NCBI GenBank assembly: GCA_014896535.1
Contig: JADBKE010000007.1
Location: 68,571 to 132,570 of the forward strand
Direction: 5' to 3'
Origin: Candidatus Fermentithermobacillaceae bacterium
GTDB taxonomy: Bacteria; Bacillota; Sulfobacillia; Fermentithermobacillales; DUSS01
Length of the DNA stretch: 64,000 nucleotides
In this document: positions 1 to 64,000 of the stretch, piece by piece
Layout of the letters: each line of letters begins with the position of its first letter
How positions within the stretch are numbered: the first letter of the stretch is position 1
Translations under genes and position numbers: made by a program
Notes under the pieces: model-generated
What the model saw: only the letters and a program-made list of their open reading frames with translations
What the model was told of the DNA's origin: nothing
Databases searched by the model: none

Positions 1-60
1 CCTGGCCATCGGGAAACTCCGCGAACGAGCGCCGGTCGAGGTCCTTCTTCGGACCCATGA
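1..60 (-). CDS. hypothetical protein, 5' end only (gene runs off the window start)
   Basis: ATG at 60..58 (minus) opens a frame reading MGPKKDLDRRSFAEFPDGQ... that is still open at position 1; weak SD; product unknown. Confidence 0.3.
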
Positions 61-121
61 TGGCTTTACGACTCCAGTCGTCGGGAAACTCCGCGAGCGA
101 GCGCGCGCCGGTCGAGGACGA
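11..121. repeat. imperfect direct repeat (~35-39 bp x2, ~37 bp spacer)
   Basis: cgggaaactccgcga(a/g)cgagcgc..gccggtcgagg occurs at 11-45 and 83-121; in the minus frame both copies encode ...RRS(F/L)AEFPD(G/D)..., so the 5' coding end of the partial gene appears duplicated in its own upstream region. Confidence 0.5.
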
Positions 122-202
122 AAGGAAAGACCCGGGGCCGCGGCGGCAATGCTAAAATGAGATTCGTTAGCAAACCGAAATCGAAGATCAGGAGGGGCCT
201 GG

Positions 203-1009
203 ATGTTCGACTCTCACGTTCACAGCTTCTTCTCCGCAGACTGCCATACACCACCCGAACCTCTCTGCGAAGCCGCGATCCGGCGGGGGCTGGACGGGAT
301 AGCGATCACCGACCACTTCGATTACGATTACCCGGGCTACAACGCTTCTTCCCAGATAGATTTCGATGCTTATATCGCCCGTCTGGACAACCTTTCAAGT
401 CGATACGGGTCCAAGCTGCAAGTACTGAAAGGTGTCGAGGTGGGGATACAACCTCACGCAGTGGACCAGGCCCTCCGAGTGGTTAGAAGTTACCCGTTTG
501 ACTATGTGCTGGCCTCCGTGCACATCATAGGCGGCGTCGACCCCTACGCCGGCACATATTACATCGGCAAGGCCAAACGGGAGGCATACGGTCGTTACCT
601 CGAAGAAGTGCTTTTCATGGTGAGGCACTTTCCAGATTTCGACGCCGTCGGCCACCTGGATTACATAACCCGGTACGCCGGGTATCCCGACAGGTCCATG
701 AGGTATGCCGATCATTCGGACCTGTTTGATTCCATATTCAGAGAGTTAATCGCCGCAGGCCGGGGACTTGAGGTTAACACCGGCTCATACAGACAAAGCA
801 GCGCAGCTGGTTCCCAAATCGCCTTCGACGTAAACATATTGAGGCGATACAAGGAGCTCGGAGGCGAAATAGTCTGCCTCGGATCCGATTCCCATGGTGC
901 CGACTACATCGGCTACAGGTTTGATGAGTTCGTCGAACTTCTCAAGGAATCGGGGTTCAGGTACGTCGCTCACTTCGAAGGTCGAAAGCCGGTATTCGAG
1001 GCTATTTAG
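203..1009 (+). CDS. histidinol-phosphatase, PHP family (HisJ/HisK-type)
   Basis: 268-aa ORF; N-terminal HVHSxxSxDC PHP metal-binding signature plus later His/Asp motifs; SD AGGAGG 8 nt upstream of ATG. Confidence 0.8.
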   Translation: MFDSHVHSFFSADCHTPPEPLCEAAIRRGLDGIAITDHFDYDYPGYNASSQIDFDAYIARLDNLSSRYGSKLQVLKGVEVGIQPHAVDQALRVVRSYPFDYVLASVHIIGGVDPYAGTYYIGKAKREAYGRYLEEVLFMVRHFPDFDAVGHLDYITRYAGYPDRSMRYADHSDLFDSIFRELIAAGRGLEVNTGSYRQSSAAGSQIAFDVNILRRYKELGGEIVCLGSDSHGADYIGYRFDEFVELLKESGFRYVAHFEGRKPVFEAI

Positions 1010-1022
1010 ACATCAAGTTTGC

Positions 1023-2015
1023 CTACCGCAAGTTTTCCCCTAACGCTTCGGGATTCACCGGCGTATGAACCCGGCCTGTGACGAGGTAGTCCCGGATATT
1101 CCTGGCGGCAAGGAGTGCCATTTCCGTCCTGGTCTTTACGGTGGCGCTGCCGATGTGAGGCAAAAGCACTACGTTGGGAAGGGTGCGAAGCGGGCTGTCC
1201 ATAGGCAGCGGTTCAACCTCGAAAACATCGAGACCTGCCGCCCAAATCCACCCTTCCCTCAGCGCTTTGTAGAGAGCTCGTTCATCGACAACCGCTCCCC
1301 TCGCCGTGTTGATTAGCACGGCGGTGGGTTTCATCATGCGAAGCTCCCGCTCCCCGATGAAGCCCCTGGTTTCCGGCGTAAGAGGAAGATGAAGCGATAC
1401 GTAGTCTGACTCGCGGAGAAGGGTCTCCTTGTCCACGTAGCGCGCCCCGATCTCCTCTTCGACCTGGGGGTTCCGCCTTTTCGAGTAATACAGCACCTTC
1501 ATATCGAAGCCCCGGGCCCTCTTGGCAACAGCCTGCCCGATCCGGCCCATCCCCACGATGCCCAGGGTAGCGCCGTAAACTTCCTTTCCCGTAAGCAACA
1601 TGGGCGACCACGTCTTCCACTGCCCTTTCAAGAGGAAGTCCATGGCCTCGGGAAGCCTGCGCGCCGTGGCGAGAAGAAGCGCAAACGCCAGGTCAGCGGT
1701 GGCGTCCGTAAGGACGTCGGGGGTGTTCGTGACGACTATACCCCGCTCCGTGCAAGAACCCACGTCTATGTTGTCGTATCCTACCGCCATGTTGGCGACG
1801 ATTTTAAGGCGCGGAGCCGCGTCCAGCAGCTCGCGGTCCACCTTCTCCGTGAGGACGCAGAGGAGCCCCTCGACCTCTTTGACTTCCCGCATCAGCACAT
1901 CTCGGGGAACCACCACGTCCTCCTCCGGCCAGACCGATACATCGAGACTCTCCCTCAAGAGCGCAATGGCGGGTTCAGGTATCTTTCTGGTTACGTATAC
2001 CTTGGGGCGGGTCAT
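1023..2015 (-). CDS. D-isomer-specific 2-hydroxyacid dehydrogenase (glyoxylate/hydroxypyruvate reductase-like)
   Basis: NAD-binding GxGxxG (GIVGMGRIGQAVAKR) and catalytic-domain motifs (VANMAVGYDNIDV...). Start moved to the internal ATG at 2015 (MTRPKVYVTRK...); the track ORF extends to 2066. Confidence 0.8.
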   Translation of the reverse strand: MTRPKVYVTRKIPEPAIALLRESLDVSVWPEEDVVVPRDVLMREVKEVEGLLCVLTEKVDRELLDAAPRLKIVANMAVGYDNIDVGSCTERGIVVTNTPDVLTDATADLAFALLLATARRLPEAMDFLLKGQWKTWSPMLLTGKEVYGATLGIVGMGRIGQAVAKRARGFDMKVLYYSKRRNPQVEEEIGARYVDKETLLRESDYVSLHLPLTPETRGFIGERELRMMKPTAVLINTARGAVVDERALYKALREGWIWAAGLDVFEVEPLPMDSPLRTLPNVVLLPHIGSATVKTRTEMALLAARNIRDYLVTGRVHTPVNPEALGENLR

Positions 2016-2326
2016 CGGTAAACTCACGCTCCAACGATTCCTTACGCCACATCCCAATCTTAGCATGTTTCAGTTCACGCTTGCGTACGGCATATCCTTA
2101 TACCTTTAGCGCCCTTAGTCCGCGCAGTCAATCGGCTGCTGCCCCCGTGATGCCAGGACACGGTTATTGACCCAGGACCAGCGAGTCTCCAAGTTTATTC
2201 GGTTCGTGGGCAGCCCTGTATTCGTCTGCCGGCTCCCGTCTTATTTCTAGCCCTGCACCGGGGTGCACACCACACCCGGTGCAAGCTACGCCTAACGACT
2301 TCGGGAGCCGGCCTTGTTCACCATTA

Positions 2327-3274
2327 CTAGTCACCCACGGTGACGCGAATCTCTCCGGAAGTATCAATTCGCAGAACGTGGCGGCCACTTCCCACGGCTG
2401 CGGTTTTCGCCACTTTGCCGGACCACCCGTGGGCAGAGTCCGTACGCTCCTGGTAACCCTCTACTGTACTCCACGCAACGTTGCCCGAAATCATCTCGGG
2501 TGAGACGGAACTTGCCAGCAACCTGACGTCGTCGGACGGGCTAAGTTCAACGGCAACCGGTCCGCTGGCCTGCACACTCCAGCCGACACTGAGGCCCCGC
2601 GCTACCACCCGCGCAGTTCCAAGTTCCGAAAACTCGATGGGACGGTCGGCCGGAGCCAGGATAATCCACCTGTGCTGCGACGTCACGTGTCCCAGACCGT
2701 CGCGGCGGGCCGGAGGTTTGAGGGACAGGTAAAGCGTCGTACCGTGCTTGCGGGATACCACTCGCGCTCCCTTTGCCCAGTTAATCGCGTCTTCTTCGGA
2801 AGATGCCGAAACGCGCCCATCTCCGAATATGACCATTTGCCCGGGCTTTTCCGGAACCGCAGCTCGAATTTCAACCTCGGCGTCCTCGGCGGTGACCACC
2901 ACTTTTGACACGTCTCTGTCTATGCTAACGGATGTCTCCGGAAGTTCCACCGAGTAAACCGTGGAGGTCAGAGCGCTTTGGATGGCCGGCAGCACTCCCA
3001 CTGCGGTCAGGGTGTAAACTCCGGCGGTGCACAAGACGACGCACAAAGTCACCAGCACTCCGAACCAGTCGTACCTGATGAAGGGCTTATCTTGTCCCGA
3101 CAAAGCGTTGGCCAGGAGCACTTCAACACCAACCAGGATCAGCACGACGGGCCACCACCGAACCGCGATTTCCAGGGACGTCCCCCAGCCCCGTACTTGG
3201 CCCACCATAATGAGGACGCCAAACAGTATCAGCGCAAGTCCCATCGAAAAGGAACCGACCCGCCACTGTCGCAT
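2327..3274 (-). CDS. membrane protein, LiaF-like / putative-adhesin (DUF4097-like) C-terminal domain
   Basis: 315-aa ORF with two N-terminal TM helices then a beta-rich domain; last gene of the sigma/anti-sigma/membrane-protein string. Confidence 0.45.
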   Translation of the reverse strand: MRQWRVGSFSMGLALILFGVLIMVGQVRGWGTSLEIAVRWWPVVLILVGVEVLLANALSGQDKPFIRYDWFGVLVTLCVVLCTAGVYTLTAVGVLPAIQSALTSTVYSVELPETSVSIDRDVSKVVVTAEDAEVEIRAAVPEKPGQMVIFGDGRVSASSEEDAINWAKGARVVSRKHGTTLYLSLKPPARRDGLGHVTSQHRWIILAPADRPIEFSELGTARVVARGLSVGWSVQASGPVAVELSPSDDVRLLASSVSPEMISGNVAWSTVEGYQERTDSAHGWSGKVAKTAAVGSGRHVLRIDTSGEIRVTVGD

Positions 3275-3310
3275 GGCTATTCATCCTCCTCTACGATAGA
3301 TTTCCTGGAC

Positions 3311-4192
3311 TCACGGATTCTCCCGGCTTCGGCCCCCCTCGGCTGGAGTCCTCCGCCCAATCGGCGTCCCCAGGGCCAGCCGCAGCCCGGCGCCGATGAG
3401 GACGCCCGCTGCCACAACAGTCTTCAGGAGGGATACGAGCCGGTAGTCGAGAAGGGGAACCACAAGATTGTCGAAGAGCGCCATACAGCCCAGAACGATG
3501 AGGGCGGTACCCACCCATTTTTGATGAGCCGCGATCCATCCGACGAAACCCGCGTCTTCAGGATGCTTTCCTGCGGCCGGGATACTCCACGATGCCCCGG
3601 TGCGCTCGACCTGAGGGCTTTCCCCTGCCTGGGACGCATCGAGACCGGCGATTCTGGACCCCGGTGTTCCATTGAGGGCCATTGCGGAAGCAATCTGTAA
3701 AGCATCGAAGAAGCTGTAGAACCATATCACCGGCAGCATGAAGAGGAAAAAGCTCAAGTGCAACCAGTCCATGAGAAACAGGGCGCCGAAGAAAGAAGCC
3801 ATGAACGCGAGGCCCCTTTCCTGCCATCCGAGATACATGTGGCCGGCTCCGGGGACTACGCTAAACAACAGGGCCCACAAGGTGCTCTTCTGTCCGGTCC
3901 GAAGGCCTTCCCCGAGCCCGCCGAAGAGCTGCCAGTCCCGGACCTCTTCGCCCCGATTCAGGCGGCCGCACAGGTTGAGAGCGTCAAAGAGCCCGTACAC
4001 CCACAGAATGGGAAGCGGCGCAAGCAGCACCGTGAACACACCGCGTTCGATGGACCCCAGGAAAGCCACCAGGAACATCCAGCCGAGGAAGATGCCCATC
4101 AGCGTCAATCCTCGGACCGCAAACCCCAGGTACAGGTGGCCGAGCCCCGGCACAGCCGAAAAGATGAATGTGAGAAAGGCGCTCTTACGCAA
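3311..4192 (-). CDS. polytopic membrane protein with internally repeated VPG(L/A)GH(L/M)YLG motif
   Basis: 293-aa hydrophobic ORF; motif duplicated at residues ~13 and ~115; family not recognised. Confidence 0.45.
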   Translation of the reverse strand: MRKSAFLTFIFSAVPGLGHLYLGFAVRGLTLMGIFLGWMFLVAFLGSIERGVFTVLLAPLPILWVYGLFDALNLCGRLNRGEEVRDWQLFGGLGEGLRTGQKSTLWALLFSVVPGAGHMYLGWQERGLAFMASFFGALFLMDWLHLSFFLFMLPVIWFYSFFDALQIASAMALNGTPGSRIAGLDASQAGESPQVERTGASWSIPAAGKHPEDAGFVGWIAAHQKWVGTALIVLGCMALFDNLVVPLLDYRLVSLLKTVVAAGVLIGAGLRLALGTPIGRRTPAEGGRSRENP

Positions 4193-4359
4193 CGCCCAAG
4201 GCCTCCTTTCCGCATTACCCTTTGATTTCCGTCTCCGGTCCCCGCTTTAGATTCCTCCCCAGACTTCGCTGCCGTTGGTGACGAACGCGATCGCCAAGGC
4301 TCCGTCTGTCACCCTCTCAGACCCCCCCTCAGAGTTCCGGCGGTTATGTCCTCACTGTC

Positions 4360-4962
4360 CTATCTCATCACCGCATCTACCCAGGACGATATCCTGTCAA
4401 TGACCTTGTTCGACCAGCCCGAGGGCATCTCTTCGCTGACCCGCACTATGGTTTTTCCTGTCTCGTACAGGGCCGACGGCGCGGTGCGGGATACCGCGTC
4501 AAACCATCCACCGGCAAGAAGCATGAGCGTGATAGCTGCCGCTACGGCGTAGTTGCGCAGGGCCGCAAGTCGGTCGGGGGTTGGGTTCTGCCTTTCCCAA
4601 TCGCATCTGCGGCGATGGCCGTGACTGCGGGCACAAACCTGTTCCGCATCGGGCCGCCGCACCAGCGCCGCACCAGGCCCCCGCGCCAGCGCCGACAGAA
4701 CCCGTTGGACGAAGTCCGGGCGCAACGTCATTTCAGCCAGTTCCACGTCCCGAGCATCCACCGTGGCAAGGTAGGTCTCCAGGCAGACGTCGCAGGTGGA
4801 AAGGTGCTCCTCCATCTGCCGCCTCAACTCCCCCGGCACAAAGCCTTTCTTAAAAGCAGCCCACTGTTGGGGAGAGTAATGCCCGGCCATGTCCGGGCCG
4901 CGCACATCGGAGCCGGACACGTTCGAGCCAGGCCTATTCGTCCTGCGGGAATTCGGAGTCAT
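4360..4962 (-). CDS. anti-sigma factor, zinc-finger (HxxxCxxC) type with one TM segment
   Basis: HLSTCDVCLETY motif, TM helix AAAITLMLLAGGW; overlaps the upstream ECF sigma gene. Real start probably the internal ATG at 4890 (MAGHY...). Confidence 0.5.
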   Translation of the reverse strand: MTPNSRRTNRPGSNVSGSDVRGPDMAGHYSPQQWAAFKKGFVPGELRRQMEEHLSTCDVCLETYLATVDARDVELAEMTLRPDFVQRVLSALARGPGAALVRRPDAEQVCARSHGHRRRCDWERQNPTPDRLAALRNYAVAAAITLMLLAGGWFDAVSRTAPSALYETGKTIVRVSEEMPSGWSNKVIDRISSWVDAVMR

Positions 4963-5557
4963 ACCTTCTCAAGGCCTCCCTGAGCATTTTCCTAGCCCGG
5001 TACAACCTGGACTCCACCGTTTTGACGCTGACGCCTTCGCGACCGGCGATGGACTCGTAATCGTATCCGCCTGCGTAGTACAGGAGAAAGGTTCGCCGGT
5101 AAACCGGAGGCAACGCCCTCACGGCCCCGGCAATCCACTCCATCCCGAGTTGCCTCATAAACTCGTCTTCGGCGGAAGGACAGTCGGCGGTGCGTGCCGC
5201 GCCCGAAAGCTCCGGGACGTAACGCTCTGGATCGTGCGGGACGGCAAGTCCTTGCCGCCGGTACCAACCTGCCCCATCCGGTATGTCCGCGGGACTCTCC
5301 AGCAGCCTCAGCCGGGCGTTCCTCCTGCGCCAGTCGATGGCCTTGTTTACCGCTATGCGCGCCATCCACGCCCTGAGATTCCCTCCTTTGAATTCCGGTA
5401 ACGACAGATAAATCTTAAGAAACGTCTCCTGAAGCACGTCCTCAGCAGCCACCGGGTCGCGGACCACCGGCAGAATGACTGCGAAGAGGAACCCTTTGTA
5501 AGCGTCGAGTATCTCACCGAAAGCCTGGGTGTCCCCGCTCTTCGCTCTCTCCACCAT
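4934..5557 (-). CDS. ECF (sigma-70 family) RNA polymerase sigma factor
   Basis: sigma-70 region 2 (FLFAVILPVVRDPVAAEDVLQETFLKIY) and region 4 (YRRTFLLYYAGGYDYESIAGREGVSVKTVESRLYRARKML); start taken at ATG 5557. Confidence 0.75.
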   Translation of the reverse strand: MVERAKSGDTQAFGEILDAYKGFLFAVILPVVRDPVAAEDVLQETFLKIYLSLPEFKGGNLRAWMARIAVNKAIDWRRRNARLRLLESPADIPDGAGWYRRQGLAVPHDPERYVPELSGAARTADCPSAEDEFMRQLGMEWIAGAVRALPPVYRRTFLLYYAGGYDYESIAGREGVSVKTVESRLYRARKMLREALRRYDSEFPQDE

Positions 5558-5845
5558 CTGTGACTCGCGGTCGACGGCTAACCCCTCCTCTGCCGGCTTC
5601 CACAAGTACTTAACGCTCAAAACACCGGAACCCCTGCACGCCTTCGTCGTTCTACCCGGCGCAGCCCAGGCCATCTACGAGTTCAGAAACGCTTTGGCGG
5701 AGCACAGGCACTCCATTGTGGACATAACCCCCATGATGCGGAACCTGACCCGTTGAGTGAGAGGCTGCAAAAAAGCGGGACCTCGGACCCGGGAGACCAA
5801 CACGCCGTAGGGGGCACTTGCTGAACCGCTCGAAACGGGCGCTCC

Positions 5846-5968
5846 GTCAGGCGCGGTGAAGGAAGAAGATGTGGAGGAAGAAGACGTGGCTGCTTTCTGC
5901 CCGTACTGTGGTCAGAAGGTCGGGTCAGACTTCAACTTCTGCCCCAGATGCGGGAAAAAGCTTCCGGA
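5846..5968 (+). CDS. small zinc-ribbon protein (CPxCG-x11-CPRCG)
   Basis: 40-codon frame ...AAFCPYCGQKVGSDFNFCPRCGKKLPDGG*; only GTG starts available (5846/5861/5876); absent from the >=60-aa track. Confidence 0.3.
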
Positions 5969-6020
5969 CGGCGGCTGATACGACGGAGTTTGCAGGTATA
6001 CCCGCTGAGGTTCGCCGCTC

Positions 6021-6300
6021 TCAGCCATCCAGCAGACTTTCAAGCCAGCTCGAGAGTTCTCTATCCGCGATTTTGCCCTCGTAACGGCCAACCGGCGTGG
6101 GACCTCTGAAGGCGAGAAGCGTCGGGATCGCCGTGATGCCGAATCTTGAGGCGCAATGGCCAGCATCCATGAACGTTTCGGCATAATTTCACATCGGAGC
6201 ACCTGATCCAGCACCACGCTGATTGAAGCATAATGGCCTCGCACGCAGGAGTCGAACCAATCACCGAATCCGGCTGCTTTGGCGGGCTCTGCCAGGCCCG
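6021..6300 (-). pseudogene. thioredoxin remnant (frameshifted, internally deleted)
   Basis: frame ending at 6021 encodes FMDAGHCASRFGITAIPTLLAFRGPTPVGRYEGKIADRELSSWLESLLDG*, a thioredoxin C-terminal half with WCGPC degraded to GHCAS. An N-terminal-like piece (..EAIMLQS..) lies in another frame upstream; no intact ~105-aa frame. Confidence 0.45.
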
Positions 6301-6889
6301 GCTCCACTGGCGGTCTATAATATCCTGCCGCATCAGCCTTGTCTTCGCTCATCTGGGGCTCTGTTTCCTTCCCACTGCTTCCCAGGAACGCTCACCTCTA
6401 CTAAACCGTAATCCGCCGGATCTGTGCTAAATCTCCCGCCAGCAAGTAATTTTTGCTTGTGACCTGGCCGCCCTGGTTGTCTATCTACGTCCGATAATTC
6501 ACTAAGGGTCCATGATGATATCTCGAGAGAGGGTCTTTAATTTCGAGTACCGTTGTCCTGCTCGATATGAGCCTTTCCATCTGTTCAGGGTCCATGGATA
6601 CTTTCACCATACTTCTCGCTCGATTTGTCTGTATCTGATCTCAAATGAGTGCATCCGCACATCTTACCCTTCATGTCCATTCCTTTCTTGCAACGCCCAG
6701 CTTCCTCGCCATGTTTCTGAATCACGCATTTTCAGTCTTCTACCATTTTCCCAGCTCCACAGCGCCTCCCGCACCACCATTGGGCCTTTCTCCTGTGGCC
6801 TTCCAGCACCCCCACCGCTTCAGAATGAAAGCCGCGGAGGCTCCTCACCTTCGCCAATGGATCATATTGAGATGATGAGCTGGAGCTGT

Positions 6890-7222
6890 TCAGTGCTCCT
6901 TATCTCCGTTCATGCCGCCTAATTTCCGCCGGTTGATGGTTCCATCCGGTCTGAGAATACCCGCGCCGAAGGCATCCACGACCCGGCGCCATCCGATTGT
7001 GCCCGGCGAGACAACCTCCCTGCTCACCTCGTCAGCGTCGATGATAACCGCTCCCAGCTCCCGGAGCATCCGCGACACGGTGCTCTTCCCGCTGGCTATC
7101 CCACCGGTCAAACCTATAACATAGAGACCCTTGTATTTCATGCTGTCCTTTCGCTCCCGGCTTGTCCGGGCAGCCCTGTCGGTCCGCCACCCTTTCGGCC
7201 AGGAAACCCGCCAATCTGGCAC
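6890..7222 (-). pseudogene. coaE: dephospho-CoA kinase (coaE), truncated after ~83 residues
   Basis: MKYKGLYVIGLTGGIASGKSTVSRMLRELGAVIIDADEVSREVV... P-loop N-terminus, but the frame stops at 6890 (normal CoaE is ~200 aa). No continuing frame downstream. Confidence 0.6.
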
Positions 7223-7291
7223 CCTCCGGCCGCGGCCGGCCCCGACCCGGCAAACCCGTCGAACCGGCCGGCCCGGTGCCTTCCTTTACGA

Positions 7292-10237
7292 TCATACTTC
7301 GTACCACGTTTGCCCGACTCCTATGTCCACCTCGAGGGGAACGGAGAGCTCCCTGACGTTCTCCATCTCTTCCCGAACCATCTTTTCCATGGCATCCCGC
7401 TCGTCCGGGGGGATTTCGAAGATGAGCTCGTCGTGAACCTGGAGGATCATCTTCGACCTGAACCCCTCCTTCCGGAGCCGCCGGAATATCCTCACCATGG
7501 CCAGTTTGATGATGTCGGCAGCGGAACCCTGTATCGGGGTGTTGATGGCAGTCCGCTCCGCAAATCCCCTGACAGCTCTGTTCTTCGCGTTGATGTCGGG
7601 AATCGGCCGCCGGCGTCCGAAGATGGTCGTCACGTACCCGTTCGTCCTTGCCTTTTCGATCGCCTCGTCCATGTATTTTTTGACCATGGGATAACGGCGG
7701 AAGTAGGCATCGATAAAGCGGCGGGCCTCTTCCCTGCTCACGCCGGTCTGCTTCGCCAGGCCGTAATCGGATATCCCGTAGACGACACCGAAGTTTACCG
7801 CCTTGGCTCTGGAGCGGAGCTCGGGCGTCACGTCCTCCAGCGGCACCCCGAAAATCTCCGAAGCGGTTCGCCTGTGGATGTCCTCTTTCCTGCGGAAAGC
7901 GTCGATGAGAGACGGGTCGCCCGATACGTGGGCCAGTACTCTGAGTTCGATCTGCGAGTAATCCGCGGAAAGGAGAAGGTACCCCGGTTCCGCCCGGAAT
8001 ATCTTCCTTATCGTCTTGCCCAGATCGCCCCTGACCGGAATGTTCTGAAGGTTCGGTTCTGAACTGGAAAGCCTTCCGGTTGCGGTGACGGTCTGGTGGA
8101 AAGTCGAGTGAATCCTTCCGTCCTCGCCCACCACCTCGGGGAGGATGTCCAGGTAAGTGGATTTAAGCTTCTGGTACTGCCGGTATTCTAGAATCCTGTC
8201 GGCGATTTCGTGATGCTGCGACAGTTCCTCCAATACCTCTGCATCGGTGGAGTAACCCGTCTTGGTCTTTTTGACCGGTGGGAGCTTCAAATCTTCGAAC
8301 AGGACCTCCTGGAGCTGCTTGGGAGAGCCTATGTTGAACCTCTTTCCCGCCAGGCGGTAGATGGTTTCCTCGACATCCCTCATTCTGCTCTCGAATTCTT
8401 TCGCGAGATCTCTACCGGTCTCGAGATCCACGCATATCCCCGCAACCTCCATCGCCGCCAGGACCTCGATGAGCGGAAATTCGATTTCCACCGCAAGATC
8501 GTAGAGCCCGTCTTCCGATAGCCGCTGCCGCAGCCTGTCTACGAGAAGCGCCGAGGCAACCGCGCCGCAAGCCAGGTGAGCTCTGTGAGAGGAAACCGCA
8601 TCGCGACTATCCCTCTCCGCCTTCGGCCACTCGTAACGGGACGGCGGGACCTCCAGCGAGATTTCGTGGGCGGAGAAGTCTCCGATCTCGTAAGTCGTCC
8701 TGGTGGGATCCAGGAGGTACATGGCAACCTGCGTGTCGAATACTTCGCCCCGAACGTTGAAGCCCCGCTTCATGGCGAGCACATACAGCCACTTTATATC
8801 GTGGCCGACCTTTCGAATCGAAGCATCTTCCAGCAAAGCTCGCAAACCATCGGGAAGCACGGCTTCATCTCCGGCCAGGTACGCCTTTCTTCCGTCTGAA
8901 AGACCCACGAGAGCGGGAACCCCCGTCTCCCGGTCCTCGGGCACGGAATAAACCGACAGCACGCGCGACCGCCGTACCTCGTCGCAAAATCGTTCTAGGT
9001 CTCCGGGGGTTCTCAAGAGATGGATTTCCGGAACTTCTTCCACGAAAAGCGCGGGCCGGAACGGCCTTCTCTCCGCCCCTTGTCGGTCCGGACCCGGCGC
9101 TTCTCCCGGTTCCCCGACCGGACCCGGTGCCTGCCCCTCATCCACTTCCCGGGCTGAACCCGGCTGCGGAGCTCGTCCCGCCTCCAGGCGTACTTCGCCG
9201 GGAGAAACCTCCGCTTCGTGCGGAGCCCCGCTGTCCACGGACGAAGGCAGGAGCTTGAGCCTGGATATGAGCGAATGGAATTCGAGCCGCTTGAACACCT
9301 CGGCCGCTTTCTCCGGGTCCATGCCCGGCCACTCCAAGCGCTCAAGGTCCTGCTCTACGGGGGCGTCTCGCAAGATGGTGGCAAGTTCCCTGGAGAGGAA
9401 GGCGATTTCTCGCCCGTTTCTGAGAAGAGACTGAACCCTCGCCGGGCCGATCTCGTCCAGGTGCTCGAAGACCCCCTCCAGATTCGAATAACGCCTGAGG
9501 AGCTCGACGGCCGTCTTTTCGCCGATGCCTTTCACTCCCGGTATGTTGTCGCTGTGGTCGCCCGCTAGGCCCTTCAGATCGGGTATTTGGGAGGGCCCGA
9601 CTCCCATTTCCTCGCGAACCCGCTCCGGGTCAAACTCCTTCACATCGCTGATGCCCTTGACGGGAACCACTGCGGAAATCGCGGGGGATACTAGTTGCAG
9701 GCAATCCCTGTCGCCGGACAGGATGAGCACGGAGAAACCTTCTTCGACGGCTTTCCGGGACAGCGTCCCGATGATGTCGTCGGCTTCGTACCCTTCTTTC
9801 TCGGCCACGGGTACTCTCAGAGCGTCTAAAACCTCGCGAAGCAGCGGAATCTGGACTTTGAACTCATCGGGCGGGGGCTTGCGAGTAGCCTTATATTCGG
9901 CGAAAGTCTTGTGGCGAAAAGTCGGACCTGGAAGGTCGAACGCTGCGACAACGTGAGTCGGCTTTCTCTCCGCCAGAAACCTGAGAAGCATGTTCACGAA
10001 ACCGTAGACGGCGTTTGTGGGAACACCCGACTGGGTACGGAGAGCCGGAACCGCGTAAAACGCCCTCCTGGCGAGAGAATGGGTATCCACCAGGAGGATA
10101 ACCTTACGCCCCTCGCCGGCACCCGCGCCATCCGCTCCTCGGGGGCTGCCAGCTAACAGGGTCCAGGAAAATTTCCAGTGATAGCTCAAATGGGAGGCCC
10201 CCTTTCCGGCATGACCTCGCCCTTGCGCCGGCTTCAA
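7292..10237 (-). CDS. polA: DNA polymerase I
   Basis: 5'-3' exonuclease N-terminus (LLVDTHSLARRAFYAV), 3'-5' exo and polymerase domains (motif A DYSQIELR, motif C QVHDEL). Start uncertain: the TTG at 10237 is the track choice and the true start is probably ~100 nt further downstream. Confidence 0.9.
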   Translation of the reverse strand: MKPAQGRGHAGKGASHLSYHWKFSWTLLAGSPRGADGAGAGEGRKVILLVDTHSLARRAFYAVPALRTQSGVPTNAVYGFVNMLLRFLAERKPTHVVAAFDLPGPTFRHKTFAEYKATRKPPPDEFKVQIPLLREVLDALRVPVAEKEGYEADDIIGTLSRKAVEEGFSVLILSGDRDCLQLVSPAISAVVPVKGISDVKEFDPERVREEMGVGPSQIPDLKGLAGDHSDNIPGVKGIGEKTAVELLRRYSNLEGVFEHLDEIGPARVQSLLRNGREIAFLSRELATILRDAPVEQDLERLEWPGMDPEKAAEVFKRLEFHSLISRLKLLPSSVDSGAPHEAEVSPGEVRLEAGRAPQPGSAREVDEGQAPGPVGEPGEAPGPDRQGAERRPFRPALFVEEVPEIHLLRTPGDLERFCDEVRRSRVLSVYSVPEDRETGVPALVGLSDGRKAYLAGDEAVLPDGLRALLEDASIRKVGHDIKWLYVLAMKRGFNVRGEVFDTQVAMYLLDPTRTTYEIGDFSAHEISLEVPPSRYEWPKAERDSRDAVSSHRAHLACGAVASALLVDRLRQRLSEDGLYDLAVEIEFPLIEVLAAMEVAGICVDLETGRDLAKEFESRMRDVEETIYRLAGKRFNIGSPKQLQEVLFEDLKLPPVKKTKTGYSTDAEVLEELSQHHEIADRILEYRQYQKLKSTYLDILPEVVGEDGRIHSTFHQTVTATGRLSSSEPNLQNIPVRGDLGKTIRKIFRAEPGYLLLSADYSQIELRVLAHVSGDPSLIDAFRRKEDIHRRTASEIFGVPLEDVTPELRSRAKAVNFGVVYGISDYGLAKQTGVSREEARRFIDAYFRRYPMVKKYMDEAIEKARTNGYVTTIFGRRRPIPDINAKNRAVRGFAERTAINTPIQGSAADIIKLAMVRIFRRLRKEGFRSKMILQVHDELIFEIPPDERDAMEKMVREEMENVRELSVPLEVDIGVGQTWYEV

Positions 10238-10270
10238 CCTGGTACGGCTGGCTCGTCAGGCTACGGCCGG

Positions 10271-11629
10271 CTACGACCGGCGCCGGGACCTCAGCACCGC
10301 CACCGGTACAACCGAGATAAGGGCGAGGACCGTCACCCAGGGAAAGATCTTAGCCCCGAACACAAAGATTCCCTTCCATGAGGTGACGAATGCCTCCCAG
10401 ACCTCTTTCCAAAAATTCGACCACCGTTCGGCTCCGACGGTGGCGCCTTCTTCCACAAAATTCACGGATAGTGCGGAAAGCGCTGACGCGCGTTCAATGT
10501 AGTTGAGCTGCCCCTGAATGGACTCGATCTCGGCGCGAACGCGCCAGAGCTCCGCCTCCACCTGCAAGAGTTCGCCTACGGTCTTTGCCTCTCCCATTAT
10601 CTGAATGAGCCGCGCCTCCTGAGCTTCCTTGGCCCGCACCCTGGCAGAAAGGTCAATGTGCTGTTCGGTGACATCCTGGGCCGACTCGCTCTGGTCGATG
10701 AGCTGCCCTAGAGTCCGGATGTCCTGCATCGTCTTGGTGAGGTTCTCCGCGGGGACCCTTCCGACCACGTATGCGCTGGCATTTCTCTTCGTCGCGGGGT
10801 CGCTCGTCACGAGGGAAGACGACTCCACATACCCCCCGGCCCCCTCGATTATCGCCCTCGCACGGTCCAGCGCGTCTCTTGCGACGCCCCTCGACACCGA
10901 GATGGTCATCCTGGCGTTTCTGATTATCTTACGCTGGATAACCGAGGCTGCCGCCGAGTACACATCTTCGCCTTTCGTCCCGGGCGCAGTAGCCTCGCCC
11001 GACCGGGGGAGGCCGGACTGCGTCACGTCCGTGAATATGGTGCGAAGGTTCTTGGAACTATCCGAGGTTCGACCGCTCTCCGAAGTGGAAGAACCACCGC
11101 CTTCGCCCCCACCACCGGTGCCGGGCGGAAGTTTGCCGGCATCGCCAGCTCCCGGGACAGGGGTAACCTCCTTCCCCAAGCCTTCGGCAACTCGATATCC
11201 CGGCTGTCCGGTCCTTCGGGCCACCAGATCCCGAATAATTCCGAATGAACCCACGAGTATCAGCATGACAAGGGCCCCGGCCAGCGCAGGCATGGCCCAA
11301 GACAACCTGGGATGCCGCACCCACCCGAACCAGCGCACCGGGAAGGTTCGGCCCGGTCCGGCACCACCTGCGGGTATCTCACGACGGTCGGCGGATTGAA
11401 CGCCCGTTCGCGCTCCTCTTATTCGCATCATGATGCCTTCGTGAAGGTCGGGCGGCACATCGGCATCCACGAGCTCGGCGAAAGCCCGGCGTATGTTCGC
11501 CATCTCATCGAGAAGCTTGCGACAGGATTCGCACTCTCTGACGTGCTCTTCGACCGCCGCCCTCTCCACGGGCGACACCTCACCGTCGATGTAGCACGAC
11601 AGGAGCCCGATGATATCGTCGCACCTCAC
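10271..11629 (-). CDS. anti-sigma factor, zinc-finger (zf-HC2) N-terminus with DUF4349-like extracytoplasmic domain
   Basis: HVRECESCRKLL motif, one TM helix, coiled-coil/DUF4349-like C-terminus; 4-nt overlap with the upstream ECF sigma gene. Confidence 0.6.
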   Translation of the reverse strand: MRCDDIIGLLSCYIDGEVSPVERAAVEEHVRECESCRKLLDEMANIRRAFAELVDADVPPDLHEGIMMRIRGARTGVQSADRREIPAGGAGPGRTFPVRWFGWVRHPRLSWAMPALAGALVMLILVGSFGIIRDLVARRTGQPGYRVAEGLGKEVTPVPGAGDAGKLPPGTGGGGEGGGSSTSESGRTSDSSKNLRTIFTDVTQSGLPRSGEATAPGTKGEDVYSAAASVIQRKIIRNARMTISVSRGVARDALDRARAIIEGAGGYVESSSLVTSDPATKRNASAYVVGRVPAENLTKTMQDIRTLGQLIDQSESAQDVTEQHIDLSARVRAKEAQEARLIQIMGEAKTVGELLQVEAELWRVRAEIESIQGQLNYIERASALSALSVNFVEEGATVGAERWSNFWKEVWEAFVTSWKGIFVFGAKIFPWVTVLALISVVPVAVLRSRRRS

Positions 11630-12420
11630 TTGCCTTCCCTCCCTTCACCGGCGTCATGAGGTTTGACGATGCTTCCCGGGATTTGTTCCGAAAACTCTTG
11701 ATTGACCGGGGGGACCGGAGGTGTCGCAGTTTCCCGGCCTGTCCGGCCGCCCGCGGGGGCTTCCGTGGCGGCCACGTACGGTGTTTCGGTTTCCCTCCGA
11801 CCGTTTTTCCGGTTCCCGCCCGGTGCCGCGGTCGTTGACGACCCCGGGCACGGTCTTTCAGAACCGCTCAGAAGCCTTTTCAGAGCCCACCTGGCCCTGG
11901 CAAGCCTCGACTTGACAGTACCCATAGGAACACCGGTGATCTCGGAGATCTCCTCATAGCTCAGCCCTTTTATATGCGCAAGCACGAGCATGGTTCTGTG
12001 CTCGGGGGAAAGATCTCCGAGAGCATCGGCGATCTTTTCCACCAACACTCTGGACTCCACTTCGTCTTCGACGGAAGGGCCTTTTTGCGGGACCTGGAGA
12101 GGCGCATCCCTGTCCAAGTACGGCGCGTCGAGAGAATACGACCAGTTCTTCTGTCGCTCCCTGATGGCGTCCACGCACAGGTTGACGGTTATGCGGTAAA
12201 GCCAGGTCGAAAAAGACGATTCCCCGCGGAAGCTGGGGAGCTTCTCGTATACCCTGACGAAAACTTCCTGAGTAACGTCCCTGGCATCCTCGGGGTCCAG
12301 GAGCGTACGCAGAGCAAGGTTGTACACCTGTCTTTCGTACCTGGCGACGATGGTCTCGAAAGCGCCATCATCACCCCGGCAAGCACGTTTTGCGAGTTCC
12401 AGGTCATCGGGCAGACCCAC
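11626..12420 (-). CDS. ECF sigma factor with C-terminal Pro/Thr-rich extension
   Basis: region 2 (VYNLALRTLLDPEDARDVTQEVFVRVY) and region 4 (SYEEISEITGVPMGTVKSRLARARWALK). Confidence 0.8.
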   Translation of the reverse strand: MGLPDDLELAKRACRGDDGAFETIVARYERQVYNLALRTLLDPEDARDVTQEVFVRVYEKLPSFRGESSFSTWLYRITVNLCVDAIRERQKNWSYSLDAPYLDRDAPLQVPQKGPSVEDEVESRVLVEKIADALGDLSPEHRTMLVLAHIKGLSYEEISEITGVPMGTVKSRLARARWALKRLLSGSERPCPGSSTTAAPGGNRKNGRRETETPYVAATEAPAGGRTGRETATPPVPPVNQEFSEQIPGSIVKPHDAGEGREGK

Positions 12421-12689
12421 GAACGCACTCCCCTCCGGAAACCCTCCACCGGTAGCCGTGTAGCTGACTCTTGCCCCGCTTACGTGTCCCGCCGTCCAGA
12501 CCAGTCGCCTTCCAAGGCCCTGCTCAACCCCGAACCCGCAAAGCCTGCGTCAGTTAGACCTGGTTACGGTGGTCTCGCAAGCCGCAGCAGGTGCGACCGC
12601 CCGCGCCGCAACGCTCAGCGACGGCAGTTCCTCTTTTGCCGGTCAGGTCCGGCCTAGTCTCCGGCCCGCTCCTCACGAACGCGTTACCT

Positions 12690-14564
12690 TTAACGCTTTA
12701 CCTTTATTTCAATGCCCAGCTCGTCGAGTTTCTCCCGGTCGATGGGGGCCGGTGCATCGGTCAGGACACACGTGCCGCTTGAGGTTTTCGGAAAAGCGAT
12801 AACCTCCCGGATGGTTTCGGCGCCGGCCATCATCATAATCAGCCGGTCCATGCCGAAAGCGATCCCCCCGTGCGGCGGGGCTCCGTATTCGAACGCCTCC
12901 AGCAGAAAGCCGAACCTTTTCCTAGCCTCTTCTTCATTCAATCCCAGGACTTTGAATACCTTCTCCTGGACGTCCCTTCTGTGAATACGTATCGACCCCG
13001 AAGCCAGTTCCACTCCGTTCAGCACCACGTCGTAACAGCGGGCGCGTATGGCTCCGCGGTCGGTTCGGGCAAGCTCCTCGAACCGTTCCAGGTCCTCCGG
13101 GACCGGACTGGTGAACGGGTGATGCGCCGCTTCCCATTCCCCGGTCTCTTCGTTGATTTTCAAGAGGGGAAACTCCGTGACCCATAGAAAAGCGAATTTC
13201 TCCCGGGGGATCATCCCGAGCGTGCGGCCGAGATCCAGCCTCATCTTCCCCAGCACCTCACAAGACGGCACGTCTTCTCCGGCCACACACAGGACCAGAT
13301 CGCCGGTGACGGCGCCGGACATCTCCCTCACCCGGTCGAGCTCGCTGTCTGACAGGAATTTCCGGGCTGGCGACCTCACCTCTCCGTCAAGATATGCCAG
13401 GGTGATGAGGCCCTTCGCCCCGTATCCCTTGGCCTTTTCAACCAGAGCATCCACCTGGCTCCGGGACATCCCCGCCTGTCCCGGCGCGACGAGGGCTTTC
13501 ACCCGTCCGCCGCTGGCGAGGACGTCGGCTACCACCTTGAACGCGGTACCTCGAAAAGCTTCGGTGACGTCGCGGATCTCCATGCCGAACCTTATGTCGG
13601 GCTTATCCGTTCCGTAGCGGGCTATAGCTTCCCGGTAGGTCATGCGCGGGAACGGAACGGGAAGGGTCACCCCTAAAACGGTCTCCCACATATATCTCAA
13701 CAGCCCCTCGACCAGCGAGAACACTTCCTCCTCGCCGACGAAGGACATCTCTATGTCTATTTGGGTGAACTCCGGCTGTCTGTCAGCTCGCAGGTCCTCA
13801 TCCCGGAAACACCTGTTGATCTGGAAGTACTTGTCCACCCCGGCCACCATCAGGAGCTGCTTAAACAGCTGGGGCGACTGGGCCAGGGCGAAGAACTTTC
13901 CCGGTGCGGTTCTCACCGGAACCACATAGTCGCGGGCGCCCTCCGGGGTGCTTCTCGTCATCATAGGGGTTTCTATTTCCCAAAAACCGAGGCCGGAAAG
14001 GTAATCTCGCACGGCCTTCACGGCGCGGTGCCGGAGTTCGAGATTTCGCAACATGGGATACCGGCGCAGATCGAGGTATCTATACCTCAGCCTCAGATTT
14101 TCGTCGGCGCTGGCGTTATCCTGGATATAGAAAGGAGGCGTCTTCGCAGTGTTCAGAATGTGAATCCGGAGGGCTTCCACCTCGATTTCGCCTGTGGGAA
14201 GAGCGGGATTGACGTTCTCCGGCAACCTTCTGGTCACCGTTCCCTCTACGGCTACCACGTACTCGGATCTCAGGAGTTCGGCAGCGGAAAACGCTTCGGC
14301 ACTCCTGTCGCGAGAGCTCACCACCTGAACGATTCCGGTCCTGTCGGCCAGATCGATGAATATGAGCTCCCCGAGGTCCCTGCGCCTCCGGACCCAGCCC
14401 ATGAGCACCACGGATCGTCCGGCGTCTTCCAGGCGCAACTCGCCGCAGTAATGGGTCCTCCTCAAGTTACCCAGGTCTTCGAGAGCAAGTCGAACCTCAC
14501 CCCGCGGCTCGCCGCTCTGTTTCGCTTTCCCGCTCCCGGGACCTTGTTCGAGTTTCTCGCCCAT
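12690..14564 (-). CDS. aspS: aspartate--tRNA ligase
   Basis: class II aaRS motifs including FRDEDLRADRQPEFTQIDIEMSF; OB-fold anticodon-binding N-terminus. Confidence 0.9.
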   Translation of the reverse strand: MGEKLEQGPGSGKAKQSGEPRGEVRLALEDLGNLRRTHYCGELRLEDAGRSVVLMGWVRRRRDLGELIFIDLADRTGIVQVVSSRDRSAEAFSAAELLRSEYVVAVEGTVTRRLPENVNPALPTGEIEVEALRIHILNTAKTPPFYIQDNASADENLRLRYRYLDLRRYPMLRNLELRHRAVKAVRDYLSGLGFWEIETPMMTRSTPEGARDYVVPVRTAPGKFFALAQSPQLFKQLLMVAGVDKYFQINRCFRDEDLRADRQPEFTQIDIEMSFVGEEEVFSLVEGLLRYMWETVLGVTLPVPFPRMTYREAIARYGTDKPDIRFGMEIRDVTEAFRGTAFKVVADVLASGGRVKALVAPGQAGMSRSQVDALVEKAKGYGAKGLITLAYLDGEVRSPARKFLSDSELDRVREMSGAVTGDLVLCVAGEDVPSCEVLGKMRLDLGRTLGMIPREKFAFLWVTEFPLLKINEETGEWEAAHHPFTSPVPEDLERFEELARTDRGAIRARCYDVVLNGVELASGSIRIHRRDVQEKVFKVLGLNEEEARKRFGFLLEAFEYGAPPHGGIAFGMDRLIMMMAGAETIREVIAFPKTSSGTCVLTDAPAPIDREKLDELGIEIKVKR

Positions 14565-14685
14565 GTTGATCCCCCTGTTTCACCAGCATCTCTGCGGAAT
14601 ATCTGTAGAGAACGCCTGCACCAGACATCTATACTTGGAGATTACCACAAAGGAGAACCCGGGGAGAACACGAGACGGCAGCCGC

Positions 14686-15966
14686 TCAGCGCCCGCCTGC
14701 CCTCGTCAAAGAAACGATTTCCTTTTCGATTTCGCTCAGCGGGACCTCTCTCTGCCATCCCTCGTCCATCGACCGGACGGTGGCCACTCCCCTCGCCGTC
14801 TCCTCGGGACCGAGGATAATCGCGTGGCGAGCTTCGTAGCGTGACGCCTGCTTCATCTGGGCTTTCAGGCTCCGCCCGAGCTGGTCGAAGTCAGCGCTGA
14901 CCCCCGCTGCCCGCAGCCGGTTGGCGATTTCCAGGGCGCGATACGCGAGAGCGTCATCTACGTAGCATACGAAACAATCTAGCCTGTCCCATCCTTGGGG
15001 CGGGTTTTTTCCTTTTTCCACGGCCATGAGAAGCCTTTCGAGTCCCACGGCAAATCCCACACCAGGAACGGAGGGACCACCCAGCGCCTCGACCAATCCG
15101 TCGTATCGACCCCCACCCAGGATGGCGTCCTGAGCACCCAGGGGCGGCCATTTGACTTCAAACACGGTCCGGGTGTAGTAATCCAACCCTCTGACCAGTG
15201 ACGGGTCTATCCGGTAACTCATCCCCATGCCGGTCAGGATCTTCCCGAGCGTCTCAAAATGCTCTTTGCACCCGGTGCAAAGGTAATCGAGCATAGACGG
15301 AGCTTCGGCCAGGATCGCGCGGCATGTTTCGTTCTTGCAGTCCAGCACACGAAGGGGATTTCTTCCGACCCTCCTCCGGCAGTCGTCGCATAGGTCAGAT
15401 TCCCGGGCTCCGAGATACTCTGTAAGGGCTTTACGGTACCCTTCCCTGCATCCGGGACATCCTATGCTGTTCAGGTGTAGCGTCGTCTCAGTGAGCCCCA
15501 GGGTGTTGCAGATCTCGACGGCAAGGAAAATCACTTCGGCATCGCACAGAGGAGAAGAAGAACCTAGAAGCTCGGCCCCATACTGCACAAACTCTCGATA
15601 TCGCCCTGCCTGGGGCTTTTCGTAACGGAACATCGGTCCTATGTAATAGACCTTGACGGGTTGAGGGCCGGAATAAAGCCGGTTCTCGATATACGCGCGA
15701 CCCACCGGAGCTGTCCCTTCCGGCCTCAACGTGAGGCTTCTACCAGCTCTATCTTTGAAGGTGTACATCTCCTTCTCGACGATATCGGTGGTCTCGCCGA
15801 CGGTGCGGGTGAAAAGCTCGGTGTGCTCGAAGATGGGAGTCCGGATTTCCCGGTAATTGAACCGTTCCGAGACGTCTCGAAGGACCCTCTCCACCCGAAG
15901 CCATTTCCCCGTTTCCGCAGGAAGCCGGTCCTCCGTACCTTTGGGACGCGAGATCATCGCCCTCAC
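14686..15966 (-). CDS. hisS: histidine--tRNA ligase
   Basis: class II HisRS signatures (RPKGTED, YIGPMFRYEKPQAGRYREF, GGGRYDGLV). Confidence 0.9.
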   Translation of the reverse strand: MRAMISRPKGTEDRLPAETGKWLRVERVLRDVSERFNYREIRTPIFEHTELFTRTVGETTDIVEKEMYTFKDRAGRSLTLRPEGTAPVGRAYIENRLYSGPQPVKVYYIGPMFRYEKPQAGRYREFVQYGAELLGSSSPLCDAEVIFLAVEICNTLGLTETTLHLNSIGCPGCREGYRKALTEYLGARESDLCDDCRRRVGRNPLRVLDCKNETCRAILAEAPSMLDYLCTGCKEHFETLGKILTGMGMSYRIDPSLVRGLDYYTRTVFEVKWPPLGAQDAILGGGRYDGLVEALGGPSVPGVGFAVGLERLLMAVEKGKNPPQGWDRLDCFVCYVDDALAYRALEIANRLRAAGVSADFDQLGRSLKAQMKQASRYEARHAIILGPEETARGVATVRSMDEGWQREVPLSEIEKEIVSLTRAGGR

Positions 15967-15993
15967 CTCCGAGCCTTCTCTTCAGGCAGAGCT

Positions 15994-16611
15994 TTAGACA
16001 AAGGGATTATGAACCTTCTCATGTCCGATGGTGGTTGTCTCTCCATGCCCCGGGTAAACCACCGTATCATCGGGAAGCAGGAAGAGTTTCCCCGTAATGC
16101 TATCCCGCAGGTCGGCCACGCTGCCACCCGGAAGGTCGGTCCGTCCGACTCCCTCGAGGAACAGAGTGTCTCCGGAAAACAGCGTGCCTTCACGGTAGAG
16201 GCATATGCTGCCCGGCGTGTGCCCGGGAGTTTCCAGAACCTTAAAGGAAAGCCCCCCTACGTTCACCAAGTCGGATTCGTTGAGGATGCCGTCCGGGCGA
16301 ATTCCCTGTGAGCTTTTGGAGTTCATATACGGCCTCATCCAGCCAGGGTTCTCCAGAAGCTCGGCGTCTCCACTCCCTAGCAAAACCACGGCGCCGGTCT
16401 TCTCCTTGAGTTCCGCGACCGCCCCCGTGTGGTCAAAGTGCGCGTGGGTGAGGACGATCTTCTCCGCTTTGACACCCTGTTTCCTCAGGGCGTCCAGAAT
16501 TACCGCAGCGTCCTCGCCGGGATCGATGACCATGCAAGCCCCGGAGCTTTCGTCCACCACCACATAGCAATTGGTGTCAAGCGGACCTACTGTTAGACAA
16601 AGGATCTTCAT
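15994..16611 (-). CDS. MBL-fold metallo-hydrolase (glyoxalase II-like)
   Basis: THAHFDHTG metal-binding motif; 205 aa. Confidence 0.75.
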   Translation of the reverse strand: MKILCLTVGPLDTNCYVVVDESSGACMVIDPGEDAAVILDALRKQGVKAEKIVLTHAHFDHTGAVAELKEKTGAVVLLGSGDAELLENPGWMRPYMNSKSSQGIRPDGILNESDLVNVGGLSFKVLETPGHTPGSICLYREGTLFSGDTLFLEGVGRTDLPGGSVADLRDSITGKLFLLPDDTVVYPGHGETTTIGHEKVHNPFV

Positions 16612-16707
16612 TTATGCGACCGCTCCCGTATCAGCCATCAATGTTCGTTGCTTTAAATGAGAGTGTAACTCTACGGTCAGCCGGACGGGCAACGACTGTA
16701 CGCCGAC

Positions 16708-17157
16708 CTAGAATTCCTTCTTACTCGAGATGAGAATGGTAACCGGCCCATCGTTGACCAGTTCAACCTGCATGTGAGCACCAAACTCCCCCGTTTTCGT
16801 AGGCACACCGCGACGCCTGAGCTCCTCGACAAAGGCTTCGTAGAGCTCCCTGCCCTTCACCGGCTCCATCGCCATGTCGAACCCGGGCCGTTTCCCCTTC
16901 TTTACGTCACCAAAGAGCGTAAATTGGGACACAACCAGAGCTTCGCCGCCCACGTCCAGTATGGACAGATTCATCTTGCCCTCCGCATCCGGAAAAACCC
17001 TTAGACCGGCGACTTTTTCGGCCATGTACTCTGCATCTTCCCGAGTATCGTCTCGGCCGACTCCCAGAAGTATAAGAGCGCCCGGGCCCGTGGCCGCTAC
17101 TTCCCTGGCGCCCACCGTCACCCGGGCGCGGGAAACCCGCTGGTATACGGCTCTCAC
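16708..17157 (-). CDS. dtd: D-aminoacyl-tRNA deacylase
   Basis: 149 aa with the SQFTL motif and a DTD-fold N-terminus. Confidence 0.85.
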
Positions 17158-17213
17158 CCGTTCTGCGCTCCTTTCTCCCCCTTGGAACGCGTCCTCTGGG
17201 CCGGCCCAGCTCC

Positions 17214-19382
17214 TCAGCCGGCCCGGAATGACCGCGCCACCCTTCTCACTTCGGTGACCCCGCGCACATCACTCATTTGCTTGGTAAGGCGCTTGAGTTC
17301 CTCCAGATCGTGGGTTTCGAATGTAACATTGATGAACGCGGTGCCGTCGGAATTGCCTCTGGCACTCGCGGACAGGATATTGGCCCCCGCTTTGGCCAGG
17401 ATTCCCGTGATGTCGGCGAACAGGCCGGGTCTGTCGTGAGCTCTCACCTCGATCGAGGAAGGATAGGCACCGCGGGAGTTCTCGTCCCAGGATACCTCGA
17501 CAAACCGCTCCTTGTCCTTGAGGTTCTCCAGGCTCGGGCAATCGAGCCGGTGCACTGAAACGCCGCGTCCTCTCGTAATGTACCCGATGATCGGGTCTCC
17601 GGGCACCGGATTGCAGCAATGGGCGAGCCTGACCAGGAGGTCTTTCATCCCTTTCACGATCACCGCTTCTTCCGGACCTCTCGGTTTGGCCGGCGTTACC
17701 TTGGCCTCCTGAGGCTGCTCGGGTGGGACAGGGTTCTTCTTCTGGACTTCTTCCTTGATCTTTGAGGCAACGTGGACGGCACTGAGGCCACCGTAGGCGA
17801 TGGCGGCGTAAACATCCTCGAAATCGGTAAACCGCAGCCGCTCCAGAACGCGCTCGCGGATTTCCTCGTCGTCCAGGCAGTCCAGTTTCAGACCGGCTTT
17901 GACGATCTCTTTCTCCAGCTGGGTCCTGCCCCTCAAGACGTCTTCGTCGCGGAGTTCCCTCTTGAAGAACTGCCTTATCTTCGACCTCGCCGACGGGGTC
18001 TTGACTATGTCGAGCCAGTCCAGGCTTGGCCGCCCCGACTGCCTGTTGACCAGGATTTCGACGATATCGCCGTTCTGAAGCTTGTAGTCGAGCGGCACCA
18101 TCTTGCCGTTGACTTTCGCGCCCACGCAATGGTTTCCGATATCCGTGTGGATCCTGTAGGCGAAGTCCAGCGGCGTGGCACCCACCGGCAAGTCGATGAC
18201 GTCGCCTTTGGGGGTGAAGACAAAGACTTCATCGTTGAAGACGTCGAGCTTCAGAGCTTCCATGAACTCCCTGGCGTCCGTCATCTCCCGCTGCCAGTCG
18301 AGAAGCTGCCTTAACCAGGCCATCTTCTCTTCGAAGCTTTTGTCGCCCTTGGTACCTTCCTTGTACCGCCAGTGAGCTGCGCTGCCGTATTCGGCCGTCT
18401 GGTCCATTTCCCTGGTACGGATCTGGATCTCGAACGGCTCGCCCAGCGGTCCCACCACCGTAGTGTGGAGAGACTGGTACCCGTTGGGCTTGGGCATGGC
18501 GATGTAATCCTTGAACCTGCCGGGAACGGGCTTCCACAGAGTGTGACAGAGCCCCAGAACCTCGTAACAATCGGGAACGGTATTCACTATCACCCTGGCC
18601 GCTATCAGGTCGTATATTTCCGAAAGCGCTTTGCCTTGCCTTTGCATCTTTTGGTAGATGCTGTACAGGTTCTTGGCCCTGCTCTGAACCTCCGCCGGGA
18701 TTCCCGCCCGAATCAGCCTGTCCTTCAGCGCCGCCATGACCATCGCGGCTTCAGCTTCCCTGTGGCTGCGGTGCTTCGCGATGGCTTGAGCCAGCGCCCG
18801 GTATTCCTCGGGGTGCAGGTACTTGAAGGCGAGGTCTTCAAGTTCCCACTTGAACCGCCAGATCCCGAGGCGATGGGCGAGAGGAGCGTAAATCTCCAAC
18901 GTCTCCTGGGCCGTGGCCTTCTGCTTTTCCGGCGGAAGGGCGTAGAGCGTTCTCAGGTTGTGCAGCCGGTCGGCAAGACGTATGACCACGACGCGCCAGT
19001 CCTCGGCCATCGCCAGGAACATTTTTCTCAGATTCGACACCTGCTCTTCTACGGGGTTCTTGAACTCGATGCGGGCGAGCTTCGTCACTCCATCGACGAG
19101 TTTGGCGATCTCGCGACCGAATTCTCTCTCTATATCCTCGAGGGTGACGTCGGTGTCTTCGACGGTGTCGTGAAGCAGGGCCGCGGCCAGTGTAACCGCA
19201 TCCCCCTCCATCTCCGCCAGGATTTTAGCCACGGCCAGAGGGTGCTGTATGAAGTCCTCACCGGTCAGCCTGTACTGGCCCTCGTGGGCCTTCAGGGCAA
19301 ACTCGTAGGCTCTTTCCACGAGTTCGGCGTCCTTGGCTGAAAGGTACCCCGCTATGTCCAGCCTGGGACTGGAGACAGACAC
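17214..19382 (-). CDS. relA: bifunctional (p)ppGpp synthetase/hydrolase RelA/SpoT
   Basis: HD domain (HDTVEDT), synthetase domain, TGS and ACT C-terminal domains; 722 aa. Confidence 0.9.
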
Positions 19383-19599
19383 CTTGACCCTCCTCTAAAA
19401 AGCCTCCTAAAAACGCTAACCCCGGTGATAGCAGCCCAACCGCGCTCGGGGGGCTTGCCATCGTCCCGGGGTCATCGGTGCTCTCCCGCCGGAACCTTGC
19501 CCCACTTTGCCCTCGCTCGGGCGCGACCGCACCACGACTCATATCCCACTCATATCCCGCCGGTTCTACAACCGGTCCGGGGCCGGTTCGTCCGAGCGT

Positions 19600-20154
19600 T
19601 CAGGAGTCGAGCTTTATCACCGATATCACATTCTTGTAACCTTTTTTATTCAGATTAGCCCTGCCGGGAATGTAAGTCAATTCGATGAGAAACGCCACCG
19701 CTTCGACAGACCCACCCAGTTTCTCCACCAGGTCGATGGTGGCCAGGATGGTCCCACCGGTGGCCAGCAAGTCGTCGAGAACGAGAACCTTCTGTCCCGG
19801 TCTCACGGCGTCTTTGTGGATTTCGAGCACGTCTTGTCCGTATTCCAGCTGGTACGATCCACGTAAAGTCTCCCAGGGAAGCTTGCCCGCCTTCCTCACG
19901 GGCACGAACCCTTTACCAAGCCGGTATGCCAGCGCCGCGCCGATCATGAAGCCGCGAGCCTCGGGCGCGACGACGAGCTCGAAATCCACGCCCGACACGG
20001 CCTCGGCCAGCGCGTCTATGGCTTCGCGGAAGGCCTGCCCATCCTTGAGGAGAGTGGTGATGTCCTTGAAACTGACTCCCTTCTGAGGAAAATCCGGGAC
20101 AACTCTCAGGAGCTTGCCCAGCCGCTCACCGACGTTCGTGGACACGTAAAACAC
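19600..20154 (-). CDS. apt: adenine phosphoribosyltransferase
   Basis: PRTase motif VLVLDDLLATGGT; 184 aa. Confidence 0.85.
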   Translation of the reverse strand: MFYVSTNVGERLGKLLRVVPDFPQKGVSFKDITTLLKDGQAFREAIDALAEAVSGVDFELVVAPEARGFMIGAALAYRLGKGFVPVRKAGKLPWETLRGSYQLEYGQDVLEIHKDAVRPGQKVLVLDDLLATGGTILATIDLVEKLGGSVEAVAFLIELTYIPGRANLNKKGYKNVISVIKLDS

Positions 20155-20234
20155 CTCCCGTTGCCTGCGTCTTTCGCACGAGCTGGTTTCTACCTCTCAC
20201 CTAAGCTTTCCTTCAGCCCGCACCTTCGGGCGGG

Positions 20235-22178
20235 TCATCTGACCGGGCGTGTACCAGCAAAAGCTTCCTCCTTAATGTCGATGACTTCCAGAGCGATTTC
20301 CTCCCTCCCCTGGGACATGCGCAACGAAGGAGACAGTACAACATCCGCGGTCAAGCCGGAAATGCCGGGTGCCACGAAATCCGAAGATCTGCTCAAACCC
20401 CGGTAGTAACAACGCAACGGAACACCCGAGTGCCCTGATATGTAGATTTCGAGGCCGTTGTCGCTCTTCCGCTCGACTTTCCGTATAACCGCCTTACTTA
20501 CGCCCACCAGCGGTCGGGGATTTCCCGGCCCGAAGGGTTCAAGCCTCAAGAGAGAGGCGAGATACTGGCCGCTGAGTTCGTCCGAGGACAGCCAGTCGTC
20601 CAGGGCGATCTCGGGGCGAAGGGCGGGCAGATCCAGATGTTCTTCGGCATACCGCCGGAAGTCCTCGAAGAAAGCTTCGACCTTCTCCGGGAGAACCGAA
20701 AAGCCCCCTGCCTCCCTGTGTCCTCCCCAGGTTTCGAGGTGCCTGGAACACGAAGAAAGACCCGACCACACGTCAAAGCCGGGCACAGCCCGTACGGAGC
20801 CTTTCAGAATGCCGCTGCCTCCCGCCAGCGCCACGGGGCGCCAGAACGCATCCCTGATCCTCGATGCCACCACGCCGATCACCCCGGGATGCCACGAGGG
20901 TGACCACGCACTTACCAGCGCTTCTCCGGCCGGGTTTCCTCGTTCCTCGAGCATCGCCACGCACTCTGCGGCGATCTGGTCCTCGGCCGCCTTTCGCTCG
21001 GCATTGAGCTCGTCCAGGAGCAAGGCGAGGCGCGCAGCTCCCGTCTCATCAGGGGCGGTCAAAAGCTCGTAAGAAAGTCGCGCTTCCTTCATTCGACCCG
21101 CCGCATTCAATCTGGGAACCAGTCCAAACGTCACGTCTCTTTCCAGGTTCAGCCTTTCCCCGCAAAGTCCGGCCACCGCCGCCAAGGCACGTATTCCGGG
21201 ACGGTCCGGCCTTCTCAAAAGTTCGAGACCGACCTCGAGCCACCTGCGATTTTGACCTAGAACGCTCACACCGTCCGCTGCAACGGACAGCGTCACGAGG
21301 TCCAACCAATTTCCTGGCTCCTCACATGTCCCGACCCGGCCGCGCGTCTTCAGCTCGCCGCGTACCCCCGTCTCCGCGTGGGCTCCCGCCTCCGCCAGCA
21401 GGCGACGGGCGACCAGGTACGCTACCCCTGCTCCCGACAGGTTCTCGAGACCCGAGTTCGACCATTCGGGCATCTGCGGATCGACCAGGGCAATCGCCAG
21501 CGGGAGAGTCTGGCCTGGAATGTGGTGATCCGTGACTATGACGTCCAGTCCGAGTCCCGCCGCCTCCCGGAAACCGGAGCCTCCCGCTATGCCGCAGTCC
21601 ACAGTTATGATTAAAGTCGCACCCTGGCTCGCGAGAACCCGGACCCCTTCCGCGTGAAAGCCGTATCCTTCCCTTAACCGGCAGGGAAAGTATACGAGGA
21701 CCGGGTGAATCCCGCAGCGTTCGAGGGCTTCCCTCATGATGACAGCTGAGGTAACGCCGTCTGTATCGTAGTCGGCGTAAATTCCCACCGCTTCCCCGTT
21801 CTTTCGGGCGAGCAGGATTCGCCTTACGGCTCTGTGGAGTTGCTCTTCGGCCTCGTCGGGAAGAACCGGCATCAGGTCCGAAGGCCTAGCAGGGCGGAAC
21901 AGTTCGGCCGCCCGACGTAAGTCACCCTGCGCCCGCCGAAGGGCAACTCTGGCAGTCCCTTCCGGGATGCCAGTCTCTCGGGAAAGTCTCAAGACTTTCG
22001 CCGGGTCGACCTCGGAAGGTGCTTTCCAGACGTAATCCAAGCGAGGCGCCACTTTTCTCAAGACGCCGCTCAAAACGTTCGATCCGTTTTTCGAGGGCTT
22101 TTTCCTCGAGTCCGTATCCGCGCTATTCTCTTTTCCTTCCAGATTCCCTTTCACGGTCTGCCGATCCTTGCCAGTCAT
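20235..22178 (-). CDS. recJ: single-stranded-DNA-specific exonuclease RecJ
   Basis: DHH motifs (IYADYDTDGVTSAV, DHH), DHHA1 (GGHREAGG), OB-fold C-terminus. Confidence 0.85.
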   Translation of the reverse strand: MTGKDRQTVKGNLEGKENSADTDSRKKPSKNGSNVLSGVLRKVAPRLDYVWKAPSEVDPAKVLRLSRETGIPEGTARVALRRAQGDLRRAAELFRPARPSDLMPVLPDEAEEQLHRAVRRILLARKNGEAVGIYADYDTDGVTSAVIMREALERCGIHPVLVYFPCRLREGYGFHAEGVRVLASQGATLIITVDCGIAGGSGFREAAGLGLDVIVTDHHIPGQTLPLAIALVDPQMPEWSNSGLENLSGAGVAYLVARRLLAEAGAHAETGVRGELKTRGRVGTCEEPGNWLDLVTLSVAADGVSVLGQNRRWLEVGLELLRRPDRPGIRALAAVAGLCGERLNLERDVTFGLVPRLNAAGRMKEARLSYELLTAPDETGAARLALLLDELNAERKAAEDQIAAECVAMLEERGNPAGEALVSAWSPSWHPGVIGVVASRIRDAFWRPVALAGGSGILKGSVRAVPGFDVWSGLSSCSRHLETWGGHREAGGFSVLPEKVEAFFEDFRRYAEEHLDLPALRPEIALDDWLSSDELSGQYLASLLRLEPFGPGNPRPLVGVSKAVIRKVERKSDNGLEIYISGHSGVPLRCYYRGLSRSSDFVAPGISGLTADVVLSPSLRMSQGREEIALEVIDIKEEAFAGTRPVR

Positions 22179-22464
22179 AGGTTTTGAGCTTCTGCACCTC
22201 GTCCTCGAGTTCTTTGGCTCTTTCCATCTCGGCCACGAGCTTCGTTTCGAGCTCGTGTACTCTTCGCTTCAGTCCAAAACTCTTCACCCAGACCCACACG
22301 GCTCCTACCAGCACTCCTATGCAGAGAGAGGCCAGAACGACGAGGGCTAAGTTCAACTCCACGGACCAGACGAGGAAACTCAACTCCACCATTCCCGCAT
22401 TTTGCACTGCAAAAACGACCACCAGGATTAAAAGGGCTATCACTACCAACAGCATGGACTTCAC
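22123..22464 (-). CDS. LapA/YrvD-family small membrane protein
   Basis: 113 aa with two TM helices then a coiled-coil; position upstream of recJ as in Bacillus; overlaps the annotated recJ start, so the real recJ start is probably internal. Confidence 0.55.
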   Translation of the reverse strand: MKSMLLVVIALLILVVVFAVQNAGMVELSFLVWSVELNLALVVLASLCIGVLVGAVWVWVKSFGLKRRVHELETKLVAEMERAKELEDEVQKLKTYDWQGSADRERESGRKRE

Positions 22465-22614
22465 CTCGCTGGTCCTTTTTCGTCCCCGAGTGAGATTTAC
22501 CCTCTGTGTATGCCCTGCGGGGGATTATCTGTTCTCCCGCGACACCCGGACCGTGCTGCGCCCTACGATGCCACCGTCGGTGGCCAAACTCGGACCGGAC
22601 GCGGTATCGCCGCG

Positions 22615-24090
22615 TCACGAGATTTTTGCGTCGCTTTGCGCCAGTGCCATTTCCGCAAGGAGTGCATATTCCAGCCTCATTTTCATGAGCTCGCAGCCCA
22701 ACGCGTAAGGTATTGAGATATCTCCGTTAAACTCGTAGGCGCTGGCATGACAACCTCCGCCGCAGTAGAACCGCGCCCAGCACGAGGCGCACACGTCCTT
22801 GGAATATACGTGGGTCCCTGCGAACCGCCTCCGGAGAGCCTCGCCCTTTCCGGGGTCAATGCCGGAAAACACATCGCCCATTTTGAACTCCCCGTGTCCG
22901 GCAAAGCGGTGGCACGGATAAAGGTCACCGGAAGGCGCCACGGCAAAGTATTCAACCCCGGCCCCGCAGCCGGTCAGGCGCTTGTACACGCAAGGGCCGC
23001 CGTCCGAAGGCACTATGAAGTGGTAGAAAGAAAACCGGCGGCCGGTCCGGGCGGAGCGCACGTAGAACGCAAACAGCTTTTCGTACTCCCGCCGGAGCCG
23101 CTCGAGGTCTTCCTGACGGATGGCGTAAGGAGCTTCCTCGCCCGCTATCACCGGTTCCATGGAGATCTTGTCGAATCCCAGATTCACCAGGTGCTCGACG
23201 TCGGAGGCGAAGTCGAGAGACTGGCGGGTAAAGGTCCCGCGAACCCAGTAGTCGTTGAATCGTAAGGGCGACCCCGTATCGCTCGCCGGTCGTTTCTGCC
23301 CGTCGGAACCGAACTCCGGCTCGCCGAGGACATACCGTTTGTACTTCGCCAAAACCGCCTGGTAGGTGCCGCCTCCGCCGGGAAACACCCGCATTTCGTC
23401 GTGGACCCCGGGCCTGCCGTCCATGCTCAAAATCACGGACACACGGTGGTCTAACAGCAACCGGACGATTTCGTCGTTGAGGAGGATGCCGTTGGTGGTC
23501 AGCGTGAACTTGATTGTCTTTCCCGCGGCTCGGGCTTTCTCCTCCCCGTAAAGGATTGCATCTTTGACGACGTCGAAGACTAAAAGGGGCTCGCCCCCGA
23601 AGAAGTCCACCTCGCACCGGGAGCGCTTCCCCAGCCCGGCGAAGAGGAAATCGAGACTCCGGCGGGCCACCTCCGGGGACATCTTGGACCGATCGATGCG
23701 CCCGCCCTTGGCGAAGCAGTACCTGCAGCGCAGATTGCAGTCGTTGGTTACGAGGAGGCAGAGGGCTTTGACGTGATCGGGCTCCGGGGGTATGTAGCTT
23801 AAACCGACCGGGTCCGGCCTGGCAAACCTCCCGGTGCGCCGGAGTTCCTCGAGCTCGGCGATAGCTTCTTCAACGTCACTTACGTCGTAACGCGTGGACA
23901 GCGCAGAGAGCGCTTCTTCCTGGTTGGTGCCATCATATACATCCAGAAGGTCCCAGGTTATCTCATCTATGCTGTACAGGGACCCGGTGTTGACGTCTAG
24001 GAGCGCCCGAAGACCCCCGGCCCTGAATTTATGCCAGTCCTTTTTCAAAAAAGCGGTCCCAGCCCGGGATCCCGGAAGTTGCGTGCCCAT
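22615..24090 (-). CDS. scfB: SCIFF (ranthipeptide) radical SAM/SPASM maturase
   Basis: CNLRCRYC radical SAM motif, FFGGEP, C-terminal SPASM Cys clusters; sits immediately downstream of a SCIFF peptide gene. Confidence 0.8.
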   Translation of the reverse strand: MGTQLPGSRAGTAFLKKDWHKFRAGGLRALLDVNTGSLYSIDEITWDLLDVYDGTNQEEALSALSTRYDVSDVEEAIAELEELRRTGRFARPDPVGLSYIPPEPDHVKALCLLVTNDCNLRCRYCFAKGGRIDRSKMSPEVARRSLDFLFAGLGKRSRCEVDFFGGEPLLVFDVVKDAILYGEEKARAAGKTIKFTLTTNGILLNDEIVRLLLDHRVSVILSMDGRPGVHDEMRVFPGGGGTYQAVLAKYKRYVLGEPEFGSDGQKRPASDTGSPLRFNDYWVRGTFTRQSLDFASDVEHLVNLGFDKISMEPVIAGEEAPYAIRQEDLERLRREYEKLFAFYVRSARTGRRFSFYHFIVPSDGGPCVYKRLTGCGAGVEYFAVAPSGDLYPCHRFAGHGEFKMGDVFSGIDPGKGEALRRRFAGTHVYSKDVCASCWARFYCGGGCHASAYEFNGDISIPYALGCELMKMRLEYALLAEMALAQSDAKIS

Positions 24091-24108
24091 CGTGACCTTC
24101 TCCGGCCT

Positions 24109-24264
24109 CTATCTTCTTCGCGAAGTGGTCTTGTTCACGCACTCCTGGTTGGATACGGTGCACGAAGTTTTGCAAGCCGATTGGCAAGACGCCTGGCACT
24201 CACCGCATCCCCTGTTTTCGATTTGGTCGAGTTCTCCCTTAACCACCAGCTGGATGTGCTTCAT
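24109..24264 (-). CDS. scfA: SCIFF ranthipeptide precursor (six cysteines in forty-five residues family)
   Basis: MKHIQLVVKGELDQIENRGCGECQASCQSACKTSCTVSNQECVNKTTSRRR; SD GAAAGGGG upstream of ATG 24264. Confidence 0.8.
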   Translation of the reverse strand: MKHIQLVVKGELDQIENRGCGECQASCQSACKTSCTVSNQECVNKTTSRRR

Positions 24265-24348
24265 TTTAAAACCCCTTTCAATGCGGAGTCGGACAGTACC
24301 CATGATAGCAGGAACGCGATGAAGCTTGAAGATCGCTTCGCGACGCCG

Positions 24349-25221
24349 CTAAATTGTCGCCAGAAGCTCCCGAAGCTCGGAGATGTTAAGATCCGGCAGA
24401 AATTCGTCGGGCACTTCCAGGAGCGGCATCCCTTCGAACCGGCATAACGCCGCCTTCATCCCAAAGCTCTTGGGGCCTGCCACATCCTCGAGAAACCTGT
24501 CGCCGACGAAGAGGGTCTCCCGTGGAAAAACCCCCGCCCTATCCAGAGCTTCCTTGTAGATGGCCGGATGAGGCTTCCGCCAGCCGGTCTCGGAACTGAG
24601 AACGCGGAAGTTGACCCTTTCGAGGATCCCAGACTCGAGGAGATACCGGTCTATGATCTTCGGAGGTATGCTGGTATTGGACACGATGCCCAGGATAAAC
24701 CCCCGCTCTTTTAACGCGTCCAGAGTACCCAGGGTATCGGGATATGTCTTGCATCTCTCACACAATCTCGCGGCGAACTCCAACGCCACCGGGGTGATAA
24801 GACCCGCGTCAATAGTCACACCGGCGCCCTTCAGCGAATCGCGGACGGCACTCGTGAAATCCGCTTCCCTCAGGTGAGAAAGGTTAGGGAAAAGCTCTGG
24901 GTCAAGACTGCCTCGTTTCTTGTCCTGACCCTTGTCCGGTGCGATCCCCCGCCTCTTCAAGAGAGACAACTCGTGCAGAAGGTCTTCCTGGAGTCCAGGG
25001 CTCGGCATCATCCCCAAGCCGTCTATCCTGTCCCTGATGCTCGTCATGAAAAACTCGACCTCGACGTGCTTCCCGGAAACACAAAAAACCTTTTGAAGCA
25101 GCTCTCTCGCCGCCTCCTCCAGAACTTCCTCCCGCTTCCTATCTCCAAACGGCATCCAGAGCGTGCCTCCCAGGTCGAATAAGACCGCTTTGATACGACG
25201 TCCGGTTGAGTCCCGGGTCAT
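24349..25221 (-). CDS. HAD-superfamily hydrolase
   Basis: motif I FDLGGTLW after the internal ATG at 25221; motif IV GDRFLEDV. Confidence 0.6.
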   Translation of the reverse strand: MTRDSTGRRIKAVLFDLGGTLWMPFGDRKREEVLEEAARELLQKVFCVSGKHVEVEFFMTSIRDRIDGLGMMPSPGLQEDLLHELSLLKRRGIAPDKGQDKKRGSLDPELFPNLSHLREADFTSAVRDSLKGAGVTIDAGLITPVALEFAARLCERCKTYPDTLGTLDALKERGFILGIVSNTSIPPKIIDRYLLESGILERVNFRVLSSETGWRKPHPAIYKEALDRAGVFPRETLFVGDRFLEDVAGPKSFGMKAALCRFEGMPLLEVPDEFLPDLNISELRELLATI

Positions 25222-25431
25222 CCACGAACACCTGCCGGTTTCGCCGCACGGTTTCCTCGCCCATCTTCTCATCTTGAACGGCAGCGTGACAACGTCCGAC
25301 GGCTTGAAGGTCCCGACCGGGTTACACAAAACCGAGGCCCGTATGCGAGCCGAGAACGATTTGGCCTCGGGGCATTTTCCCATTTCCGGGTTAAACCCCG
25401 AGGCAGTCGCCTTGCACCTGGTCTTTACGCT

Positions 25432-26697
25432 CTAAGGCCGACCTACAACTTCCTTTACTATCTCCGCGAATTCCCGATCAGAGACTGTGCCTTTCTTCGC
25501 TATTCCCAGTTGCTTGACCCGGTTCAATACGGCTCGCGCTTCCTCCTCACTGAGCGCTATCCCCATTTCTTCAGCTTTTATCTTGACCGAGTTGATTCCA
25601 CTTTTCTTTCCCAACACCACTCCCGGAGAACTTCCCACAAACCGCGGGTCGAGGGAAAACATTGCAAGCGGGTACTTAATCACCGTATCGATCCCGATAC
25701 CCGACTCTCTTACAAAGTTGCCGTCCCCCACGATGGGCTTATTGGGGGCCATGGGGAAGCCGGAAAGTTCCCGCAACACCTTCGAAGCTTCTTTTAGTTT
25801 GTCAAAGCGGATACCCGTATCGACCCCGCACAGTACCTTCAGGGCAACCGCCACTTCCTCCAGCGGGGCATTGCCCGTCCGCTCGCCCATACCGTTCATA
25901 CATACGTGCACCACGCTCGCACCCGCAGCTACCGCATAAATCGAGTTGATGACGGCCATCCCGAGATCGTTGTGGGTGTGGATCTCAACGGGTACCCCGA
26001 CGAGGTTCTTAACCTTTCTGACAAGGTAAGCGATGGCTTCGGGCAAAGCACAACCCACCGTGTCCACCACACCGACGGCATCGGGCTTCGCGTCCCGAGC
26101 TACCCCGGACAGCACGTTTTCCAGCTCGACCGGGTCGGCACGGGTGGTATCGTAAGGGAAGTATACGGTGTACAGCCCGAGACTCTTCGAGTAGTTGATG
26201 GCTTCGACGCTGACGTCCAGGACCTTCTGCCACGTCCACCCGAACTGATATTCAAGTTTTGGCTTACCGATTGGTACCTCGATGATTACCCCGGAGCACC
26301 CGCAATCTTTCGCCTGGTCGAGGTCGGATTTCATGGCCCGCACGAAGCCCATGATCTGAGCTCTTCCGCCCATCCGGGCGATTGCTCTGATAGCCTTCGC
26401 GTCGTCTTCCGAAACAGCAGGCATGCCCGCCTCGATGCGACCAACCCCCAGCTCCTCGAGCAGCGCAGCGATGCGCACTTTCTCTTCGCTCCTGAAAACC
26501 ACACCCGGGGTCTGTTCACCATCCCTGAGCGTAGCGTCGTGCAATATTACCCTGTGGTCGAAGGTCAGCGTTCGCGATACTTCGGGTATGTGGTTGTAGG
26601 GACTCGTCCACCAGTAATCAGTTCGCCAGGGTCGTTCTGTCATATTCGATCCTCCAATCCCGATGTGCTCGAATGGTTCGGTCAGGCCGCCGAGCAA
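25432..26697 (-). CDS. HMGL-like pyruvate carboxyltransferase family protein (2-isopropylmalate/homocitrate/citramalate synthase-like)
   Basis: LRDGEQ motif and HxH (IHTHNDLGMAV); 421 aa without a LeuA regulatory domain. Confidence 0.6.
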   Translation of the reverse strand: MLGGLTEPFEHIGIGGSNMTERPWRTDYWWTSPYNHIPEVSRTLTFDHRVILHDATLRDGEQTPGVVFRSEEKVRIAALLEELGVGRIEAGMPAVSEDDAKAIRAIARMGGRAQIMGFVRAMKSDLDQAKDCGCSGVIIEVPIGKPKLEYQFGWTWQKVLDVSVEAINYSKSLGLYTVYFPYDTTRADPVELENVLSGVARDAKPDAVGVVDTVGCALPEAIAYLVRKVKNLVGVPVEIHTHNDLGMAVINSIYAVAAGASVVHVCMNGMGERTGNAPLEEVAVALKVLCGVDTGIRFDKLKEASKVLRELSGFPMAPNKPIVGDGNFVRESGIGIDTVIKYPLAMFSLDPRFVGSSPGVVLGKKSGINSVKIKAEEMGIALSEEEARAVLNRVKQLGIAKKGTVSDREFAEIVKEVVGRP

Positions 26698-26753
26698 TTT
26701 TCGAGCAAATACATCCTCCCGAACGAGGGATACTCCTCCATCGCCGAACTTCT

Positions 26754-28634
26754 TTATCGGCGCTTGCTCGCGCGGTAACGTGTGAGATGAATTACCAGGA
26801 AGACCGCGAGGCAGCCCAGCCCAATCAGGTCCGTTACAAAGCCGGGGTCGATTAGCATGATACCGGCCGCACCGGCGAGGAGTCGTTCAACGAAGGTGCA
26901 CGGGAGAAAACCGTAGCCTTCGACCGCTATTGCAAACATGGTTACGCCGGTAACCGAGGTTGCAATGGCGCGGAGTATGGCGACGGCGGAACCCTGCATT
27001 AGCAGTTCCGGACCGTAAATCCAAAGATACGGGACGATAAACGAAACGAGTCCGAAACGAAAGGCGGTCCATCCGACTTTATTCGGATCGGTCTTGGCTA
27101 TGGCCGCCGCAGCGTAAGACGACAGCGCGACTGGCGGCGTTATCGTGGAGATGCAACCGAAGTAAAACACGAACAGGTGAGCCGCCAACAATGGAACACC
27201 CAATTTTACCAGAGCCGGTACAGCCATCACAGCAAGAACCACATACGCAGCGGTCGTCGGCAAACCACACCCGAGTATCAGCGAAGCAATCATCGTGAGG
27301 ATAAGCGCGAACAACTTGCTTTGGCCCGACATCGATAGCACGACCTGAGAAAACTTGAGGCCGAGCCCGGACATCCCCGTAACCCCGACGATTATGCCGG
27401 CGCAGGCGCAGGCAGCGGCTATGGTAATCATCCCTCTGGCCCCTTCTTCCAGGGATTGGTATACCCTGCGGAAGAAGCCTCTCCGGTCTTTGTTGAACAT
27501 CAGGTCGAGCACGAGAATGGAGCCGATAGCAAGCGTAACGGCCTTCGTGGGCGTCATGCCCTTCACGATAGCCACGGTGAGAAGCACGATGACGATGAGG
27601 AAATACCCTTTGTCGGCGATTGCCTTTTTGAGAGGCGGTCTTTCGGACGGAGGAAGTGTAGGAATATCTTCCTTGAGGGCTTCCAGGTGAACTAGAACAT
27701 GTGCGCTCAAGAAATAAAGGATAGCGGGGATCGCAGCGGCTTTCATAACCTCTGCATACGGAACGTTGATCATCTCCGCCATCAGGAAAGCTGCGGCCCC
27801 CATAACCGGAGGCATGATCTGCCCGCCGGTTGAGGCGAGAGCTTCGACCGCCCCGGCCACCCAGGGTTTGTATCCGATTTTCTTCATCATGGGAATGGTA
27901 AACGTTCCGGTGGTGACCACGTTCGCAACCGCCGACCCGGATATCGTGCCGACCAACGCGCTGCTCAAGACAGCTGCCTTGGCCGGCCCGCCTCTAAATC
28001 TCCCGGTCAAGGCCAGAGATGCTTCTACGAAGAAATCACCCGCACCGAACTTCTCCAGGAAAGCCCCGAAAATCACGAACAAGGCTACGTACGTAGCCGA
28101 AACAGCCATGGCAACTCCGTAAATTCCCTCGGTCGTCGAGTACAGGAACGCCGTTATCCTCTGAAGCGAGTAGTAGGGGTGACCGAAAAAGCCGGGCAGC
28201 CACGCTCCGAAGTAAGCGTAGGCGAGAAACGCTGTGCCAACAAGCATCAGAGGAAGCCCTACTACACGTCTGGTGATTTCGAGTATGAGAAGCACCGCAA
28301 TGACCCCGAAAACGAGGTCTACCTTGTTGGTTACTCCAGCTTCTTCTGCCACTCTGTCCCAGGTGGCAAGCGCGTATATGCCCGTCGCTGCAGCCAAGGC
28401 CGCCAACAGATAGTCCGCTAATGAAGGTCTCTTGCCTTTGCCTTTAATCGGGTACAGAAGAAAGACGACCGTTGACAGGATCGCCCAGTGTACGCCCCTC
28501 TGAAGCATTGCGGACGACGCGCCGAAAAGTCCCGTATAAATGTGGAACAGGGACAGCACCACGAAAACGATGGATACCGCTCTGGCTAGAATAGAACTTC
28601 TTCCGTGACCCTCTTGTTTAACGGTTTCCGCCAC
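26754..28634 (-). CDS. TRAP transporter fused permease (TAXI-type 4TM/12TM fusion)
   Basis: 626-aa polytopic protein with DctM-like repeats; adjacent TAXI receptor gene. Confidence 0.8.
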   Translation of the reverse strand: MAETVKQEGHGRSSILARAVSIVFVVLSLFHIYTGLFGASSAMLQRGVHWAILSTVVFLLYPIKGKGKRPSLADYLLAALAAATGIYALATWDRVAEEAGVTNKVDLVFGVIAVLLILEITRRVVGLPLMLVGTAFLAYAYFGAWLPGFFGHPYYSLQRITAFLYSTTEGIYGVAMAVSATYVALFVIFGAFLEKFGAGDFFVEASLALTGRFRGGPAKAAVLSSALVGTISGSAVANVVTTGTFTIPMMKKIGYKPWVAGAVEALASTGGQIMPPVMGAAAFLMAEMINVPYAEVMKAAAIPAILYFLSAHVLVHLEALKEDIPTLPPSERPPLKKAIADKGYFLIVIVLLTVAIVKGMTPTKAVTLAIGSILVLDLMFNKDRRGFFRRVYQSLEEGARGMITIAAACACAGIIVGVTGMSGLGLKFSQVVLSMSGQSKLFALILTMIASLILGCGLPTTAAYVVLAVMAVPALVKLGVPLLAAHLFVFYFGCISTITPPVALSSYAAAAIAKTDPNKVGWTAFRFGLVSFIVPYLWIYGPELLMQGSAVAILRAIATSVTGVTMFAIAVEGYGFLPCTFVERLLAGAAGIMLIDPGFVTDLIGLGCLAVFLVIHLTRYRASKRR

Positions 28635-28661
28635 AGTCCGTCACCTCCCGAAACCTTCTAG

Positions 28662-29547
28662 TCAAGCGAGACCAAGGAGAAACCTGGGGTTGTCCCTGGT
28701 CATAACGAAAATCTCTTCGCGGGAGATTCCGCAGCGCAACATCACTTCGCAGAACACCCTCATACCCTCGACGGGCGAAAAAGTCTCAACTTGCCCGTAA
28801 TCGGTTATCATGACGCAGTGGGCAGGACCAACCCTCTTGATTATGGCCGCGATTTCGTGGGGATCCTGGCGCCCGTGGAGAGGTGAGCACACACCGAAGG
28901 AGAGCTCGAGAAGACACCGCGCGGCGACCAACTGGTCAAGTATGTCGGGAGTGAAGTCCTCGAGCCAGGCATTGGGGTGACAGATGGTGAGCTTCCTGAA
29001 GCCTATCTTGACCGCTTCGTCTGCCAGAGCCAGGCACTCTTGGGGCGACACATGTCCGCTGCTCACGACGGCATCGTAGTCTTTGGCGATCTTGAGGATT
29101 TCCCTGACCTCTGCCCTCAGCCGGGAAACAGAACCCTCCTGCAAAAGCGAAATCCCTTGGACCGTGTATCCAAAAGATTTCTTCTGGACGTACTCCTTTA
29201 TCCAGTGGCCCTGAGCCGCTTTTTCAATGCAATATGCAGCGTCTACCGTAGGCATCCAGATATACTTTCCGCCCGTCCTGAGGCAGGATATGACAGACCG
29301 GGGATTCAGTCCCCCGACCGTGTGGTTCAGTGCGATGCCACCAAACACCTTGATCTCCGGGACCACCGTGCTCGTTAGGACCGCTTTTTGCGCCGACGAG
29401 CATAGATGGTCTTTCACTACAATAGCAGCCATGCCTCTCCCGGCAGCTTCTCTCGCCAGAGTGATGCTGTCAGAATACCTGGGACTGTCATCGGGTCCTA
29501 TGTGAATGTGGCAATCTATCGCGCCGCGGAGAAAATCCTCCACCACG
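28662..29547 (-). CDS. metal-dependent amidohydrolase-family hydrolase (TIM barrel)
   Basis: N-terminal DCHIHIG metal motif. Start set at the GTG at 29547, which has an AAGGAGGG SD and removes the overlap with the TAXI gene. Confidence 0.5.
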
Positions 29548-29616
29548 GTTCCCTCCTTATCTTTGAAAACGGTGGCCCGGCGGCGACAGCCTCCTCCGGG
29601 CCACCAGCGTACCTTG

Positions 29617-30570
29617 TTACTTGATGAGACCCTTCTCTCTGAAGTACTTCTCTGCACCCGGATGGAACGGAATTGGACTCTGCGCAGCAGACTGGAGGGT
29701 TACCTGTTTAATCGAGGCGTGATACTGGCTAAGCGCCGCCAGATTGTCGTAAATGGCACGAGTCAATTTGTAAGCCGTCTCATCATCCATTTTCGCATTT
29801 ACGATGAGAACGTTGCTTACGCCGATCGCGACTGCATCTGTGTCCATCTTGTATGTCTCTGCCGGGACGGTCACCTTGCTGTAATAAGGACATTTCGCGA
29901 TGAGTTCGTCGAACTTAGCCGGGTCGATTTCTACGAATCTCACTTTGTCGGTGGTGGTGAGCTGCATGACCGCCGAAGTCGGGTAGCCGGCGGCAGCCAG
30001 GGCGGCATCCACGTTCCCGTCCTTTAAGGCCATCATGCCGTCCTCGTAAGAGAGATAACTCGGCTTCACATCATCCAGGGTCATGCCGTAAACGGAGAGA
30101 AGGTCGGTGAAAATCGGTATGCTTCCGCCCCCCGCAGGCCCGACGGCAATCCTCTTTCCTCTCAAGTCGTTCACCGTTCGTATGGGCGACTTGTCCAGAA
30201 CTATGATGTGCAGTATGGTCGAGTGGAGAGAACCGAGGGCTCTGATGTCGTACTTCTCTTTGTACGGCTCCATGCCCTTGTAGGCGAAGTATGCTGTGTT
30301 GGCGTTGGTTATTCCCAGGTCGGCCTCTCTATTTCCGACAAGCCGGCAATTTTCGACGGCCCCGCCGGTTACCTCAGCAGTCATGGTAACGCCCTTTACG
30401 TTCTTGGACACTATTTCGGCGATGCCTGTGCCAATCGGATAGTAGGCTCCGCCCATGCTGGCGGTAGCAATGGTCATTCGCTTGGGCCCGGAAGACCCGC
30501 AGGCCGAGAGCACAAAAGACACGATGAGGAGCCCAACGATGATAGCCAGGCTCTTATATGCGGCTTTCAC
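29617..30570 (-). CDS. TAXI-family TRAP transporter solute-binding lipoprotein
   Basis: signal peptide with LSAC lipobox, TAXI fold motifs; start set at the GTG at 30570 (SD GAGGGGTG). Confidence 0.8.
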   Translation of the reverse strand: MKAAYKSLAIIVGLLIVSFVLSACGSSGPKRMTIATASMGGAYYPIGTGIAEIVSKNVKGVTMTAEVTGGAVENCRLVGNREADLGITNANTAYFAYKGMEPYKEKYDIRALGSLHSTILHIIVLDKSPIRTVNDLRGKRIAVGPAGGGSIPIFTDLLSVYGMTLDDVKPSYLSYEDGMMALKDGNVDAALAAAGYPTSAVMQLTTTDKVRFVEIDPAKFDELIAKCPYYSKVTVPAETYKMDTDAVAIGVSNVLIVNAKMDDETAYKLTRAIYDNLAALSQYHASIKQVTLQSAAQSPIPFHPGAEKYFREKGLIK

Positions 30571-30650
30571 TTGCTCCACCCCTCGTTTGTGGTTTTGTTC
30601 ATTGGGCTGGTGCCCTGAAACTCGGTGACCCAGCGTCGTCAAAACAAGCC

Positions 30651-31409
30651 TTACTTTCCAGCTGCTCCATGGAAGTCTGACCCAGACTCGGCTGCCAGAA
30701 GCTCTGTTTTTTCACCTCCCTCGGTGAGCGAACGCAGAAGCGACCGTGCTGCAGCGTAGCGGTGCTGCTTCGTAAGTTGCTCTGCCTTGTCGGCATCGTG
30801 ATTACGAAGAGCCTCTACCAGGGCTCTATGTTCGTCTCGGGAGGCTTCCAGCCTTGAGGGATCCAGGATGAAAACCGAGCGAGAGCGCTCTGCGCCGTAC
30901 CACAGTTCGTCTATCATTTTGAGTAAGCGCTTATAAGGAGAAAGTGAGAAAATCATTTTATGAAACTCCTGGTTCAGTAAACCGTAGGTAACCGCATCTT
31001 TTCGTTTCACGCACTCATCCATTTGCTTCAACAATTCCTCGAGTTCGACGATGTCCTCCGGCCCGATCCTTTCTGCTGCCGTTCTTGCGGCGAGACCCTC
31101 CAGTACGGCTCGAATTGCCAGGACTTCCTCCATTTCCAGGGGATCGAGTTTTGCCACTTCTGCACCAGCGTGGGGTATAACGGTTACAAGCCCTTCAGCC
31201 TGAAGGCGCTTTATCGCTTCGCGCACCGGTATTTCGGACACCTGTAGCTGCTCGGCTATCCATTTCTGACCGAGGCGCGTACCAGGTCTCAGGTTTCCGC
31301 TGATTATGTTTTCTCTGAGAACGCGGTAAACGTACTCGCTTTTGGTGGTCACAGGTCTGTCGGTGGCAGTCGTTAGGAGTAAGGGGTGCTGCATACGAGG
31401 TACCTCCAT
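30651..31409 (-). CDS. GntR-family transcriptional regulator (FadR/FCD subfamily)
   Basis: N-terminal wHTH (SGNLRPGTRLGQKWIAEQLQVSEIPVREAIKRL), FCD C-terminal domain. Confidence 0.8.
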   Translation of the reverse strand: MEVPRMQHPLLLTTATDRPVTTKSEYVYRVLRENIISGNLRPGTRLGQKWIAEQLQVSEIPVREAIKRLQAEGLVTVIPHAGAEVAKLDPLEMEEVLAIRAVLEGLAARTAAERIGPEDIVELEELLKQMDECVKRKDAVTYGLLNQEFHKMIFSLSPYKRLLKMIDELWYGAERSRSVFILDPSRLEASRDEHRALVEALRNHDADKAEQLTKQHRYAAARSLLRSLTEGGEKTELLAAESGSDFHGAAGK

Positions 31410-31425
31410 CTCGTTTGTAAGGCAA

Positions 31426-31438
31426 GTATATTATATAC
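31426..31438. promoter_or_regulatory. candidate GntR-type operator (perfect palindrome GTATAT-T-ATATAC)
   Basis: 13-bp GT...AC inverted repeat 17 bp upstream of the GntR start in an AT-rich promoter stretch; half-site ATATAC repeats again at 31441-31446. Confidence 0.4.
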
Positions 31439-31762
31439 AATATACAAGCCACGTCAACGGGGCCGGGTTGACGGTCAAAATCCCACGGCTCTTTACGCAG
31501 AGTCCTCACAGTCTTGCTGTAGCCGACATCAGCGGTGTAATATCCAGTCGAGTTAGGCAGTGAGGAAGGAATCCCGGCTCCACTCTTACCGTGGCTCTTT
31601 CGCTCATTTTGTGACCTGTGGGACGCACGGTCAGCCCGAGAATCTGATTATAGGCACATCGAATTTGACCGGAAAAACGTCCTGGCTTTATGCGGCTAAC
31701 ACGGATTGCAACCGTCGGCGTCCGGCATTTGCCTTTGTGCTTCCGAAAGGAGCGTAGAACCG

Positions 31763-32809
31763 ATGGAATTCACAAAGACCAGCGGCGGTCGTACGGTATC
31801 GCTGTATGTTGGCAGCAGTGAGAACATGATCCACGTCCGCGATGACTCCGTATCGCTCACAGTCACGTCTCCACCATATTGGAACGCAATCGACTATGAT
31901 AGGCACGCCGAAAATCCCGAGCAGTCATACCGCACGCGTCAATACAAGAGCGGGTTTGACGACTACCAATCATACATCACCTGGGCTACGCGGATATTCG
32001 GCGAGGTACTAAAGAAAACCCGGCCCGGTGGTTTTCTGGCCGTAGTTGTTGGCACCGTCCTGTGCGATGGAGTTCTCTACCCGGTACCGTTCGACCTCGT
32101 CTCAAGCCTCACGAGGTCCGGGTGGCTGTTTCACCAAGACATCGTCTGGCATAAAGTCACCGCAGGCGTCAAAAGAGCCGGCGTGTTCATCCAGCATCCG
32201 TATCCGGGTTACTACCACCCCAACATCATGAACGAGTATATCCTCATTTTCAGAAAACCTGGTGCTCCGATTCACCGCACCGTGGCGCCCGAAGTAAAGG
32301 CAAACGCAAAATACCAGATAGATGCGCTTTTTACCAAAGAAATAGCCAACAACGTATGGCACATCGCGCCTGTGCCCCCGGGCACCCTGAATCATCCGTG
32401 CCCGTTCCCCGAAGACATCCCTTTCAGACTGATCCAACTTTACTCGTATCCCGGCGACACGGTTTTGGACCCCTTCCTCGGCTCCGGTCAAACAACGAAG
32501 GTTGCGTGGGCGCTTGGCAGAAGTACCATTGGGTACGACATAGTAGAAGAATATGTCAGGTATGCATTTCAACGTCTTGACGAACCGCTGGCTGTAAGAG
32601 AAAAACAGCTTGTTGCCGAATACAAGCACGCCGACCTCGGTGCTCCTCTTGGAGCGCTCGGAAGAGCGAGGCACGGTAGGACGCGGCACGGCGCGGGGTT
32701 GCGCAGCCGAAAGCGGAATGACGAACCAAAGGAGGGGGACCCAGGTGCCATTCCAGAGGGAAAGAGAAGGATACCTCTCATTAAAGAGAATGATTCAAAC
32801 GGACTCTGA
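31763..32809 (+). CDS. DNA methyltransferase, beta-class N4-cytosine/N6-adenine type (motif IV SPPY before motif I FLGSGQT)
   Basis: TSPPYWNAIDY and DPFLGSGQTTKVA; SD AAAGGAG 7 nt before ATG 31763; no restriction endonuclease gene adjacent. Confidence 0.8.
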   Translation: MEFTKTSGGRTVSLYVGSSENMIHVRDDSVSLTVTSPPYWNAIDYDRHAENPEQSYRTRQYKSGFDDYQSYITWATRIFGEVLKKTRPGGFLAVVVGTVLCDGVLYPVPFDLVSSLTRSGWLFHQDIVWHKVTAGVKRAGVFIQHPYPGYYHPNIMNEYILIFRKPGAPIHRTVAPEVKANAKYQIDALFTKEIANNVWHIAPVPPGTLNHPCPFPEDIPFRLIQLYSYPGDTVLDPFLGSGQTTKVAWALGRSTIGYDIVEEYVRYAFQRLDEPLAVREKQLVAEYKHADLGAPLGALGRARHGRTRHGAGLRSRKRNDEPKEGDPGAIPEGKRRIPLIKENDSNGL

Positions 32810-32841
32810 ACTTCGTGAGAATCTGACAGATTCCGTATTCG

Positions 32842-33478
32842 ATGTACTTTATATCGTTGCCTCGGCTGGCTATAGTCGGTGAACCATCAAGGACTCAGAT
32901 CGCTTCAGCAATCATTGCTTCGCACGTGTTGGTCCACTATCCCAAACTGTTTGGGCACTCTCCCTCCTTGGAGCCGCGAGAAGAAATGCGAAGGGACGCG
33001 GTCAAAGGGGGGCTTTTGATGGGCCCCATGTACCATCTCATTCGGCGAGAGGACAGGATGAAGGCCCTGGGCGAGCTTCGCCGTGTTCTGAAGCCTGGTG
33101 GCGTGGCGGTGGTGGCCTATCCCAATTCCTGGGGAATACTGAGGTCGCTTCTGACAGAGAATCCGACGTACTATGAAAGCAAGGAAAAGATCTTTGCGCT
33201 TACCCGGAAATTCAACAATAGCCGTCCGGGGGAGGTTTCACCGAGGCGTACTTCACAATTCCCTCAAAGGCCACCGCAGAATTGCAGGAAGCAGCCTTCA
33301 CTATCCTGTGCTATGCTGGCGCAGAAAGCTACGCCTCAGGATGCATCGAACCTTTGACCAGAATGAGCCAGGAAAACCCCGGCGCTTACAAGAACGTGCT
33401 CGAGACTGCGGCAGCGCTTTCCGAGGAGCCCCCTGGCGTGATTCCACGGAGCACGTTCATTTTGTTGTGAGGAAATGA
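32842..33478 (+). pseudogene. class I SAM-dependent methyltransferase fragment (5'-truncated, frameshifted)
   Basis: post-motif-I region only (LRRVLKPGGVAVVAY); no GxGxG; C-terminal continuation in another frame (33282-33470). Confidence 0.45.
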
Positions 33479-33515
33479 GATGCACTGAGAAACGCAATCG
33501 GGGGAGGGATCTCCT

Positions 33516-35318
33516 TTGTCTCAGTCCTATATCATCACCGACGTGGGAAGCACCACCACTAAGGCAATACTCGTCGGAGAAAAGAACGGCGAATACAGGC
33601 TCCTCGGACGCGGTGAAGCGCCTACTACGGTCGAGTTGCCTTACGAGGATGTGACTTACGGCGTCATCAACGCTGTCAGGGATCTGGAGGATAGTACTGG
33701 CAGAAAGCTCCTTTGCGAAGAACCTGGCACCAGCTGCCCACTGAAGCATCCAGGTTCCGAAGTCAGGTATCTGTCTACTTCAAGCGCCGGCGGGGGATTG
33801 CAAGTCCTGGTCTTCGGCGTCATGAAGGGCGTAAGCGCGGAGAGCGCAAGTCGCGCGGCCTTAGGTGCGGGAGCCATATTGCTGGACGTGATGGCGGTAG
33901 ATGACGGAAGGCCAACCTTCGCAAGAGTCGACGCTATTCGTAATGCTCGACCAGACATAGTTTTGATTGCGGGTGGGTATGATGGCGGCAACGCGGCCTT
34001 TGCCCTGGAAATATGCGATCTTTTGAACCTTGCAAGGCCAAAACCCAGATTCGGCAAGGGTTTCACAATCCCGGTGGTATACGCCGGAAACAAGGATGCC
34101 GCCCCGCTTGTCCGGGATACCCTGAGCGAAGGCTTCGACCTGAAGGTCGTAGAGAACCTCCGCCCCACTCTGGAGCGGGAAGTTCTGGAGCCTGCCAGGA
34201 CTGCCATCCATGAACTCTTTATGTCTCACGTCATGGCCCATGCTCCGGGCTACGAAAAGCTAAGGTCATGGGTGGATGCTGACATCCTTCCCACCCCGGC
34301 AGCAGTAGGGCGCATGATGGAAGTCCTGGCCTACCGGCATAGGGCCAACCTTCTGGGAGTTGACATCGGAGGAGCAACCACGGATGTCTTCTCCGTCATA
34401 GACGGATCCTTCCACCGTTCCGTCAGCGCCAACCTGGGAATGAGCTATTCGGCAGGTAATGTCCTGATTGAAGCAGGTGTCGAAAACGTGTTACGCTGGC
34501 TTCCCTTTGAAGTTCCCTGGCACCAGGTTGCGGACAGGGTTTTCACCAAGCTGATTAACCCGACCACGGTCCCCAGGACGCTTATGGACCTCCAGATAGA
34601 ACAGGCTCTGGCCACGGAAGCTTTGCGGCTGGCCTTCGTCCAGCACAAAGAGATAGCTTCAAGCCTCCCCGTTCAGATGTCTCCCCTCATGGCCATGTTA
34701 ACCGGCCAGGATGAGCAGGTCAGGGCCAGAACTCGCCGAACCTCTTTGGTAGATATATCTGACGTGGACATTATCGTCGGTTCGGGAGGAGTACTATCCC
34801 ACGCTCCGAAAAGAGCTCAGGCAGCTTTGATGCTCATAAACGCCTTCCAACCGGTAGGAGTCACACACCTTGCAATAGATAGCATCTTCATGATGCCTAA
34901 CCTGGGAGTCCTGTCTCAGCTGGAGCCCGAAATGGCGCTTCATGTTCTCGAAAGAGACTGTTTCGTGCGGTTGGGTCCGGTTGTTGCGCCTGAGGGAGAG
35001 GTAACACCCGGCGAGCCGGCTTTAGCTGTCACGATAAGGCACCACAGCGGCGGACAAGAAGCCATAGTCAACGGAGGAGATATTCACGTTTTCCCTCTCC
35101 GGGCGGGTGATGAGGTGGAAATCGAGGTGGAGGCTCTGGGCGGTCTGTCTATAGGGGGAGGGTCCAGGGCAAAGTTTAAGACGTCCGGCGGGGTCCTGGG
35201 ACTCATAGCAGATTGCCGCGGGAGGCCTTTGAAGTTCCCCAAAGATCCAGGAGAAAGAGCAGCGCTGGTCTCCAAATGGCAACATCAGATCGGTGCATAC
35301 GGGGAGGGGTGTCGGTGA
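33516..35318 (+). CDS. GlmL/MutL-like ASKHA-fold ATPase (glutamate-mutase-reactivase-like family)
   Basis: N-terminal IITDVGSTTTKAIL phosphate-1 motif, DIGGATTD phosphate-2 motif; 600 aa. Family placement (GlmL/MutL, PF13941 with EutA) recalled from memory. Confidence 0.5.
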   Translation: MSQSYIITDVGSTTTKAILVGEKNGEYRLLGRGEAPTTVELPYEDVTYGVINAVRDLEDSTGRKLLCEEPGTSCPLKHPGSEVRYLSTSSAGGGLQVLVFGVMKGVSAESASRAALGAGAILLDVMAVDDGRPTFARVDAIRNARPDIVLIAGGYDGGNAAFALEICDLLNLARPKPRFGKGFTIPVVYAGNKDAAPLVRDTLSEGFDLKVVENLRPTLEREVLEPARTAIHELFMSHVMAHAPGYEKLRSWVDADILPTPAAVGRMMEVLAYRHRANLLGVDIGGATTDVFSVIDGSFHRSVSANLGMSYSAGNVLIEAGVENVLRWLPFEVPWHQVADRVFTKLINPTTVPRTLMDLQIEQALATEALRLAFVQHKEIASSLPVQMSPLMAMLTGQDEQVRARTRRTSLVDISDVDIIVGSGGVLSHAPKRAQAALMLINAFQPVGVTHLAIDSIFMMPNLGVLSQLEPEMALHVLERDCFVRLGPVVAPEGEVTPGEPALAVTIRHHSGGQEAIVNGGDIHVFPLRAGDEVEIEVEALGGLSIGGGSRAKFKTSGGVLGLIADCRGRPLKFPKDPGERAALVSKWQHQIGAYGEGCR

Positions 35319-36394
35319 AAAGGACCGAGATACGTAAGACTCGAGCGGTTCCTCCTACCGCCAGGTTGCTCGTATCGGTAGGTGACCGGGTTAATCCGGA
35401 TACTCCCATAGCTCGCGTCGAAACCATTCCCGGCAAGCTCTGGCGGGTTAATGTCAGCCGGGCTCTGGGCATCGATGCCGGCGACATCCGGCCCTTCGTA
35501 CTGAAAAGCCCGGGTCAGACCGTGGTCCAAGGCGAAGTGATCGCCGCGGCGTGCGATTATTTTGAGCCTCGCTCGGTAACTGCACCGGTTTCGGGCGTCA
35601 TGGCTCTCGTTTCCAAGCACCTTGGAAACGTCTATATCAGAGAGACCGTTGAGCTCGGAGAAGCCACAGGCCCGGTAACGGTGGAAGTCAGCAACAGGTT
35701 GGGAGTGCACCCCCGTCAGGTGAAAGATTTCCTCAACCGTGGCGTGGAGGCCGGGCGTTTTGTGATGAAAGGAGAGATCCTTGCGTCAATCCAGTGGGGA
35801 CCGAAGCCGCGTACCGTGGAGTCGCCTATCTTTGGGAAGATCAGAGAGATATCTCTTAAGACCGGAACGATCACCATTGAGCCAGCATTCAAATCTCTAG
35901 AGATCGACGCTTACCTCGAAGGCACCGTCACACGCATCGGCCCGGAGGAAGTCGAGATCACCGGGGTCGCCACTTTGCTGAACGGTGTGTGGGGGCTCGG
36001 AGGCGAAGCCCATGGGGTCCTTCACGTTATGGAAGGGGACCTCGAGGTCCGGGATTCCTTACCGAAAGGAGCTGTAGTCGTGGCTTCCGGAACTGCCAGC
36101 TACGAAGCGCTTGACCTGTGCAGGGAGAGGGGAGTCGCAGGTGTGATCCTTGGTTATCTCGGGTCGGAAACGCTCCTGAGATTTGCAGGTCCGGAGCTGA
36201 ATATGGGCATAACCGGAGGCGAAAATGTTCCTTTCCCGGTCATCCTGATGGAGGGATTTCTCCCCGCGGACATGAAACCCGAGACTTTCGAAACCTTCGC
36301 CGAGTTTCATGGCACCACAGTATCGTTGAATGGCACGACACACATACGGGCAGGAGTCATCCGACCCGAGATTATCCTGTTTGGAAAGCCATGA
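35315..36394 (+). CDS. hypothetical protein (no recognised family)
   Basis: GTG start overlapping the upstream stop (GTGA) with SD GGGGAGGGG; 359 aa. Confidence 0.5.
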   Translation: MKRTEIRKTRAVPPTARLLVSVGDRVNPDTPIARVETIPGKLWRVNVSRALGIDAGDIRPFVLKSPGQTVVQGEVIAAACDYFEPRSVTAPVSGVMALVSKHLGNVYIRETVELGEATGPVTVEVSNRLGVHPRQVKDFLNRGVEAGRFVMKGEILASIQWGPKPRTVESPIFGKIREISLKTGTITIEPAFKSLEIDAYLEGTVTRIGPEEVEITGVATLLNGVWGLGGEAHGVLHVMEGDLEVRDSLPKGAVVVASGTASYEALDLCRERGVAGVILGYLGSETLLRFAGPELNMGITGGENVPFPVILMEGFLPADMKPETFETFAEFHGTTVSLNGTTHIRAGVIRPEIILFGKP

Positions 36395-36418
36395 CCAGAG
36401 TATGGGAGTGACGGGCTG

Positions 36419-37651
36419 ATGAAAGACTTCAGTTTGAGCTCGGTTGGCTCGGGAGAAATTGGATCGCTAAAGGACTCTGGCCCGACGGCGGAGGACTGGT
36501 TCCTCTGCGTGAACTTCTACAGCGCGGGCGATATCATTGAGACTTACGGGGCCTGGCCGTACCATGTCTTGACTCCAAGGATCTTGGCCGATTTGTATAA
36601 TATGCCCTCCAGCACGCCGCTTGAGCAAGAACCGGCGGCTCGATCTTTTTTCAAAGTGCTGGAAGGCAGGATAGCTCCTGCTTTCCCCTTCCTTGGTGAA
36701 GAGGAAGGCAGCACATTGGAAAGCTTTTTTGCCAATCACCGGAGAGAGGTTTACCCGCCTGTCAAAGACCTTTTCTTAAGGCTGGCCGGCATCGAGAGTC
36801 CCGCTCCTCGGGAAGCTTCGCATGGAACGGGTGGGCTTTCCGACAAAGTGCTTCTTATATTCCAGCACCTCCTCATCTTGCGCCTCCGAGAAGAAGAAAG
36901 GAAGGCCGGCCTCTGGGAAAAAAGGACTCCTGCTCAAAAGAAAGGAACGCTGTTCGCGCTCAACCCCAGTAGCCGCACGACCTTTACCAGGATCAAAGCT
37001 CTTCCCGTGGGCAGGGACACGAGGCTTGCTTTCCCATGGGGCGGAATCTACAAAGCCTATGGAAAACTCTTGCCCCTGATGGAGAATAGGTACACTAAAT
37101 TCATCTTTTCTACGGCAGATGAGAATCTCCGCATGCTAATAGATGGTCACGTACTTAAACCGTTGGTCCTCTCGGGGCTCATGAAGCTCGAAGGTGACAT
37201 CGCGAATATGCAGAAGGGCGCGTATCTCATTCCCAACGTCCCTTCCGTATCTTGGGGCGAGATTGAAGGTCTGATGGAAGAAATCTCGATGGCTGCGCGG
37301 GATGTAGCACGAAAGACTCGCCCCCTCATACCGGACCTAGTGGATCTGTGGAGGTCTTCAAGGTATTCGTACCTCGATGGGCATGGTGATTTCGTTGAAA
37401 TGGCCTATACCGTCCTTTTGGGGCTTCTCATCTTTTGGGCAAACCAAGATGGAATTCTTCCCGACCCACCCGAGTTCAGCCTTGCTGGAAATTACGCAGC
37501 TGTGAAACGAACGTTTTGGGAGATTCTTTGCGGCAGGTACCCGCCTCTGCCGGGGATCGTTGTGCTCAAGGGCGCGAAAAGGGCGTGGGATTGGATCTTG
37601 AAACAGGCGGAAGGCGAAAACGTAACGGTCCGGGCCGTAGCGGTCCCTTAG
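36419..37651 (+). CDS. hypothetical protein (no recognised family)
   Basis: 410-aa ORF 25 nt downstream of the previous gene. Confidence 0.5.
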   Translation: MKDFSLSSVGSGEIGSLKDSGPTAEDWFLCVNFYSAGDIIETYGAWPYHVLTPRILADLYNMPSSTPLEQEPAARSFFKVLEGRIAPAFPFLGEEEGSTLESFFANHRREVYPPVKDLFLRLAGIESPAPREASHGTGGLSDKVLLIFQHLLILRLREEERKAGLWEKRTPAQKKGTLFALNPSSRTTFTRIKALPVGRDTRLAFPWGGIYKAYGKLLPLMENRYTKFIFSTADENLRMLIDGHVLKPLVLSGLMKLEGDIANMQKGAYLIPNVPSVSWGEIEGLMEEISMAARDVARKTRPLIPDLVDLWRSSRYSYLDGHGDFVEMAYTVLLGLLIFWANQDGILPDPPEFSLAGNYAAVKRTFWEILCGRYPPLPGIVVLKGAKRAWDWILKQAEGENVTVRAVAVP

Positions 37652-37657
37652 GGTGCC

Positions 37658-38364
37658 TTAGTAAGGAAACTGCTCGACCGCGCTGCGTATGCCACCTAAG
37701 AAAGCACGTAAAATCACGGCATCTTGAGGCCGACAGTGAGAAACTAGTAGGCCCGCGGAACTCCGCATGATGGTGCCCCAGGCCCGCGCAGCACCCGCCA
37801 GTCTGGACGCCCAAGACTGACCAGACAGCCGGGATTCGTCAATACATCTTCGCGTAGTACTTTGTATCATGGGGTGCCAGGAGAACCGTTTCTGCGACAT
37901 GCTGATGCTCGAACGCATCATCTGGACCCACTTGTCGCGCCTATCGTAATAACTCGGTAGGACCCCGCCGAAAGGCACCTTATACAGCGACTCCAAATCG
38001 TGCGCCTCTGAACCCTCGACGCCGTCCCCGAATTGCCAGCCGTTCACCCCGTGAACACAGGCTTCCGGCCACCACCCGTCGAGGATGCTCAGGTTTAACA
38101 CACCGTTCATAGCAGCTTTCATACCTGAGGTGCCGCAGGCCTCGAGAGGACGCCCGGGGGTTATTGAGCCAAACATCCGAACCCCTGGTCATGAGCCGGC
38201 CGATTTTCATGTCGTAGTTCTCGAGGAAGACCACGCTCTTTGGGATACTTCGGGGCGTAGCGAACCAGATTTGCAACTAGCTCCTTGCCCGTATCGTCCT
38301 GCGGGTGCGCCTTTCCGGAAAAGAACATCTGAATACGCCCGTCTTCCGGGTAAGGTTCAATCAC
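37658..38364 (-). pseudogene. glgP: alpha-glucan (glycogen) phosphorylase C-terminal remnant, >=2 frameshifts
   Basis: three consecutive minus-frame pieces: QMFFSGKAHPQDDTGKELV.. / VVFLENYDMKIGRLMTRGSDVWLNNP.. / ..EACGTSGMKAAMNGVLNLSILDGWW..; N-terminal ~500 aa absent. Confidence 0.6.
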
Positions 38365-38437
38365 CTCCGACCCCGTATGTCAACGGCGACTCTCACGCCC
38401 GTGTCCCCCGGTTGCCGAAAAGCAGAACCCGTCAACT

Positions 38438-38686
38438 GGGTGCCGCTTCTCAGTGCCCGGCGATGAGAGCGGCGGTGCTCAATTCCGGTAGCCAGCATTA
38501 TCACCGCCGCCTCGCCGGCTCATTTGGGAGTCACGGTCCCTTAGTCGCCCTCGGTTTCGGAAGCGTTTATTTCCCGAGCGTCCTCATATTCTCCGCTGTC
38601 CTGTGCAAGCACCGTTCCGTTAATCGACTCATTTTGGAATTCCATTAAACCTCAGTTAGAAGCAGATTAAACCTGAGCTTAAGGAT
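38438..38686. repeat. diverged copy A of PepSY-3'end / response-regulator-promoter junction (PepSY body deleted)
   Basis: ~85-100% identity to 45556-45729 plus 46344-46403; identical cores tatttcccgagcgtcctcatattctccgctgtcctgtgc and actcattttggaattccattaaacctcagttagaagcagattaaac. Confidence 0.6.
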
Positions 38687-38691
38687 CGGCT

Positions 38692-39054
38692 ATGGCGAGA
38701 ATCCAAGCTATGACCGGTCCCGAACAGGCGCACGGCGACTATAACCATGTAGATCTTGACGACCCGGAGTTAATAGGGTCGGCGGATGACGGCAGGATAT
38801 TAGTGCAAATCGCCGCTCCGGACGGGCGGGTATTGAACGCTTCAGGGACTTTGAGAGGCACCCTCCTGCCCCCAGGATACGTTGGTCCCCCAGTGCTGTC
38901 AGAAGTGAATGGACAACCAATGATCATCGCAGGAGAACGACTGGCCGGCGGGGCGCTGGTTCAGGTGGCCCGACCCGTGGGAAGGGAGAGAGCGTTTCTC
39001 AGGATGCTGGCCGGGGTTATTTCATACTCGTCCCGCTTCTGTTCGCTTGACTGA
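38692..39054 (+). pseudogene. decayed response-regulator receiver-like ORF (paralog of the fragment at 46447)
   Basis: begins right after repeat copy A; HGDYNHVDLDDPE / DGRILVQIAAPDG weakly parallel to NHEGYHVEIARDG / DLVLLD..PG of OmpR-type receivers; acidic pocket lost. Confidence 0.3.
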
Positions 39055-39340
39055 TAGACGCATATGCCCTTGATAGCCTCGGCCTGGAAAACGGGGTGCT
39101 GCTCCTCGAGAAAAACAAGGTCCAGCCTCAGAGGTTTGAAGAGCTCTTCCAACTCGTTGTAAAGTCTCGCGTAAAAGGAAGGACGCTCTGAGGGTCCGGG
39201 AAGAGGACCGTCGGTTACCACGCCCACGTCGATATCGCTCAGGGGGTCATCCTCCACCACTTTTTCCCCAGCGAGGATCTTAACCCCCGTGCAGGCGCGG
39301 GAACCGAACAGGTATACCAGCGAGAACCCCAGTCTGTATG
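38961..39340 (-). pseudogene. MNT-type nucleotidyltransferase (HEPN/MNT antitoxin-like), N-terminally truncated, no HEPN partner
   Basis: ...LVYLFGSRACTGVKILAGEKVVEDDPLSDIDVGVV (GS-x-DxD motif); frame bounded by a TGA only 10 codons upstream of the GS motif with no start codon. Confidence 0.5.
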
Positions 39341-39523
39341 CGCATCACAAGAGTGACCCGCAAAGTATGGCTGCCCGACAAGTACGGAAGCGTACCGCCG
39401 TATGTAGTTGACACCAACTTTCTCGTAAACGAGGACAGCCGGACCATAGGTAAGCTCTACGGTTGGTTGTCCGAGGAGCGCGCCCCCAAGCAGATAGTTA
39501 CCAGGGCTGCTCGGTTGTGCAGG

Positions 39524-41554
39524 TTAAGCGCCCTCAGTTTGAACGCTTACCGGTGAACCGTACTCGGTTCGGGCAGTTAGCGGTGGACCATGTCCTGTTC
39601 CGGCAGTCGCCGGCGAAGCAGTCTCCAGCTCGAGTAATTCCACGTCTTTTCTGAGATCACGTAGGTCCCAGCGCCGCTTCTGGTACACCGTGAACGCGCA
39701 GTTGTCCCAGTACCGAGATTCCTGAAGATCTCCTTGCTGTTCAAGGAGCTTCGAAAGCCACAGAGCAGCGCAGGCGGAGTCCCGTTCATCGCCGCTCTTA
39801 CGGAAATAATCAAAAGCCTGCCTTGCGCAGGAAATGGCTTGCCTCAGTTTGTTTTGCTGCTTGAAAATGGATGACCGGGTCAAACGAATCCAGCCGATTT
39901 CGTTATGGTTCCTTTCATTGAGGATCTGCTCAGCCTTCCTGAGCAAGGTCTCAGCTTCTTCCAGTTCACCCATTCTAGCATAGATCTTGGCGAGCTCCAC
40001 CTGGGTGTAGGCTATATTAGGATGGGCTGGGTTGTCGACATATGGACCCGCGCCCTTCTCGATGTGCTCCTTGGCTTCTTGTAACCGGCCCTCGCGGTAA
40101 AGGATCATCCCCAGGTTATTATGGGCAGCAGCCCGGTGAGCTTCTGTGGCATGTTCGTCCTGCAAAACACTGAGGAACCTCTGTTTAGCTGCAACCCACT
40201 TACGTTTTCGAAGATGGATGATTCCCGTAAGTAGCTCGTAATTGCACCGCAAGAATCCGATCCTGGGGTCTGCCGAATCTTGCCCCGAGAACCAATCCTC
40301 CAGTTTGGCACACTGTTGCTCGGCAGCATCCAGTCTTGTCAGTTCGATCAAACATGAGATGCTTGAGCAAAGGAGAGCCCCGTAGGTGTATGATCGTGCT
40401 AAGTGTTGTTCCTTAAGGCCCTGACGGTACCAGCGAAGAGCACCTACTGGATCTCTATCGAAGAATGCGTGTCCCATCCGAAGGCACACTTCGGCAGTCA
40501 AATCGGCAGTCAGATCGGATAGCCGGTCCTCGGTGGCGCAGCTCAGGGCAAGCGACCCGAGGGCTCTGGCGGCATCGCCCTCACCTGCCAATACCATACA
40601 GCGTGCGGCCTCACACAGGAGAATCGCCTCCTCACGACGGTTCTCGATCATACGACGGAGCAGAGCGGCTCTATGCCATGCATCTGCTGCATCAGTGAAC
40701 AAGCCGTCCTTCTCGAATAGCCGGGCAGCATGCTCAAATCGAAACGATGCTTGGTCTATGAGGCCCGCACGGAGGAGGCACCGGGCCAGCCTTAGTTGAA
40801 AAAATGGGCCCGAATCTGGATACATCTCCATGGCCCTGGCAAGGGTTAGGTACATTGCTTTAATCTTGTCTTGAGTGTAGACACAACTCAATGGGAACTG
40901 AGGAGCGGCTGCGCTCAGGTTTACGCGATATCCGTCGGTGCTTTCCGCTAGAGTGATCAGGCCCCGAGCTTGAAGATTTGAGGCTAGCTCGATAAACGCT
41001 TGCTCCGTAAGGTTCGCTGTGGCAAGCACCCACTCGCTTCTCGCGTGCGGGCCAGCAATGTGGCACACTGCAAGAAGTCTCTTTTCGGGTTCCTCCAGGG
41101 CAACTGTATCCGCGATCACCATCGAACTGTGGGATTGGAGTTCCTTGATAACAGTAGCCAGGAAGTTCCGCACTGTGCGCGCTTCCGCATCGTTCAGCAT
41201 GCCTGTTGTTAGGTAAAAAGGTGCCCTAAAATCGTGGCCGCGAATTAGGTCCAGAAAAGTATCGATAACTTGACGAAGTCTCATGCGGTCCCGATCTTGC
41301 AGTGAGGGCTGCGTCCGATCGGTTTCCCACGTAGATAACTCGGGCAGTTCTTCAGAGTACAGCACAGACAACGGGACCCCCAGAAACGAGGCGATCCGAT
41401 CCTTCATGTCGTCGCTAAGCCCTTTGGCCCCGTTCAGTACCAGTGAAAGATGCGAAGCGGAAATCTGCGTTCCTTTGGCCAGGTCCTTCAGTCGAAGGCC
41501 TCTCATCTCGAGGAATGCTTTCACGTTACGGGAAAAGAGCGCTTGTGACGGCAT
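39524..41554 (-). CDS. HTH-XRE / TPR transcriptional regulator (RNPP/PlcR-Rap-NprR-like architecture, 676 aa)
   Basis: N-terminal HTH_XRE (LRLKDLAKGTQISASHLSLVLNGAKGLSDDMKDRIASFLGV), then ~550 aa of TPR-like helical repeats; SD AGGAGG 8 nt before ATG. Confidence 0.75.
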   Translation of the reverse strand: MPSQALFSRNVKAFLEMRGLRLKDLAKGTQISASHLSLVLNGAKGLSDDMKDRIASFLGVPLSVLYSEELPELSTWETDRTQPSLQDRDRMRLRQVIDTFLDLIRGHDFRAPFYLTTGMLNDAEARTVRNFLATVIKELQSHSSMVIADTVALEEPEKRLLAVCHIAGPHARSEWVLATANLTEQAFIELASNLQARGLITLAESTDGYRVNLSAAAPQFPLSCVYTQDKIKAMYLTLARAMEMYPDSGPFFQLRLARCLLRAGLIDQASFRFEHAARLFEKDGLFTDAADAWHRAALLRRMIENRREEAILLCEAARCMVLAGEGDAARALGSLALSCATEDRLSDLTADLTAEVCLRMGHAFFDRDPVGALRWYRQGLKEQHLARSYTYGALLCSSISCLIELTRLDAAEQQCAKLEDWFSGQDSADPRIGFLRCNYELLTGIIHLRKRKWVAAKQRFLSVLQDEHATEAHRAAAHNNLGMILYREGRLQEAKEHIEKGAGPYVDNPAHPNIAYTQVELAKIYARMGELEEAETLLRKAEQILNERNHNEIGWIRLTRSSIFKQQNKLRQAISCARQAFDYFRKSGDERDSACAALWLSKLLEQQGDLQESRYWDNCAFTVYQKRRWDLRDLRKDVELLELETASPATAGTGHGPPLTARTEYGSPVSVQTEGA

Positions 41555-41620
41555 GAGTGATTCCTCCTGGAAAAGGCCTGTTCGTCTTCCGTACGCTACG
41601 CTTACATTTGCGGTACCTGC

Positions 41621-41878
41621 TCAGCTTCTACGATCCTGGTTCCCCCGATCGACGGGTGTAGGGCATCCCCTCCAATAGGGGGCTTCGGAGGCATCTGCGG
41701 ACCGTGGCGGACAACGTGGGGGGGGGTTCTCCCTACTGCCGATATCGATTAGGAGTCCAGATGGGCACGACCAGACCGTGTCCGTACCCGAAAAGGCAGA
41801 CCATCCCACGAACCAGAAGACCGTCAGCCACACCACTAAAGTCATAAAGAAGGATTTTGTAGTACGACTTAGCCTCAC
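41621..41878 (-). CDS. small secreted/membrane protein (85 aa) upstream of and co-oriented with the RNPP-like regulator
   Basis: GTG start with strong SD GGGGAGGTG (7-nt spacer). N-terminal hydrophobic segment MTLVVWLTVFWFVGWSAFSG, then a polar tail with 3 Cys (..WSCPSG..PPPRCPP..WRGCP..). Confidence 0.45.
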   Translation of the reverse strand: MRLSRTTKSFFMTLVVWLTVFWFVGWSAFSGTDTVWSCPSGLLIDIGSRENPPPRCPPRSADASEAPYWRGCPTPVDRGNQDRRS

Positions 41879-42282
41879 ATCTGGCCACCTCCCCTGTTAT
41901 CTGTTCTTTAACCGCCCATTGCTTTCCTTCTCAGGAAAGTAGGATACTGGAGCATAGCGCAGGAGAGATACCTCTACCTTGCTTGTTTGCCGTAAGAATA
42001 GTTTTTGACGGCGAACATATACATGGCGCAGCCGTATCAACGGTCCCAGTGCTCGGGAATTTGCCGGTAAGCGACTCGGACCTCGGACACACGTGCCAGG
42101 GAGTTCATCCAATATCCCGCGTTTTACCCCCGGTGAACCACATGAAACGTGGAAGCACCAAGCAGCTTGATCCAGGCCGACTAGCCTTGTACTGTCTGAA
42201 TTGGGGACTTCATCTGGAGTTGCCGCATGCTGAAAGGAGGGCTTCGCACGAAACCAGGCTAGACTCGAAGGAGGTGAGAAAT

Positions 42283-43494
42283 GTGTTCAAAGTGGAAAAG
42301 GTGAGTCTCCCAGCTTCCACGGGTCTGATCCGCCTACTCGCTGACGGAAAATGGTGCGGCTCGGGGTGTGGCGACGGTTGCGGCAGGGGGTGCGGATTGG
42401 AATGCTACAACTGATGGAAGCATCTGGCAGACTCCCTGAATTCATCGCGCAGCGTGGCAACGCGACTTTCGATGACGCCTGAATCGGCGGTAGCTATAGC
42501 TCGAGCCTGTGTTGAGAAAATAGGAGGGCCCGACTTCTACATGTTTTTCGGCGGCGAACCCACCATGAACATTGCAGCAATCAACCGGGTATTTGACGCG
42601 CTCGGCGGAGACAACGCTCCACAGTTGTTTGGAATTGTGACTAATGGCACCTTTTCGCGGAAGGAAATTCAGCACCTTCTCGAAACCCACAAGATGACCC
42701 TGACATTCAGCATCGATGGTCCCCAGGACATACACGACTTTCTGAGACCCTACAGCGATGGGCGCGGCTCGTTCAATACCGTCCTAGATAACTTACGGTG
42801 GGCTCAGCAGTTCACTAGAGTAGGCGTTGAAGCTACTTTCACACCAGATCATATAAAACGTGGGTACTCTCTTGTAGACCTGATCGAGTTCTTTCATAGC
42901 ATCGGGATAGACGGGCCTCATATCGTGCCAGTAGCACCCAGGAATGGTTACCGCGGGTTCGAGCCCGATATCCTAATACGCGAGTACAAACAAGCTATTG
43001 ACTATTGTCTACAGTCATTTGTCGAGGGCCGTCCCCGCTGGTACACGCTCCTAGTGAACATTCTCGGCGCTTTTGCCGACGGTCGCAAGCGCGAGTACCT
43101 TTGTCCTGCAGGTGTTTCGACCCTCTGCGTCGATTCCAATGGAGACCTTCATCCGTGCTTTATGTTTGTGGGTGCAGCGGAATTCCTGCTAGGGAACATT
43201 TTCCATCTCGACAAATCCGATTTTGAAAAACGAAGAGACACCTTTATCCGGGCCGCACGCAAGTCCAACCGCAGTAATTGCAGTTCTTGCTGGGCCTCTA
43301 ACATATGCGGCGGCTGTATGGGAAGTGCTTTCTGGGCGACCGGGTGCCTTACAGACAATGACCCCGCATGGTGTGAGCTCCAGAGGCAGACCATTGCGTA
43401 CGCTGCACAGAGGCTTTCCAAACTCCACAGCGATCAAGCAGCCTGGCAATGTTTCGTGGACACACTCACAAAGGCAACAAACGACGTCGAATGA
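42283..43494 (+). pseudogene. radical SAM/SPASM maturase, SCIFF-maturase paralog, with in-frame TGA at the third Cys codon of CX3CX2C (42412-42414)
   Basis: track ORFs 41983..42414 and 42454..43494 share one frame separated only by that TGA. Strong SD GAAGGAGGTGA 8 nt before GTG 42283, and no SD before 42454. Joined N-terminus STGLIRLLADGKWCGSGCGDGCGRGCGLECYN[TGA]WKHL..SMTPE..FFGGEP aligns with the SCIFF maturase N-terminal region (CNLRCRYC...KMSPE...FFGGEP); C-terminal SPASM region also parallels SCIFF maturase (C.AGV..GDL.PC..F.G..EF....CxSCWA..CGGGC). Confidence 0.7.
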
Positions 43495-43515
43495 GAACGG
43501 GAGGTAGTGATTCCT

Positions 43516-45162
43516 ATGATCGCTAATTTTGCATGGATGTTCCCTTTGATGCGCAGATATCGTGTACTGACGGCTGTGGTGATAGGGATAGGGGTATTTC
43601 ACTGTGTGGCGCGTATGGGCTATCCCTGGGCTCAGAAGGTCTTCATAGACTCGGTAATCATGCCGAAACGAGCCGACTTGCTACCCGCAGCAGCAGCCCT
43701 GTTTGTCGCGACTGCAGTACTTGAGATCGGGGCAATGCTTCTCAATACATACATCTCGACCCTTTACTCGCAGAAGATATTGCTCTCGCTCAGAGAGGAG
43801 ATATACGGGAAGTACCGGGCCAGTAGTTACGTAACGCAAACCCGAGTTGAGCCTGGTAAGGTAGTATCACTGATGCTATCGGACGCCTCATCTGTGAGCG
43901 AGACTTTTAATGAGGTTATTCCCGAGCTGGCTGGTACGCTTGGAACATTAATCGTATACACGGCGGTGCTAGTTGCCCTGAATTACCGCCTTTTCCTGAT
44001 AGCACTGCTATTCCTACCCATTTATCTGCTCGGCCCAAGGCGATTCTCCCCGGTCCTGTACGGCCGCGGCCAGCAGGTACAGTCTGCGATAGAGGGTCTG
44101 AACTCGGTTCTCCAAGACGATTTAGCCAGGACCACTGACGTGTACGCAGTGGGGGCCAGAAACTGGTCGGTGGCACGTGTCCTTCAAGCCGCAAAGCAGG
44201 TGATGTCCGCGGTCAAGAAGCAAGCAATAGCTCTCCAGTTGCTGGGTTCATCAGTATTCGGTTCACTCATCATCTCCCAGGTCACCCTGCTCGTGGTTGG
44301 CGGCTACTTCGTGATCAACGGTACGATGCAGCTCGGACTCCTTCTTGCTTACGTGTCTTACACATCAGGGTTCTTCAATGCCTGCAAAGAGGTTTTCAGG
44401 GTGTCCGCAAGTCTTGCTGGACCTAAGGCGGCTTGGGACCGGATAACCGAGTTTTTGAAGACACTAGATCCAATCCCTAGTGAAGGTGAGCCGGCGGAGT
44501 TGACCGTACCGTCAGTGCTCCTCGAGGGCATCACTTTTGGGTACCAGCCGGACTCGCCTGTTATCCATGAGGTAAGCTTATCCGCTGACAGAGGTTCTAC
44601 ACTTTGTATTGTGGGTGCGAGTGGTTCAGGTAAAAGCACCGTTCTCCAGATAATCGCCGGATTCTTAAAGCCGTGGCGAGGAGTGTGCAGGGTGTTTGGG
44701 CACGAGACTTCCGGACTACATCCCGACGAACTCAGAGGCGCGGTGTCGTATGTGGTGCCGAATCCCCGAATGTTCCACGCCAGTCTGAAGGAGAACATCC
44801 TTCTCGGCAGAGAAGTCCGTCCTGAAGGTCTCGCCGCGGCCTGTGAAGTATCCGGAGTGAACGAGTTCGTAAAGGAACTGCCCGACGGTCTTGATACTGT
44901 GCTTGGGGACAAAGGTTACGGGCTGAGTTTGGGTCAACAGCAGCGAGTGGGTCTGGCGAGGGCTCTGGTTGGCAGGCCGAAGATTCTCGTTCTAGATGAA
45001 GCACTCTCGGGTGTGCATCCGCCGTTAGCAAGCCAGATCCTGACGCGCCTCAAAGAGTTCCAGCGGGATGGCATAATCATCCTCGCGACACACCGGGCGG
45101 ATACTATAGCCCACGCAGATCGAGTCGTTAACCTGGAGAATGGGAGATGCGTTGGGCCGTAA
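43516..45162 (+). CDS. ABC transporter, fused permease/ATP-binding protein (peptide-exporter type)
   Basis: 6-TM N-domain; Walker A GASGSGKST, signature LSLGQQQR, Walker B ILVLDEA; start set at ATG 43516 (SD GGGAGG). Confidence 0.8.
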   Translation: MIANFAWMFPLMRRYRVLTAVVIGIGVFHCVARMGYPWAQKVFIDSVIMPKRADLLPAAAALFVATAVLEIGAMLLNTYISTLYSQKILLSLREEIYGKYRASSYVTQTRVEPGKVVSLMLSDASSVSETFNEVIPELAGTLGTLIVYTAVLVALNYRLFLIALLFLPIYLLGPRRFSPVLYGRGQQVQSAIEGLNSVLQDDLARTTDVYAVGARNWSVARVLQAAKQVMSAVKKQAIALQLLGSSVFGSLIISQVTLLVVGGYFVINGTMQLGLLLAYVSYTSGFFNACKEVFRVSASLAGPKAAWDRITEFLKTLDPIPSEGEPAELTVPSVLLEGITFGYQPDSPVIHEVSLSADRGSTLCIVGASGSGKSTVLQIIAGFLKPWRGVCRVFGHETSGLHPDELRGAVSYVVPNPRMFHASLKENILLGREVRPEGLAAACEVSGVNEFVKELPDGLDTVLGDKGYGLSLGQQQRVGLARALVGRPKILVLDEALSGVHPPLASQILTRLKEFQRDGIIILATHRADTIAHADRVVNLENGRCVGP

Positions 45163-45555
45163 CACTTGAGGTCTGTCTGAGGTAAGGCGCGCCGAGTCCC
45201 CGTAGGTGTTAGGGAACCGGAAGCGCCTTAGCTTTCCGCCGACCAGCTCTGTACCCTCGCAGTAGCCCTGATACGCGTCAAAAGCAACGTAGTGCACTGG
45301 ATCACCCCTGCGAACCCTGGGGGCACGGACGGAGTTGTGCGACATCCACCTATCCGGGCTCGTGCCCACCGGGCGGGTCGTTGGGGACAGCTTCTTCGTG
45401 TCACGAAAAGTTATCTCAATCCGAGACAAGGTGCTCGTGCATCTACCCTATCGTTGTTCCTTTTTCAACCTCGGCCTGTACGGCAGAAGTAACCACTTTC
45501 GCAGCAACCTTGGCAGCATGCCCGGAAATAATGGTCGAGCGGCACCTGCTTACGA

Positions 45556-45729
45556 GGTGCCGCTTTTCACTAGCTGGCGGTGAGGGCCGCGATCCTCTGT
45601 CGTGGCATCCAGCATTACCACCGCCGGGTCATTTGGGAGACGGTCGTCTAATCGCCTTCAGTTTCGGAACCGCCTATTTCCCGAGCGTCCTCATATTCTC
45701 CGCTGTCCTGTGCGAGCACCGTTCCGTTA
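45556..45729. repeat. diverged copy B (part 1) of PepSY-3'end junction
   Basis: homologous to 38438-38622; here continuous with the intact PepSY gene. Confidence 0.6.
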
Positions 45730-46169
45730 CCCGCATCAACCTTGACGTCCACGGTCCCCGTCGACGTCTTTATTTCGACGCTGTATACCACGTTACCGTT
45801 TTCATTATCGAGAGAAACCTTGACGACCTGTCCCGGCACCGCCTTCAGGGCGCTCGCAGTAGCTTGTTCGGGGGTGATTTTCGCCAGTTGCTGCAAGGAC
45901 CTGCTTTCGGTCGCTTCGTCGTCCTGATTATCGTCTTCTGCGGTATCCTGCGGGTTCGGCACGCGGATAGAGGCTGTGTACGACGGGTTTTGGGCTTCAT
46001 GCTGTCCCTGTGCTGGAGCAGCGTTTTGGGTTGCCGGTTGCGTAACCCCTGCTGCCTGGCCTACCCCATTTGCCGCCTTTGCCGTCTGAGCGTTGTACAC
46101 GCCCAGACCGGCGAGTCCCCCAAGTGTCAGCATCCCCAAGACCAAGCAGGCTATCAGTTTCTTGCTCAT
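45648..46169 (-). CDS. secreted PepSY-domain protein
   Basis: signal peptide (MSKKLIACLVLGMLTLGGLAGLGVYNA), low-complexity linker, C-terminal PepSY fold (..VVYSVEIKTSTGTVDVKVDAGNGTVL..). Confidence 0.7.
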   Translation of the reverse strand: MSKKLIACLVLGMLTLGGLAGLGVYNAQTAKAANGVGQAAGVTQPATQNAAPAQGQHEAQNPSYTASIRVPNPQDTAEDDNQDDEATESRSLQQLAKITPEQATASALKAVPGQVVKVSLDNENGNVVYSVEIKTSTGTVDVKVDAGNGTVLAQDSGEYEDAREIGGSETEGD

Positions 46170-46343
46170 TTGAAGTACCTCCTGTCAACTGCGGTTAGGC
46201 TGGAATTCTTCTGATTGACTTATCCCTGTTCGCCAACATCAACCGTCTCTTGACACTTCATCTCCGGTACAGAGCTAGTCACCCCCTTCGCGCTGGGTTT
46301 CGAGAAGCCACAGCCGTTTCCGGCTCAGTAGGCAATCTACTCG

Positions 46344-46403
46344 ACTCATTTTGGAATTCCATTAAACCTCAGTTAGAAGCAGATTAAACTTGAGCTTAAG
46401 GAT
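46344..46403. repeat. diverged copy B (part 2): PepSY upstream / response-regulator promoter segment
   Basis: 59/60 identity to 38627-38686. Confidence 0.6.
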
Positions 46404-46446
46404 TTTCTAATCTCGCACCTGTAGAAGTAATCTGGGTGGTTGCGCT

Positions 46447-46575
46447 ATGGAAACAAACGCCAAGCCTCGCATTCTCGTGGTTGAAGATGAGGCCAGCCTG
46501 GCCCGTTTCCTTCAACTGGAACTGAATCACGAGGGTTACCATGTAGAGATAGCCCGAGACGGATGTGAAGCTCAC
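46447..46575 (+). pseudogene. OmpR-family response regulator, N-terminal ~42 codons only
   Basis: METNAKPRILVVEDEASLARFLQLELNHEGYHVEIARDGCEA then loss of receiver similarity; the convergent TPR gene begins at 46592. Confidence 0.5.
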
Positions 46576-46591
46576 AACCGAAGAGCTCAGA

Positions 46592-47665
46592 CTAACTCCC
46601 CTCTACAGCCCTGCGCGCCCACGCAAGGGCTTCGGCTATGTCTTTGTAGGGAACGCGATGAGCCCTGTCGTCGGGGTTTCTCAGGATCATGGCTTTCTGG
46701 AACTCTTCCATTGCCAGTAGGACATCACCCTGACTGCGCGCCCAGACGCCCATCCAGTAATGAGCGTCAGGGTTTCTCGGAGCAGACTTGAGGGCTTTTT
46801 GAAAATGAAATCCGGCCTGCTTATGTTCCGCCTGGGCCATGTAAACGGCGCCCAGTCCGATGTGGGCCTCGGCTAGAGTCGGAAGGTCTTCGAGAACCTT
46901 TTGATAGGCGGACGCAGCGGCCTCAAGTTCCCCCTTGGCCGCGAGGACTTCCCCCAGGGCCATCGAAGCTAGGGGGCCGTCACTTGTGAGCTCCTGACAC
47001 CGGATGGCTTCCGCTAGAGCTTCTTCGTGACGACCAAGCCGGGACAAAATTCTGGCGAGGAGGTAGTGCGCGTGCGGGTCCGAAGGCGTTCTTTTGAGAC
47101 CCTCTTCGAGAAGTCTCGCCGACTCAGGAAGATCGCCCTCTCCCCAGGCGAGGCTTGCCAGTGCCATGTACGCTGCTTCGGTAGCTTTTCCGGTATCCAC
47201 CGCCCTCCTGTAGCGGAGGTTAGCTTTGTCGTAGTCGTGCCATAGCCACCTGTCGAGGAAACCGGCGTGTTCGAGAAGGATTTCGCGCCAGATGAACCAT
47301 CCCAACAATACCCAGACGAAAAGGGCCAGGAGAACGAACCTTCCGTCAAGGCCTTTCCATATGTAAGCAGCCCAACCTCCGAGCACAATGATGAGAAAAC
47401 CGGCATTCCACGGATGCCTCCACGAAAATCTGACGGGCTCTCGCAAGAAACGTACACCCCCCAAAGCCTTGGCAGCTGTTCCCGATGGCCCCGGTGGCAA
47501 AGGGCACCTGTACCCCGAGGCGCATATCCCGCAAAGAAGGATTCCCCGGATCACCTTGCTTGCTTCACATTTTGAGGCCTCTGCGGATGAAACCGCGCGG
47601 AAGACCTTTCGGGCGGCAACAGACTCAGGTCCAGCCGGCGTACACCGAACGGGCACCTCGCTCAT
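46592..47665 (-). CDS. TPR-repeat membrane protein
   Basis: two N-terminal TM helices then >=6 TPR repeats (..AHYLLARILSRLGRHEEALAEAIR..). Confidence 0.55.
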   Translation of the reverse strand: MSEVPVRCTPAGPESVAARKVFRAVSSAEASKCEASKVIRGILLCGICASGYRCPLPPGPSGTAAKALGGVRFLREPVRFSWRHPWNAGFLIIVLGGWAAYIWKGLDGRFVLLALFVWVLLGWFIWREILLEHAGFLDRWLWHDYDKANLRYRRAVDTGKATEAAYMALASLAWGEGDLPESARLLEEGLKRTPSDPHAHYLLARILSRLGRHEEALAEAIRCQELTSDGPLASMALGEVLAAKGELEAAASAYQKVLEDLPTLAEAHIGLGAVYMAQAEHKQAGFHFQKALKSAPRNPDAHYWMGVWARSQGDVLLAMEEFQKAMILRNPDDRAHRVPYKDIAEALAWARRAVEGS

Positions 47666-47890
47666 TCGCCGGCGTTATTCTGTGGACGCGGTTGCACTTG
47701 ACTACCAGGTTCTGGTATATTGTGATCGCCGGTGGCAACAAGGGCCTATCAAGAGATGAAATCAACACTTGCCGTCTTTGGCAATCAGGCTCACGCCCGG
47801 AGTAGCAACAAGGGCCTGTTGAAATACGAAACCAAAACACGCCCCCGCATCTGGTCAGCCAGGAAAGGATTTTTCCGGCAACGAGCACGG

Positions 47891-49549
47891 ATGCCCTCTG
47901 CTCGAGCCCGTCTCCCGAGCGTTTTTGTGCTCGCGCTGCTTGTGTTCTTCCAGACGCTCGTCGCCCAAGCGGGTCCTGGTCTCGGCGCCCGTGCGCAGAG
48001 CTCCGCCCCATACGCTGCCGCCGGCGCTGTTACTTCCCTCGCAGCTTCGGCCCCGGGCGCCGCGACCAATGATCCCTGGTACCGGGACCTCGCTGGTCAC
48101 TGGGCCCGTCCCTACGTCCGCGTCTTATGGGAAGAGGAGGTTGCCGACGGCTACGTTTACCCTTCCGGCCGGTCGTATTTTTGGCCCAACAGGCTGTGTG
48201 ATAGGGCGCAATTCCTCCTATTGCTGGCCAAAGCATTTCAGCTCGAACCTTTTGAACCGCCCGTCCCCTCTTATCCGGACGTAGGCCCTTCGTTTACGAT
48301 CCTGAACGGCAAGAAGATTTGGGCGTACGTAGAAGCATGCGTCCGGGCTGGAATTAGTTTCGTCCCCCCAGGACGGAATCTCTTCCCCAACGCCGAGGTT
48401 ACCAGGGAAGACGCCGTGGAGTTTCTCGTGAGATGCCTGGACTTGTGGCCGATGGCTCAGCTCATCCCGGAGGACGAAGCCAGGCGAATCCTTTCGAGGT
48501 TTACCGATGGTCATACGACTTCACGAGAACGGCTCAAAAGCATGGCACTGTCCGTGCGTCTGGGCATCGTTCAAGGCTGCGGCGACGGTACCCTGCAACC
48601 GCGGCGGCCGATGATGAGGTGCGAGATGGCCACCATTGTATACAAAAGCTGCCTGGTGAGGGCCCAGGCGCACCCCCCGTGGTTTTCGCCGGACGGAGAT
48701 GGGGTCGACGAGACCGTCGAGTTCGAATTCACGTGGCTCAAAAACCGGAACATCGTCTCGTGGAACGGCGGGATAACGGATGCCACAGGCCAGACCGTGT
48801 TCACCTTCAACCCGGGTCAAGCCCCGGGGCCGCCTCCCCGTAGGTCGGCGTGGGGCGGGACGGACTCCTCGGGACGACCCCTGCCCGCGGGACAGTACTT
48901 TTACCAGCTCTGGGTGAAGGACAGATTGGGAAACCAGTTCTTCTCGGTCAGGAAGCCCCTGTACCTGGTCAAACACTTTCTAACGGCGCGTCTTCATCCC
49001 GAAATTGCAGCCGACGGTGACACCGTATTTGTCCTGGCCGAAACCAGGCCCGCCGCGCTGGCCGTAACGGCGACTTTTATCTGCGGTCGTACGGTGCCCC
49101 TGGAATCCGCGCCCGGCGCGCAATCGTGGACCGCTACGCTGGAAATGGGTCCGTGGCTTCCCGTGGGAAAACAGCCGGTTGAAGTTCGTGCGGTTTTCCC
49201 AGGCGCTGTCAGGGAAGAAACGCTGTATCTGACAAGGCTCGATCCGCTGACCATCACAGCCGAAGTGAGACCGAATCCGGCGTCACGCGGTCAGACCGTG
49301 TTGCTTCTGGCTTACACCGGGACGGGAGTTGAAGCCGTGACCGCCACGCTTTTTGGAGAAACGATTGCGATGCGCCCGGATGGCCCGACACGGTGGTTAG
49401 GAGAATCCAAGGTACCGATCACGGCGCCTGTCGGTCCCAACGACGTGCTCTTTTCCGCGTTCGCGGACGGGCGTAGGAAGGATTGTATCGTCATTCTGAC
49501 GGTCGAGGAATCTCCCCTCGTCAATCTCACGTTCATCCTGAGCGAATGA
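47891..49549 (+). CDS. cell-surface protein with three S-layer-homology (SLH) repeats and C-terminal Ig-like (FlgD-Ig-like) domains
   Basis: signal peptide MPSARARLPSVFVLALLVFFQTLVAQA at ATG 47891; three SLH-like units; FlgD-Ig-like segment (..GQYFYQLWVKD..). SLH and FlgD-Ig assignments from memory. Confidence 0.6.
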   Translation: MPSARARLPSVFVLALLVFFQTLVAQAGPGLGARAQSSAPYAAAGAVTSLAASAPGAATNDPWYRDLAGHWARPYVRVLWEEEVADGYVYPSGRSYFWPNRLCDRAQFLLLLAKAFQLEPFEPPVPSYPDVGPSFTILNGKKIWAYVEACVRAGISFVPPGRNLFPNAEVTREDAVEFLVRCLDLWPMAQLIPEDEARRILSRFTDGHTTSRERLKSMALSVRLGIVQGCGDGTLQPRRPMMRCEMATIVYKSCLVRAQAHPPWFSPDGDGVDETVEFEFTWLKNRNIVSWNGGITDATGQTVFTFNPGQAPGPPPRRSAWGGTDSSGRPLPAGQYFYQLWVKDRLGNQFFSVRKPLYLVKHFLTARLHPEIAADGDTVFVLAETRPAALAVTATFICGRTVPLESAPGAQSWTATLEMGPWLPVGKQPVEVRAVFPGAVREETLYLTRLDPLTITAEVRPNPASRGQTVLLLAYTGTGVEAVTATLFGETIAMRPDGPTRWLGESKVPITAPVGPNDVLFSAFADGRRKDCIVILTVEESPLVNLTFILSE

Positions 49550-49572
49550 GCTGTCGCACTTAACGAATGCTC

Positions 49573-50517
49573 TCATCGGGGAATACCCTCATCGGGGAGC
49601 TCCAACGTAACGGGGCCGAACTCACCCTTCCGAAAGCGGGCCAGGTAAAGCTGGGCAGCTCGGGTCAGGTCAACTTCTCCGCCTTTCTTGACCTGACCCG
49701 TTTCCCTTCCGAATTGTTCCAGGAAAAGGAGGGCCGGCTTCGGTGGCGGCCCGGCCGCGTCCTGCAACACCGTTGGCTCGCCGGTGAGCAGTTCGCGGCT
49801 ATCCCCGGAGCGTACCGGCTCCGCCGCCTCCAGGTCGGCTGAAAAACTCGCCCTAAAACCGAACTCGTCAGGCACCCCACCTGGCTTAGCCGGAGCCAGC
49901 CGCTCTATCAGCCAGAGAGCCACTTCCAGCGGGTCGTACCTGGCCTCCGGAATCGCACCGGTGGCAGCTAGGGCCATCAAGGTATCTCCTTTGACCGCGC
50001 CGGGCTCAAGCACACCGGGGGTGTCCAGGAGAAGGAATTCTTCCCCGCACCGTATCCAGTGGATTCCTCGGGTGAGACCGGGCTTTGCGCCGGCGGGTGC
50101 TCTCACCCTGCCGACAAGCCGGTTGATGATGGAGGATTTCCCCACGTTGGGTAAGCCAAAAACCATCAGTTTGAGGGGCCTTTCGAGCGTGCCTGGAGGT
50201 CTCGTCCGGTTCAGCCTTTCCCGTTCGCTCCTGAGGAAGGCGAGGAGCTCTTTCATGCCCTCGCCCGTATTGGCCTGCACGCCAAAGGCTGGCTTCCCCT
50301 CACTTTCCAGGGCGGCAATCCAGCTCCTGGTGGCTGCGGGGTCGGCCAGGTCGGTCCTGGTGAGGACGTAAACGAATTTTCTGGGAGAAAGGTACTTCCT
50401 GGCCACCCGTATCGAAGTCCTCGGTATCCGGGCATCCAGGGCAAACAAGATTACGTCGACGACGGAGAGGAAGGTCCTCCTCCCCGGTGTCATCAAAGGA
50501 TTTCCCCGCCGCTTCAT
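49573..50517 (-). CDS. rbgA: ribosome biogenesis GTPase A (YlqF/RbgA)
   Basis: circularly permuted GTPase motifs (DARIP, FGLPNVGKSSIINRL, DTPG); conserved position next to lepB/rplS. Confidence 0.8.
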   Translation of the reverse strand: MKRRGNPLMTPGRRTFLSVVDVILFALDARIPRTSIRVARKYLSPRKFVYVLTRTDLADPAATRSWIAALESEGKPAFGVQANTGEGMKELLAFLRSERERLNRTRPPGTLERPLKLMVFGLPNVGKSSIINRLVGRVRAPAGAKPGLTRGIHWIRCGEEFLLLDTPGVLEPGAVKGDTLMALAATGAIPEARYDPLEVALWLIERLAPAKPGGVPDEFGFRASFSADLEAAEPVRSGDSRELLTGEPTVLQDAAGPPPKPALLFLEQFGRETGQVKKGGEVDLTRAAQLYLARFRKGEFGPVTLELPDEGIPR

Positions 50518-51080
50518 CGGATAACCCCGGCGAACTTAAACGGCCAGATTACAATGGACGCCCTTCCTTTGATGAGACGGAGCTCCACGGGGCCGAAGCT
50601 CCTAGAGTCCTCGCTGTTCTGCCTGTTGTCGCCCATGACGAAAACGGTCCCGGGCGGGACCACAAAACTTGACATGCTGAACAGACCGGGGTGGAAGACG
50701 TAAGGCTCCTCGACGAGCTGGCCGTTCCGGTAAACTCTCCCCGTGCGGATTTCTATGACGTCCCCCTCGATTCCGATAACCCGCTTGATGTAATCCTTGG
50801 ACGGGTCAAGGGGGTACCTGAATACGATTACGTCCCCGCGTTTGGGTTTGGAAAAGCGATAGGCGAGCTTGTTCACCAGCAATCGCTCGCCGTCTTTTAG
50901 GGTGGGCATCATAGATGGCCCCTGCACCACATAGGTCTCGACGACAAAAGTTCGTATGAAGATGGCCAGGATGAGGGCCACTACTACGATACTTACGACA
51001 TCCTTCAGGAACTCCACTCTCGTTTTCTCCTTGCGGGGTGAGCCCCGGTTGTCGAGACTACTTTTGCCGCTTTTCCTCAA
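50514..51080 (-). CDS. lepB: signal peptidase I
   Basis: catalytic Ser/Lys boxes ([32 protein letters not shown]). Confidence 0.85.
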
Positions 51081-51405
51081 TGCGGGATTCTTTACCCGAC
51101 AGCCCTCTCAAATAGAACAGTTTCGCCCTGCGCACCCGGCCCCTCCTCAAGACCTCGATCCGGTCGATCCTCGGAGAATGCACGGGAAAAGTCCTCTCGA
51201 CCCCGACTCCGTACGAGACCCTTCGCACCGTAAAGGTTTCCCGGACTCCGCCGCGCTGACGTGCGATAACGGTGCCCTCAAAAGGCTGAATACGTTCGCG
51301 GCCTCCTTCGATTACCTTGTAGTGCACCCTGACGTAATCACCTGGCCTGAAGTCGGGGATATCTTCCCTCATGCCTTCCCGCTCCACAAGGCTCACGAGA
51401 TCCAT
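51058..51405 (-). CDS. rplS: 50S ribosomal protein L19
   Basis: [50 protein letters not shown]...; start set at ATG 51405. Confidence 0.9.
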
Positions 51406-51441
51406 TGCCATCACCCTTTCCACTTGAACGCTCTGATTCTA

Positions 51442-52293
51442 TCATTTCACACCGGGTTGCGCGCCTCTGCCGGACGCGTTTGTTCCCAAATCGTCGCCGG
51501 CGTCCGCCTCCCAGGCTATCTCCAGAAGCAACTCCCTGTCCTCCGGTGTAAGTACGGCTTTCTCCAGAAGATCCGGTCTTCTCTCGAGAGTGCGCTTGAG
51601 CGACTGCTTCCGCCGCCATCGCCGAATCTTTTCGTGGTCCCCGGACAGCAGGATTTCCGGCACCTTCATACCCCTATACTCGGCGGGCCGAGTGTACTGG
51701 GGCCCCTCCAGGAGACCGTCGGCAAACGATTCGCTTCTGGGCGACTGGTCGCTTCCGAGCACCCCCGGAACGTATCTGGCCACCGCATCCAGTACCACCA
51801 TGGCTGGGATTTCCCCGCCCGTCAGCACGTAATCGCCGATGGATATCTCCCGGTCGGCGAGGTACCTCACGCGCTCGTCGAACCCCTCGTAATGTCCGCA
51901 AATGAGCACGAGATTGGAAATTCCGGCAAGTTCCCGGGCCATCCGGTCGCAGAAAGTCTCGCCCTGGGGAGTCAGAAGGCAAATGTACGGTGCATCTGGA
52001 GACCCTGAACTCGCGATTTCCTCCTTCACAGCATCGACCGCCTCGTAGATGGGTTCGGGCTTCATCACCATACCCGGACCGCCTCCGTACGGGTAGTCAT
52101 CGGCCGTTTTGTGAGCGTCGTGGGTGAAATCCCTTATGTCCACCAGCTTCACCCGGATGACTCCCCGTTCGATGGCCCTGCCGAGAATGCTTGCTCCCAG
52201 TACTCCTGAGAACATCTGGGGAAATAGAGTGAGGATGTAGACGTTCACGCTACCCGCCCTCTTTTCCCCGATTTCCTTCCAGGCCTCCCGCAT
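51442..52293 (-). CDS. trmD: tRNA (guanine37-N1)-methyltransferase
   Basis: SPOUT/TrmD motifs (LICGHYEGFDERV, GDYVLTGGEIPAMV); probable N-terminal over-extension in the track ORF. Confidence 0.85.
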   Translation of the reverse strand: MREAWKEIGEKRAGSVNVYILTLFPQMFSGVLGASILGRAIERGVIRVKLVDIRDFTHDAHKTADDYPYGGGPGMVMKPEPIYEAVDAVKEEIASSGSPDAPYICLLTPQGETFCDRMARELAGISNLVLICGHYEGFDERVRYLADREISIGDYVLTGGEIPAMVVLDAVARYVPGVLGSDQSPRSESFADGLLEGPQYTRPAEYRGMKVPEILLSGDHEKIRRWRRKQSLKRTLERRPDLLEKAVLTPEDRELLLEIAWEADAGDDLGTNASGRGAQPGVK

Positions 52294-52753
52294 CCTGAGT
52301 TGCGGGGTCTTGTGCTGCGCCGGGCTCCCCTTGCGGTCGCATCTTGCGACCCAGGTCTACGCTGAACGACCGCCCGTCCCTGACGGCCAGGACGACACCG
52401 TCCTCTATCACTATTTCGGCGGCCAAGACTTCAGGCCAGATGTCCCCGGGCTTCACCTCGACCAGTCCCTGGACCTGCCCTCTCACCACTTCCTGCCCGA
52501 TTTCAAGACCGGCGATGTCCTCGAGGTTTTTGATGAGGCTCTGCCGCCTCGAAGCCTTGTCCGCCCTTTCTTTTTCCAGCCGGGCTACGGCTTCGCCTTT
52601 AGCTCCCAGGGCCCGGCGCCTGGCGAGCTCTTCCTCGATGGCCCGGAGCTCCAGGTCGAGCCTGCGAATCTCTTCTTGAATATCGCGGGCAAGCTCTTCC
52701 TTGAGTCCAGGCGTTACCCTGGACTTGACGGTGACAGACCTGAATAACAGCAT
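52250..52753 (-). CDS. rimM: 16S rRNA processing protein RimM
   Basis: RimM N-terminal barrel and PRC-barrel C-terminus; conserved position between the KH gene and trmD. Confidence 0.8.
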   Translation of the reverse strand: MLLFRSVTVKSRVTPGLKEELARDIQEEIRRLDLELRAIEEELARRRALGAKGEAVARLEKERADKASRRQSLIKNLEDIAGLEIGQEVVRGQVQGLVEVKPGDIWPEVLAAEIVIEDGVVLAVRDGRSFSVDLGRKMRPQGEPGAAQDPATQDAGGLEGNRGKEGG

Positions 52754-52778
52754 GGGTCACGCGGGCGCACAGCCGCCA

Positions 52779-53012
52779 TTACTCCAGGATCTCCACGGCC
52801 GCCCTCTTGCCTTCCTTGGCCGCAGCGGCCTGTACGAGGGTCCTGATAGCCCTGACGACCCTGCCCTGCTTGCCTATGACCTTACCCATGTCCTCGGTGG
52901 CTACGCGTACCTCAAAAACGCAGGCCCTCTCGCCTTCAACCTCTTTGACCTGAACGCCGTTGGGATTATCCACTATCGACTTGACGATGAATTCCACAAG
53001 GTCACGCAACAT
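52779..53012 (-). CDS. KH-domain RNA-binding protein (YlqC-like)
   Basis: 77 aa, KH fold with GKQGR loop ([16 protein letters not shown]). Confidence 0.7.
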
Positions 53013-53036
53013 AACCCATCCTCCTCGTTCGTAAGG

Positions 53037-53318
53037 TTAGCGAGTCCCCTCTTCTTTCCGCAACGCCTGCCATCTTTCCATGATACCCGCTTTTGTCAAT
53101 AGGCTCTTCGCAGTAGGCGTAGGCTGTGCCCCGCGTCTCAACCATAATATAGCTTTTTCCTCTTCCAATTTAAAGGTGGGCGGCTCGGTCCTGGGATTGT
53201 AATACCCCAGTTCGTCGATGCTGCGCCCGTCCCTGGGAGCCCTTGAATCAACCACCACCACGCGGTAGACCGGAGCCTTTTTTGAACCTATCCTCTTGAG
53301 TCTGATCTTTACCGCCAA
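53037..53318 (-). CDS. rpsP: 30S ribosomal protein S16
   Basis: [46 protein letters not shown]...; start set at the internal TTG/Leu codon (53318); the track ORF is over-extended. Confidence 0.85.
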
Positions 53319-53493
53319 GCTTTCACCTCTCCTTTCTAGAGATTGTGCCGCGAGATTCCCGTTCCGGGCGGTGCCGGTCCCGGTGGACTCACCCGGGCAC
53401 CTGGTTCCGACCGTACCCTCCATTCCCCGGCACGCGCTTTCGCCTATTCCGCACGACGCCGGCAGAAATACTCAACCGCCGACCGCGTCCCGC

Positions 53494-54810
53494 TCAAAAC
53501 GGGAACTTCCCGGCCTTGTCCATGGAAGACAGCCGCGACATCATCTTCCGGACTTCGGCGAACTTCTTAAGGAGCCTGTTGACATCCTGTACCGAAGTAC
53601 CGCTGCCTTTAGCTATTCGCTTCTTTCTGGATCCGTCTATGATCTCGGGTCTCCTTCTCTCCTCCTTTGTCATGGACTGGATGATGGCCTCCACCCGAGT
53701 CCACTCCTTGGGATCTACATCAAGGTCCAATTTCGCCCGGGACAAACCGGGGATCATCCTCAGAATGTCTCCAATGGAGCCCATCTTTCTCATGTCTCTC
53801 ATCTGCTCGAGGAAATCGTCCAGGGTAAACTCGTTTCTCCTGAGTTTCCGGTCGAACTCCCGCGCTTTTGCCTCGTCGATGGCTTCCTGAGCTTTTTCAA
53901 TAAGAGTTAGCACATCGCCCATACCGAGGATCCGCGACGCCATTCTGTCGGGGTGGAAGACCTCGAAATCCTCGAGCTTTTCCCCCACCGAAGCGAAGAG
54001 AACCGGCTTCCCCGTGACCTTGACGACGGACAACGCAGCGCCGCCTCTAGCGTCGGAATCAAGTTTGGTCAGGATTATCCCGGAAATACCCACCTTTTCG
54101 TCGAAAACCTGGGCAACTCTGCATGCCTCCTGTCCCGTCATGGCGTCGACGACGAGGAGTTTTTCCTGCGGCGCGGAAACGGAAGCGATTCTCCTGGCTT
54201 CTTCCATCATATCCTCGTCGATCTGCAGCCGTCCGGCGGTATCGAGGATAACCACGTCGTAGCCCTGCCGTTTCGCCTGACTTATCCCCGCGGCCGCGAT
54301 ATCCTCAGCTTTGGAATTGCCTCCCAGCGTGAAGAACACTGCGCCAGCCTTCTGAGATACGATTTCCAGCTGCCTCTGCGCTGCAGGCCGCCAGACGTCG
54401 CAGGAAACGCACATCACGTGCTTACCCTGTTTCCTGAGAAGAAGAGCGATCTTTCCGGCCGTCGTGGTTTTGCCGGAGCCCTGAAGGCCGAGCAGGAGGA
54501 TTACCGCGGGTGGAGAGCCGGCGAGGTTGAGCCGACGGACGTCCTTTCCCATTATGGCCGCAAGTTCTTCGTATACGATCTTGATCACCTGTTGCGCCGG
54601 GGTAAGGCTGGAAAGTACCTCTTCACCGACGGCTCGCTCGCGTATGTTGGCGATGAATTCCTTTACCACTTTATAGTTGACGTCGGCTTCGAGTAAGCTG
54701 AGCCTGACTTCCCGTAGCGCGGCATCCACGTCTGCCTCGGTGAGCTTCCCTTTTCCCCGGAGCTTTCTGAATATGTCTGAAAGCTTCTGCGTCAGGCCTT
54801 CGAACGGCAC
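53494..54810 (-). CDS. ffh: signal recognition particle protein Ffh
   Basis: N domain, G domain ([18 protein letters not shown]), M domain; start set at GTG 54810 (VPFEGLTQKL...). Confidence 0.9.
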   Translation of the reverse strand: MPFEGLTQKLSDIFRKLRGKGKLTEADVDAALREVRLSLLEADVNYKVVKEFIANIRERAVGEEVLSSLTPAQQVIKIVYEELAAIMGKDVRRLNLAGSPPAVILLLGLQGSGKTTTAGKIALLLRKQGKHVMCVSCDVWRPAAQRQLEIVSQKAGAVFFTLGGNSKAEDIAAAGISQAKRQGYDVVILDTAGRLQIDEDMMEEARRIASVSAPQEKLLVVDAMTGQEACRVAQVFDEKVGISGIILTKLDSDARGGAALSVVKVTGKPVLFASVGEKLEDFEVFHPDRMASRILGMGDVLTLIEKAQEAIDEAKAREFDRKLRRNEFTLDDFLEQMRDMRKMGSIGDILRMIPGLSRAKLDLDVDPKEWTRVEAIIQSMTKEERRRPEIIDGSRKKRIAKGSGTSVQDVNRLLKKFAEVRKMMSRLSSMDKAGKFPF

Positions 54811-54910
54811 GCCGTCTCGCCTCCTGGTTTCCTCACCGGTTCCGGCCTCCCTTGCAGCTGCCCCCCACCGGCGACGTTGGACTCCGCGCCCTTGCGGTAG
54901 CCCGCTGGTT

Positions 54911-55260
54911 TCATTTTTCACTTGCGGTGCCCGCTTCTTCCAGAAGCCGCAGGGCCTCTGCCTTCACCGACGTCCAGTTAGACTGGTCCATGGATTCGAG
55001 AAGCTTTTTCAGCCTTTTGAATTTCTGGTTGACTTCTTGACTGTACTTTAGAAAGCCTATTTCCTGCTCAAACCTGTTCAACGCCTCCACGCACGACTGG
55101 AAAGCATCCTGGGCCGCCCCCCTGGATATACCCAGTTCGCAGGCGATCTCCGAAAACGAAAGGTCCTCGTCGAGTTTGAGCCTCGCGACCTCCCTTTGCC
55201 TCGGTGCCAGAAGACCTTCGTAGAGGTCTTTCAGAAGCCCTAGCCTGGCCACTTCGTTCA
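54911..55260 (-). CDS. ylxM: YlxM/UPF0122-family putative DNA-binding protein
   Basis: sigma-70 region-4-like HTH (DLSFSEIACELGISRGAAQDAFQSCVEALNRFE); conserved position upstream of ffh; start set at GTG 55260. Confidence 0.65.
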
Positions 55261-55577
55261 CGTCACCGGTGACGCCCAGCCTGACCGTCCTCCTTCTTCC
55301 AGCGGCAGTGTACGGGTTACGAGCAATACACCTTGCATTGTAGATGTGCCGGGGAATACAGTCAACATCTTCGGCGGCAGTTTTTGCCCATCGGTATCGC
55401 CACGCCAATGGTGACAAGCGCGGCAAAAGAGCACATCTTCTAAATCTCAGGGCTCTCGTCGGGCGCCACCCAAGAAGAGTCCGCGCTGGAGAAGCGGTGG
55501 TTTTGCGCGGGAAGGATTATCTCGTTCGGGTGCAAAAAAATAAGTCGCAATTCAGGTTCACGGAAGGAGCGTAAACA

Positions 55578-56638
55578 ATGGGCAAAGTTCACATTCCACC
55601 GCCACCGGAAACCCCGCAGAAGATCGTCGTCGAGATGGTTCACGGCCAACGCATCGAGGACCCGTTCCGCTGGCTGGAAGACAGCGACAGTCCCGAGACC
55701 GTAGAATGGACCTCAAAGCAAAACGAGCGCACCGATGCCGTGCTGAGCGGCCTCCCGTGGAAGGCGGGAATCAGGGACGAACTTTACCATCTCCTTTCTC
55801 GCGAAATAGTGGGATCGGTTAAAAGGCGCGGTTCCAAGCTGTTCTTCCTTCGCCGGAGGGCGGGTATGAACCAGCCCATCCTGTGCGTGATGGACGAGAC
55901 GACCCGGGAAGAGAGGATGCTCCTCGACCCCAATAAAGAGAGCGACCGTGGGCTCGTGGCTCTGGACTGGTGGTACCCCTCGCACGACGGCAAGCTCCTT
56001 GCCTACGGCTATTCCCAAAAGGGCGACGAATGGAGCGTGCTCCACGTTCTCGACGTGGCGACGGGGGAGCGTCTCGCCGATCGAATAGAGAGGACGCGGT
56101 ACTCCAGCGTCGCCTGGGACCCGGACGGAAAGGGCTTCTATTACACCCGCTATCCCCGGCCCGGACAGGTTCCCGCAGGCGACGAAAACTACTACAGCCG
56201 CGTCTTCTACCACAAACTGGGCGACGACCCAGCCAACGACCCTCTGATTTTCGGCGAGGGCAGAAGGAAAGAAGACATGTTCTCGGTTGAATACTCGGAC
56301 GACGGCCGCTACCTATTCGTTTCGGCAAGCTCCGGTTGGACCAGGACCGACCTTTATTTCCGCGACGCGTCGGACCCGGAAGCTTCCAGGACGGCGCCGT
56401 TCATCCCGGTGATCGAGGGGGAAGAGGCGCTGTCCTGGGGCATCAGCGTCGGCGACACCCTCTACCTGATGACCAACTTGGGGGCTCCCAGGCAAACTCC
56501 AAACCCTTTCCCCCGGACACGCTCACCCTGCTGCGGGTTGAGTCGGAAGCCGGGCACGGTCAGGGGAAACCCGTGAGCAAGGTGGTGGAAGCGGAGGCGG
56601 AGTCGTGGGCGTTTCTCGAGTGGATGCTCATGAGGTGA
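55578..56638 (+). pseudogene. prolyl oligopeptidase (S9A) with large internal deletion and frameshift
   Basis: N-terminal beta-propeller (IEDPFRWLED...~300 aa) is intact, then a frameshift near 56480; a second frame (56336-56638) encodes only the extreme C-terminus (..ESEAGHGQGKPVSKVVEAEAESWAFLEWMLMR). The ~350-aa catalytic domain is missing. Confidence 0.55.
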
Positions 56639-56662
56639 AACGGGCCGGAAGACTCGGTCGCT

Positions 56663-57586
56663 TTAATCTCTGGCGAAAAGAGCCCTGGCGAAGTCGGCGG
56701 GGTCGAAATCTTTGAGGTCATCCAGTCCTTCTCCCGTACCCACGAGCTTGATGGGAAGGCCGAGCTCGCTGGCGATAGCCACGGCGATGCCGCCTTTGGC
56801 GGACCCATCGAGCTTGGTGAGGACGACCCCCGTCACCCCCACCGCTTCCGTAAAGACCCGGGCTTGAGTGAGTCCGTTCTGTCCGGTCGTGCCGTCGATG
56901 ACGAGAAGGACTTCGTGGGGAGCGCCGGGGATCTCCCTGGCGATGACCCTCACGATCTTTCTCAACTCTTCCATCAAGTTTTTCTTTGTGTGAAGCCTGC
57001 CTGCGGTATCCACGATCAAGAGATCCTTTCGACGGGCAAGAGCTGCGTGAGCTGCGTCAAAGGCCACCGCTGCCGGGTCGGAACCCTCCTGGTGCTTTAC
57101 GATTTCCATCCCCACCCGTCTCGACCAGACTTCGAGCTGCTCAACGGCCGCCGCTCTGAACGTATCGCAGGCGGCAGCTATCGCCGTCTTCCCCTGCAAA
57201 ATCCAGCGGTACGCGATCTTCGCCGCAGTCGTGGTTTTACCCGAACCGTTCACCCCTACGAGGAGGTACACCGTCGGGGGACAATCAGAAACTCGAAGCG
57301 GTTTTGACGTTGTACGCAGGATGGTCGAAACTTTTTCCTCAATCAAAGATACTAGCCTGTCGGGATCCTGGAGCTTCTCCCGTTTGACCCTCTCTCTGAC
57401 TTCCTCCACTATTTCCCCCGCCGCTTTGACCCCTACGTCCACCTGTATCAGAAGGGCCTCGATCTCTTCGAAGGATTCCGGCCCGATCGCCCCGGGCCGC
57501 AATGCTCTGTCTATTCCTTCCCGTAGAAAAGCGGAAGTTTTGCTGAGAGACACTTTAAGTTTCTCGAACAATCCCATATCCTTCAC
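56663..57586 (-). CDS. ftsY: signal recognition particle receptor FtsY
   Basis: NG domain ([23 protein letters not shown]). Confidence 0.9.
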
Positions 57587-57673
57587 CTGCTAACCGCGGA
57601 TTTTCGGCGCCGCTGGCTGGATCGATTATGTCCTCACCCCGAACCTTGCGCCTCACACCTTGCAGCTTACGCC

Positions 57674-60600
57674 CTATACAGCTTCCAGTCTTATCCCCAG
57701 GACTTTCGATACTCCCGGTTCGTCCATGGTGACTCCATACACCACGTCCGCCACCTCGATGGTGGGTTTCTGGTGAGTGATGACCAGGAACTGGGTATCC
57801 CTGGAAAGACGTCTCACAAATTCGCCGAACCTGAGTACGTTCGCCTCGTCCAGGGCGGTATCAACCTCGTCCAGGACCACGAAGGGCGAAGGCCTGGTTT
57901 TGATCAGGGAAAATATGAGGGCAAGTCCGGTCAAAGAGCGCTCGCCGCCGGACAGAAGCATAAACGACCTTCCCCGTGAGCCCGGAGGCTGGGCAATGAC
58001 CTCTATCCCCTTCTCATCATCGGTCAGGCGCAGGTCGCCTTTGCCGCCACCGAAGAGCTCCGCGAAAATCTCTCTGAAATTGGACCTCACCTCCTCGAAG
58101 GTCTCCCTGAACCTCCTCTCCATCTCCCGCTCGGCGAGCTCCTTTATCCGCAACAACTCTTCCTTGGTTTTGAGCGCCTGGTCTTTCTCCTTTAGGTACT
58201 CGGAGATGCGCCTGGAGAGTGCATCATACTCTTCCTCGGCCCTCAGGTTCGGCTGGCCAAGGGACCTGATTTCCGCGTCTATTCCCTCGATTATGGAGAG
58301 AGCCTCGTTCCGCGAGTAACGCCGGATGTGTCCGCTGGAATCGGGGTCAATTCCGTATTCCTTCCGGAGGACGACGGAAATCCGTTGCACTTCCTGCGTC
58401 TGGCTGGAGATCTCGGCTCTCATTTCCTCCATCCTGGACGAAGCTTCGGCAGCGTCCCTCTTTATGTGGTAAATCTCGTTCACGAGTTCCCCAAAAGCTC
58501 GCTCCTTTTCTTCAACGGACGAACGCATGGAGACGAGTTTCCCGTTGAGCTCCCGCACCCGGCGGTCGAGCTCGTCTATGGACGTCTGGAGGTCACCATG
58601 TTTTTTCACGAGATCTTCTTTCTCTTCGAGAAGACGGCAGAGTTCAGCTTGCTCTTCGGACAGCGTTCGCCTCACCGAGTTCATTTCGACCTCAATCGAT
58701 TCCAGCCTGCGGTTTAGGGCTGCGACCTCCGCCTCCAGGATTTCCCGCTCGCGGGTGAGTTTTTCCCACACGCTGGCCGTGGCCTCCTGGGCATCCTTCT
58801 CTCTGAGCTCCTCCTCGTACCGGCGAAGTTCCGTCCAGGCGCGGTCCAGCTCATTCTCCAAAACCGCCTCCTCGCTGGCGGATTCCCGGAAAAGGTTCTC
58901 CGCCCGGCTGAGAGCTTCTTTCTTCGCCGCAAGCTCCTCTGTGAGTCGCCGGACCTTTTCCTCTTCGTCCGCCACAACCCTCGATAGCCGGGCGATCTCA
59001 TCGGTCAGGGCAGTCAGCTTAGCCTCGGCTGCCTGGATCTGAGCCTTGTGCGAGTCGCGCTCCTGGAGAGCTTTGGCCCTCATCGCCTCCAGTTCCCCTG
59101 CGCGCCGCGCCCACGCTTCGAGAGCCGCCGCAAGGCGCCTTTCCTCTTCCCTTAAGGAAAGAAGTTCCTGCTTTCTTTCGAAAACCTGGGCGTGCCGGGG
59201 CGCGTCCCCTCCGGAAATGCTTCCGCCCGGCTCGAGGCTTTCGCCGCTGAGCGTCACCACGCGGCACGACCAGCCGGCCTTCCGCATGAATTCCAGCCCT
59301 GTATCCATGTTTTCCGCCAGCACCACGCGACCGACCAGGTACTTCACCGCCTTCTCGATTTCCCGCGGGTACGAGATCACGTCCATGAGGGGCCGCACGC
59401 CCCTCACCTGCACCGAAGCTCTCCTCGCTTCTTCCGGGAGGTCCCTGGGTCTCAAGAGGTCCAGTGGAAGGAAGGTAACCCGCCCGGCCTTTTCTTTTCT
59501 CAAGAGTTCGATAGCTCGGCGAGCAGCCATCTCATCTTCCACCACCACGTTTTCGACGCTGCCACCCAGGGCGGCGGCAAGGGCCGGAATGTACTCCTTA
59601 TCGCAGGATAAAAGTTCTGCAACCGCGCCGACAATGCCCCTGAGGACACCCCGGGCCGCGGCATCCAAAACCGTCCTGGTCCCTTTACCCAGGCCTTCGT
59701 GAACTTTCTCGAGATCGGCGAGAATTCGCACTCTCGCCGAGACGCGGGACAGTTCCGCTCTGGTAGCCCTTTCCTTCTCGGACGCGTTTTTTACCTGTTC
59801 GGTCAGGTCCTCGACGGCTCGCGCACACCTTTCAAACTCCTCCCGCAGGGACCGAAGCTCCCCGGAAATCGCATCGACCTCGTCCTGAAGCTCTTGCTGT
59901 CGCGCTCTGGACATCTGGATGGACCTGGTTGCGCCCGATATCTCGGTTTCAAGGGATAACACCTGGGCTCTGAGACGCTCGACCTCGGCTCTGCGCGCAT
60001 CCCTTTTTTCCTGCGTTTCTCTGATCTTTTCCACCAGTGCCACCGTGTTTTGCCTGAGAGCTACGATTTTATCCCTGAGAGCGCCGGCTTCCCTCTCTCG
60101 AGCCTTCTTTTCCCGTTCTATCTTGTCTATTTGCTCCAGCAGCAAGTCGCGTTTGGGCAAAAGCTGGTCTCTTCTTTGAAGAACCTCCTCTTTTTCCCGG
60201 GCAAGCTTCTGCGCGCTTTCGGCCAGGGCCCTACACCTCGCAGTTCTCCCCTCGATTTCCCTACCGAGAGCTTCAACCATCCCACCGAGGCCGTCCCTTC
60301 GCCGTGTGAGCTCCACCAGGGTTCTGGATATCTTTTCCCGCTCGGCGGAGGTGACCTGCTCAATCTCCTTTGTTGATGAGATCTCCCGTTCCAGGCAAGC
60401 CCTGGATGATTCGAGTTCGCGCACCTTCGCTTCCGCCTCTTTCAGCGACGCCTCGGCGTCGGAAAGCTTCTTGGCCAGGTTTTGAAGTTTCCGTCTTGCG
60501 TGGTCCAGGTCCCACAGCCACGTTCCGGCTTCCAGTTCTCTTCTGGACGCCATGAGCTCCCTGTACCTTCTGGCAATGCGGCAGGCTTCTTCAAGCTCTG

Positions 60601-61186
60601 CCCGCCTGGCCTCCAGTTCAACAAGCAGATCGTCGAGGCGCGTCAGCTCCACATCGATTTGCTCGAGTCTCCTCTCGGTCTCTCGCTTTTCCATCCGGAA
60701 CGCCGCAACCCCGGCCGCTTCTTCGACCCACTGCCGTCTATCTTCCGCGTGACCCCCCGCCAGCTCGTGGATAACCCCCTGCCCGATCACCATGTATCCG
60801 GAGTAAGAAAGTCCCATTGCGCCGGTGGCCTTGATGATGTCACGCCATCGGCAGGGTACGCCATTCATCTCGTATGAAGACTCGCCGTCTCTTGTAAGTC
60901 TCCTCGTGATTTCCAGCTCCGAGCCGTCGGGGGTTTCCATGAGAAGCTTGACTTCCGCCATACCCATGGCCTTCTTGCGCTCGGTCCCGGAGAAGATCAC
61001 GTCCTGAGAAGAATCGCATCTCAACACCTTGGGGTTTTGCTCCCCCAGGACCCAGCGAAGCGCATCTACGAGGTTGGATTTGCCACAGCCGTTGGGTCCC
61101 ACAATGGCGGTAACCCCGGGACTCAGCGACAGGCTGGTCCTGTGATAAAACGATTTAAACCCGTGGAGGGTGAGGCTTTTCAGCAA
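57674..61186 (-). CDS. smc: chromosome segregation protein SMC
   Basis: 1170 aa; Walker [10 protein letters not shown], long coiled coils, hinge, C-terminal LSGGE signature / Walker B. Confidence 0.9.
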
Positions 61187-61376
61187 TCCGGTCTCTCCTC
61201 AAAGCTTAAACATTTACTGATTTAGGATACACGACACATGAACCAATTTGAAGAGTCGCGCGACGTTCGAATACCCCGCCCCGTTGCAGCACCCGGCGCT
61301 TGTACCATAATACCTGTAGTCGATTTACCCACATTATGTAAAGGTTCATTCGCCCGCTTCATCTAAGTCGTACATC

Positions 61377-62012
61377 ATGGACACGAACGCCAGAGACATC
61401 GATGAATACAAGGTCCTGCGAAAGATAGCTGCGCTCGTGATGGAAGATCCCAACATCACCGTGCGGGAGATCGCTCGGAAACTGGGTTATTCTGAGGAAA
61501 AGTCCGTTTATTACTGGCTTGAGAAGGCCAAATTCGCAGGAATCAAGGATTTCAAAAAGACCGTACTCACCGGGGCGCTTTCCCCCGGATTTCTTGCAAG
61601 CGACAGGGAACCGAAGCCGGCGGTCAAGGACGGGACGAGCCCCAGGGATACCCTGACCTTGCTGGACCTACCCGTTCGAGGACGTTTTCCCGTAAGAACG
61701 CCCGTGGACAAACCTTTATCTCACTACATACCGACTGACTTCGGTCCCGGGTCGTACCTGGTCCCCGCCACCGAAGACCTCCCGGCAGGCTCGGTACGGA
61801 AAGGCGACCTTCTCCTGGTCAACCCTTCGTCACCCATCCAGTCTGGGGACCTCGTAATGGCTGTGTCGGAGACGGGGGAACCGCGGGTCCTGCGGAGATA
61901 CGCGACCCCTCAGGGTGGTGAGGTGTTCGTGGACCTGGCGAAGCCGGGCAGCATTGTGTCACCTGCAACGGTAGCCGGCAAGATCGTCCTGCTCATCAGA
62001 ATCTCACCTTAG
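61377..62012 (+). CDS. HTH protein with LexA/S24-peptidase-like C-terminal domain (catalytic Lys replaced by Arg)
   Basis: N-terminal wHTH (ITVREIARKLGYSEEKSVYYWLEKAK); C-terminus parallels LexA (AGSVRKGDLLLV...GDLVMAVSETGEPRVLRRY...GKIVLLIRI), but LexA TVKRL is RVLRR here. Confidence 0.5.
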   Translation: MDTNARDIDEYKVLRKIAALVMEDPNITVREIARKLGYSEEKSVYYWLEKAKFAGIKDFKKTVLTGALSPGFLASDREPKPAVKDGTSPRDTLTLLDLPVRGRFPVRTPVDKPLSHYIPTDFGPGSYLVPATEDLPAGSVRKGDLLLVNPSSPIQSGDLVMAVSETGEPRVLRRYATPQGGEVFVDLAKPGSIVSPATVAGKIVLLIRISP

Positions 62013-62202
62013 GCTTTTCGACCTGGCAGCACTGCTGCCAGCCCGGCACAGCAGGCGCGAGGAACGTCGCGGTACCCTCACCTCAGAGCGCTGACCACGG
62101 CAGCATCGCGGCACGGTGGGCGCAAACTTTCAGACCCTCGGTGCCGCACCGGTGCTGAGTTGACTGGCACGACGCATGACAGCCATTGCCGCTAAGCGAA
62201 GA

Positions 62203-62904
62203 TTACGGCACGTTGCCCGTCCGGTAGCGGGCCAGAGCTTCCTTCGCTGCGTTTTCCTCTGATTCTTTCTTGGAAGATCCCGTTGCCCGCGAGACCTCCT
62301 TGCCGTCGATGAACACGGCGGTTGTGAAGGTCGGCATATGGTCCGGCCCCTCCACGTTGACAACCCTGTACTCCAGTGTGGCACCCGGTCTGGCCTGAAC
62401 CATCTCTTGCAGAGCCGTCTTGGGGTCCTGTAAGGGCTCTCGAGGCTCTCCGCTCAATACCGTCTTCTCCACGAGTTCCCTGGCTTTATCCCAACCATGC
62501 TGAAGGAAGTAGGCCCCTATCACGGCTTCAAATGCGCCCGCGAGGTTTTTCGGTCTCTTCCTTCCGCCGGTCATTTCTTCTCCCCGGCCCAGGAGAAGAA
62601 GATCACCGAGACCGGCCCGGAGAGCAATAGCTGCCAGAGCCTGACCCGAGACCAGGCTCGCCCTCATTCGCGTAAGCTCGCCTTCGGGAGAGCTGGGGTA
62701 TTTCTTCAAGAGGTAATAGGCAACCGCCAGCGATACTACCGCATCTCCTAAAAACTCCAGTCTCTCGTTGGACGGGATCTTGCCTTCGCGTTCGTTGGCG
62801 TAAGATACGTGCGTCAGAGCTTCTGTCCTCAACTGCTCGCTGAGGGACCCCAGAGCTTCCATGAGGACACGGCTCATTTCCGAGGTCATTTTGTCGCCAG
62901 TCAC
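62203..62904 (-). CDS. rnc: ribonuclease III
   Basis: RNase III signature ERLEFLGDAV, dsRBD C-terminus; conserved rnc-smc-ftsY order. Confidence 0.9.
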   Translation of the reverse strand: MTGDKMTSEMSRVLMEALGSLSEQLRTEALTHVSYANEREGKIPSNERLEFLGDAVVSLAVAYYLLKKYPSSPEGELTRMRASLVSGQALAAIALRAGLGDLLLLGRGEEMTGGRKRPKNLAGAFEAVIGAYFLQHGWDKARELVEKTVLSGEPREPLQDPKTALQEMVQARPGATLEYRVVNVEGPDHMPTFTTAVFIDGKEVSRATGSSKKESEENAAKEALARYRTGNVP

Positions 62905-63489
62905 CCGCTTCGGCCTCCAAGCGTCCGGAAATTTATCACACCCGCGTCCAGCGGAACTCTACGGTTTCCAGAGGGACCTCGTCAAGGCCGTACCGGGCCG
63001 TGGTCTGGTAGGCATCGCGGTCGCGATGAACGGCCTACGTCAAAGGCTGGTCACAGTGCGCCGGGGATTTCAGCCTCATCCACACCCACCGTAAGGAACA
63101 ACGGCGGAACCAGGCTATTTGAGGCAGGTACGGCAAGGTCTAGTAGCAGGCCTATAGCAGGCCCTCTGCCCTCTGGCCGGAAGGGACGGGCGGCCCGTTT
63201 GACATCCCGGTCGCAGCCCTTGTAGAATGGACCTGCCGTCTGCTCTTCATCTGGCCACAAGCAGGGGCGCAAAGCGCTTTGCCACCTTTGACCGGGATTT
63301 TGCTAAACAAGCTCGGAAAAGAGCGGGTCACGTCGAAGTGATCCTGCCTTGAGGCTCGTCCAAGACGGCTTCCGCATCGCCACCGGGTACGGTTAGCGAT
63401 GGTATTAAGGTTGACGCGGCCGACGTCAGCCCATACTTCTTTGAGACGGATGCCACCGCCGTGTTCGAGATCAGAAGTTCAAGCGCCTC

Positions 63490-64000
63490 CTACTCATATC
63501 GCGTCAACACGAGGCATGCGTTTTGCCCGCCGAAACCGAACGAGTTCTTCAGCGCCGCCCGCACCAGGGCCTTTCTTGCGCCCTCCACTACGTAATCCAG
63601 ATCGCATTCGGGATCCGGCTCTTCGTAGTTTATCGTCGGCGGGATCACGCCTTCGTAAAGCGCCATTATCGTCGCGATCGTCTCAACCGCTCCCGCAGCC
63701 CCCAAGAGGTGCCCGATCATGGATTTGGTAGACGAGACCGGAATCCGATAAGCCTTCTCCCCGAACACTTTCTTAATGGCTTGGGTCTCGTTGACGTCGT
63801 TGGCTGGCGTGCTCGTTCCGTGGGCGTTGATGTAATCGATATCGCCCGGGACGAGTCCTGCGTCGCGGATGGCCGCCAACATAGCTCGCGCGGCGCCTTC
63901 GCCGTTGGGTGATGGTGCTGTGATGTGGTAGGCGTCAGCGGACATTCCATATCCCGATACCAGGGCGTAAATCCTGGCACCTCGCGACAGGGCATGGTCC
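63490..64000 (-). CDS. fabF: beta-ketoacyl-ACP synthase II, C-terminal part (gene continues past the window end)
   Basis: ..[49 protein letters not shown]; frame still open at 64000. Confidence 0.85.

Follow-up and report, generated by a model that had tools for sequence, protein, structure and literature searches.

The window analysed here is a stretch of 64,000 nucleotides from an uncultured Firmicute of Candidatus Fermentithermobacillaceae type, in which a cassette encoding a regulator, a radical-SAM enzyme and an ABC exporter lies between two direct copies of material from a PepSY/two-component locus. How did it come to be bracketed in this way? An earlier note had linked this geometry to the arrival of the cassette. 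Both repeat pieces are present where that note placed them, the bracketing by direct copies is borne out, and recombination within the PepSY locus is supported as the route of arrival.

The two copies and the cassette between them

On comparison of the window with itself, 38421-38644 aligns with 45538-45751 (74.6% identity including gaps, E=2e-40), with a core in which 38513-38622 is 88% identical to 45622-45729. The second piece, 38621-38686, aligns with 46338-46403 (E=2e-21). There is no further copy of either piece in the 64-kb window. In the right copy the two halves are parted by 608 bp, i.e. PepSY codons 1-147 and 168 bp of intergenic sequence, while in the left copy they abut at 38621-38624 via a 2-nt TA overlap. 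The features of the left copy and its surroundings, including parts of a response regulator (RR) and histidine kinase (HK) locus, are:

37823..38366, minus strand: glgP (alpha-glucan phosphorylase) pseudogene, codons ~372-545; native DNA with three frameshifts
38361..38406, minus strand: glgP scrap, codons ~96-110, joined to codon ~372 at the microhomology TGA
38418..38540, minus strand: left native-type PepSY 3' flank, with a long hairpin and a terminator hairpin (both predicted)
38541..38622, minus strand: orphan PepSY 3' end, codons 148-173 and stop; codons 148-165 are of the same type as the right copy
38621..38686, plus strand: left RR-HK promoter/operator piece with direct ATTAAAC boxes; 64/66 identical to the right copy
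38680..39018, plus strand: histidine-kinase sensor-domain fragment, codons ~43-155, without TM1, HAMP, HisKA or ATPase domain; contains ORF 38692-39054
39019..39329, minus strand: MntA-type nucleotidyltransferase antitoxin fragment, codons ~12-115 of 143, with a Pfam Polbeta match

The left copy is debris, lying in a chain of native scraps of glgP, PepSY tail, operator and HK. The glgP remnant is 88% identical in nucleotide sequence to the intact 545-aa glgP of two relatives (L007 and L009), and three-frame translation reveals its three frame switches. The adjoining scrap encodes DTGVRVAVDIRGRR, where the L007 counterpart reads KDTGVRVSVDIRGRK. The body of the PepSY gene is absent from the left copy, as the earlier note had observed, leaving a tail of 26 codons and a stop rather than the ~30 codons proposed; its codons 166-173 are the displaced native allele, ending …EINASETEGD and stop. 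The operator piece carries a motif conserved in L001, L003 and L008, and ends at TAAGGAT, immediately ahead of the conserved TCTAAT. The ORF at 38692-39054 had been taken for a decayed response regulator, but it matches codons 46-156 of a sensor histidine kinase. It has no Pfam or NCBIfam match of its own, and is 79.7% identical in nucleotide and 70% in amino acid sequence to the HK of the intact PepSY/RR/HK locus of L001. Together the left fragments are colinear with the intact PepSY, operator, RR and HK locus of L001, L008 and L013. The MntA fragment is 94.5% identical in nucleotide sequence to the intact MntA of L009; the adjacent intact gene pair of a type VII MntA-HepT toxin-antitoxin system is not present in the window, HepT being missing.

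The joints in this chain have microhomologies of 0-7 nt. The PepSY tail and the operator share TA, the operator and the HK share TAAGGAT, and HK codon ~155 meets MntA codon ~115 at 39018/39019 with an overlap of ~0-1 nt. The decay is recent: the HK fragment is free of stop codons (dN/dS 0.30 against L001) and the glgP remnant has kept its 88% identity.

The right copy comprises the following:

45534..45674, minus strand: imported L007/L010-type last 8 PepSY codons, stop and terminator flank; 139/141 identical to L007
45648..46169, minus strand: hybrid intact PepSY gene, 173 aa; codons 1-165 native, 166-173 imported
46338..46403, plus strand: right RR-HK promoter/operator, followed by the conserved TCTAATCT and leader
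46447..46573, plus strand: response-regulator stub, receiver-domain codons 1-42, abutting the 3' end of a TPR gene (46592-47665, minus strand)

The PepSY protein (Pfam PepSY, 6e-15) shares 100% identity with a protein of an NCBI MAG, P0001, and its gene diverges from the RR across the conserved intergenic operator. The ORF at 46447 is a truncated response regulator, as had been recognized; it is cut after codon 42. It is 77% identical in amino acid sequence to residues 1-53 of the L001 RR, nucleotide homology with L001 stops at 46573, and the Pfam Response_reg match is weak, covering residues 9-44 only. The window holds neither a complete RR (receiver and Trans_reg_C) nor a complete HK (HAMP, HisKA and HATPase_c), and no other RR or HK of the PepSY-locus type is found in its 64 kb. 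The two-component system in the window is dead. We considered whether the two copies could be complementary halves of a single split locus; they overlap in both the PepSY tail and the operator, and this was rejected.

Between the copies lie the genes of the cassette:

39338..39480, plus strand: diverged glgP-like scrap, codons ~107-152, inside the cassette and inverted; 75% identical to L007 glgP
39524..41554, minus strand: HTH(XRE)+TPR RNPP-like regulator, 676 aa, apparently intact (Pfam HTH_3 and TPR)
42283..42414, plus strand: Cys-rich precursor peptide gene, 43 aa, with a GTG start and an AAGGAGG Shine-Dalgarno sequence
42454..43494, plus strand: radical-SAM/SPASM maturase remnant; the first ~105 codons are gone, including CxxxCxxC, with SPASM present
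43507..45162, plus strand: ABC exporter, fused permease and ATPase, 551 aa, apparently intact (Pfam ABC_membrane and ABC_tran)

Each finds its counterpart in a relative, L010. The glgP-like scrap occurs there at 18578-18705, the regulator is 98% identical to the L010 protein (the family is tiny, and the next relatives are just 44% identical), and the exporter has the same length as its L010 homologue with ~98% nucleotide identity. The precursor has the leader MFKVEKVSLP and the core CGSGCGDGCGRGCGLECYN; one precursor gene survives in the window, two having been lost, against three in L010. The Cys-rich C-terminus ahead of the radical-SAM ORF might be thought a decayed radical-SAM motif, but it belongs to a genuine precursor gene, since in L010 three precursors lie upstream of an intact maturase. 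That enzyme has 446 aa, the motif CNMRCRYC and a SPASM domain, and its best NCBIfam match, rSAM_PapB, scores 183.8 bits against a cut-off of 340. By contrast the window enzyme does not combine a functional radical-SAM CxxxCxxC with SPASM, its Pfam Radical_SAM match beginning at profile position 27. A 1,055-bp deletion, with its junction at 42468/42469, has inactivated the cassette. We predict that the cassette is of the peptide-antibiotic type, i.e. RiPP-like.

In the k-mer check suggested in the earlier note, no other 6.6-kb stretch of the window proved as atypical as the cassette (tetranucleotide distance 0.0166, compared with 0.0111±0.0020), with a GC content of 54.6% against 57.8%. There are no matches to Rfam families in 37.5-47.8 kb.

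An allele mosaic in the two copies

The identity between the two copies is sharply bimodal. The left and right copies differ at one of 55 nt over PepSY codons 148-165 (38568-38622) and at one of 63 nt over the operator piece (38624-38686); the native-type comparison rests on these two short stretches. In the adjacent 38541-38567 there are seven mismatches in 27 nt, and over 38418-38567 as a whole the copies are only ~70% identical, with indels. Codons 148-165 plus the operator carry 3 mismatches in 121 positions, compared with 40 in 140 for the last codons and flank (Fisher p=2e-9). Diverged paralogous duplicates would be expected to differ roughly uniformly, and these do not. The figure of 85-100% identity given in the earlier note described a genuine repeat, but concealed this mosaic of ~98% and ~70% stretches.

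A second switch is found in the right copy on comparison with L007. Upstream of 45675 the two agree at 262 of 311 positions (84%), whereas beyond it they agree at 139 of 141 (98.6%; Fisher p=7e-7), and past the switch the right copy is 99% identical to L010. The crossover interval in the right copy is 45675-45680, coinciding with the switch in identity between left and right. The cassette remains ~98.5% identical to L010 in every 250-nt bin from 45674 down to 39142, while the flanking core genes (TPR, SLH and the ylqF-ffh region) are 80-89% identical. The left-copy codons 148-165 have one difference from the right copy and five from L007, and are native-type. The right copy is therefore composed of a native 5' part, an imported 3' end and the cassette, and the left copy retains the displaced native 3' end. 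A single recombinant, the right copy, accounts for both switches; the alternatives need two coincident crossovers. Campbell-type integration of an L010-type circle was also considered, and was rejected on the native type of the left codons 148-165.

The left operator and HK pieces are probably native as well; since L007 and L010 have lost these elements, this follows from the 98% match to the right copy. An intact native-type kinase locus was found neither by a protein search with the HK fragment, whose sole match was its own ORF on a Logan contig, nor by a metagenome scan, which returned only L013 at 60% identity.

We note that the left-type flank is oddly divergent. Over 38418..38540 its identity, in alignments with indels, is 69-71% to the right copy and L007/L010, and 63.5% to L001, i.e. 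63-71% to all others, yet the L001 and L010-type flanks are 82% identical to each other. For this reason the left tail could derive from a more distant source.

The relatives differ at the syntenic site. In L010 the cassette occupies the corresponding site without a second repeat copy; after it come a truncated MntA, the upstream region of glgP and glgP itself, intact. L007 has neither the second copy nor the cassette. L009 has only MntA and HepT, both intact, then glgP, together with a 59-bp ABC scrap (against the NCBIfam cut-off of 60 bits its MntA scores 57.1, i.e. below, and its HepT 81.2). These three have at most one PepSY remnant at the site, and no HK or operator scrap. We rejected L007 as a pristine empty site, since ~60 nt past its breakpoint are common to L010, the window and the outgroup L001, which makes L007 a deletion variant of L010. 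In L007, TPR and the PepSY remnant are separated by 56 unexplained bp, which gave no matches. Nothing in the relatives corresponds to the region left of glgP, and a scan of genome contigs with the 410-aa protein encoded at 36419-37651 gave no match. Exact-match look-ups of the PepSY and TPR proteins of the window were likewise negative.

Origin of the arrangement

We consider it probable that the arrangement arose by homology-anchored insertion with duplication, followed by deletional decay. The interval between TPR and glgP is a variable spot, which in this lineage would at first have contained a YkoI-like PepSY gene divergent from an OmpR-type RR-HK operon. DNA of ~6.7 kb from, or shared with, the L007/L010 lineage would then have entered the PepSY locus, bringing the last 8 PepSY codons and terminator flank, the ABC exporter, the SPASM radical-SAM maturase and the Cys-rich precursor genes, along with the RNPP-like regulator, the glgP scrap and a broken MntA gene. 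One end would have been resolved by homologous recombination inside the PepSY 3' end, within 45675-45680, and the other by illegitimate joining to HK codon ~155 in another copy of the native locus, for which a sister chromosome is the simplest source. The cassette would thereby have become bracketed by a tandem duplication of native DNA, with the native PepSY tail and terminator displaced beyond the insert. Redundant, functionless material would subsequently have been whittled away by deletions at microhomologies of 0-7 nt. The left copy would have lost the RR, HK codons 1-42 and the PepSY body, and the right copy the HK and the RR from codon 43 to its end; most of glgP and 1,055 bp of the cassette would have gone as well. 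The allele mosaic, the identities of the fragments, the junction sequences and the lack of this arrangement in relatives are observed directly, whereas a single event for import and duplication, the direction of transfer and the order of the deletions are inferred.

Such a history has to fit no fewer than five deletions and three frameshifts into ~2% of sequence divergence. Nor can simple, one-ended integration of linear DNA give rise to a duplication, for which two chromosome copies or a separate duplication step would be needed.

The same mosaic could also have been produced in two steps, in which a native tandem duplication (HK codon 155 to MntA codon 115) formed with a cassette already resident, a later L010-like homologous import replaced, in the right copy, PepSY from codon 165 on together with the cassette, and deletions removed the second cassette. 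A long residence of the cassette at this locus within the family is suggested by its presence in L010 and by the ABC scrap in L009, and homologous replacement is far commoner than illegitimate joining (PMC5361080). Nevertheless we regard this as unlikely; it requires one more independent event and the total loss of a second cassette of ~7 kb that left no scrap between 38407 and 38417, while the left/right divergence (about 2/118) is of the same size as that of the cassette from L010 (~1.5%), which fits one event.

More doubtful is the reading of the earlier note, that two old, pre-existing paralogous PepSY/two-component loci had a cassette inserted or captured between them. It would explain why the left tail and flank are as distant from the right copy as is the L001 locus, and the mostly synonymous tail differences and the dN/dS of the HK fragment are those of long evolution under selection. 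However, wherever the right copy carries native sequence its identity to the left copy is ~98%, which between old paralogues would need a precisely placed gene conversion; divergence is confined to the imported tract of the right copy, and that part is 99% identical to the allele of another lineage. Nor does the window hold another RR or HK of this kind. By the test set in the earlier note, ancient paralogy should moreover leave the same architecture with intact genes in relatives, but both the architecture and the second copy are absent from L007, L009 and L010, pointing to a recent, lineage-specific rearrangement.

The source is a metagenome-assembled genome, and it might be argued that the contig mixes two co-occurring strains or misorders short exact repeats. 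An independent assembly is in agreement with the contig, two Logan contigs (SRR24392716) matching window positions 27658-38597 and 38643-45704 at 100%. Both end inside exact repeats; an alternative path through exact repeats of 39 and 49 nt would swap the copy holding the PepSY body. Linkage across these repeats rests on the MAG assembler, and the joint of PepSY tail and operator falls in the gap between contigs L011 and L012, reached by neither. Yet a k-mer assembler could not have made up the novel junctions, whose sequences are unique. L011 carries the operator-HK and HK-MntA joints and connects the left operator and HK through the cassette to the right PepSY tail, and L012 carries that between the native flank and glgP. 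Repeats of 39-49 nt are resolvable with 150-nt reads, and the swapped path would still give two copies and the same allele mosaic. We therefore think an artefact highly improbable.

That the cassette is itself a mobile element (a transposon, integrative element or integron cassette), with the repeats as terminal repeats or target duplication, can be practically dismissed: a 44%-identical cassette does lie among transposase and integrase genes in GCA_012840505.1, but no sizeable ORF in 37.6-47.7 kb has a transposase, integrase or recombinase domain, a search for terminal inverted repeats was negative, the repeats are ~250-nt host gene fragments in place of target duplications of 2-14 bp, and L010 has the cassette without a second repeat.

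Related systems and significance

The scar resembles those left by homology-facilitated illegitimate recombination (HFIR), and the displaced orphan 3' ends described in Rhs, CDI and T6SS effector loci (de Vries & Wackernagel 2002, Prudhomme et al. 2002, as cited in PMC5361080). In these, as here, a conserved stretch of a resident gene is the single homologous anchor and the far end of the foreign DNA is joined with little or no microhomology; in Rhs/CDI/T6SS displacement the ancestral 3' end is also kept downstream as an orphan with a stub of the conserved region. The window shows an allele switch at the border inside homologous sequence (45675-45680), an illegitimate joint at the far border (39018/39019) with 0 to few nt of microhomology, and an insert closer to another lineage than is the flanking core. 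It differs in that the anchor is the tail of a PepSY gene rather than a toxin core, and the cargo a RiPP cassette. Moreover, operator and HK pieces have been duplicated along with the orphan, so that a duplication of ~2 kb must have formed, beyond mere displacement, by a mechanism that we infer from sequence alone. Tandem duplications (merodiploids) triggered by transformation in Streptococcus pneumoniae offer a parallel, where a donor fragment bridges two sister chromosomes and donor sequence lies at the novel joint (Johnston et al. 2013, PMC3784515). In pneumococcus the duplications span 100-900 kb and repeated IS sequences allow pairing at both ends, whereas here one end is illegitimate and the ~2-kb duplication has since decayed.

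The native locus is of a familiar kind. PepSY homologues carry the JGI label 'YkoI', and the order PepSY, divergent promoter, RR and HK (intact in L001, L008 and L013), with a conserved direct-repeat operator, is of the ykoGHIJ type. Bacillus subtilis ykoGHIJ encodes the OmpR-family YkoG, the kinase YkoH and the PepSY proteins YkoI and YkoJ. By contrast, the window has only PepSY intact, with an RR stub of 42 codons and an HK sensor fragment of 113; no signalling function can remain in these pieces. The cassette is like PapB-type ranthipeptide and SCIFF-like clusters in having a SPASM radical-SAM maturase, short Cys-rich precursors with a common leader and an ABC exporter. Its maturase scores far under the PapB cut-off, and it is paired with a large RNPP-like regulator.

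On this account the locus is an ordinary example of horizontal gene acquisition followed by decay, and it leaves the current understanding of recombination unchanged. It carries a lesson of method: what looks like a diverged repeat may be a duplication with nearly identical copies on which recombination has imposed an allelic boundary, and an average identity is then misleading. For annotation, prediction of a product from the window genome should be avoided, its RiPP cluster being inactivated; the intact version is in L010.

In the four lineages the TPR-glgP interval has four different contents, with TPR-side edges that coincide within ~5 nt, and remains of earlier tenants persist (ABC in L009, glgP in the cassette). 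A broader and rather unlikely suggestion is that this interval is a cassette-exchange hotspot of the Fermentithermobacillaceae, with the PepSY tail and terminator as recurrent anchor, accumulating orphan gene ends. If so, it would resemble the Rhs, CDI and T6SS loci, but for quorum-regulated RiPP clusters and toxin-antitoxin pairs. The locus itself would provide a natural example, resolved to the base pair, of a biosynthetic cassette moving between uncultured thermophilic Firmicutes lineages, where homology was needed at one end only and a duplicated, displaced gene tail was left behind.

The repeats flanking the cassette

Self-comparison of 37.5-47.5 kb gave two direct-repeat pieces. The first, 38421-38644, matches 45538-45751 (74.6% identical with gaps, E=2e-40), and the second, 38621-38686, matches 46338-46403 (64/66 nt, E=2e-21); no further copy of either was found within the 64-kb window. 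The repeat that the earlier note placed on both sides of the cassette (RNPP-like regulator, Cys-rich precursor, rSAM/SPASM maturase and ABC exporter genes) is thus real, and the PepSY body is missing from the left copy, as it stated. There the pieces abut at 38621-38624 via a 2-nt 'TA' overlap, while on the right 608 bp lie between them, holding PepSY codons 1-147 and 168 bp of intergenic DNA.

PepSY and histidine kinase (HK) features
45648-46169, minus strand, intact PepSY gene (Pfam PepSY, 6e-15)
38680-39018, HK sensor-domain fragment, HK codons ~43-155 (79.7% nucleotide, 70% amino acid identity)

The right-copy PepSY protein is 100% identical to one from an NCBI 'Firmicutes bacterium' MAG. 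GCA_012840505.1 (L001/L002; Candidatus Fermentithermobacillaceae) has an intact homologous locus, with PepSY and then a divergent OmpR-type response regulator (RR) and a HAMP/HisKA/HATPase HK. The segment 45489-46573 is colinear with the L001 locus, i.e. PepSY flank, PepSY, intergenic region and RR codons 1-42, and the homology ends 18 nt short of the TPR gene's 3′ end; the RR on the right is therefore truncated, as had been proposed. The left ORF had been taken for a decayed RR, but it matches the HK of the L001 locus instead. It contains no stop codons, with dN/dS 0.30 relative to L001. The window has no further RR or HK of this type.

In the L001, L003 and L008 loci no part of the PepSY-RR intergenic region is better conserved than the shared 66-nt piece (the operator; consensus TGGAATTCCATTAAA…ATTAAACTTGA…TAAGGATTYTCTAATCT), and we infer that this piece carries RR boxes and the RR-HK operon promoter. 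Its left copy is cut at TAAGGAT. We note that the ~90 nt leading from the PepSY stop to the terminator are also conserved (45534-45647 and 38418-38540, both minus strand; L001 10550-10672), with 82% identity between the L001 and L010 types. This stretch is predicted to fold into a long hairpin and then a terminator hairpin; a few of the pairs are compensatory, and Rfam gives no match. The ~330 bp from the ABC stop to the end of homology with the L001 PepSY flank (45162-45489) have no assignment; a 134-aa minus-strand ORF (45025-45429) overlaps them.

The TPR-glgP interval in relatives

Three syntenic relatives of the same family (L007, L009 and L010) were found by a TPR-protein-anchored scan and PepSY homologue look-ups. 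The TPR side (ffh…trmD…lepB…ylqF, SLH, TPR) is common to the window and all three, at 80-89% nucleotide identity.

Content from TPR to glgP
L009: 59-bp ABC-gene scrap, MntA-HepT, intact glgP
L010, PepSY end: truncated PepSY′, flank, ABC, intact 446-aa rSAM (CNMRCRYC), three Cys-rich precursor genes
L010, remainder toward glgP: RNPP-like regulator, diverged glgP scrap, MntA′, glgP upstream region, intact glgP
L007: as L010 minus L010 11472-19119

L007 and L010 are 99% identical and hence conspecific. About 60 nt past the L007 breakpoint are common to L001, L010 and the window, so that L007 is a deletion variant; this rules it out as a virgin site. The L009 scrap (10871-10929, between TPR and MntA) is 80% identical to cassette ABC sequence at 44776-44718, and the L009 lineage has probably had the cassette in the past and lost it. 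The TPR-side edge of the variable interval coincides within ~5 nt in three lineages with differing neighbouring content (window 46565-46600; L007 ~9905-9930; L009 ~10860-10880); either selection on the TPR terminator or a recombination hotspot may account for this. No relative shows synteny left of 37823, the glgP 3′ end, which makes the left border of the locus a further point of rearrangement. The segment 31706-37651 has no counterpart in the relatives; it contains an N6/N4 DNA methylase, a 171-aa ORF without assignment and a MutL-like (PF13941) three-gene block.

State of the cassette

In tetranucleotide usage no other 6.6-kb stretch of the window is as atypical as the cassette, which also has lower GC (54.6% vs 57.8%). 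Relative to L010 it has lost 1,055 bp (L010 14537-15592; junction 42468/42469), which removed the first ~105 codons of the rSAM gene, CNMRCRYC among them, together with two of the three precursor genes.

Surviving precursor gene
42283-42414, plus strand, 43 aa, GTG start 7-8 nt after AAGGAGG

The precursors have a common MF(K/R)VEKVSLP leader and CxxxC-rich cores; the survivor has the leader MFKVEKVSLP and the core CGSGCGDGCGRGCGLECYN. It shares a reading frame with the truncated rSAM ORF, whose N-terminus it might be taken for. The L010 maturase, which is intact, is nearest to PapB-family ranthipeptide maturases, although its score of 183.8 is far below the cut-off of 340. The regulator family is tiny, with one 98% cluster, next relatives at 44% and then 34-36%. 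The RiPP cluster is dead in the window, where it can make no product, and intact in L010.

An inverted glgP-like scrap, 75% identical to the resident glgP, is present in both cassettes (39338-39480, plus strand; L010 18578-18705). Since this diverged scrap accompanies the cassette in each of the two, the cassette once adjoined a different glgP. A 44% identical version lies in L014 (GCA_012840505.1, DULV01000009.1, 4189-11917), with transposase genes (ISL3, DUF772, rve) and a phage-type integrase on its flanks. Besides an RNPP-like regulator, a 463-aa rSAM and an ABC exporter, this version has several 45-63-aa ORFs and an extra ABC/FtsX pair.

Allele mosaic and origin of the arrangement

The left and right copies differ at 1/55 nt in PepSY codons 148-165 and at 1/63 nt in the operator plus one base at the joint, whereas the last 8 PepSY codons differ at 7/27 nt and identity across the terminator flank is ~71%, 11 positions being gapped (adjacent segments 3/121 vs 40/140, p=2e-9). 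The right copy matches L007/L010 at 262/311 positions (84%) from 45985 to 45675, and at 139/141 (98.6%) from 45674 to 45534 (switch p=7e-7). The two switches coincide to within 6 nt, at 45675-45680. From ~45500 down to 39298 identity to L010 is about 97-100% in each full 250-nt bin (~98.5% overall), and homology extends to 39142. The parsimonious reading of these sequences makes the right copy the recombinant, with a native 5′ part and the tail, terminator and whole cassette of L007/L010 type, while the left copy would keep the native PepSY tail (…EINASETEGD-stop) and native terminator.

Joints on the left, in minus-strand reading
MntA′ codons ~12-115 (94.5% to L009) join HK codon ~155, ~0-1 nt overlap
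HK codon ~43 to operator: TAAGGAT
operator to PepSY codon 148: TA
native terminator, then 11 nt, then glgP codons ~96-110
glgP codons ~96-110 to glgP codon ~372: TGA

Despite three frameshifts, what remains of glgP (codons 372-545) is still 88% identical to orthologues. In order and orientation these native scraps follow an intact HK-RR-operator-PepSY locus, so successive deletions from a once-complete second copy are the simplest explanation.

The whole mechanism that we infer is as follows. An L010-type segment would have had the PepSY 3′ region as its sole homologous anchor, its far end, within the broken MntA gene, being joined illegitimately at HK codon ~155. Because that site is 'upstream' of the anchor, the segment would be inserted between the arms of a ~2-kb tandem duplication of native DNA, requiring two chromosome copies. 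Left/right divergence (~2%) equals that of the cassette from L010 (~1.5%), consistent with a single event. Later deletions would have removed RR and HK on the right, RR/HK codons 1-42 and the PepSY body on the left, and elsewhere most of glgP and the 1,055 bp of cassette. Precedents are homology-facilitated illegitimate recombination with the 'displaced orphan 3′ end' model of Rhs/CDI/T6SS loci (PMC5361080), and transformation-induced tandem duplications (PMC3784515).

Duplication followed by ordinary homologous import is compatible with the mosaic, but is unlikely, requiring one additional event and the traceless disappearance of a second cassette copy. The geometry of the bracket in the earlier note was partly right; its alternative of ancient paralogy is quite improbable, since the native parts are ~98% identical between copies and a second PepSY/operator/HK copy is found in 0/3 relatives (L007, L009, L010). 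Misassembly is less probable again. Logan contigs of SRR24392716 match 27658-38597 and 38643-45704 at 100%, and three unique joints are within them (native flank|glgP, operator|HK and HK|MntA); the PepSY tail|operator joint (38621-38624) lies between the two contigs, outside their support, and linkage across the 39-nt and 49-nt exact repeats is that given by the assembly. That the cassette is itself a mobile element is scarcely credible, as no recombinase was found in the sizeable ORFs of 37.6-47.7 kb, there were no terminal repeats, and the second repeat is absent from L010. Since codons 148-165 of the left copy are of native type, Campbell-type entry of an L010-type circle is excluded. Insertion with tandem duplication is thus preferred, and the feature is a recombination scar of an already known kind, of modest general interest, resolved here to single nucleotides.

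Follow-up and report, generated by a model that had tools for sequence, protein, structure and literature searches.

A putative relic of a small thioether-type RiPP operon in a Candidatus Fermentithermobacillaceae genome

The locus studied here raises the question of what a radical SAM/SPASM (rSAM/SPASM) maturase without an evident precursor peptide acts upon, and whether it acts at all. A first, sequence-only reading had seen in a large regulator gene, a divergent maturase gene and an ABC exporter gene the layout of a RiPP production and export cluster under quorum-type control, lying in a decaying island. It found no recognisable precursor and left three alternatives. The substrate might come from a gene in trans, the Cys-rich piece at the N-terminus of the enzyme might itself serve as substrate, or the cassette might be a relic. 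The elements that it listed are present in the window, by which we mean the whole stretch of 64,000 nucleotides analysed. They are the 676-aa regulator at 39524..41554 (-), with an HTH_3 domain (27.5 bits, cutoff 23) and TPR repeats (TPR_12, 5.5e-17), the rSAM/SPASM ORF at 42454..43494 (+), the ABC ORF at 43507..45162 (+), an 85-aa ORF on the minus strand and a 7-codon ATG frame at 42281. The reported gap of 21 nt between maturase and exporter is obtained if the latter starts at ATG 43516; ATG 43549 is a further alternative start. Gene fragments do surround the cassette. In our analysis the locus is very probably a small RiPP operon that has degenerated; its intact counterpart is seen in an island (L001, our intact reference) on contig DUSS01000009.1 of a Ca. 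Fermentithermobacillaceae MAG. The intact cassette type is very rare and unannotated, and appears to add a new member to the rSAM RiPP clusters of thioether type. The features of the window copy are as follows.

39142..45846: island common with contig L001 of the relative (blastn, about 98% identity)
39524..41554, minus strand: XRE-HTH/TPR regulator, 676 aa, intact
41621..41878, minus strand: small ORF of 85 aa, immediately 5' of the regulator gene and in the same orientation
41718..41726: poly-G tract (G9) within the 85-aa ORF, which fixes the frame of the ORF's tail
42270..42274, plus strand: Shine-Dalgarno sequence GGAGG, 8 nt 5' of the GTG start of precursor 1
42283..42414, plus strand: putative precursor 1 gene, 43 aa, MFKVEKVSLPASTGLIRLLADGKWCGSGCGDGCGRGCGLECYN, from GTG 42283 to TGA 42414
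42468..42469: deletion junction, 1054 bp of L001 (9259..10312) absent
42469..43494, plus strand: 3' remnant of the rSAM/SPASM maturase, ortholog residues 105-445, apparent pseudogene
43507..45162, plus strand: ABC exporter with permease and ATPase fused, intact, of the type I exporter fold

Comparison with the relative by blastn divides the island into two blocks, window 39142-42468 matching L001 5934-9258 at 98.5% and window 42469-45846 matching L001 10313-13693 at 97.8%, while the syntenic flanks outside the island are 80-90% identical to the L001 contig. The 1054 bp missing in between encode, in L001, precursors 2 and 3 and codons 1-104 of the maturase. On inspection the junction (42468|42469) is clean, without microhomology, and joins DNA 54 nt 3' of precursor 1 to maturase codon 105. 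The mechanically called ORF of the remnant begins at GTG 42454, but its alignment with the intact 445-aa ortholog from L001 (P0001) opens only at SMTPES. From there on the two are 92% identical, with seven amino-acid changes that include Y333H in the near-invariant GDLYPC motif. The 104 additional N-terminal residues of P0001 contain the leader-binding RRE domain and, in CNMRCRYC, the radical-SAM motif CX3CX2C (C85-N-M-R-C89-R-Y-C92). This motif is absent from the window ORF 42454-43494, as is the RRE, and the Pfam Radical_SAM match to the remnant covers profile positions 27-139 only. The SPASM domain is retained (TIGR04085, 49.2 bits, cutoff 27), together with its auxiliary-cluster motif CxxCxxxxxCxxxC; the Pfam SPASM model gives 21.1 bits for the remnant and 22.2 bits for P0001 (cutoff 21.5). 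The ORF is therefore not the complete maturase for which it had been taken. Because the deletion removed both the RRE and CX3CX2C, the remnant enzyme is presumably dead. With the maturase 5'-truncated and two of three precursors lost, the cassette appears to be a relic, as the last of the three alternatives had it. Since the remnant cannot bind the SAM-cleaving cluster, a modified peptide would not be producible from the window locus.

The deletion may be recent. At 0.33 (15 changes), the dN/dS of the remnant against L001 does not exceed the values of the intact genes, so sequence decay provides no independent sign of pseudogenisation. The lack of excess nonsynonymous change, the 98% identity of the remainder of the island to the intact copy and a nearby homopolymer difference (G9 in the window, G7 in L001), which could hint at sequence-quality trouble, would also suit an assembly artefact or minority variant, the organism itself carrying the intact three-precursor operon. 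We regard this as unlikely. The junction is clean and lies outside repeated sequence, which argues against misassembly by repeat collapse, and neighbouring genes for a phosphorylase, a response regulator and a nucleotidyltransferase are also fragmentary, consistent with real decay.

A precursor had been reported as missing from the cassette, but a 43-aa precursor gene can be recognised at 42283..42414. This appears to be the sole retained member of three paralogous genes: L001 carries three paralogs of 41-43 aa, the first identical to precursor 1 except for D31N. Three orthologous paralogs also lie upstream of a 55-60%-identical maturase in a second lineage (L002/L003). The result that had been named as refuting the first reading, a neighbouring precursor in homologous cassettes that was merely lost here, thus holds by half: two of the three genes are gone and one was kept. 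The family shares a leader MFKxEKVxLP (consensus MF[KR][VA]E[KR][VI][ST]LP in seven precursor genes from three lineages), a CGxG-type Cys/Gly core and a C-terminal C-x-N, with M1, F2, E5, L9, P10, G22, the Cys/Gly ladder and the C-terminal N invariant. All seven genes, across the three lineages, have the start codon immediately before Phe and an SD-like GGAGG or GGGGG 6-9 nt ahead of it. The peptides match no Pfam or NCBIfam model. The generic sequence marks of a RiPP precursor are present, namely a small SD-preceded ORF, a maturase neighbour, a conserved leader, a core that varies around conserved residues open to modification, and paralogs and orthologs in homologous clusters. A six-frame scan found Cys ladders in the window only in precursor 1 and scfA. 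More distant maturase relatives (28-29% identity) likewise adjoin Cys/Gly-rich precursors.

The Cys-rich piece had itself been proposed as a substrate, and that part of the proposal agrees with our results; its placement in the N-terminal part of the enzyme does not. Reading it as the true N-terminus of the maturase would make TGA 42412 a selenocysteine codon or a recent nonsense mutation. Several details look inviting in this respect: the TGA falls at the third Cys of a CX3CX2C-like C-GLE-C-YN-TGA, the peptide and remnant lie in one frame, the spacing from TGA to GGEP is rSAM-like, and replacing TGA by Cys lengthens the alignment of several rSAM profiles to C37. Nevertheless we give this explanation almost no credence. 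The N-terminus of P0001 is different and canonical (CNMRCRYC), the counterpart of the peptide, ending at the same TGA, is a stand-alone gene 800 nt 5' of the P0001 gene, and six further family genes stand alone, every one having an SD and a start of its own. The common frame is itself a product of the 1054-bp deletion (1054 mod 3 = 1), and this is why precursor 1 could be mistaken for a Cys-rich enzyme N-terminus. Shuffled sequences fold as well as the stretch 3' of the TGA (z -0.56), and no Rfam match or tRNA was found in the window. Comparison with L001 thus already rules out a fused peptide-maturase N-terminus, and the piece at 42283-42414 is best read, from its sequence, as a separate precursor gene.

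The canonical SCIFF precursor does lie 18 kb away, as had been noted: scfA is at 24109..24264 (-) (TIGR03973, 68.7 bits, cutoff 50) and scfB at 22615..24090 (TIGR03974, 489 bits, cutoff 425). Both pass and provide a positive control for the SCIFF models within the window. The presence of scfA, and the membership of the cassette enzyme and ScfB in the same broad thioether-maturase clade, might suggest that a functional cassette modifies the SCIFF peptide in trans. This we consider barely conceivable, since the remnant has neither the radical-SAM Cys motif nor the RRE and scfA has an intact maturase of its own after it, the ScfB of the window, to which P0001 is only 28.5% identical. Homologous cassettes, moreover, bring their own precursors, which are unrelated to SCIFF. 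Modification of SCIFF by this locus is excluded by its current sequence; the SCIFF locus (22615-24264) is complete and unrelated to the cassette.

The exporter joins a six-helix transmembrane domain to a nucleotide-binding domain (ABC_membrane PF00664, 2.1e-22; ABC_tran PF00005, 8.2e-25), as in type I half-transporters, and its PDB matches include Sav1866 and ABCB-type proteins. Its alignment with bacteriocin_ABC (TIGR01193) spans only profile positions 147-687 of 708, with no N-terminal extension and no C39 peptidase domain, and its sequence favours neither the peptide nor the non-peptide exporters. The ABC gene comes after the maturase in all three lineages. The protein is 98% identical to its L001 counterpart and 60% identical to that of L002 in the second lineage, diverging in step with the maturase. 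The order regulator-precursors-maturase-ABC is conserved in the L001 island, and precursors-maturase-ABC also in L002/L003. The ORFs of precursor 1, regulator and exporter are still intact in the window, with dN/dS of 0.29-0.42 (0.42 for ABC and 0.29 for the regulator against L001). A module without a maturase might therefore still work, the unmodified precursor 1 being exported under the regulator as, for example, a thiol-rich, metal-binding or signalling peptide. We find this improbable in the extreme, though less so than the two explanations just discussed: dN/dS says little, as the dead remnant gives the same value, the arrangement has no precedent among homologous loci, and the companion pro-peptide ORF is frameshifted.

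What the intact system may do has to be judged from P0001 and its precursors. The maturase had been called a SCIFF-maturase paralog, which is true only loosely: the ScfB model TIGR03974 scores the remnant at 95 bits and P0001 at 128 bits (cutoff 425), and the PapB model scores best. PapB (NF047865, cutoff 340) is the top NCBIfam model, scoring the remnant at 152.6 bits, P0001 at 183.8 and P0002 at 178.8, followed for P0001 by nif11-type, QhpD and ScfB, all of them thioether-forming maturases. Neither maturase nor precursors reach any NCBIfam cutoff. By sequence the closest PDB match to the maturase is CteB (2.7e-30), and CteB (5WHY) is also the top full-length structural match of the AF2 model of P0001 (E 2e-21, TMq 0.72; pLDDT 83.5). 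Residues 1-59 of that model form beta-beta-beta-alpha-alpha-alpha, the RRE topology, at pLDDT 86-95, and as modelled P0001 shares the RRE, rSAM and SPASM three-domain build of CteB. We suggest that in the intact system the N-terminal RRE would bind the conserved MFKxEKVxLP leader and the radical SAM core would make several intramolecular thioether cross-links from the five to six core cysteines, for which only Gly and the C-terminal C-x-N are conserved and could serve as acceptors. The ABC protein would export the finished product, and the regulator would tie expression to a secreted peptide signal. That the cross-links are of the thioether type we infer only from family resemblance.

Several known systems resemble the cassette in part. 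Like the PapB/PapA (freyrasin) ranthipeptide system, it pairs an rSAM/SPASM enzyme with a core in which Cys recur at regular intervals, but its maturase scores about half of the NF047865 cutoff, and nothing in the PapB model corresponds to the 75-aa RRE domain of P0001. According to two reports, PapB links Cys to Asp/Glu (PMC9413430, PMC12373016). One precursor of the cassette family, CGVGCGLGCGYGCGAGCYN, carries no Asp or Glu in its core, so a Cys-Asp/Glu link cannot be the modification that the family has in common. The reaction of the maturase could differ, since its scores are far under every curated cutoff (PapB 184 vs 340). CteB/SCIFF (thermocellin) and the ScfA/ScfB of the window have Cys-rich precursors, as does the cassette family. 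Unlike SCIFF, the cassette has three tandem precursors, which fail TIGR03973, and a dedicated ABC exporter. In the StsA sactipeptide core, CxCxCx4GxGxG, thioethers to Gly alpha-carbons are made by an rSAM enzyme (PMC10288494), and in the cassette family no core residues other than Cys, Gly and the terminal Asn are invariant. However, StsB resembles MftC and has its RRE in a second protein, its model NF045574 gives about 52 bits on P0002, and the StsA core is a Cys-block followed by a Gly-block, where the cassette core is an interleaved (CGxG)n. The core is also a literal C-x-x-x repeat (CGSG CGDG CGRG CGLE C), as in the CXXX-repeat peptide systems, but TIGR04115 scores 63-86 bits against a cutoff of 350 and the peptides match no NCBIfam precursor model.

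Control by a peptide signal, claimed for the cluster as a whole, is partly supported: it fits the intact cassettes of relatives, but not the window copy, a probable relic. The regulator, 98% identical to P0017 of L001, has the N-terminal XRE-HTH and C-terminal TPR region of the RNPP type. Its AF2 model (pLDDT 82) comprises an HTH (1-65), an H-H-H-E-E domain (155-213) and a TPR superhelix (228-640). It matches NprR weakly, at E 0.0028 and in the TPR region only, and its Foldseek list is mostly of generic TPR proteins, with Rap-pLS20 (RappLS20/Phr*) at rank 25 (TMt 0.65). In contrast to RNPP regulators (NprR, Rap-Phr) it is about twice as large at 676 aa, has an added helical linker and winged-helix-like domain, and has its candidate pro-peptide gene upstream. 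The combination of an HTH + TPR regulator, a small secreted peptide gene, an rSAM RiPP operon and an exporter recalls the shp/rgg-str RaS-RiPP systems (PMC9389541). A 44%-identical regulator homolog stands divergent from a different rSAM/Cys-rich-peptide/ABC cluster, so that the association of regulator and cluster is seen in just two independent contexts; other homologs lie among housekeeping genes.

The 85-aa ORF at 41621..41878 has a signal-peptide-like N-terminus and may be the pro-signalling peptide gene of the regulator. In each of five regulator homologs (34-44% identity) a gene of 64-68 aa with a signal peptide and a Pro-rich part occupies the equivalent position, and a small secreted peptide gene stands beside the regulator in all the homolog contexts that we inspected. 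This resemblance would support quorum-type control of the intact cassette. Past the poly-G tract, however, the ORF in the window is out of the conserved frame: G9 here and G7 in L001 give two different frames, neither supported by homology. Only G8 would yield a tail (..HGPQMPPKPPIGGDALHPS..) bearing the conserved GP[GQ][ILM]P motif, which random shuffling produces in 0.09% of cases.

Three large ORFs lie where the sequence-only reading had placed them, and Pfam and NCBIfam matches bear out their description as a regulator, a radical SAM (rSAM)/SPASM protein and a fused ABC protein:

39524-41554 (-), XRE-type HTH and TPR regulator, 676 aa; HTH_3 at 27.5 bits (cutoff 23), many TPR matches
42454-43494 (+), rSAM/SPASM ORF; Radical_SAM and SPASM signatures
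43507-45162 (+), fused ABC_membrane/ABC_tran ORF; Pfam domain matches

Also present, as in that reading, are an 85-aa ORF on the minus strand and an ATG frame of 7 codons. In the rSAM ORF the Radical_SAM profile is covered from position 27 on only and the CX3CX2C motif is absent; a Cys-rich piece upstream shares its reading frame, with a lone TGA (42412-42414) in between. When the read-through query was compared with 5.8 billion proteins, only two relatives above 35% identity were found. The first, P0001 (445 aa, 92% identical to the window query), is encoded on DUSS01000009.1 from a Ca. Fermentithermobacillaceae MAG, at the locus here called L001. The second, P0002 (463 aa), comes from another lineage (contigs L002/L003) and is 55% identical to the window query by BLASTP and 60% identical to P0001 by alignment. 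Both start with about 100 residues that are missing from the window, including CNMRCRYC or CNLRCRYC, and the identity of the window to both begins exactly at SMTPES.

The intact layout at L001 comprises the regulator (98% identical), 1.65 kb without called genes, the maturase and the ABC gene. The uncalled stretch contains three paralogous small genes, which encode the following peptides:

L001 precursor 1, xFKVEKVSLPASTGLIRLLADGKWCGSGCGNGCGRGCGLECYN; the window piece, with one substitution
L001 paralogous precursor, MFRVEKVSLPRASRVGILSGFGCGMRCGRDCGAVCGWGCECKN
L001 paralogous precursor, xFKVERITLPPGSQISPLAGYVCGIGRCEGHICGFGCVCQN

In L002/L003 three orthologous peptides are likewise encoded 5' of the maturase, with the ABC gene after it. 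All seven precursor genes (7/7) have ATG, GTG or TTG immediately before Phe, preceded at 6-9 nt by a GGAGG-like site. The leader residues M1, F2, E5, L9, P10 and G22, a Cys/Gly ladder and a C-terminal Asn are invariant. The sequence-only reading had suggested that the Cys-rich piece might belong to the N-terminus of the enzyme. Since the paralogs and orthologs in L001 and L002/L003 have their own starts and SD-like sites, 42283-42414 is instead a stand-alone precursor gene. The peptide genes of the intact locus are uncalled in its public annotation. In the window copy the precursor core (42355-42414) consists of a 12-nt periodic repeat, TGY GGN NNN GGN, in four copies.

Alignment by blastn matches L001 5934-9258 with window 39142-42468 (98.5% identity) and L001 10313-13693 with window 42469-45846 (97.8% identity). 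The window is without the 1054 bp of L001 9259-10312, which carry both precursors 2 and 3 and the first 104 codons of the maturase, and there is no microhomology at the junction. Because 1054 mod 3 = 1, precursor 1 is in frame with the maturase remnant by chance, hence the illusory Cys-rich N-terminal piece. The apparent paradox of a RiPP cluster without a substrate thus comes down to an ordinary deletion, which left a headless enzyme and a single precursor out of three.

In the predicted AF2 structure of P0001 (pLDDT 83.5), three strands plus three helices make up residues 1-59, with the topology of a RiPP recognition element (RRE). The radical SAM motif is C85, C89 and C92, and the best superposition of the whole model is on CteB (5WHY, E 2e-21, TMq 0.72). 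The remnant (42469-43494) is without substrate recognition and catalytic cluster and therefore is a pseudogene. Comparison with L001 gives dN/dS values of 0.29 (regulator), 0.33 (remnant) and 0.42 (ABC gene), each from 15-27 changes; as a decay test of the remnant the ratio is uninformative with only 15 substitutions. As the remnant resembles the intact genes in this respect, either the deletion is recent or the counts are too few to reveal relaxation. One change in the remnant, Y333H, falls in the nearly invariant GDLYPC motif.

A different explanation of the in-frame TGA would be that it stands at the third position of a CX3CX2C motif, where it either encodes selenocysteine or is a nonsense mutation. 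In this frame the sequence is ...C-GLE-C-YN-TGA, at an rSAM-like spacing to the GGEP motif, and the TGA was therefore tested as a replacement of the third cluster cysteine. With Cys substituted for TGA several rSAM profiles lengthen to that point. The RNA 3' of the TGA is no more stably folded than shuffled sequences (z -0.56), and there is no tRNA or Rfam match in the window. Comparison with L001 rules out both forms of this explanation in favour of the deletion. After the deletion the core of precursor 1 looks like a CX3CX2-TGA radical-SAM motif that is in frame with the remnant, which can mislead annotation pipelines as well as readers.

Identity to the L001 contig is 97.8-98.5% in the cassette island (39142-45846), whereas the syntenic flanks (37836-38366 and 46574-54220, with a TPR protein, an SLH protein, the rplS/trmD/ffh region and a phosphorylase) show 80-90% identity only. 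This suggests that two species-level lineages have recently exchanged the island laterally or by recombination. The description of the island as decaying is consistent with the gene fragments that surround the cassette:

37658-38366 (-), 3' piece of an alpha-glucan phosphorylase gene that L001 has intact (537 aa)
39353-39480 (+), second phosphorylase-like scrap, in opposite orientation
38961-39260 (-), truncated nucleotidyltransferase (profile positions 29-92 only)
46447-46791 (+), response-regulator stub (receiver positions 1-36 only)
38692-39054 (+), unassigned 120-aa ORF

Duplicated segments also occur around the cassette. Direct repeats bracket it, 38533-38686 matching 45640-45751 and 46338-46403 (82% and 97% identical), a sign that segments around the island have been duplicated and deleted. 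One repeat copy comprises the 3' end of a PepSY-domain gene (45648-46169) and the region upstream of that gene; the second copy is a collapsed remnant.

The enzyme had been called a SCIFF-maturase paralog, and it is not a close one, being 28.5% identical to the ScfB of the window. The SCIFF pair expected 18 kb away was found, with both members above their NCBIfam cutoffs:

24109-24264 (-), scfA, 51 aa; 68.7 bits (cutoff 50)
22615-24090 (-), scfB, 491 aa; 489 bits (cutoff 425)

This pair is complete, canonical and independent of the cassette. The sequence-only reading is thus partly confirmed in its observations; of its interpretations, the Cys-rich piece as the substrate and the cassette as a relic both stand, and SCIFF as a substrate in trans is rejected.

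The best NCBIfam model for the maturase is PapB (184 bits, cutoff 340), followed by nif11-type, QhpD, ScfB (128 bits, cutoff 425) and others; with the CXXX-repeat model the score is 86 bits (cutoff 350). By these scores, all of them far under the cutoffs, the maturase belongs to the thioether-forming rSAM/SPASM clade but to no curated family. None of the precursor peptides, those of distant relatives included, matched a family in Pfam or NCBIfam, so that the intact relatives define a precursor/maturase family missing from both. The family is very rare; GTDB species genomes, JGI metagenomes and clustered proteins gave only the loci already named. Its only representatives among the 5.8 billion clustered proteins are two called precursor peptides and the maturases from two other lineages; the peptide profile returned only two L002 peptides from that set. 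In JGI metagenomes the same profile gave 48 pattern matches, none of them confirmed, and the maturase profile found only the L001 contig and 24%-identity matches in GTDB species genomes and metagenomes. Our literature search found no paper on this precursor/maturase family, and core-motif strings (CGFGC and similar) mostly matched DNA sequences.

Maturases 28-34% identical to P0001 adjoin other Cys/Gly-rich precursors with FGCG/GxGC motifs (for example, beside maturases at 28-29% identity, ...FGFGCGLGCWGVACAF and ...LCGFSCNNGKVCGFGCY) at the following loci:

L007/L008, 3799-3918 / 246-365
L009-L011, 3297-3890
L004, 3584-3988

Some of these loci are on gut-sample contigs with relaxase/MobC genes and occur in hundreds of contigs. 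None of the distant maturases or their precursors reaches an NCBIfam cutoff. There seems to be a broader clade of "GCG-type" rSAM RiPPs without models. The system itself is of a known kind, an rSAM/SPASM thioether-type RiPP operon with an exporter and a peptide-sensing-type regulator, of which it is a new and very rare representative; the cassette in the window is a degenerate copy only.

In the intact system the RRE would bind the MFKxEKVxLP leader, the rSAM core would abstract hydrogen from acceptor carbons and join them as thioethers to 5-6 core cysteines, and the ABC half-transporter would export the product. The ABC protein lacks a C39 peptidase domain. Its identity to the counterpart in the second lineage is 60%, and it therefore co-diverges with the maturase; the exact protein had no match in public assemblies. 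Its sequence does not sort it among either peptide or non-peptide exporters, as its top NCBIfam matches (MsbA-related, HepA, TAP and NHLM bacteriocin ABC) are near-equal at about 215-224 bits, far under cutoffs, and its PDB matches are generic ABCB types. As to the linkages, those of PapB are Cys-Asp/Glu according to PMC9413430 and PMC12373016. One family member is without an acidic core residue, and such links therefore cannot be the conserved chemistry. We infer only that Gly and the C-terminal residue may be the conserved acceptors. StsA/StsB offer a precedent for Cys-to-Gly sactionines (PMC10288494), and PapB in vitro one for linkage to a C-terminal residue (PMC12373016). With Cys, Gly and the terminal Asn as its only conserved residues in the core, the family lends itself to a clean test of Cys-Gly or C-terminal thioether chemistry in a thermophilic lineage of Bacillota.

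Full-length homologs of the regulator show 34-44% identity to it. One of them, P0019 (44%), is divergent from a different rSAM gene in a cluster with two Cys-rich precursors and an ABC exporter; other homologs sit amid housekeeping genes. In L016/L017, where a member of this regulator family flanks a different rSAM cluster, the Cys-rich precursors (..CTVCGTNICAVEICLLEWICWTDCGCETYVPPCTDCRPVE) lie 3' of the maturase. Every context examined has a 64-68-aa gene directly upstream on the same strand, encoding a signal peptide and then a Pro-rich tail. This was observed for a family of Bacillota regulators (640-680 aa, XRE-HTH/TPR) at the following coordinates:

L016/L017, 1972-7917
L018, 5695-5889
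L019, 5580-5777
L021, 5517-5723
L022, 5513-5710

This conserved pair of regulator and small secreted Pro-rich peptide points to an undescribed candidate peptide-signalling module. By analogy, the arrangement may work like the shp/rgg-controlled RaS-RiPP clusters (PMC9389541), although the resemblance of the regulator to RNPP proteins is weak by sequence and fold. The AF2 prediction for it (pLDDT 82) combines an HTH and a helical linker with a winged-helix-like domain and a long TPR superhelix; the match to NprR is weak (E 0.0028), and the fold search gave Rap-pLS20 (TMt 0.65) and mostly generic TPR proteins. No promoter or terminator consensus turned up in scans of 41400-42700.

In the window the 85-aa ORF (41621-41878, minus strand), with a signal-peptide-like N-terminus, occupies the position of the partner gene. 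Its poly-G tract (41718-41726) is G9 in the window and G7 in L001, and the tail of the small ORF is thus in two different frames. G8 alone would give the tail ..HGPQMPPKPPIGGDALHPS.. with the GP[GQ][ILM]P motif common to homologs, which arises by chance in 0.09% of shuffles. The length difference could be due to phase variation, decay or homopolymer sequencing error. It is improbable, though conceivable, that the intact cassette yields a structurally new multi-thioether peptide, with a (CGxG)n Cys ladder joined to Gly alpha-carbons and/or the invariant C-terminal C-x-N by a maturase outside curated families, together with a new double-sized RNPP-like regulator whose Pro-rich secreted pro-peptide toggles by a poly-G tract (G7, G8 or G9). 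The L021 homolog of the small gene also appears frameshifted, just after CDPGIPPW.

Follow-up and report, generated by a model that had tools for sequence, protein, structure and literature searches.

The locus raises the question of whether the small ORF that lies directly upstream of an HTH-XRE/TPR regulator encodes the cognate signalling pro-peptide of that regulator, as the initial annotation of this DNA had proposed. The window, i.e., the whole stretch of DNA analysed, comprises 64,000 nucleotides (64 kb) from a Candidatus Fermentithermobacillaceae bacterium. We consider with moderate confidence that the two genes represent, in this window, a peptide signalling module of two genes that is specific to the lineage and would work like RRNPP quorum sensing, and the pair is probably a new variant of RRNPP-like signalling. 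The features on which the discussion is based are collected in Table 1.

Table 1. Features of the regulator locus and of the divergent cluster, in window coordinates.
Feature	Position	Strand	Basis or remark
676-aa HTH-XRE/TPR regulator	39524..41554	-	domain searches, AF2 model
Third-frame segment, ending in HVVRHGPQMPPKPPIGGDALHPSIGGTRIVEAEQVPQM and a stop	41602..41717	-	DNA and protein alignment to nearest relatives
85-aa small ORF, GTG start (9-C frame)	41621..41878	-	read directly from sequence
C9 homopolymer within small ORF (G9 on + strand)	41718..41726	-	sequence, comparison with L001
Shine-Dalgarno sequence GGGGAGGTG, 7 nt before the small-ORF GTG	41886..41894	-	sequence
Sigma-H-like promoter match AGGAAAG-N12-AAAGAAC	41918..41943 (approximate)	-	starts ~50 nt upstream of GTG
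43-aa Cys-rich RiPP precursor MFKVEKVSLPASTGLIRLLADGKWCGSGCGDGCGRGCGLECYN with stop, preceded by GGAGGTG	42283..42414	+	divergent from regulator
5'-truncated radical SAM/SPASM maturase	42469..43494	+	comparison with L001
ABC exporter of RiPP cluster (ABC_membrane + ABC_tran)	43507..45162	+	domain matches

Direct reading of the sequence confirmed the 85-aa ORF with its GTG start, and the gap of 66 nt between its stop and the ATG of the 676-aa regulator on the same strand was found as described. The strong Shine-Dalgarno (SD) sequence with a 7-nt spacer is likewise real, and its 9-mer occurs only once in the 64-kb window, both strands counted. The counterpart in L001, a locus whose regulator is 98% identical to that of the window, is AGGAGGTG, and GGAGGTG also precedes peptide genes of the family described below. 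The N-terminus of the small ORF consists of MRLSRTTKSFF followed by MTLVVWLTVFWFVGW. The hydrophobic N-terminal segment claimed for it was supported by a heuristic signal-peptide check, which gave an n-region charge of +3, a 12-aa core with a Kyte-Doolittle (KD) value of 2.35 and a −3/−1 site between AFS and GTD. The hydrophobic core of the relatives is stronger (KD 2.7–3.6 vs 2.35).

The promoter match upstream of the small ORF is sigma-H-like. In 15 other loci a similar match occupies a fixed place 5' of the peptide gene, against a background of 0.013 per 330 nt. The phr genes of Bacillus subtilis are sigma-H dependent. A scan of 39300–42500 gave no convincing sigma-70 promoter or terminator, a search of 41540–42300 gave no convincing inverted-repeat operator, and the stretch from the small ORF to the regulator has no predicted terminator. 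Upstream in 18 loci is a conserved leader that contains a terminator, so that cis-regulation does exist at this locus. Neither the window nor this leader, which precedes the peptide genes, gave an Rfam match.

Support for the pair comes from its conservation, which the initial annotation had named as the check to be made. About 30 distinct loci, nearly all from Candidatus Fermentithermobacillaceae, contain a 635–680 aa homologue of the regulator (34–44% identity over the full length) together with a same-strand small gene upstream. The pairing is kept in nearly every homologous locus examined, where the small ORF is co-oriented and lies 1–290 nt upstream of the regulator homologue; the window small ORF occupies the syntenic position. 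The pair sits in unrelated neighbourhoods (for example, cdaA-glmS, SIR2/spoIVA and rSAM-ABC), and no third conserved gene travels with it. The small products of the family are 57–133 aa long, some multi-repeat forms exceeding 100 aa, and their N-termini combine an n-region charge of +2 or +3 with a hydrophobic core and −3/−1 cleavage sites.

Behind this N-terminal part, the family genes encode 1–4 tandem proline-rich units, for example, four copies of ADGPAYPPPIVPPLPPG, four of DGPAYPPPIVPPLPPG or three of GPVLPLPLPPVEDDPP. The cognate units would be ADGPAYPPPIVPPLPPG for the L020 receptor and CDDGPGIPIPIPPG for the L029 receptor. Within one precursor, the repeat copies have the same amino acids and many synonymous differences; at the level of sequence comparison, the tandem units are under purifying selection. 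Among distant full-length relatives of the receptor, two (L035 and L034) have a small secreted peptide gene directly downstream of the receptor. In L035 this peptide is MMRKLVLVLCLVFVLAGMAAPVYAATSVDPIWPTPPQVDPIWP, with its start 3 nt past the receptor stop, and L034 is similar; one of the two downstream peptides ends with two copies of VDPIWP. An adjacent secreted peptide was missing in two of the four distant relatives checked (L036, L037). No relatives were found on viral contigs, so nothing points to a phage-borne, arbitrium-like origin. The broader alignments (A3, A4) contained no stretch conserved enough for scanning metagenomes.

The window copy of the peptide gene departs from this family picture. 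The C9 tract is the longest homopolymer of the 64 kb and its sole run of at least 8. In L001 the tract is C7, and hence the last ~30–35 residues are read in another frame. The two loci agree in their SD, in the start codon and, except for the single change G25V, over the first 50 codons. The Cys- and Pro-containing tail motifs to which attention had been drawn (CPSG, PPPRCPP and RGCP) are present in the tail as read; however, PPPRCPP and RGCP are both encoded 3' of the C9 tract, so that they depend on the frame, and the motifs are not conserved. Only a C8 tract joins the signal peptide to a proline-rich stretch aligning with the motif of the relatives, giving a product of 91 aa. The C9 and C7 frames have no resemblance to the relatives and the third (C8) frame resembles them weakly: its segment gives a weak alignment with CDPGIPPWP(L/P)DP..D(S/A)(L/I)P, the core found in the nearest relatives. 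In composition-controlled pairwise scores, the C8 frame reached z 2.3–2.7 against shuffles, and the other frames z ≤ 0. The HMM alignment of the C8 frame is collinear with the nearest clade, yet its E value of about 1.5 is not significant. When HMMs built from 20 family or 3 nearest-clade peptides were searched against all six-frame segments of the window, neither the 85-aa ORF nor its alternative frames matched significantly.

The third-frame segment is probably the original 3' part of the propeptide gene, and the window small ORF may be placed in the family from its synteny, SD, signal-like N-terminus and weak collinear alignment. With C9 in place of the required C8, its homologous core is probably out of frame, and therefore the local module probably makes no normal signal at present. 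This would come about by decay or through a homopolymer that acts as an on/off switch. The window peptide gene has diverged as well, and this copy is likely to be defective or switchable. The C7/C9 difference itself could be an assembly error. A +1 frameshift, relative to the intact L045, was also observed in the propeptide gene of L032, a second lineage.

The regulator of the window is intact and under constraint, with a pN/pS of 0.29 in comparison with L001. It matches HTH_3 (3.3e-6), TPR_12 (5.5e-17), TPR_16 and TPR_2. In the AF2 model, an XRE-type HTH (1–65) is followed by a helical linker (88–140), a winged helix (155–213) and a TPR superhelix (228–639), the last with pLDDT mostly above 90. 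A disordered C-terminal tail is restricted to the strain pair of the window and L001. No P-loop NTPase was detected, as neither Pfam nor NCBIfam gave an AAA or NB-ARC match. The designation of the regulator as RNPP-like was not supported by homology: Rap proteins are weak matches ranked behind generic TPR proteins, the Foldseek top 50 comprise generic TPR scaffolds only and no RNPP structure, its length is 676 aa vs the 250–500 aa of the RRNPP signature, and the closest relatives outside the family are STAND-type AAA_16-TPR proteins. The receptor profile from ~147 to 620, i.e., winged helix and TPR, aligns to the post-AAA_16 region of eight STAND proteins, and the fold matches include 6mfv, a crystal structure of a STAND-TPR protein.

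How far the pair resembles established systems can be judged from the published RRNPP signature, which has five criteria: a propeptide of 10–100 aa, a Sec signal, a receptor of 250–500 aa, TPRs, and direct neighbourhood of the two genes (PMC10075063). The propeptide is 85 aa long as read, or 91 aa long in the C8 frame, the regulator contains TPRs, and the two genes are adjacent, at 66 nt in the window and conserved in about 30 loci; the receptor, with 676 aa (635–680 aa in the family), exceeds the length range as well as the 285–473 aa of validated RRNPP receptors (PMC10075063). With the RRNPP(A) systems, namely Rap/Phr, NprR/NprX, PlcR/PapR, AimR/AimP, Rgg/SHP, ComR/ComS and PrgX, the family shares a predicted cytoplasmic TPR receptor with an XRE-type HTH at its N-terminus, like PlcR, NprR and AimR, and an adjacent small gene for a candidate Sec-type propeptide. 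Tandem duplication of the pheromone inside the propeptide, known for Rap, NprR, PlcR and AimR propeptides (PMC5199041, PMC9765709, PMC11343458), and an adjoining biosynthetic cluster as the likely output (PMC10075063) are further likenesses. On the other hand, the family receptor has an extra ~150-aa helical and winged-helix module between HTH and TPR, and its affinity to RRNPPA receptors is not demonstrable in sequence or fold. The proline-rich, acidic units of ~15–25 aa differ from the 5–10 aa of RRNPP peptides, every known one of which is far shorter and less proline-rich than the putative pheromone unit. The propeptide gene of RRNPP systems may be upstream or downstream of the receptor (PMC9765709), whereas an upstream, co-oriented peptide gene is the rule in the core family.

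The STAND proteins (MalT/AfsR-like, with AAA_16, winged helix and TPR) are the other reference. The receptor resembles them in its winged helix followed by a TPR arm; in the aligned STAND proteins, which are 900–1250 aa long, the matching part follows AAA_16. The family receptor differs in having no P-loop NTPase domain, in its DNA-binding domain, which is an XRE HTH at the N-terminus instead of LuxR at the C-terminus or SARP at the N-terminus, and in the pairing of its gene with a secreted peptide gene.

Taken together, the signalling module would operate in four steps. The small gene would have a stationary-phase-type (sigma-H-like) promoter of its own, and its transcript would be translated by way of the strong SD. 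The product would be exported by Sec via the signal peptide and cleaved extracellularly, which in most family members would free 1–4 copies of the proline-rich unit, each of about 15–20 aa. The peptide may then be re-imported and bind the cytoplasmic HTH regulator in its long TPR domain. Finally, the regulator would alter the transcription of its own operon and, in this clade, probably also that of the divergent cluster with the Cys-rich RiPP, the radical SAM enzyme and the ABC exporter. The idea of a cognate pro-peptide thus stands at the level of the family, where the pairing, the tandem repeats, the synonymous-only divergence and the downstream peptides speak for it; it does not carry over so well to the window copy, which falls off the family profile and has a frameshifted, decaying look.

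Four other readings were weighed against the signalling module. In one, which we consider somewhat unlikely, the window ORF is a decaying propeptide pseudogene and the regulator an orphan that senses the peptides of neighbours or nothing. The family and clade profiles miss the ORF, most prolines are gone from its core, and the tails differ between two strains with 98% identical regulators without either frame fitting the relatives. The adjacent rSAM maturase is truncated as well, the L032 gene is a frameshifted precedent, and the pN/pS of the regulator signifies only moderate constraint. But the strong SD, the start and, save for G25V, the first 50 codons are shared by both strains, the promoter-like match is still present, and both strains are one slip away from the in-frame length, which a reversible switch or a sequencing error fits equally. 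This reading is compatible with signalling at the family level and denies function to the 85-aa product. It is quite improbable that the secreted proline-rich protein is a co-regulated envelope or secreted effector and not a ligand, the TPR domain sensing a protein partner or a small molecule. The likeness of the winged helix and TPR arm to STAND AAA_16-TPR proteins would agree with this, MalT being a STAND protein whose sensor domain binds a non-peptide ligand, as would the generic TPR scaffolds in the fold search and the unusual length of the units for an imported pheromone. Against it, the peptide gene adjoins the receptor gene even when it is downstream rather than upstream, variable repeat number with strict unit conservation is typical for released signal peptides, and the pair is accompanied by no other conserved gene.

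The true signal of the regulator in this clade might instead be the divergent Cys-rich peptide, modified by the radical SAM enzyme and exported by the ABC transporter, with the 85-aa ORF being irrelevant. The 43-aa precursor gene lies only ~400 nt away, and the small ORF is therefore not the only nearby peptide candidate, as had been assumed. In the window, L001 and L002, the regulator gene and the cluster of precursor, rSAM/SPASM and ABC genes are divergently oriented, and RiPP clusters are often under peptide quorum-sensing control, as in the control of RaS-RiPPs by Rgg/SHP (PMC13361665, PMC8092268) and the 196 biosynthetic gene clusters adjoining RRNPP systems (PMC10075063). In these known systems, however, the RiPP is the output and not the ligand; the cluster is limited to this clade while the upstream proline-rich ORF accompanies the regulator everywhere, and the window maturase is truncated. 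We regard this reading as very improbable. The least credence is given to a cis-acting leader, either a SecM/MifM/VemP-type arrest peptide or a uORF with polyproline stalling, that would control the regulator. Like these leaders, the small ORF is directly upstream of a same-strand gene and begins with a segment for export or anchoring, behind which comes a C-terminal part that contains proline, with proline-rich runs (PPP, PPxPP). Polyproline stretches stall ribosomes without EF-P, and the conserved leader with terminator in 18 loci would also suit such control. Yet the downstream gene encodes an HTH-TPR transcription factor and no Sec or YidC component or other export machinery, the intergenic gaps reach 290 nt, 1–4 copies of a unit fit poorly with a single arrest site, and the peptide genes of L035 and L034 follow the receptor gene. 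A bolder version of the signalling module, which we regard as unlikely, is an undescribed class of Gram-positive signalling with an origin independent of RRNPPA, in which an XRE HTH is joined to a STAND winged-helix/TPR arm, the pheromones are long, proline-rich and multi-copy, and, in the strain pair of the window and L001, C7/C8/C9 slippage makes cells alternate between producers and mere listeners.

The catalogue of cytoplasmic-receptor peptide signalling in Bacillota uses a receptor length filter of 250–500 aa (PMC10075063), by which the present family would be left out. If the signalling module is as proposed, it would widen the design space to receptors of ~650 aa that have STAND-like ancestry and contain an additional winged-helix module, and add long proline-rich pheromones in up to four copies to such systems. 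It would belong to an uncultured thermophilic lineage abundant in anaerobic digesters, supply concrete receptor and peptide pairs for testing, and in one clade be tied to a ranthipeptide-like RiPP cluster. The C-tract polymorphism would allow phase-variable signal production, which bears on the origin of signal-negative 'cheater' variants in quorum-sensing populations.

The divergent cluster, whose precursor, rSAM/SPASM and ABC arrangement is found only in this clade, deserves a separate description. The window maturase is without ~104 N-terminal residues including the CxxxCxxC motif, which reads CNMRCRYC in the L001 enzyme, and a 1054-bp stretch of L001 is missing from the window, with the junction between 42468 and 42469. 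A selenocysteine at the TGA 42412–42414 (..CGLECYN[TGA]W.., third Cys position of CxxxCxxC) was considered and rejected, L001 indicating that this TGA is the precursor stop. Precursor and maturase look continuous at this codon because, with that stretch of L001 missing from the window, the precursor gene abuts the main part of the maturase gene. The best match of the L001 maturase is rSAM_PapB (E 4.9e-54), with a score of 183.8 that is below the NCBIfam cut-off of 340. As in PapB-like ranthipeptide/SCIFF clusters, the Cys-rich precursors of the neighbouring cluster, with the leader (M)F(K/R)VE(K/R)(V/I)(S/T)LP, adjoin an rSAM/SPASM enzyme and an ABC exporter; the unassigned core pattern CGxGCGxGC...C(Y/K/Q)N, the sub-cut-off PapB score and the loss of the radical SAM motif from the window maturase are points of difference. 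L001 contains two paralogous Cys-rich precursors with the same leader.

The 85-aa small ORF, its Shine-Dalgarno sequence, its hydrophobic N-terminus and the 66-nt gap from its stop to the start of the 676-aa HTH/TPR regulator, all described in the initial annotation, are present in the sequence, and no terminator was predicted between the two genes. The product begins with MRLSRTTKSFF, continues through a 15-residue aromatic/aliphatic core to an AFS|GTD site and ends, as read in the window, in a polar tail with the motifs CPSG, PPPRCPP and RGCP. Conservation of the pairing had been set beforehand as the refutation test, which the proposal withstood; by translation and scanning of 22 genome and 14 metagenome loci, a small gene was found before the regulator at almost all of them, the exceptions (L028, L030 and L031) being partial or very distant matches. 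The small gene is called directly upstream on the same strand in L002 (regulator 44% identical), L005, L006, L008 and L009, with a length of 130 aa in L009 and 64-65 aa in the other four. Typically, GGAGGTG and ATG are followed by a signal-peptide-like N-terminus and one to four tandem proline-rich units (Table). Unit copies within one precursor are identical in amino acids and differ at many positions, only synonymously, which is strong evidence that the unit is translated and under purifying selection. In L018 and L027, contigs assigned to one MAG (DUUV01), the first 227 residues of the two receptors share 85% identity and the units differ (GGPLYPPPIVPPLEPPDQNSI vs DGPAYPRPIVPPMEPP.(Q/A)NNI), which could reflect paralogous pherotypes or a strain mixture. 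The family is best read as a putative peptide-signal and receptor module working like RRNPP (Rap/NprR/PlcR-type) quorum sensing, from which it differs in that its receptor falls outside the length criterion and has no demonstrable homology to RRNPP receptors.

Features of the peptide/regulator locus in the window and at homologous loci (L numbers) of other genomes and metagenomes
Feature	Position	Strand	Description
Small ORF	41621..41878	-	GTG start, 85 aa, read directly from sequence
Shine-Dalgarno GGGGAGGTG	7 nt upstream of small-ORF GTG	-	sole copy of this 9-mer in window
C9 tract (G9 on +)	41718-41726	-	inside small ORF; longest homopolymer in 64-kb window, next longest runs 7 nt
Regulator	39524..41554	-	676 aa; domain matches: N-terminal HTH_3, several TPR families
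Regulator HTH	residues 1-65		AF2 model
Regulator helical segment	residues 88-140		AF2 model
Regulator winged helix	residues 155-213		AF2 model
Regulator TPR superhelix	residues 228-639		AF2 model
Cys-rich precursor gene	42283-42414	+	43 aa, GGAGGTG-led, divergent from the pair
Pol-beta-type nucleotidyltransferase ORF	38961-39260	-	window, downstream of regulator
Conserved leader	L005 7504-7612; L006 7362-7470; L011 4068-4176; L029 5470-5578		also in 14 other loci
Peptide gene, L020			4x ADGPAYPPPIVPPLPPG.NNIIIV
Peptide gene, L018			3x GGPLYPPPIVPPLEPPDQNSI
Peptide gene, L016			3x GPVLPLPLPPVEDDPP
Peptide gene, L029			2x TTCDDGPGIPIPIPPG
Peptide gene, L012			2x AGPGDVPP.(V/I)WPPVNNS
Peptide genes, L002, L033, L045 (clade nearest window)			one unit, CDPGIPPWP(L/P)DP..D(S/A)(L/I)P

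A word-indexed search returned 12 full-length regulator relatives conserved from end to end, one 98% identical in a MAG and the others 34-44% identical (638-654 aa). When 1.84 billion representatives were searched exhaustively with a profile, just 21 proteins reached an E of 1e-30 or better. In genome scans, nearly all members of the family came from Candidatus Fermentithermobacillaceae or from unclassified Bacillota MAGs, with one match in the complete genome CP062796.1; no relative was found on viral contigs. In a PDB profile search, generic TPR proteins ranked first and Rap phosphatases were weak (E 2.5e-5 to 1e-2), so that the label "RNPP-like" is not borne out by homology. Foldseek with the AF2 model (pLDDT 81.7) retrieved OGT, LGN, APC, IFIT and one STAND-TPR structure, and the non-family proteins matching profile positions ~147-620 are AAA_16 and TPR STAND proteins. 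These three results suggest that the receptor combines an XRE HTH with a STAND sensor's winged helix and TPR arm and lacks its NTPase.

Comparison with the sister strain L001 revealed that a 3.3-kb block (window 39142-42468) is 98.5% identical, with 47 substitutions and a single indel, C9 in the window and C7 in L001. As this tract lies inside the small ORF, the two strains read different tails. The third frame, which C8 would give, reads ..ENPPHVVRHGPQMPPKPPIGGDALHPSIGG..; in a MAFFT nucleotide alignment it pairs with the part of L002, L033 and L032 that encodes the CDPGIPPWP.. core. Composition-controlled scores favoured this frame (z 2.3-2.7; neither of the other two exceeded 0), and the nearest-clade HMM gave a collinear 45-position alignment that is not significant (E about 1.5). 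On these grounds C8 is probably the true reading; whether or not it holds, the PPPRCPP and RGCP motifs are frame artefacts. The homopolymer lies within a signal-peptide gene and may act as a slipped-strand contingency tract. Disruption of the signal gene appears recurrent in this clade, since L032 also carries a +1 frameshift (~5640-5700) directly after CDPGIPPW, compared with its close relative L045 (447-818), which keeps the intact form ..CDPGIPPWPPDPPQTDAIPCVVG.

Several rival explanations were weighed. One holds that the window small ORF is a pure pseudogene, in keeping with its probably disrupted frame and its escape from a profile of family peptides. The receptor remains under constraint (pN/pS 0.29). 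On the main reading the ORF is the syntenic but diverged family copy, most likely out of frame. Two further rivals are that the small gene encodes a co-regulated secreted product, or that it is a stalling or secretion-monitor leader. Finally, the modified peptide (RiPP) encoded beside the pair could itself be the ligand of the regulator; the neighbourhoods vary by locus (cdaA-glmM-glmS, SIR2/spoIVA or rSAM-ABC) and only the pair is constant.

The control region was also compared. Fifteen loci have a match to AGGAnnn-N11-12-RnnGAAT at a fixed place before the peptide gene, against a background rate of 0.013 per 330 nt, and the window has a weaker form, AGGAAAG-N12-AAAGAAC, 50 nt upstream of the GTG. 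We take this pattern to resemble the sigma-H consensus; the phr genes of B. subtilis are sigma-H dependent. Outside the window's clade, 18 loci share a conserved leader that lies 120-195 nt before the peptide genes and after the promoter match. In it a TAGAAT -10-like box precedes invariant CTCAGCCGG(C/T)ATCCACC, a covarying terminator hairpin that shows compensatory changes, and a T run. The element matches no Rfam family and could serve as an attenuator leader or represent a small RNA; CAUCCACCUC is similar to an anti-SD and could pair with GGAGGUG of the peptide gene.

Four full-length receptor relatives of about 20% identity (L034, L035, L036 and L037) form a distant set. In L035 a 43-aa gene, MMRKLVLVLCLVFVLAGMAAPVYAATSVDPIWPTPPQVDPIWP, begins 3 nt past the receptor stop and encodes a signal peptide with 2x VDPIWP; L034 has a comparable secreted peptide downstream, and none was found adjoining the receptor in L036 or L037. 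The order in L035 and L034 is that of Bacillales RRNPP systems, whose canonical layout is receptor then propeptide (PMC9765709). In L037 (60-7569) the homologue P0032 (666 aa) lies inside an operon that also contains MutL-like, YknX-like, FtsX and ABC ATPase genes. The pairs of L002 and L032 likewise have FtsX/ABC genes on their flanks.

The genes after the divergent precursor gene encode a radical SAM/SPASM enzyme and an ABC exporter, and rSAM and ABC genes are also beside the pair in L002. L001 has two more precursors with the same leader, MFRVEKVSLPRASRVGILSGFGCGMRCGRDCGAVCGWGCECKN and (V)LFKVERITLPPGSQISPLAGYVCGIGRCEGHICGFGCVCQN, and an intact maturase with an RRE-like N-terminus and a CNMRCRYC motif (best match PapB). 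The precursors are an uncharacterised ranthipeptide-like family with leader F(K/R)VE(K/R)(V/I)(S/T)LP. L001 8035-9088 (1054 bp) is missing from the window, with the junction between 42468 and 42469, which costs it both extra precursors and the first ~104 maturase residues; the precursor frame therefore continues past its TGA stop (42412-42414) into the radical SAM/SPASM ORF (42283-43494, +). This TGA sits exactly where CxxxCxxC would have its third Cys (CGLECYN*W); selenocysteine was rejected by comparison with L001, and the position is a coincidence. RaS-RiPPs are controlled by Rgg/SHP (PMC13361665, PMC8092268), and 196 biosynthetic gene clusters were found adjoining RRNPP systems (PMC10075063). 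By analogy, the cluster is likely an output of the module in the window's clade.

Downstream of the regulator, collinearity between the window (37650-39300) and L001 (12413-14600) is lost; L001 carries an intact 537-aa glycogen-phosphorylase-family gene, of which nothing but a remnant, 88% identical, is left in the window (37836-38363).

Follow-up and report, generated by a model that had tools for sequence, protein, structure and literature searches.

The DNA analysed (hereafter the window) is a stretch of 64,000 nucleotides from a Candidatus Fermentithermobacillaceae bacterium (assembly GCA_014896535.1, contig JADBKE010000007.1). It was compared with L001 (GCA_012842495.1), a relative 98% identical in DNA, and with the loci L002/L003; the maturases of L001 and L002 are referred to as P0001 and P0002. 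The locus consists of a surviving precursor peptide gene and part of a radical SAM/SPASM maturase gene, flanked by genes for a regulator and an exporter. The features are as follows, with a further peptide gene elsewhere in the window listed last.

39524-41554, minus strand: HTH (XRE-type) and TPR regulator, 676 aa, intact and divergent (Pfam HTH_3 and several TPR families)
42267-42277, plus strand: Shine-Dalgarno sequence GAAGGAGGTGA of the precursor peptide gene (read from the sequence; identical in L001)
42283-42414, plus strand: predicted 43-aa RiPP precursor peptide gene with a GTG start (ortholog in L001, paralogs in L001 and L002/L003)
42412-42414, plus strand: TGA, which terminates the precursor peptide gene and does not stand for Cys or Sec in the maturase (same TGA in L001 at 9202-9204; TAA/TAG in the paralogs)
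42415-42468, plus strand: non-coding spacer of 54 nt, 3' of peptide gene 1 (colinear with L001 9205-9258)
42468..42469, no strand: deletion junction with 1,054 bp missing (L001 9259-10312; blastn colinearity with L001)
42469-43494, plus strand: 3' remnant of a radical SAM/SPASM maturase gene, codons 105-445 and stop (tblastn with P0001, domain matches)
43549-45162, plus strand: ABC exporter (permease and ATPase), intact, without a C39 peptidase domain (Pfam ABC_membrane and ABC_tran)
about 24109-24264, minus strand: true SCIFF peptide, which pairs with the SCIFF maturase at 22615-24090 (minus strand)

The initial annotation had described the locus as a second SCIFF-maturase-like gene interrupted by an in-frame TGA, and several of its elements were confirmed in the sequence. 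The reading frame of ORF 41983-42414 is also that of ORF 42454-43494, and TGA 42412-42414 is the sole stop between them. GAAGGAGGTGA is a strong Shine-Dalgarno sequence whose GGAGG core (42270-42274) ends 8 nt before GTG 42283, and the read-through translation runs ...CGSGCGDGCGRGCGLECYN*WKHLADSLNSSRSVATRLSMTPES... as claimed. The window also encodes the canonical SCIFF maturase with which the locus had been compared, at 22615-24090 on the minus strand (TIGR03974, 489 bits with a cutoff of 425).

Alignment with L001 by blastn showed that window positions 39142-42468 match L001 5934-9258 at 98.5% and positions 42469-45846 match L001 10313-13693 at 97.8%, leaving 1,054 bp of L001 without a counterpart at a junction that is blunt and without microhomology. 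In L001 this interval (9259-10312) is taken up by peptide genes 2 and 3 and by codons 1-104 of the maturase, which include CNMRCRYC. A tblastn search with P0001 placed residues 105-445 on the remnant at 97.9% but found no counterpart of residues 1-104 in the window. The alternative that L001 gained the extra DNA by insertion was ruled out because this DNA encodes a domain and a motif that are kept in P0002 and all other homologs. The deletion removed two paralogous precursor genes, the ribosome-binding site and start of the maturase, and the codons for its N-terminal leader-recognition-type domain and CNMRCRYC cluster motif. The leftover 341 codons stand in frame with the peptide gene by coincidence, giving the illusion of one TGA-interrupted gene. 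A stand-alone precursor gene with a true TGA stop, followed by a maturase cut at its 5' end by the 1,054-bp deletion, is very probably the explanation of the locus. The deletion looks recent since the remnant has not decayed any further: additional stops and frameshifts are absent, and no relaxation of selection is detectable, its pN/pS of 0.29 being on a level with that of the intact neighbouring genes (0.29 and 0.39). This value rests on 15 differences in total, a number so small that it tells no more than a recent date for the deletion.

We considered whether the real genome keeps an intact cluster of three peptide genes and maturase, the 1,054 bp having been lost in assembly or binning or being deleted in a subpopulation only. 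The window evidently comes from a metagenome-assembled genome, and the deleted interval includes paralogous peptide genes, which could cause a collapse. However, the junction joins a unique spacer to the unique interior of the maturase rather than two repeat copies, and it does so without shared bases. A separately built assembly, the Logan contig L004 of SRR24392716, whose sample is possibly the same as the window's, has the identical junction at 100% over 7,062 bp. In a collection of 15 billion proteins, the P0001 cluster contains only the L001 form and two shortened forms, with no intact allele of the window's lineage, and the identical 340-aa shortened product has been deposited as MBE3518970.1. 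An artefact is improbable on these grounds.

To be a functional member of the Radical_SAM family (PF04055), a protein needs a CX3CX2C motif, or a variant of it, at the barrel's N-terminal end, where it ligates the [4Fe-4S] cluster that binds SAM. In the remnant this motif is absent, as the initial annotation had stated for the downstream ORF, and so is the N-terminal leader-binding-type domain; the PF04055 match (36.2 bits) does not begin until profile position 27. What has been retained is the GGEP motif, the remaining barrel and the Cys-rich SPASM region. SPASM domains are C-terminal extensions rich in Cys (CX2CX5CX2-3C with flanking Cys) that serve auxiliary [4Fe-4S] clusters, and the remnant contains the corresponding motif CSSCWASNICGGC, with flanking Cys that are invariant in the homolog alignment. 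TIGR04085 scores 49.2 bits with a cutoff of 27, in agreement with the earlier SPASM assignment, and PF13186 is borderline at 21.1 bits with a cutoff of 21.5. The intact orthologs each have a separate, supported start and their own CX3CX2C, a finding that the initial annotation itself had named as one that would speak against it. P0001, a radical SAM/SPASM maturase of 445 aa, possesses an N-terminal domain of its own and the segment ...LVLMVSRDCNMRCRYCYAGHGIYGTELPSMTPES..., and P0002 has 463 aa, contains ...DCNLRCRYC... and is 55% identical. CN[ML]RCRYC occupies ortholog residues 85-92, all of 7 homologs have C85, C89 and C92, and the segment falls inside the deleted DNA. Because the remnant should be incapable of binding the SAM-cleaving [4Fe-4S] cluster, it is predicted to be a dead enzyme, and the window locus would no longer be able to mature its peptide.

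NCBI annotates the remnant as a 340-aa 'SPASM domain-containing protein' (MBE3518970.1) starting at ATG 42472. If translated from this codon, the remnant could have taken on a new function as a SPASM/auxiliary-cluster protein acting by itself, and the orphan peptide might undergo maturation in trans, the SCIFF maturase being one candidate for this. The intact remnant ORF with its unrelaxed pN/pS fits such a role, as do the intact regulator, peptide gene and ABC exporter and the presence of a second thioether-forming maturase in the window. Nevertheless, neither ATG 42472 nor GTG 42454 is preceded by a Shine-Dalgarno sequence, and with so few differences pN/pS cannot tell recent loss from constraint. 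The remnant is also without the SAM-cleaving cluster and the leader-binding domain, and the SCIFF maturase, which shares only 28% identity with P0001, has a cognate peptide of its own. A new role of this kind is very unlikely, and the remnant is better regarded as what the deletion left of the maturase.

The surviving peptide gene encodes 43 residues, MFKVEKVSLPASTGLIRLLADGKW-CGSGCGDGCGRGCGLECYN, with a conserved leader at the N-terminus and a CxxxC-periodic Gly-rich core at the C-terminus (CGSGCGDGCGRGCGLEC, Cys at every fourth position). Its ortholog in L001 differs by one residue (D31N) and ends in the same TGA. Beyond position 9258, L001 continues with the spacer and Shine-Dalgarno sequence of peptide gene 2 and contains no maturase sequence there; two further paralogous peptide genes follow the TGA-ended ortholog, with the stops TAA and TAG. 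In L002/L003, three peptide copies likewise stand immediately 5' of the intact maturase. The peptide family comprises 7 sequences from three independent loci, the searched collections having yielded only two independent orthologous loci. All seven genes have an SD-like purine run just 5' of the start codon, which lies directly before F-[KR]-[VA]-E, and the leader MF[KR][VA]E[KR][VI][ST]LP and a C-terminal Asn are kept throughout while the Cys/Gly core varies (invariant positions are M1, F2, E5, L9, P10, several Cys and Gly, and the C-terminal N). The codon right after the invariant Asn is TGA in the L001 ortholog and TAA, TAG, TAG, TAG and TAA in the other peptides. Members of the pep1 type end in ...C-Y-N-stop, that is C-x3-C-x2-stop, after the CxxxC-periodic core, and the other paralogs end in C-x-C-x-N-stop. 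C-x3-C-x2-stop is a trait of the peptide family and no relic of CX3CX2C.

The window gene has the general properties of a RiPP precursor gene: it is a small ORF with its own signals and a maturase neighbour, and its family has a conserved leader, a variable core and tandem paralogs. With its own Shine-Dalgarno sequence, GTG start and true TGA stop, 42283-42414 is predicted to be a complete, stand-alone RiPP precursor gene. The initial annotation had mentioned expression of the Cys-rich piece alone as a further possibility, and in this it was correct. The spacer 42415-42468 is open in the peptide frame by chance.

The reading in which UGA is recoded, either as selenocysteine or by near-cognate Cys/Trp readthrough, to give a 403-aa radical SAM enzyme with UGA as the third ligand can practically be set aside. 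The open frame across the TGA and the local C-x3-C-x2-TGA pattern speak for it, and placing Cys at the TGA lifts the Radical_SAM score from 36.2 to 43.4 bits, a rise that the inserted CxxxCxxC alone would give. The joined translation does not gain with family-specific models (PapB 152.4 bits vs 152.6 for the remnant alone, SCIFF 95.0 vs 95.2), and the putative motif has no beta-1 strand in front of it. Homology between the upstream piece and the maturase N-terminus is lacking: the 104-residue N-terminus of the orthologs is different and carries its own CX3CX2C. In L001 the peptide ends in the same TGA, and the downstream frame there enters the spacer and then peptide gene 2 instead of a maturase, contrary to the claim that the TGA marks the third cluster-ligand codon. 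At the homologous position the paralogs have TAA or TAG. The residue-for-residue alignment with a maturase that had been proposed also fails: the read-through has 19 residues from the TGA to the Met of MTPES, whereas the true ortholog has 13 from the third Cys to this Met. The fold of 42400-42480 (-19.2 kcal/mol, z = -0.03 vs shuffles) is not SECIS-like, an Rfam search at a permissive E-value gave no match in 41400-42600, and there are no tRNA genes in the window. The resemblance to selenoproteins that carry Sec for a metal- or redox-active Cys is limited to the superficial in-frame TGA pattern; here the TGA aligns with TAA/TAG stops rather than with Cys, the upstream segment lies outside the enzyme, and there is no SECIS-like hairpin at the UGA.

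A single-base nonsense change (TGY to TGA) at the third Cys codon of a full-length maturase paralog has just as negligible a chance of being right: the locus is a pseudogene and the window has other decayed genes, but maturase homology begins only at 42469, 54 nt past the TGA, what comes before it corresponds, just as it does in L001, to the peptide gene with the spacer 3' of it, and the lesion is the 1,054-bp deletion. The three readings originally offered (nonsense change, sequencing error and UGA recoding) are refuted because all of them assume that the TGA interrupts a maturase. The associated idea of a decaying paralog survives insofar as the copy is pseudogenised, though by a deletion and not by a point mutation, and the description of the downstream gene as SCIFF-maturase-like and of the radical SAM/SPASM kind was likewise right. 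The window locus is an ordinary pseudogene with one surviving RiPP precursor gene and a dead maturase. The main value of this result is a corrected annotation, in which the apparent selenocysteine or recoding at a radical SAM ligand is a chance in-frame juxtaposition. CxxxC-periodic RiPP precursors located 5' of maturases that have lost their 5' ends can mimic an interrupted CX3CX2C, and a single close ortholog is enough to settle such cases.

Among curated families, the best-scoring one was PapB (NF047865), with 152.6 bits for the remnant, 183.8 for P0001 (profile positions 5-326 of 330) and 178.8 for P0002, all of them far below the cutoff of 340 bits. The common features are the radical SAM core, the SPASM architecture and a precursor with many regularly spaced Cys, as in PapA/freyrasin-type precursors. 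In contrast, the orthologs begin with an additional domain of about 75 aa for which the PapB model, with its 330 positions, has no counterpart. In substrates of PapB-family ranthipeptide enzymes, the Cys sulfur is cross-linked to a non-alpha carbon. The cross-links made by PapB join Cys to Asp/Glu within CX3D/E-type motifs (PMC9413430). The present peptide differs from this Cys-X3-Asp/Glu rule: four positions on from each Cys stands another Cys, Gly makes up most of the spacers, and Asp/Glu occur only singly.

The nearest solved structure by sequence is the SCIFF maturase CteB (PDB 5WGG, E = 2.7e-30). SCIFF systems (TIGR03974) share with the present one an N-terminal domain, a radical SAM core and SPASM region, and a short Cys-rich precursor. 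However, with a TIGR03974 cutoff of 425 bits, P0001 reaches only 128.1 and the remnant and its read-through remain at the values near 95 given above. SCIFF precursors have six Cys in about 45 aa and a GCGECQxSCQSACKTSC-type core, which the adjacent MFKVEKVSLP...CGSGCGDGCGRGCGLECYN does not show. The present system is further distinguished by three tandem precursor paralogs, the MFKVEKVSLP leader and the C-terminal Asn. The CXXX periodicity of the precursor recalls the CXXX-repeat-target family (TIGR04115), which is named after this feature, but the enzymes score far below its cutoff of 350 bits (remnant 63.4, P0001 86.0). The maturase scores are also low for CcpM (TIGR04068, 76-92 bits with a cutoff of 500) and CefB (NF038107, 53-71 bits with a cutoff of 600).

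Searches of the seven narrow-family peptides and six distant ones gave no match in NCBIfam and only one sub-threshold match in Pfam (C_GCAxxG_C_C). A profile search of 5.8 billion proteins returned no family members beyond those of L001 and L002, and an exhaustive hmmsearch of 1.84 billion representatives found only the L001/L002 peptides, the other matches being long repetitive Cys/Gly-rich proteins. The back-translated leader pattern had 48 matches in JGI metagenome contigs, of which 0 were confirmed, and a regex over 84 fetched loci gave no new member beyond L001/L002. For maturase orthologs, a contig scan of genomes yielded relatives at 33% identity or less only, among the matches listed, and a metagenome scan only relatives at 24% identity. 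The maturase/peptide family is rare, is absent from NCBIfam and Pfam, and is so far known from no more than Ca. Fermentithermobacillaceae-like MAGs and a second metagenomic lineage.

The locus thereby documents a rare radical SAM/SPASM RiPP family with three tandem Gly/Cys-rich precursors, a modest possible target for RiPP discovery through the intact relatives rather than the window locus. In these relatives, the gene content suggests that the regulator, three precursors, maturase and exporter together would make and export a thioether-cross-linked (sacti-/ranthipeptide-like) peptide. It is possible, though somewhat doubtful, that the intact cluster (L001, L002/L003) could be an undescribed RiPP family, with a wider version that would take in L007, L011 and L013, distant Firmicute relatives with Gly/Cys-rich precursors. 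Its cross-links (e.g. Cys-to-Gly alpha-carbon thioethers or other Cys-based ones) may differ from those of known sacti- and ranthipeptides, and the window precursor and exporter could, equally tentatively, still serve with a peptide that is unmodified or matured in trans.

A promoter/terminator scan of 41500-43600 found nothing above shuffle expectation. The ABC exporter, for which an alternative GTG start exists at 43507, is syntenic and of equal length in L001 (pN/pS 0.39), and its NCBIfam matches are bacteriocin and NHLP-type exporters, all below cutoff. The HTH-TPR regulator is syntenic in L001 and L004 (pN/pS 0.29). Other decayed genes are present in the window, e.g. a phosphorylase remnant at 37658-38366.

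The ORFs at 41983-42414 and 42454-43494 lie in one frame and, as read directly from the sequence, the TGA at 42412-42414 is the sole stop between them. The initial annotation took this TGA as the third CX3CX2C cysteine codon of a SCIFF-maturase-like gene. As it stated, the downstream ORF encodes part of a radical SAM/SPASM protein and lacks CX3CX2C; the Pfam Radical_SAM alignment covers it only from profile position 27 onward (36.2 bits), and SPASM model TIGR04085 gave 49 bits. The read-through translation, used as a protein query, recovered two close relatives, P0001 (445 aa, from a Ca. Fermentithermobacillaceae MAG, 98% identity over the common part) and P0002 (463 aa, 55% identity), whose N-termini are ~100 residues longer than that of the window ORF. 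In both, a conserved N-terminal domain precedes the segment ...DRKRLVLMVS[RH]DCN[ML]RCRYCYA.HG.YGT.LPSMTPES..., and the window's similarity to them starts precisely at SMTPES. The window sequence 5' of this point is unlike either protein, and residues 1-104 of P0001 have no match anywhere in the 64-kb window. The orthologs possess their own N-terminal domain and CN[ML]RCRYC motif, which refutes the cluster-ligand assignment of the TGA together with the three explanations offered for it (nonsense change, sequencing or assembly error, UGA recoding).

P0001 is encoded on contig L001 (GCA_012842495.1, DUSS01000009.1), which is syntenic with the window; the layout common to both consists of a divergent HTH-TPR regulator, a spacer, the maturase and an ABC exporter. 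The relevant features of the window are as follows.

39524-41554 (-), HTH-TPR regulator
42283-42414 (+), peptide gene 1
42469-43494 (+), remnant of the maturase gene (3' part)
43549-45162 (+), ABC exporter

By blastn, window 39142-42468 matches L001 5934-9258 (98.5%) and window 42469-45846 matches L001 10313-13693 (97.8%), therefore the intervening 1,054 bp (L001 9259-10312) are missing from the window. The junction, 42468|42469, is blunt and without microhomology. The remnant has neither the leader-binding-type N-terminal domain nor the three cysteines ligating the SAM-cleaving cluster (C85, C89 and C92), which are invariant in seven homologs. Because it has no CX3CX2C cluster to generate the 5'-deoxyadenosyl radical, the remnant would be inactive. 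The earlier suggestion of a decaying gene holds in general, but the lesion is a deletion and not a point change at the TGA.

An assembly artefact or subpopulation variant at the junction is very improbable. A 7,062-bp Logan contig (L004, run SRR24392716) is 100% identical to window 38643-45704, junction included. The same 340-aa truncated protein, starting at ATG 42472, was deposited as MBE3518970.1 ('SPASM domain-containing protein') from a Ca. Fermentithermobacillaceae MAG, where a contig of 264,797 bp encodes it. A 15-billion-protein collection contained no intact allele from the lineage of the window, and both sides of the junction are unique sequence rather than repeat copies. The maturase loss looks recent, since no further stop or frameshift is present in the remnant and its pN/pS against L001 (0.29; 7 synonymous and 7 non-synonymous codon changes) equals that of the intact regulator (0.29) and is near that of the ABC exporter (0.39).

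The initial annotation had mentioned last that the Cys-rich piece might be expressed alone, and this proved correct. The Shine-Dalgarno sequence that it reported before GTG 42283 is present (GAAGGAGGTGA at 42267-42277, core GGAGG 8 nt 5' of the GTG). The same peptide ORF, (V/M)FKVEKVSLPASTGLIRLLADGKWCGSGCGNGCGRGCGLECYN, occurs at L001 9073-9204 with the Shine-Dalgarno sequence, GTG start and TGA stop all as in the window, and a non-coding spacer, not the maturase, lies downstream of it. L001 contains two paralogous peptide genes after this ORF, MFRVEKVSLPRASRVGILSGFGCGMRCGRDCGAVCGWGCECKN (start ATG, stop TAA) and MFKVERITLPPGSQISPLAGYVCGIGRCEGHICGFGCVCQN (start TTG, stop TAG), and its maturase starts ~370 bp 3' of both; likewise, the more distantly related L002/L003 locus has three peptide genes upstream of P0002. 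The leader MF[KR][VA]E[KR][VI][ST]LP is common to all seven peptides, as are a Gly-rich core whose Cys mostly recur every four residues and an invariant C-terminal Asn right before the stop, for which TGA, TAA and TAG are all represented. Judged by sequence, the Cys-rich piece and its paralogs show the standard anatomy of RiPP precursor genes, and C-x3-C-x2-stop is the ending of pep1-type family members, not a CX3CX2C relic. None of the peptides matched a precursor model.

Joining the peptide to the remnant brought no gain on family-specific models: the PapB model gave 152.4 bits for the joined sequence versus 152.6 for the remnant alone and 183.8 with the real N-terminus, and the SCIFF model gave 95.0, 95.2 and 128.1 bits, respectively. 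Pfam Radical_SAM rose from 36.2 to 43.4 bits once Cys was placed at the TGA, which reflects the CxxxCxxC string only. The RNA 3' of the TGA folds no better than shuffles (z = -0.03), so the SECIS check suggested earlier yielded no SECIS-like hairpin; Rfam had no match around the TGA and the window contains no tRNA genes. The TGA is found in three assemblies (the window, L001 and L004) and is therefore not a base-calling error.

Neither the remnant nor the intact orthologs reached any curated equivalog cutoff.

Scores against known maturase families (bits; cutoff)
PapB, 184; 340
nif11-type, 164; 519
QhpD, 130; 453
SCIFF, 128; 425
CcpM, 92; 500
CXXX-repeat, 86; 350
CefB, 71; 600

PapB substrates described in PMC9413430 carry Cys-X3-Asp/Glu motifs, whereas the window-family peptides have Cys at i+4. 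The narrow family is very rare, being recovered only from the L001 and L002/L003 lineages among 5.8 billion proteins, 1.84 billion representatives, JGI metagenome contigs and, among the matches listed, GTDB species genomes. A Lachnospiraceae bacterium, Enterococcus ureilyticus and Anaerocolumna sp. encode more distantly related maturases (25-28% identity), and all three have 2-3 tandem Gly/Cys-rich precursor ORFs (L007 2234-2827, L011 2400-2873 and L013 2352-2782, respectively) bearing leaders such as IKIEEVKLPS. No NCBIfam model matched these precursors, and they may belong with the narrow family to a wider RiPP group not yet catalogued.

In the intact relatives, the MFKVEK... leader is most likely bound by the maturase N-terminal domain, the maturase most likely puts Cys-derived thioether cross-links into the core, and the matured product would most likely be exported by the ABC transporter. 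The thioether chemistry is proposed because the closest families (PapB, nif11-type maturases, QhpD, SCIFF/CteB) all form thioethers or are related to enzymes that do; among solved structures, 5WGG is the closest (E = 2.7e-30). ABC_membrane and ABC_tran are the only domains of the exporter; as it has no C39 peptidase domain, another protease must remove the leader in the intact system. Today the locus holds one intact precursor gene, the maturase remnant, and an intact exporter and regulator; it is an ordinary deletion pseudogene, and the precursor gene that survives beside it belongs to a rare family of uncharacterised rSAM/SPASM RiPPs. For RiPP discovery, the intact relatives have modest value and the window locus little.

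The window also contains, as annotated initially, a canonical SCIFF maturase, with which the initial annotation had compared the read-through, at 22615-24090 (-) (TIGR03974, 489 bits; cutoff 425). A typical SCIFF peptide (MKHIQLVVKGELDQIENRGCGECQASCQSACKTSCTVSNQEC...) is encoded just upstream at about 24109-24264 (-), and the two make up a bona fide SCIFF system.

The RiPP block (39142-45846), which spans the regulator, peptide gene, maturase remnant and ABC exporter, is ~98% identical to L001 in DNA but the syntenic flanks (37836-38366 and 46574-54220) only 80-90%, which suggests recent exchange or recombination of the cluster between the two lineages. Direct repeats surround the block (38421-38686 versus 45538-45751 and 46338-46403, 71-97% identity), and both ends of L004 (38643, 45704) fall within them. 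The upstream repeat copy resembles a duplicate, shortened by an internal deletion, of the 3' end and upstream region of a PepSY-like gene at 45648-46169 (-). Beside the cluster, 37658-38366 (-) is another pseudogene, a glycogen/starch phosphorylase-type remnant spread over three reading frames; its alignment to the intact L001 gene (537 aa, PF00343) covers just ~530 bp from the 3' part. A small nucleotidyltransferase-like ORF at 38961-39260 (-), called as PF18765 Polbeta in L004, lies at the left edge of the 98% block and adjoins the rearranged region. The regulator and peptide gene 1 are separated by a long, highly conserved spacer of 728 bp (41555-42282, ~98% to L001). It contains an 85-aa ORF at 41621-41878 (-) with a hydrophobic segment, whose C-terminus is frameshifted in L001; this ORF may be a gene, or the spacer may be regulatory.
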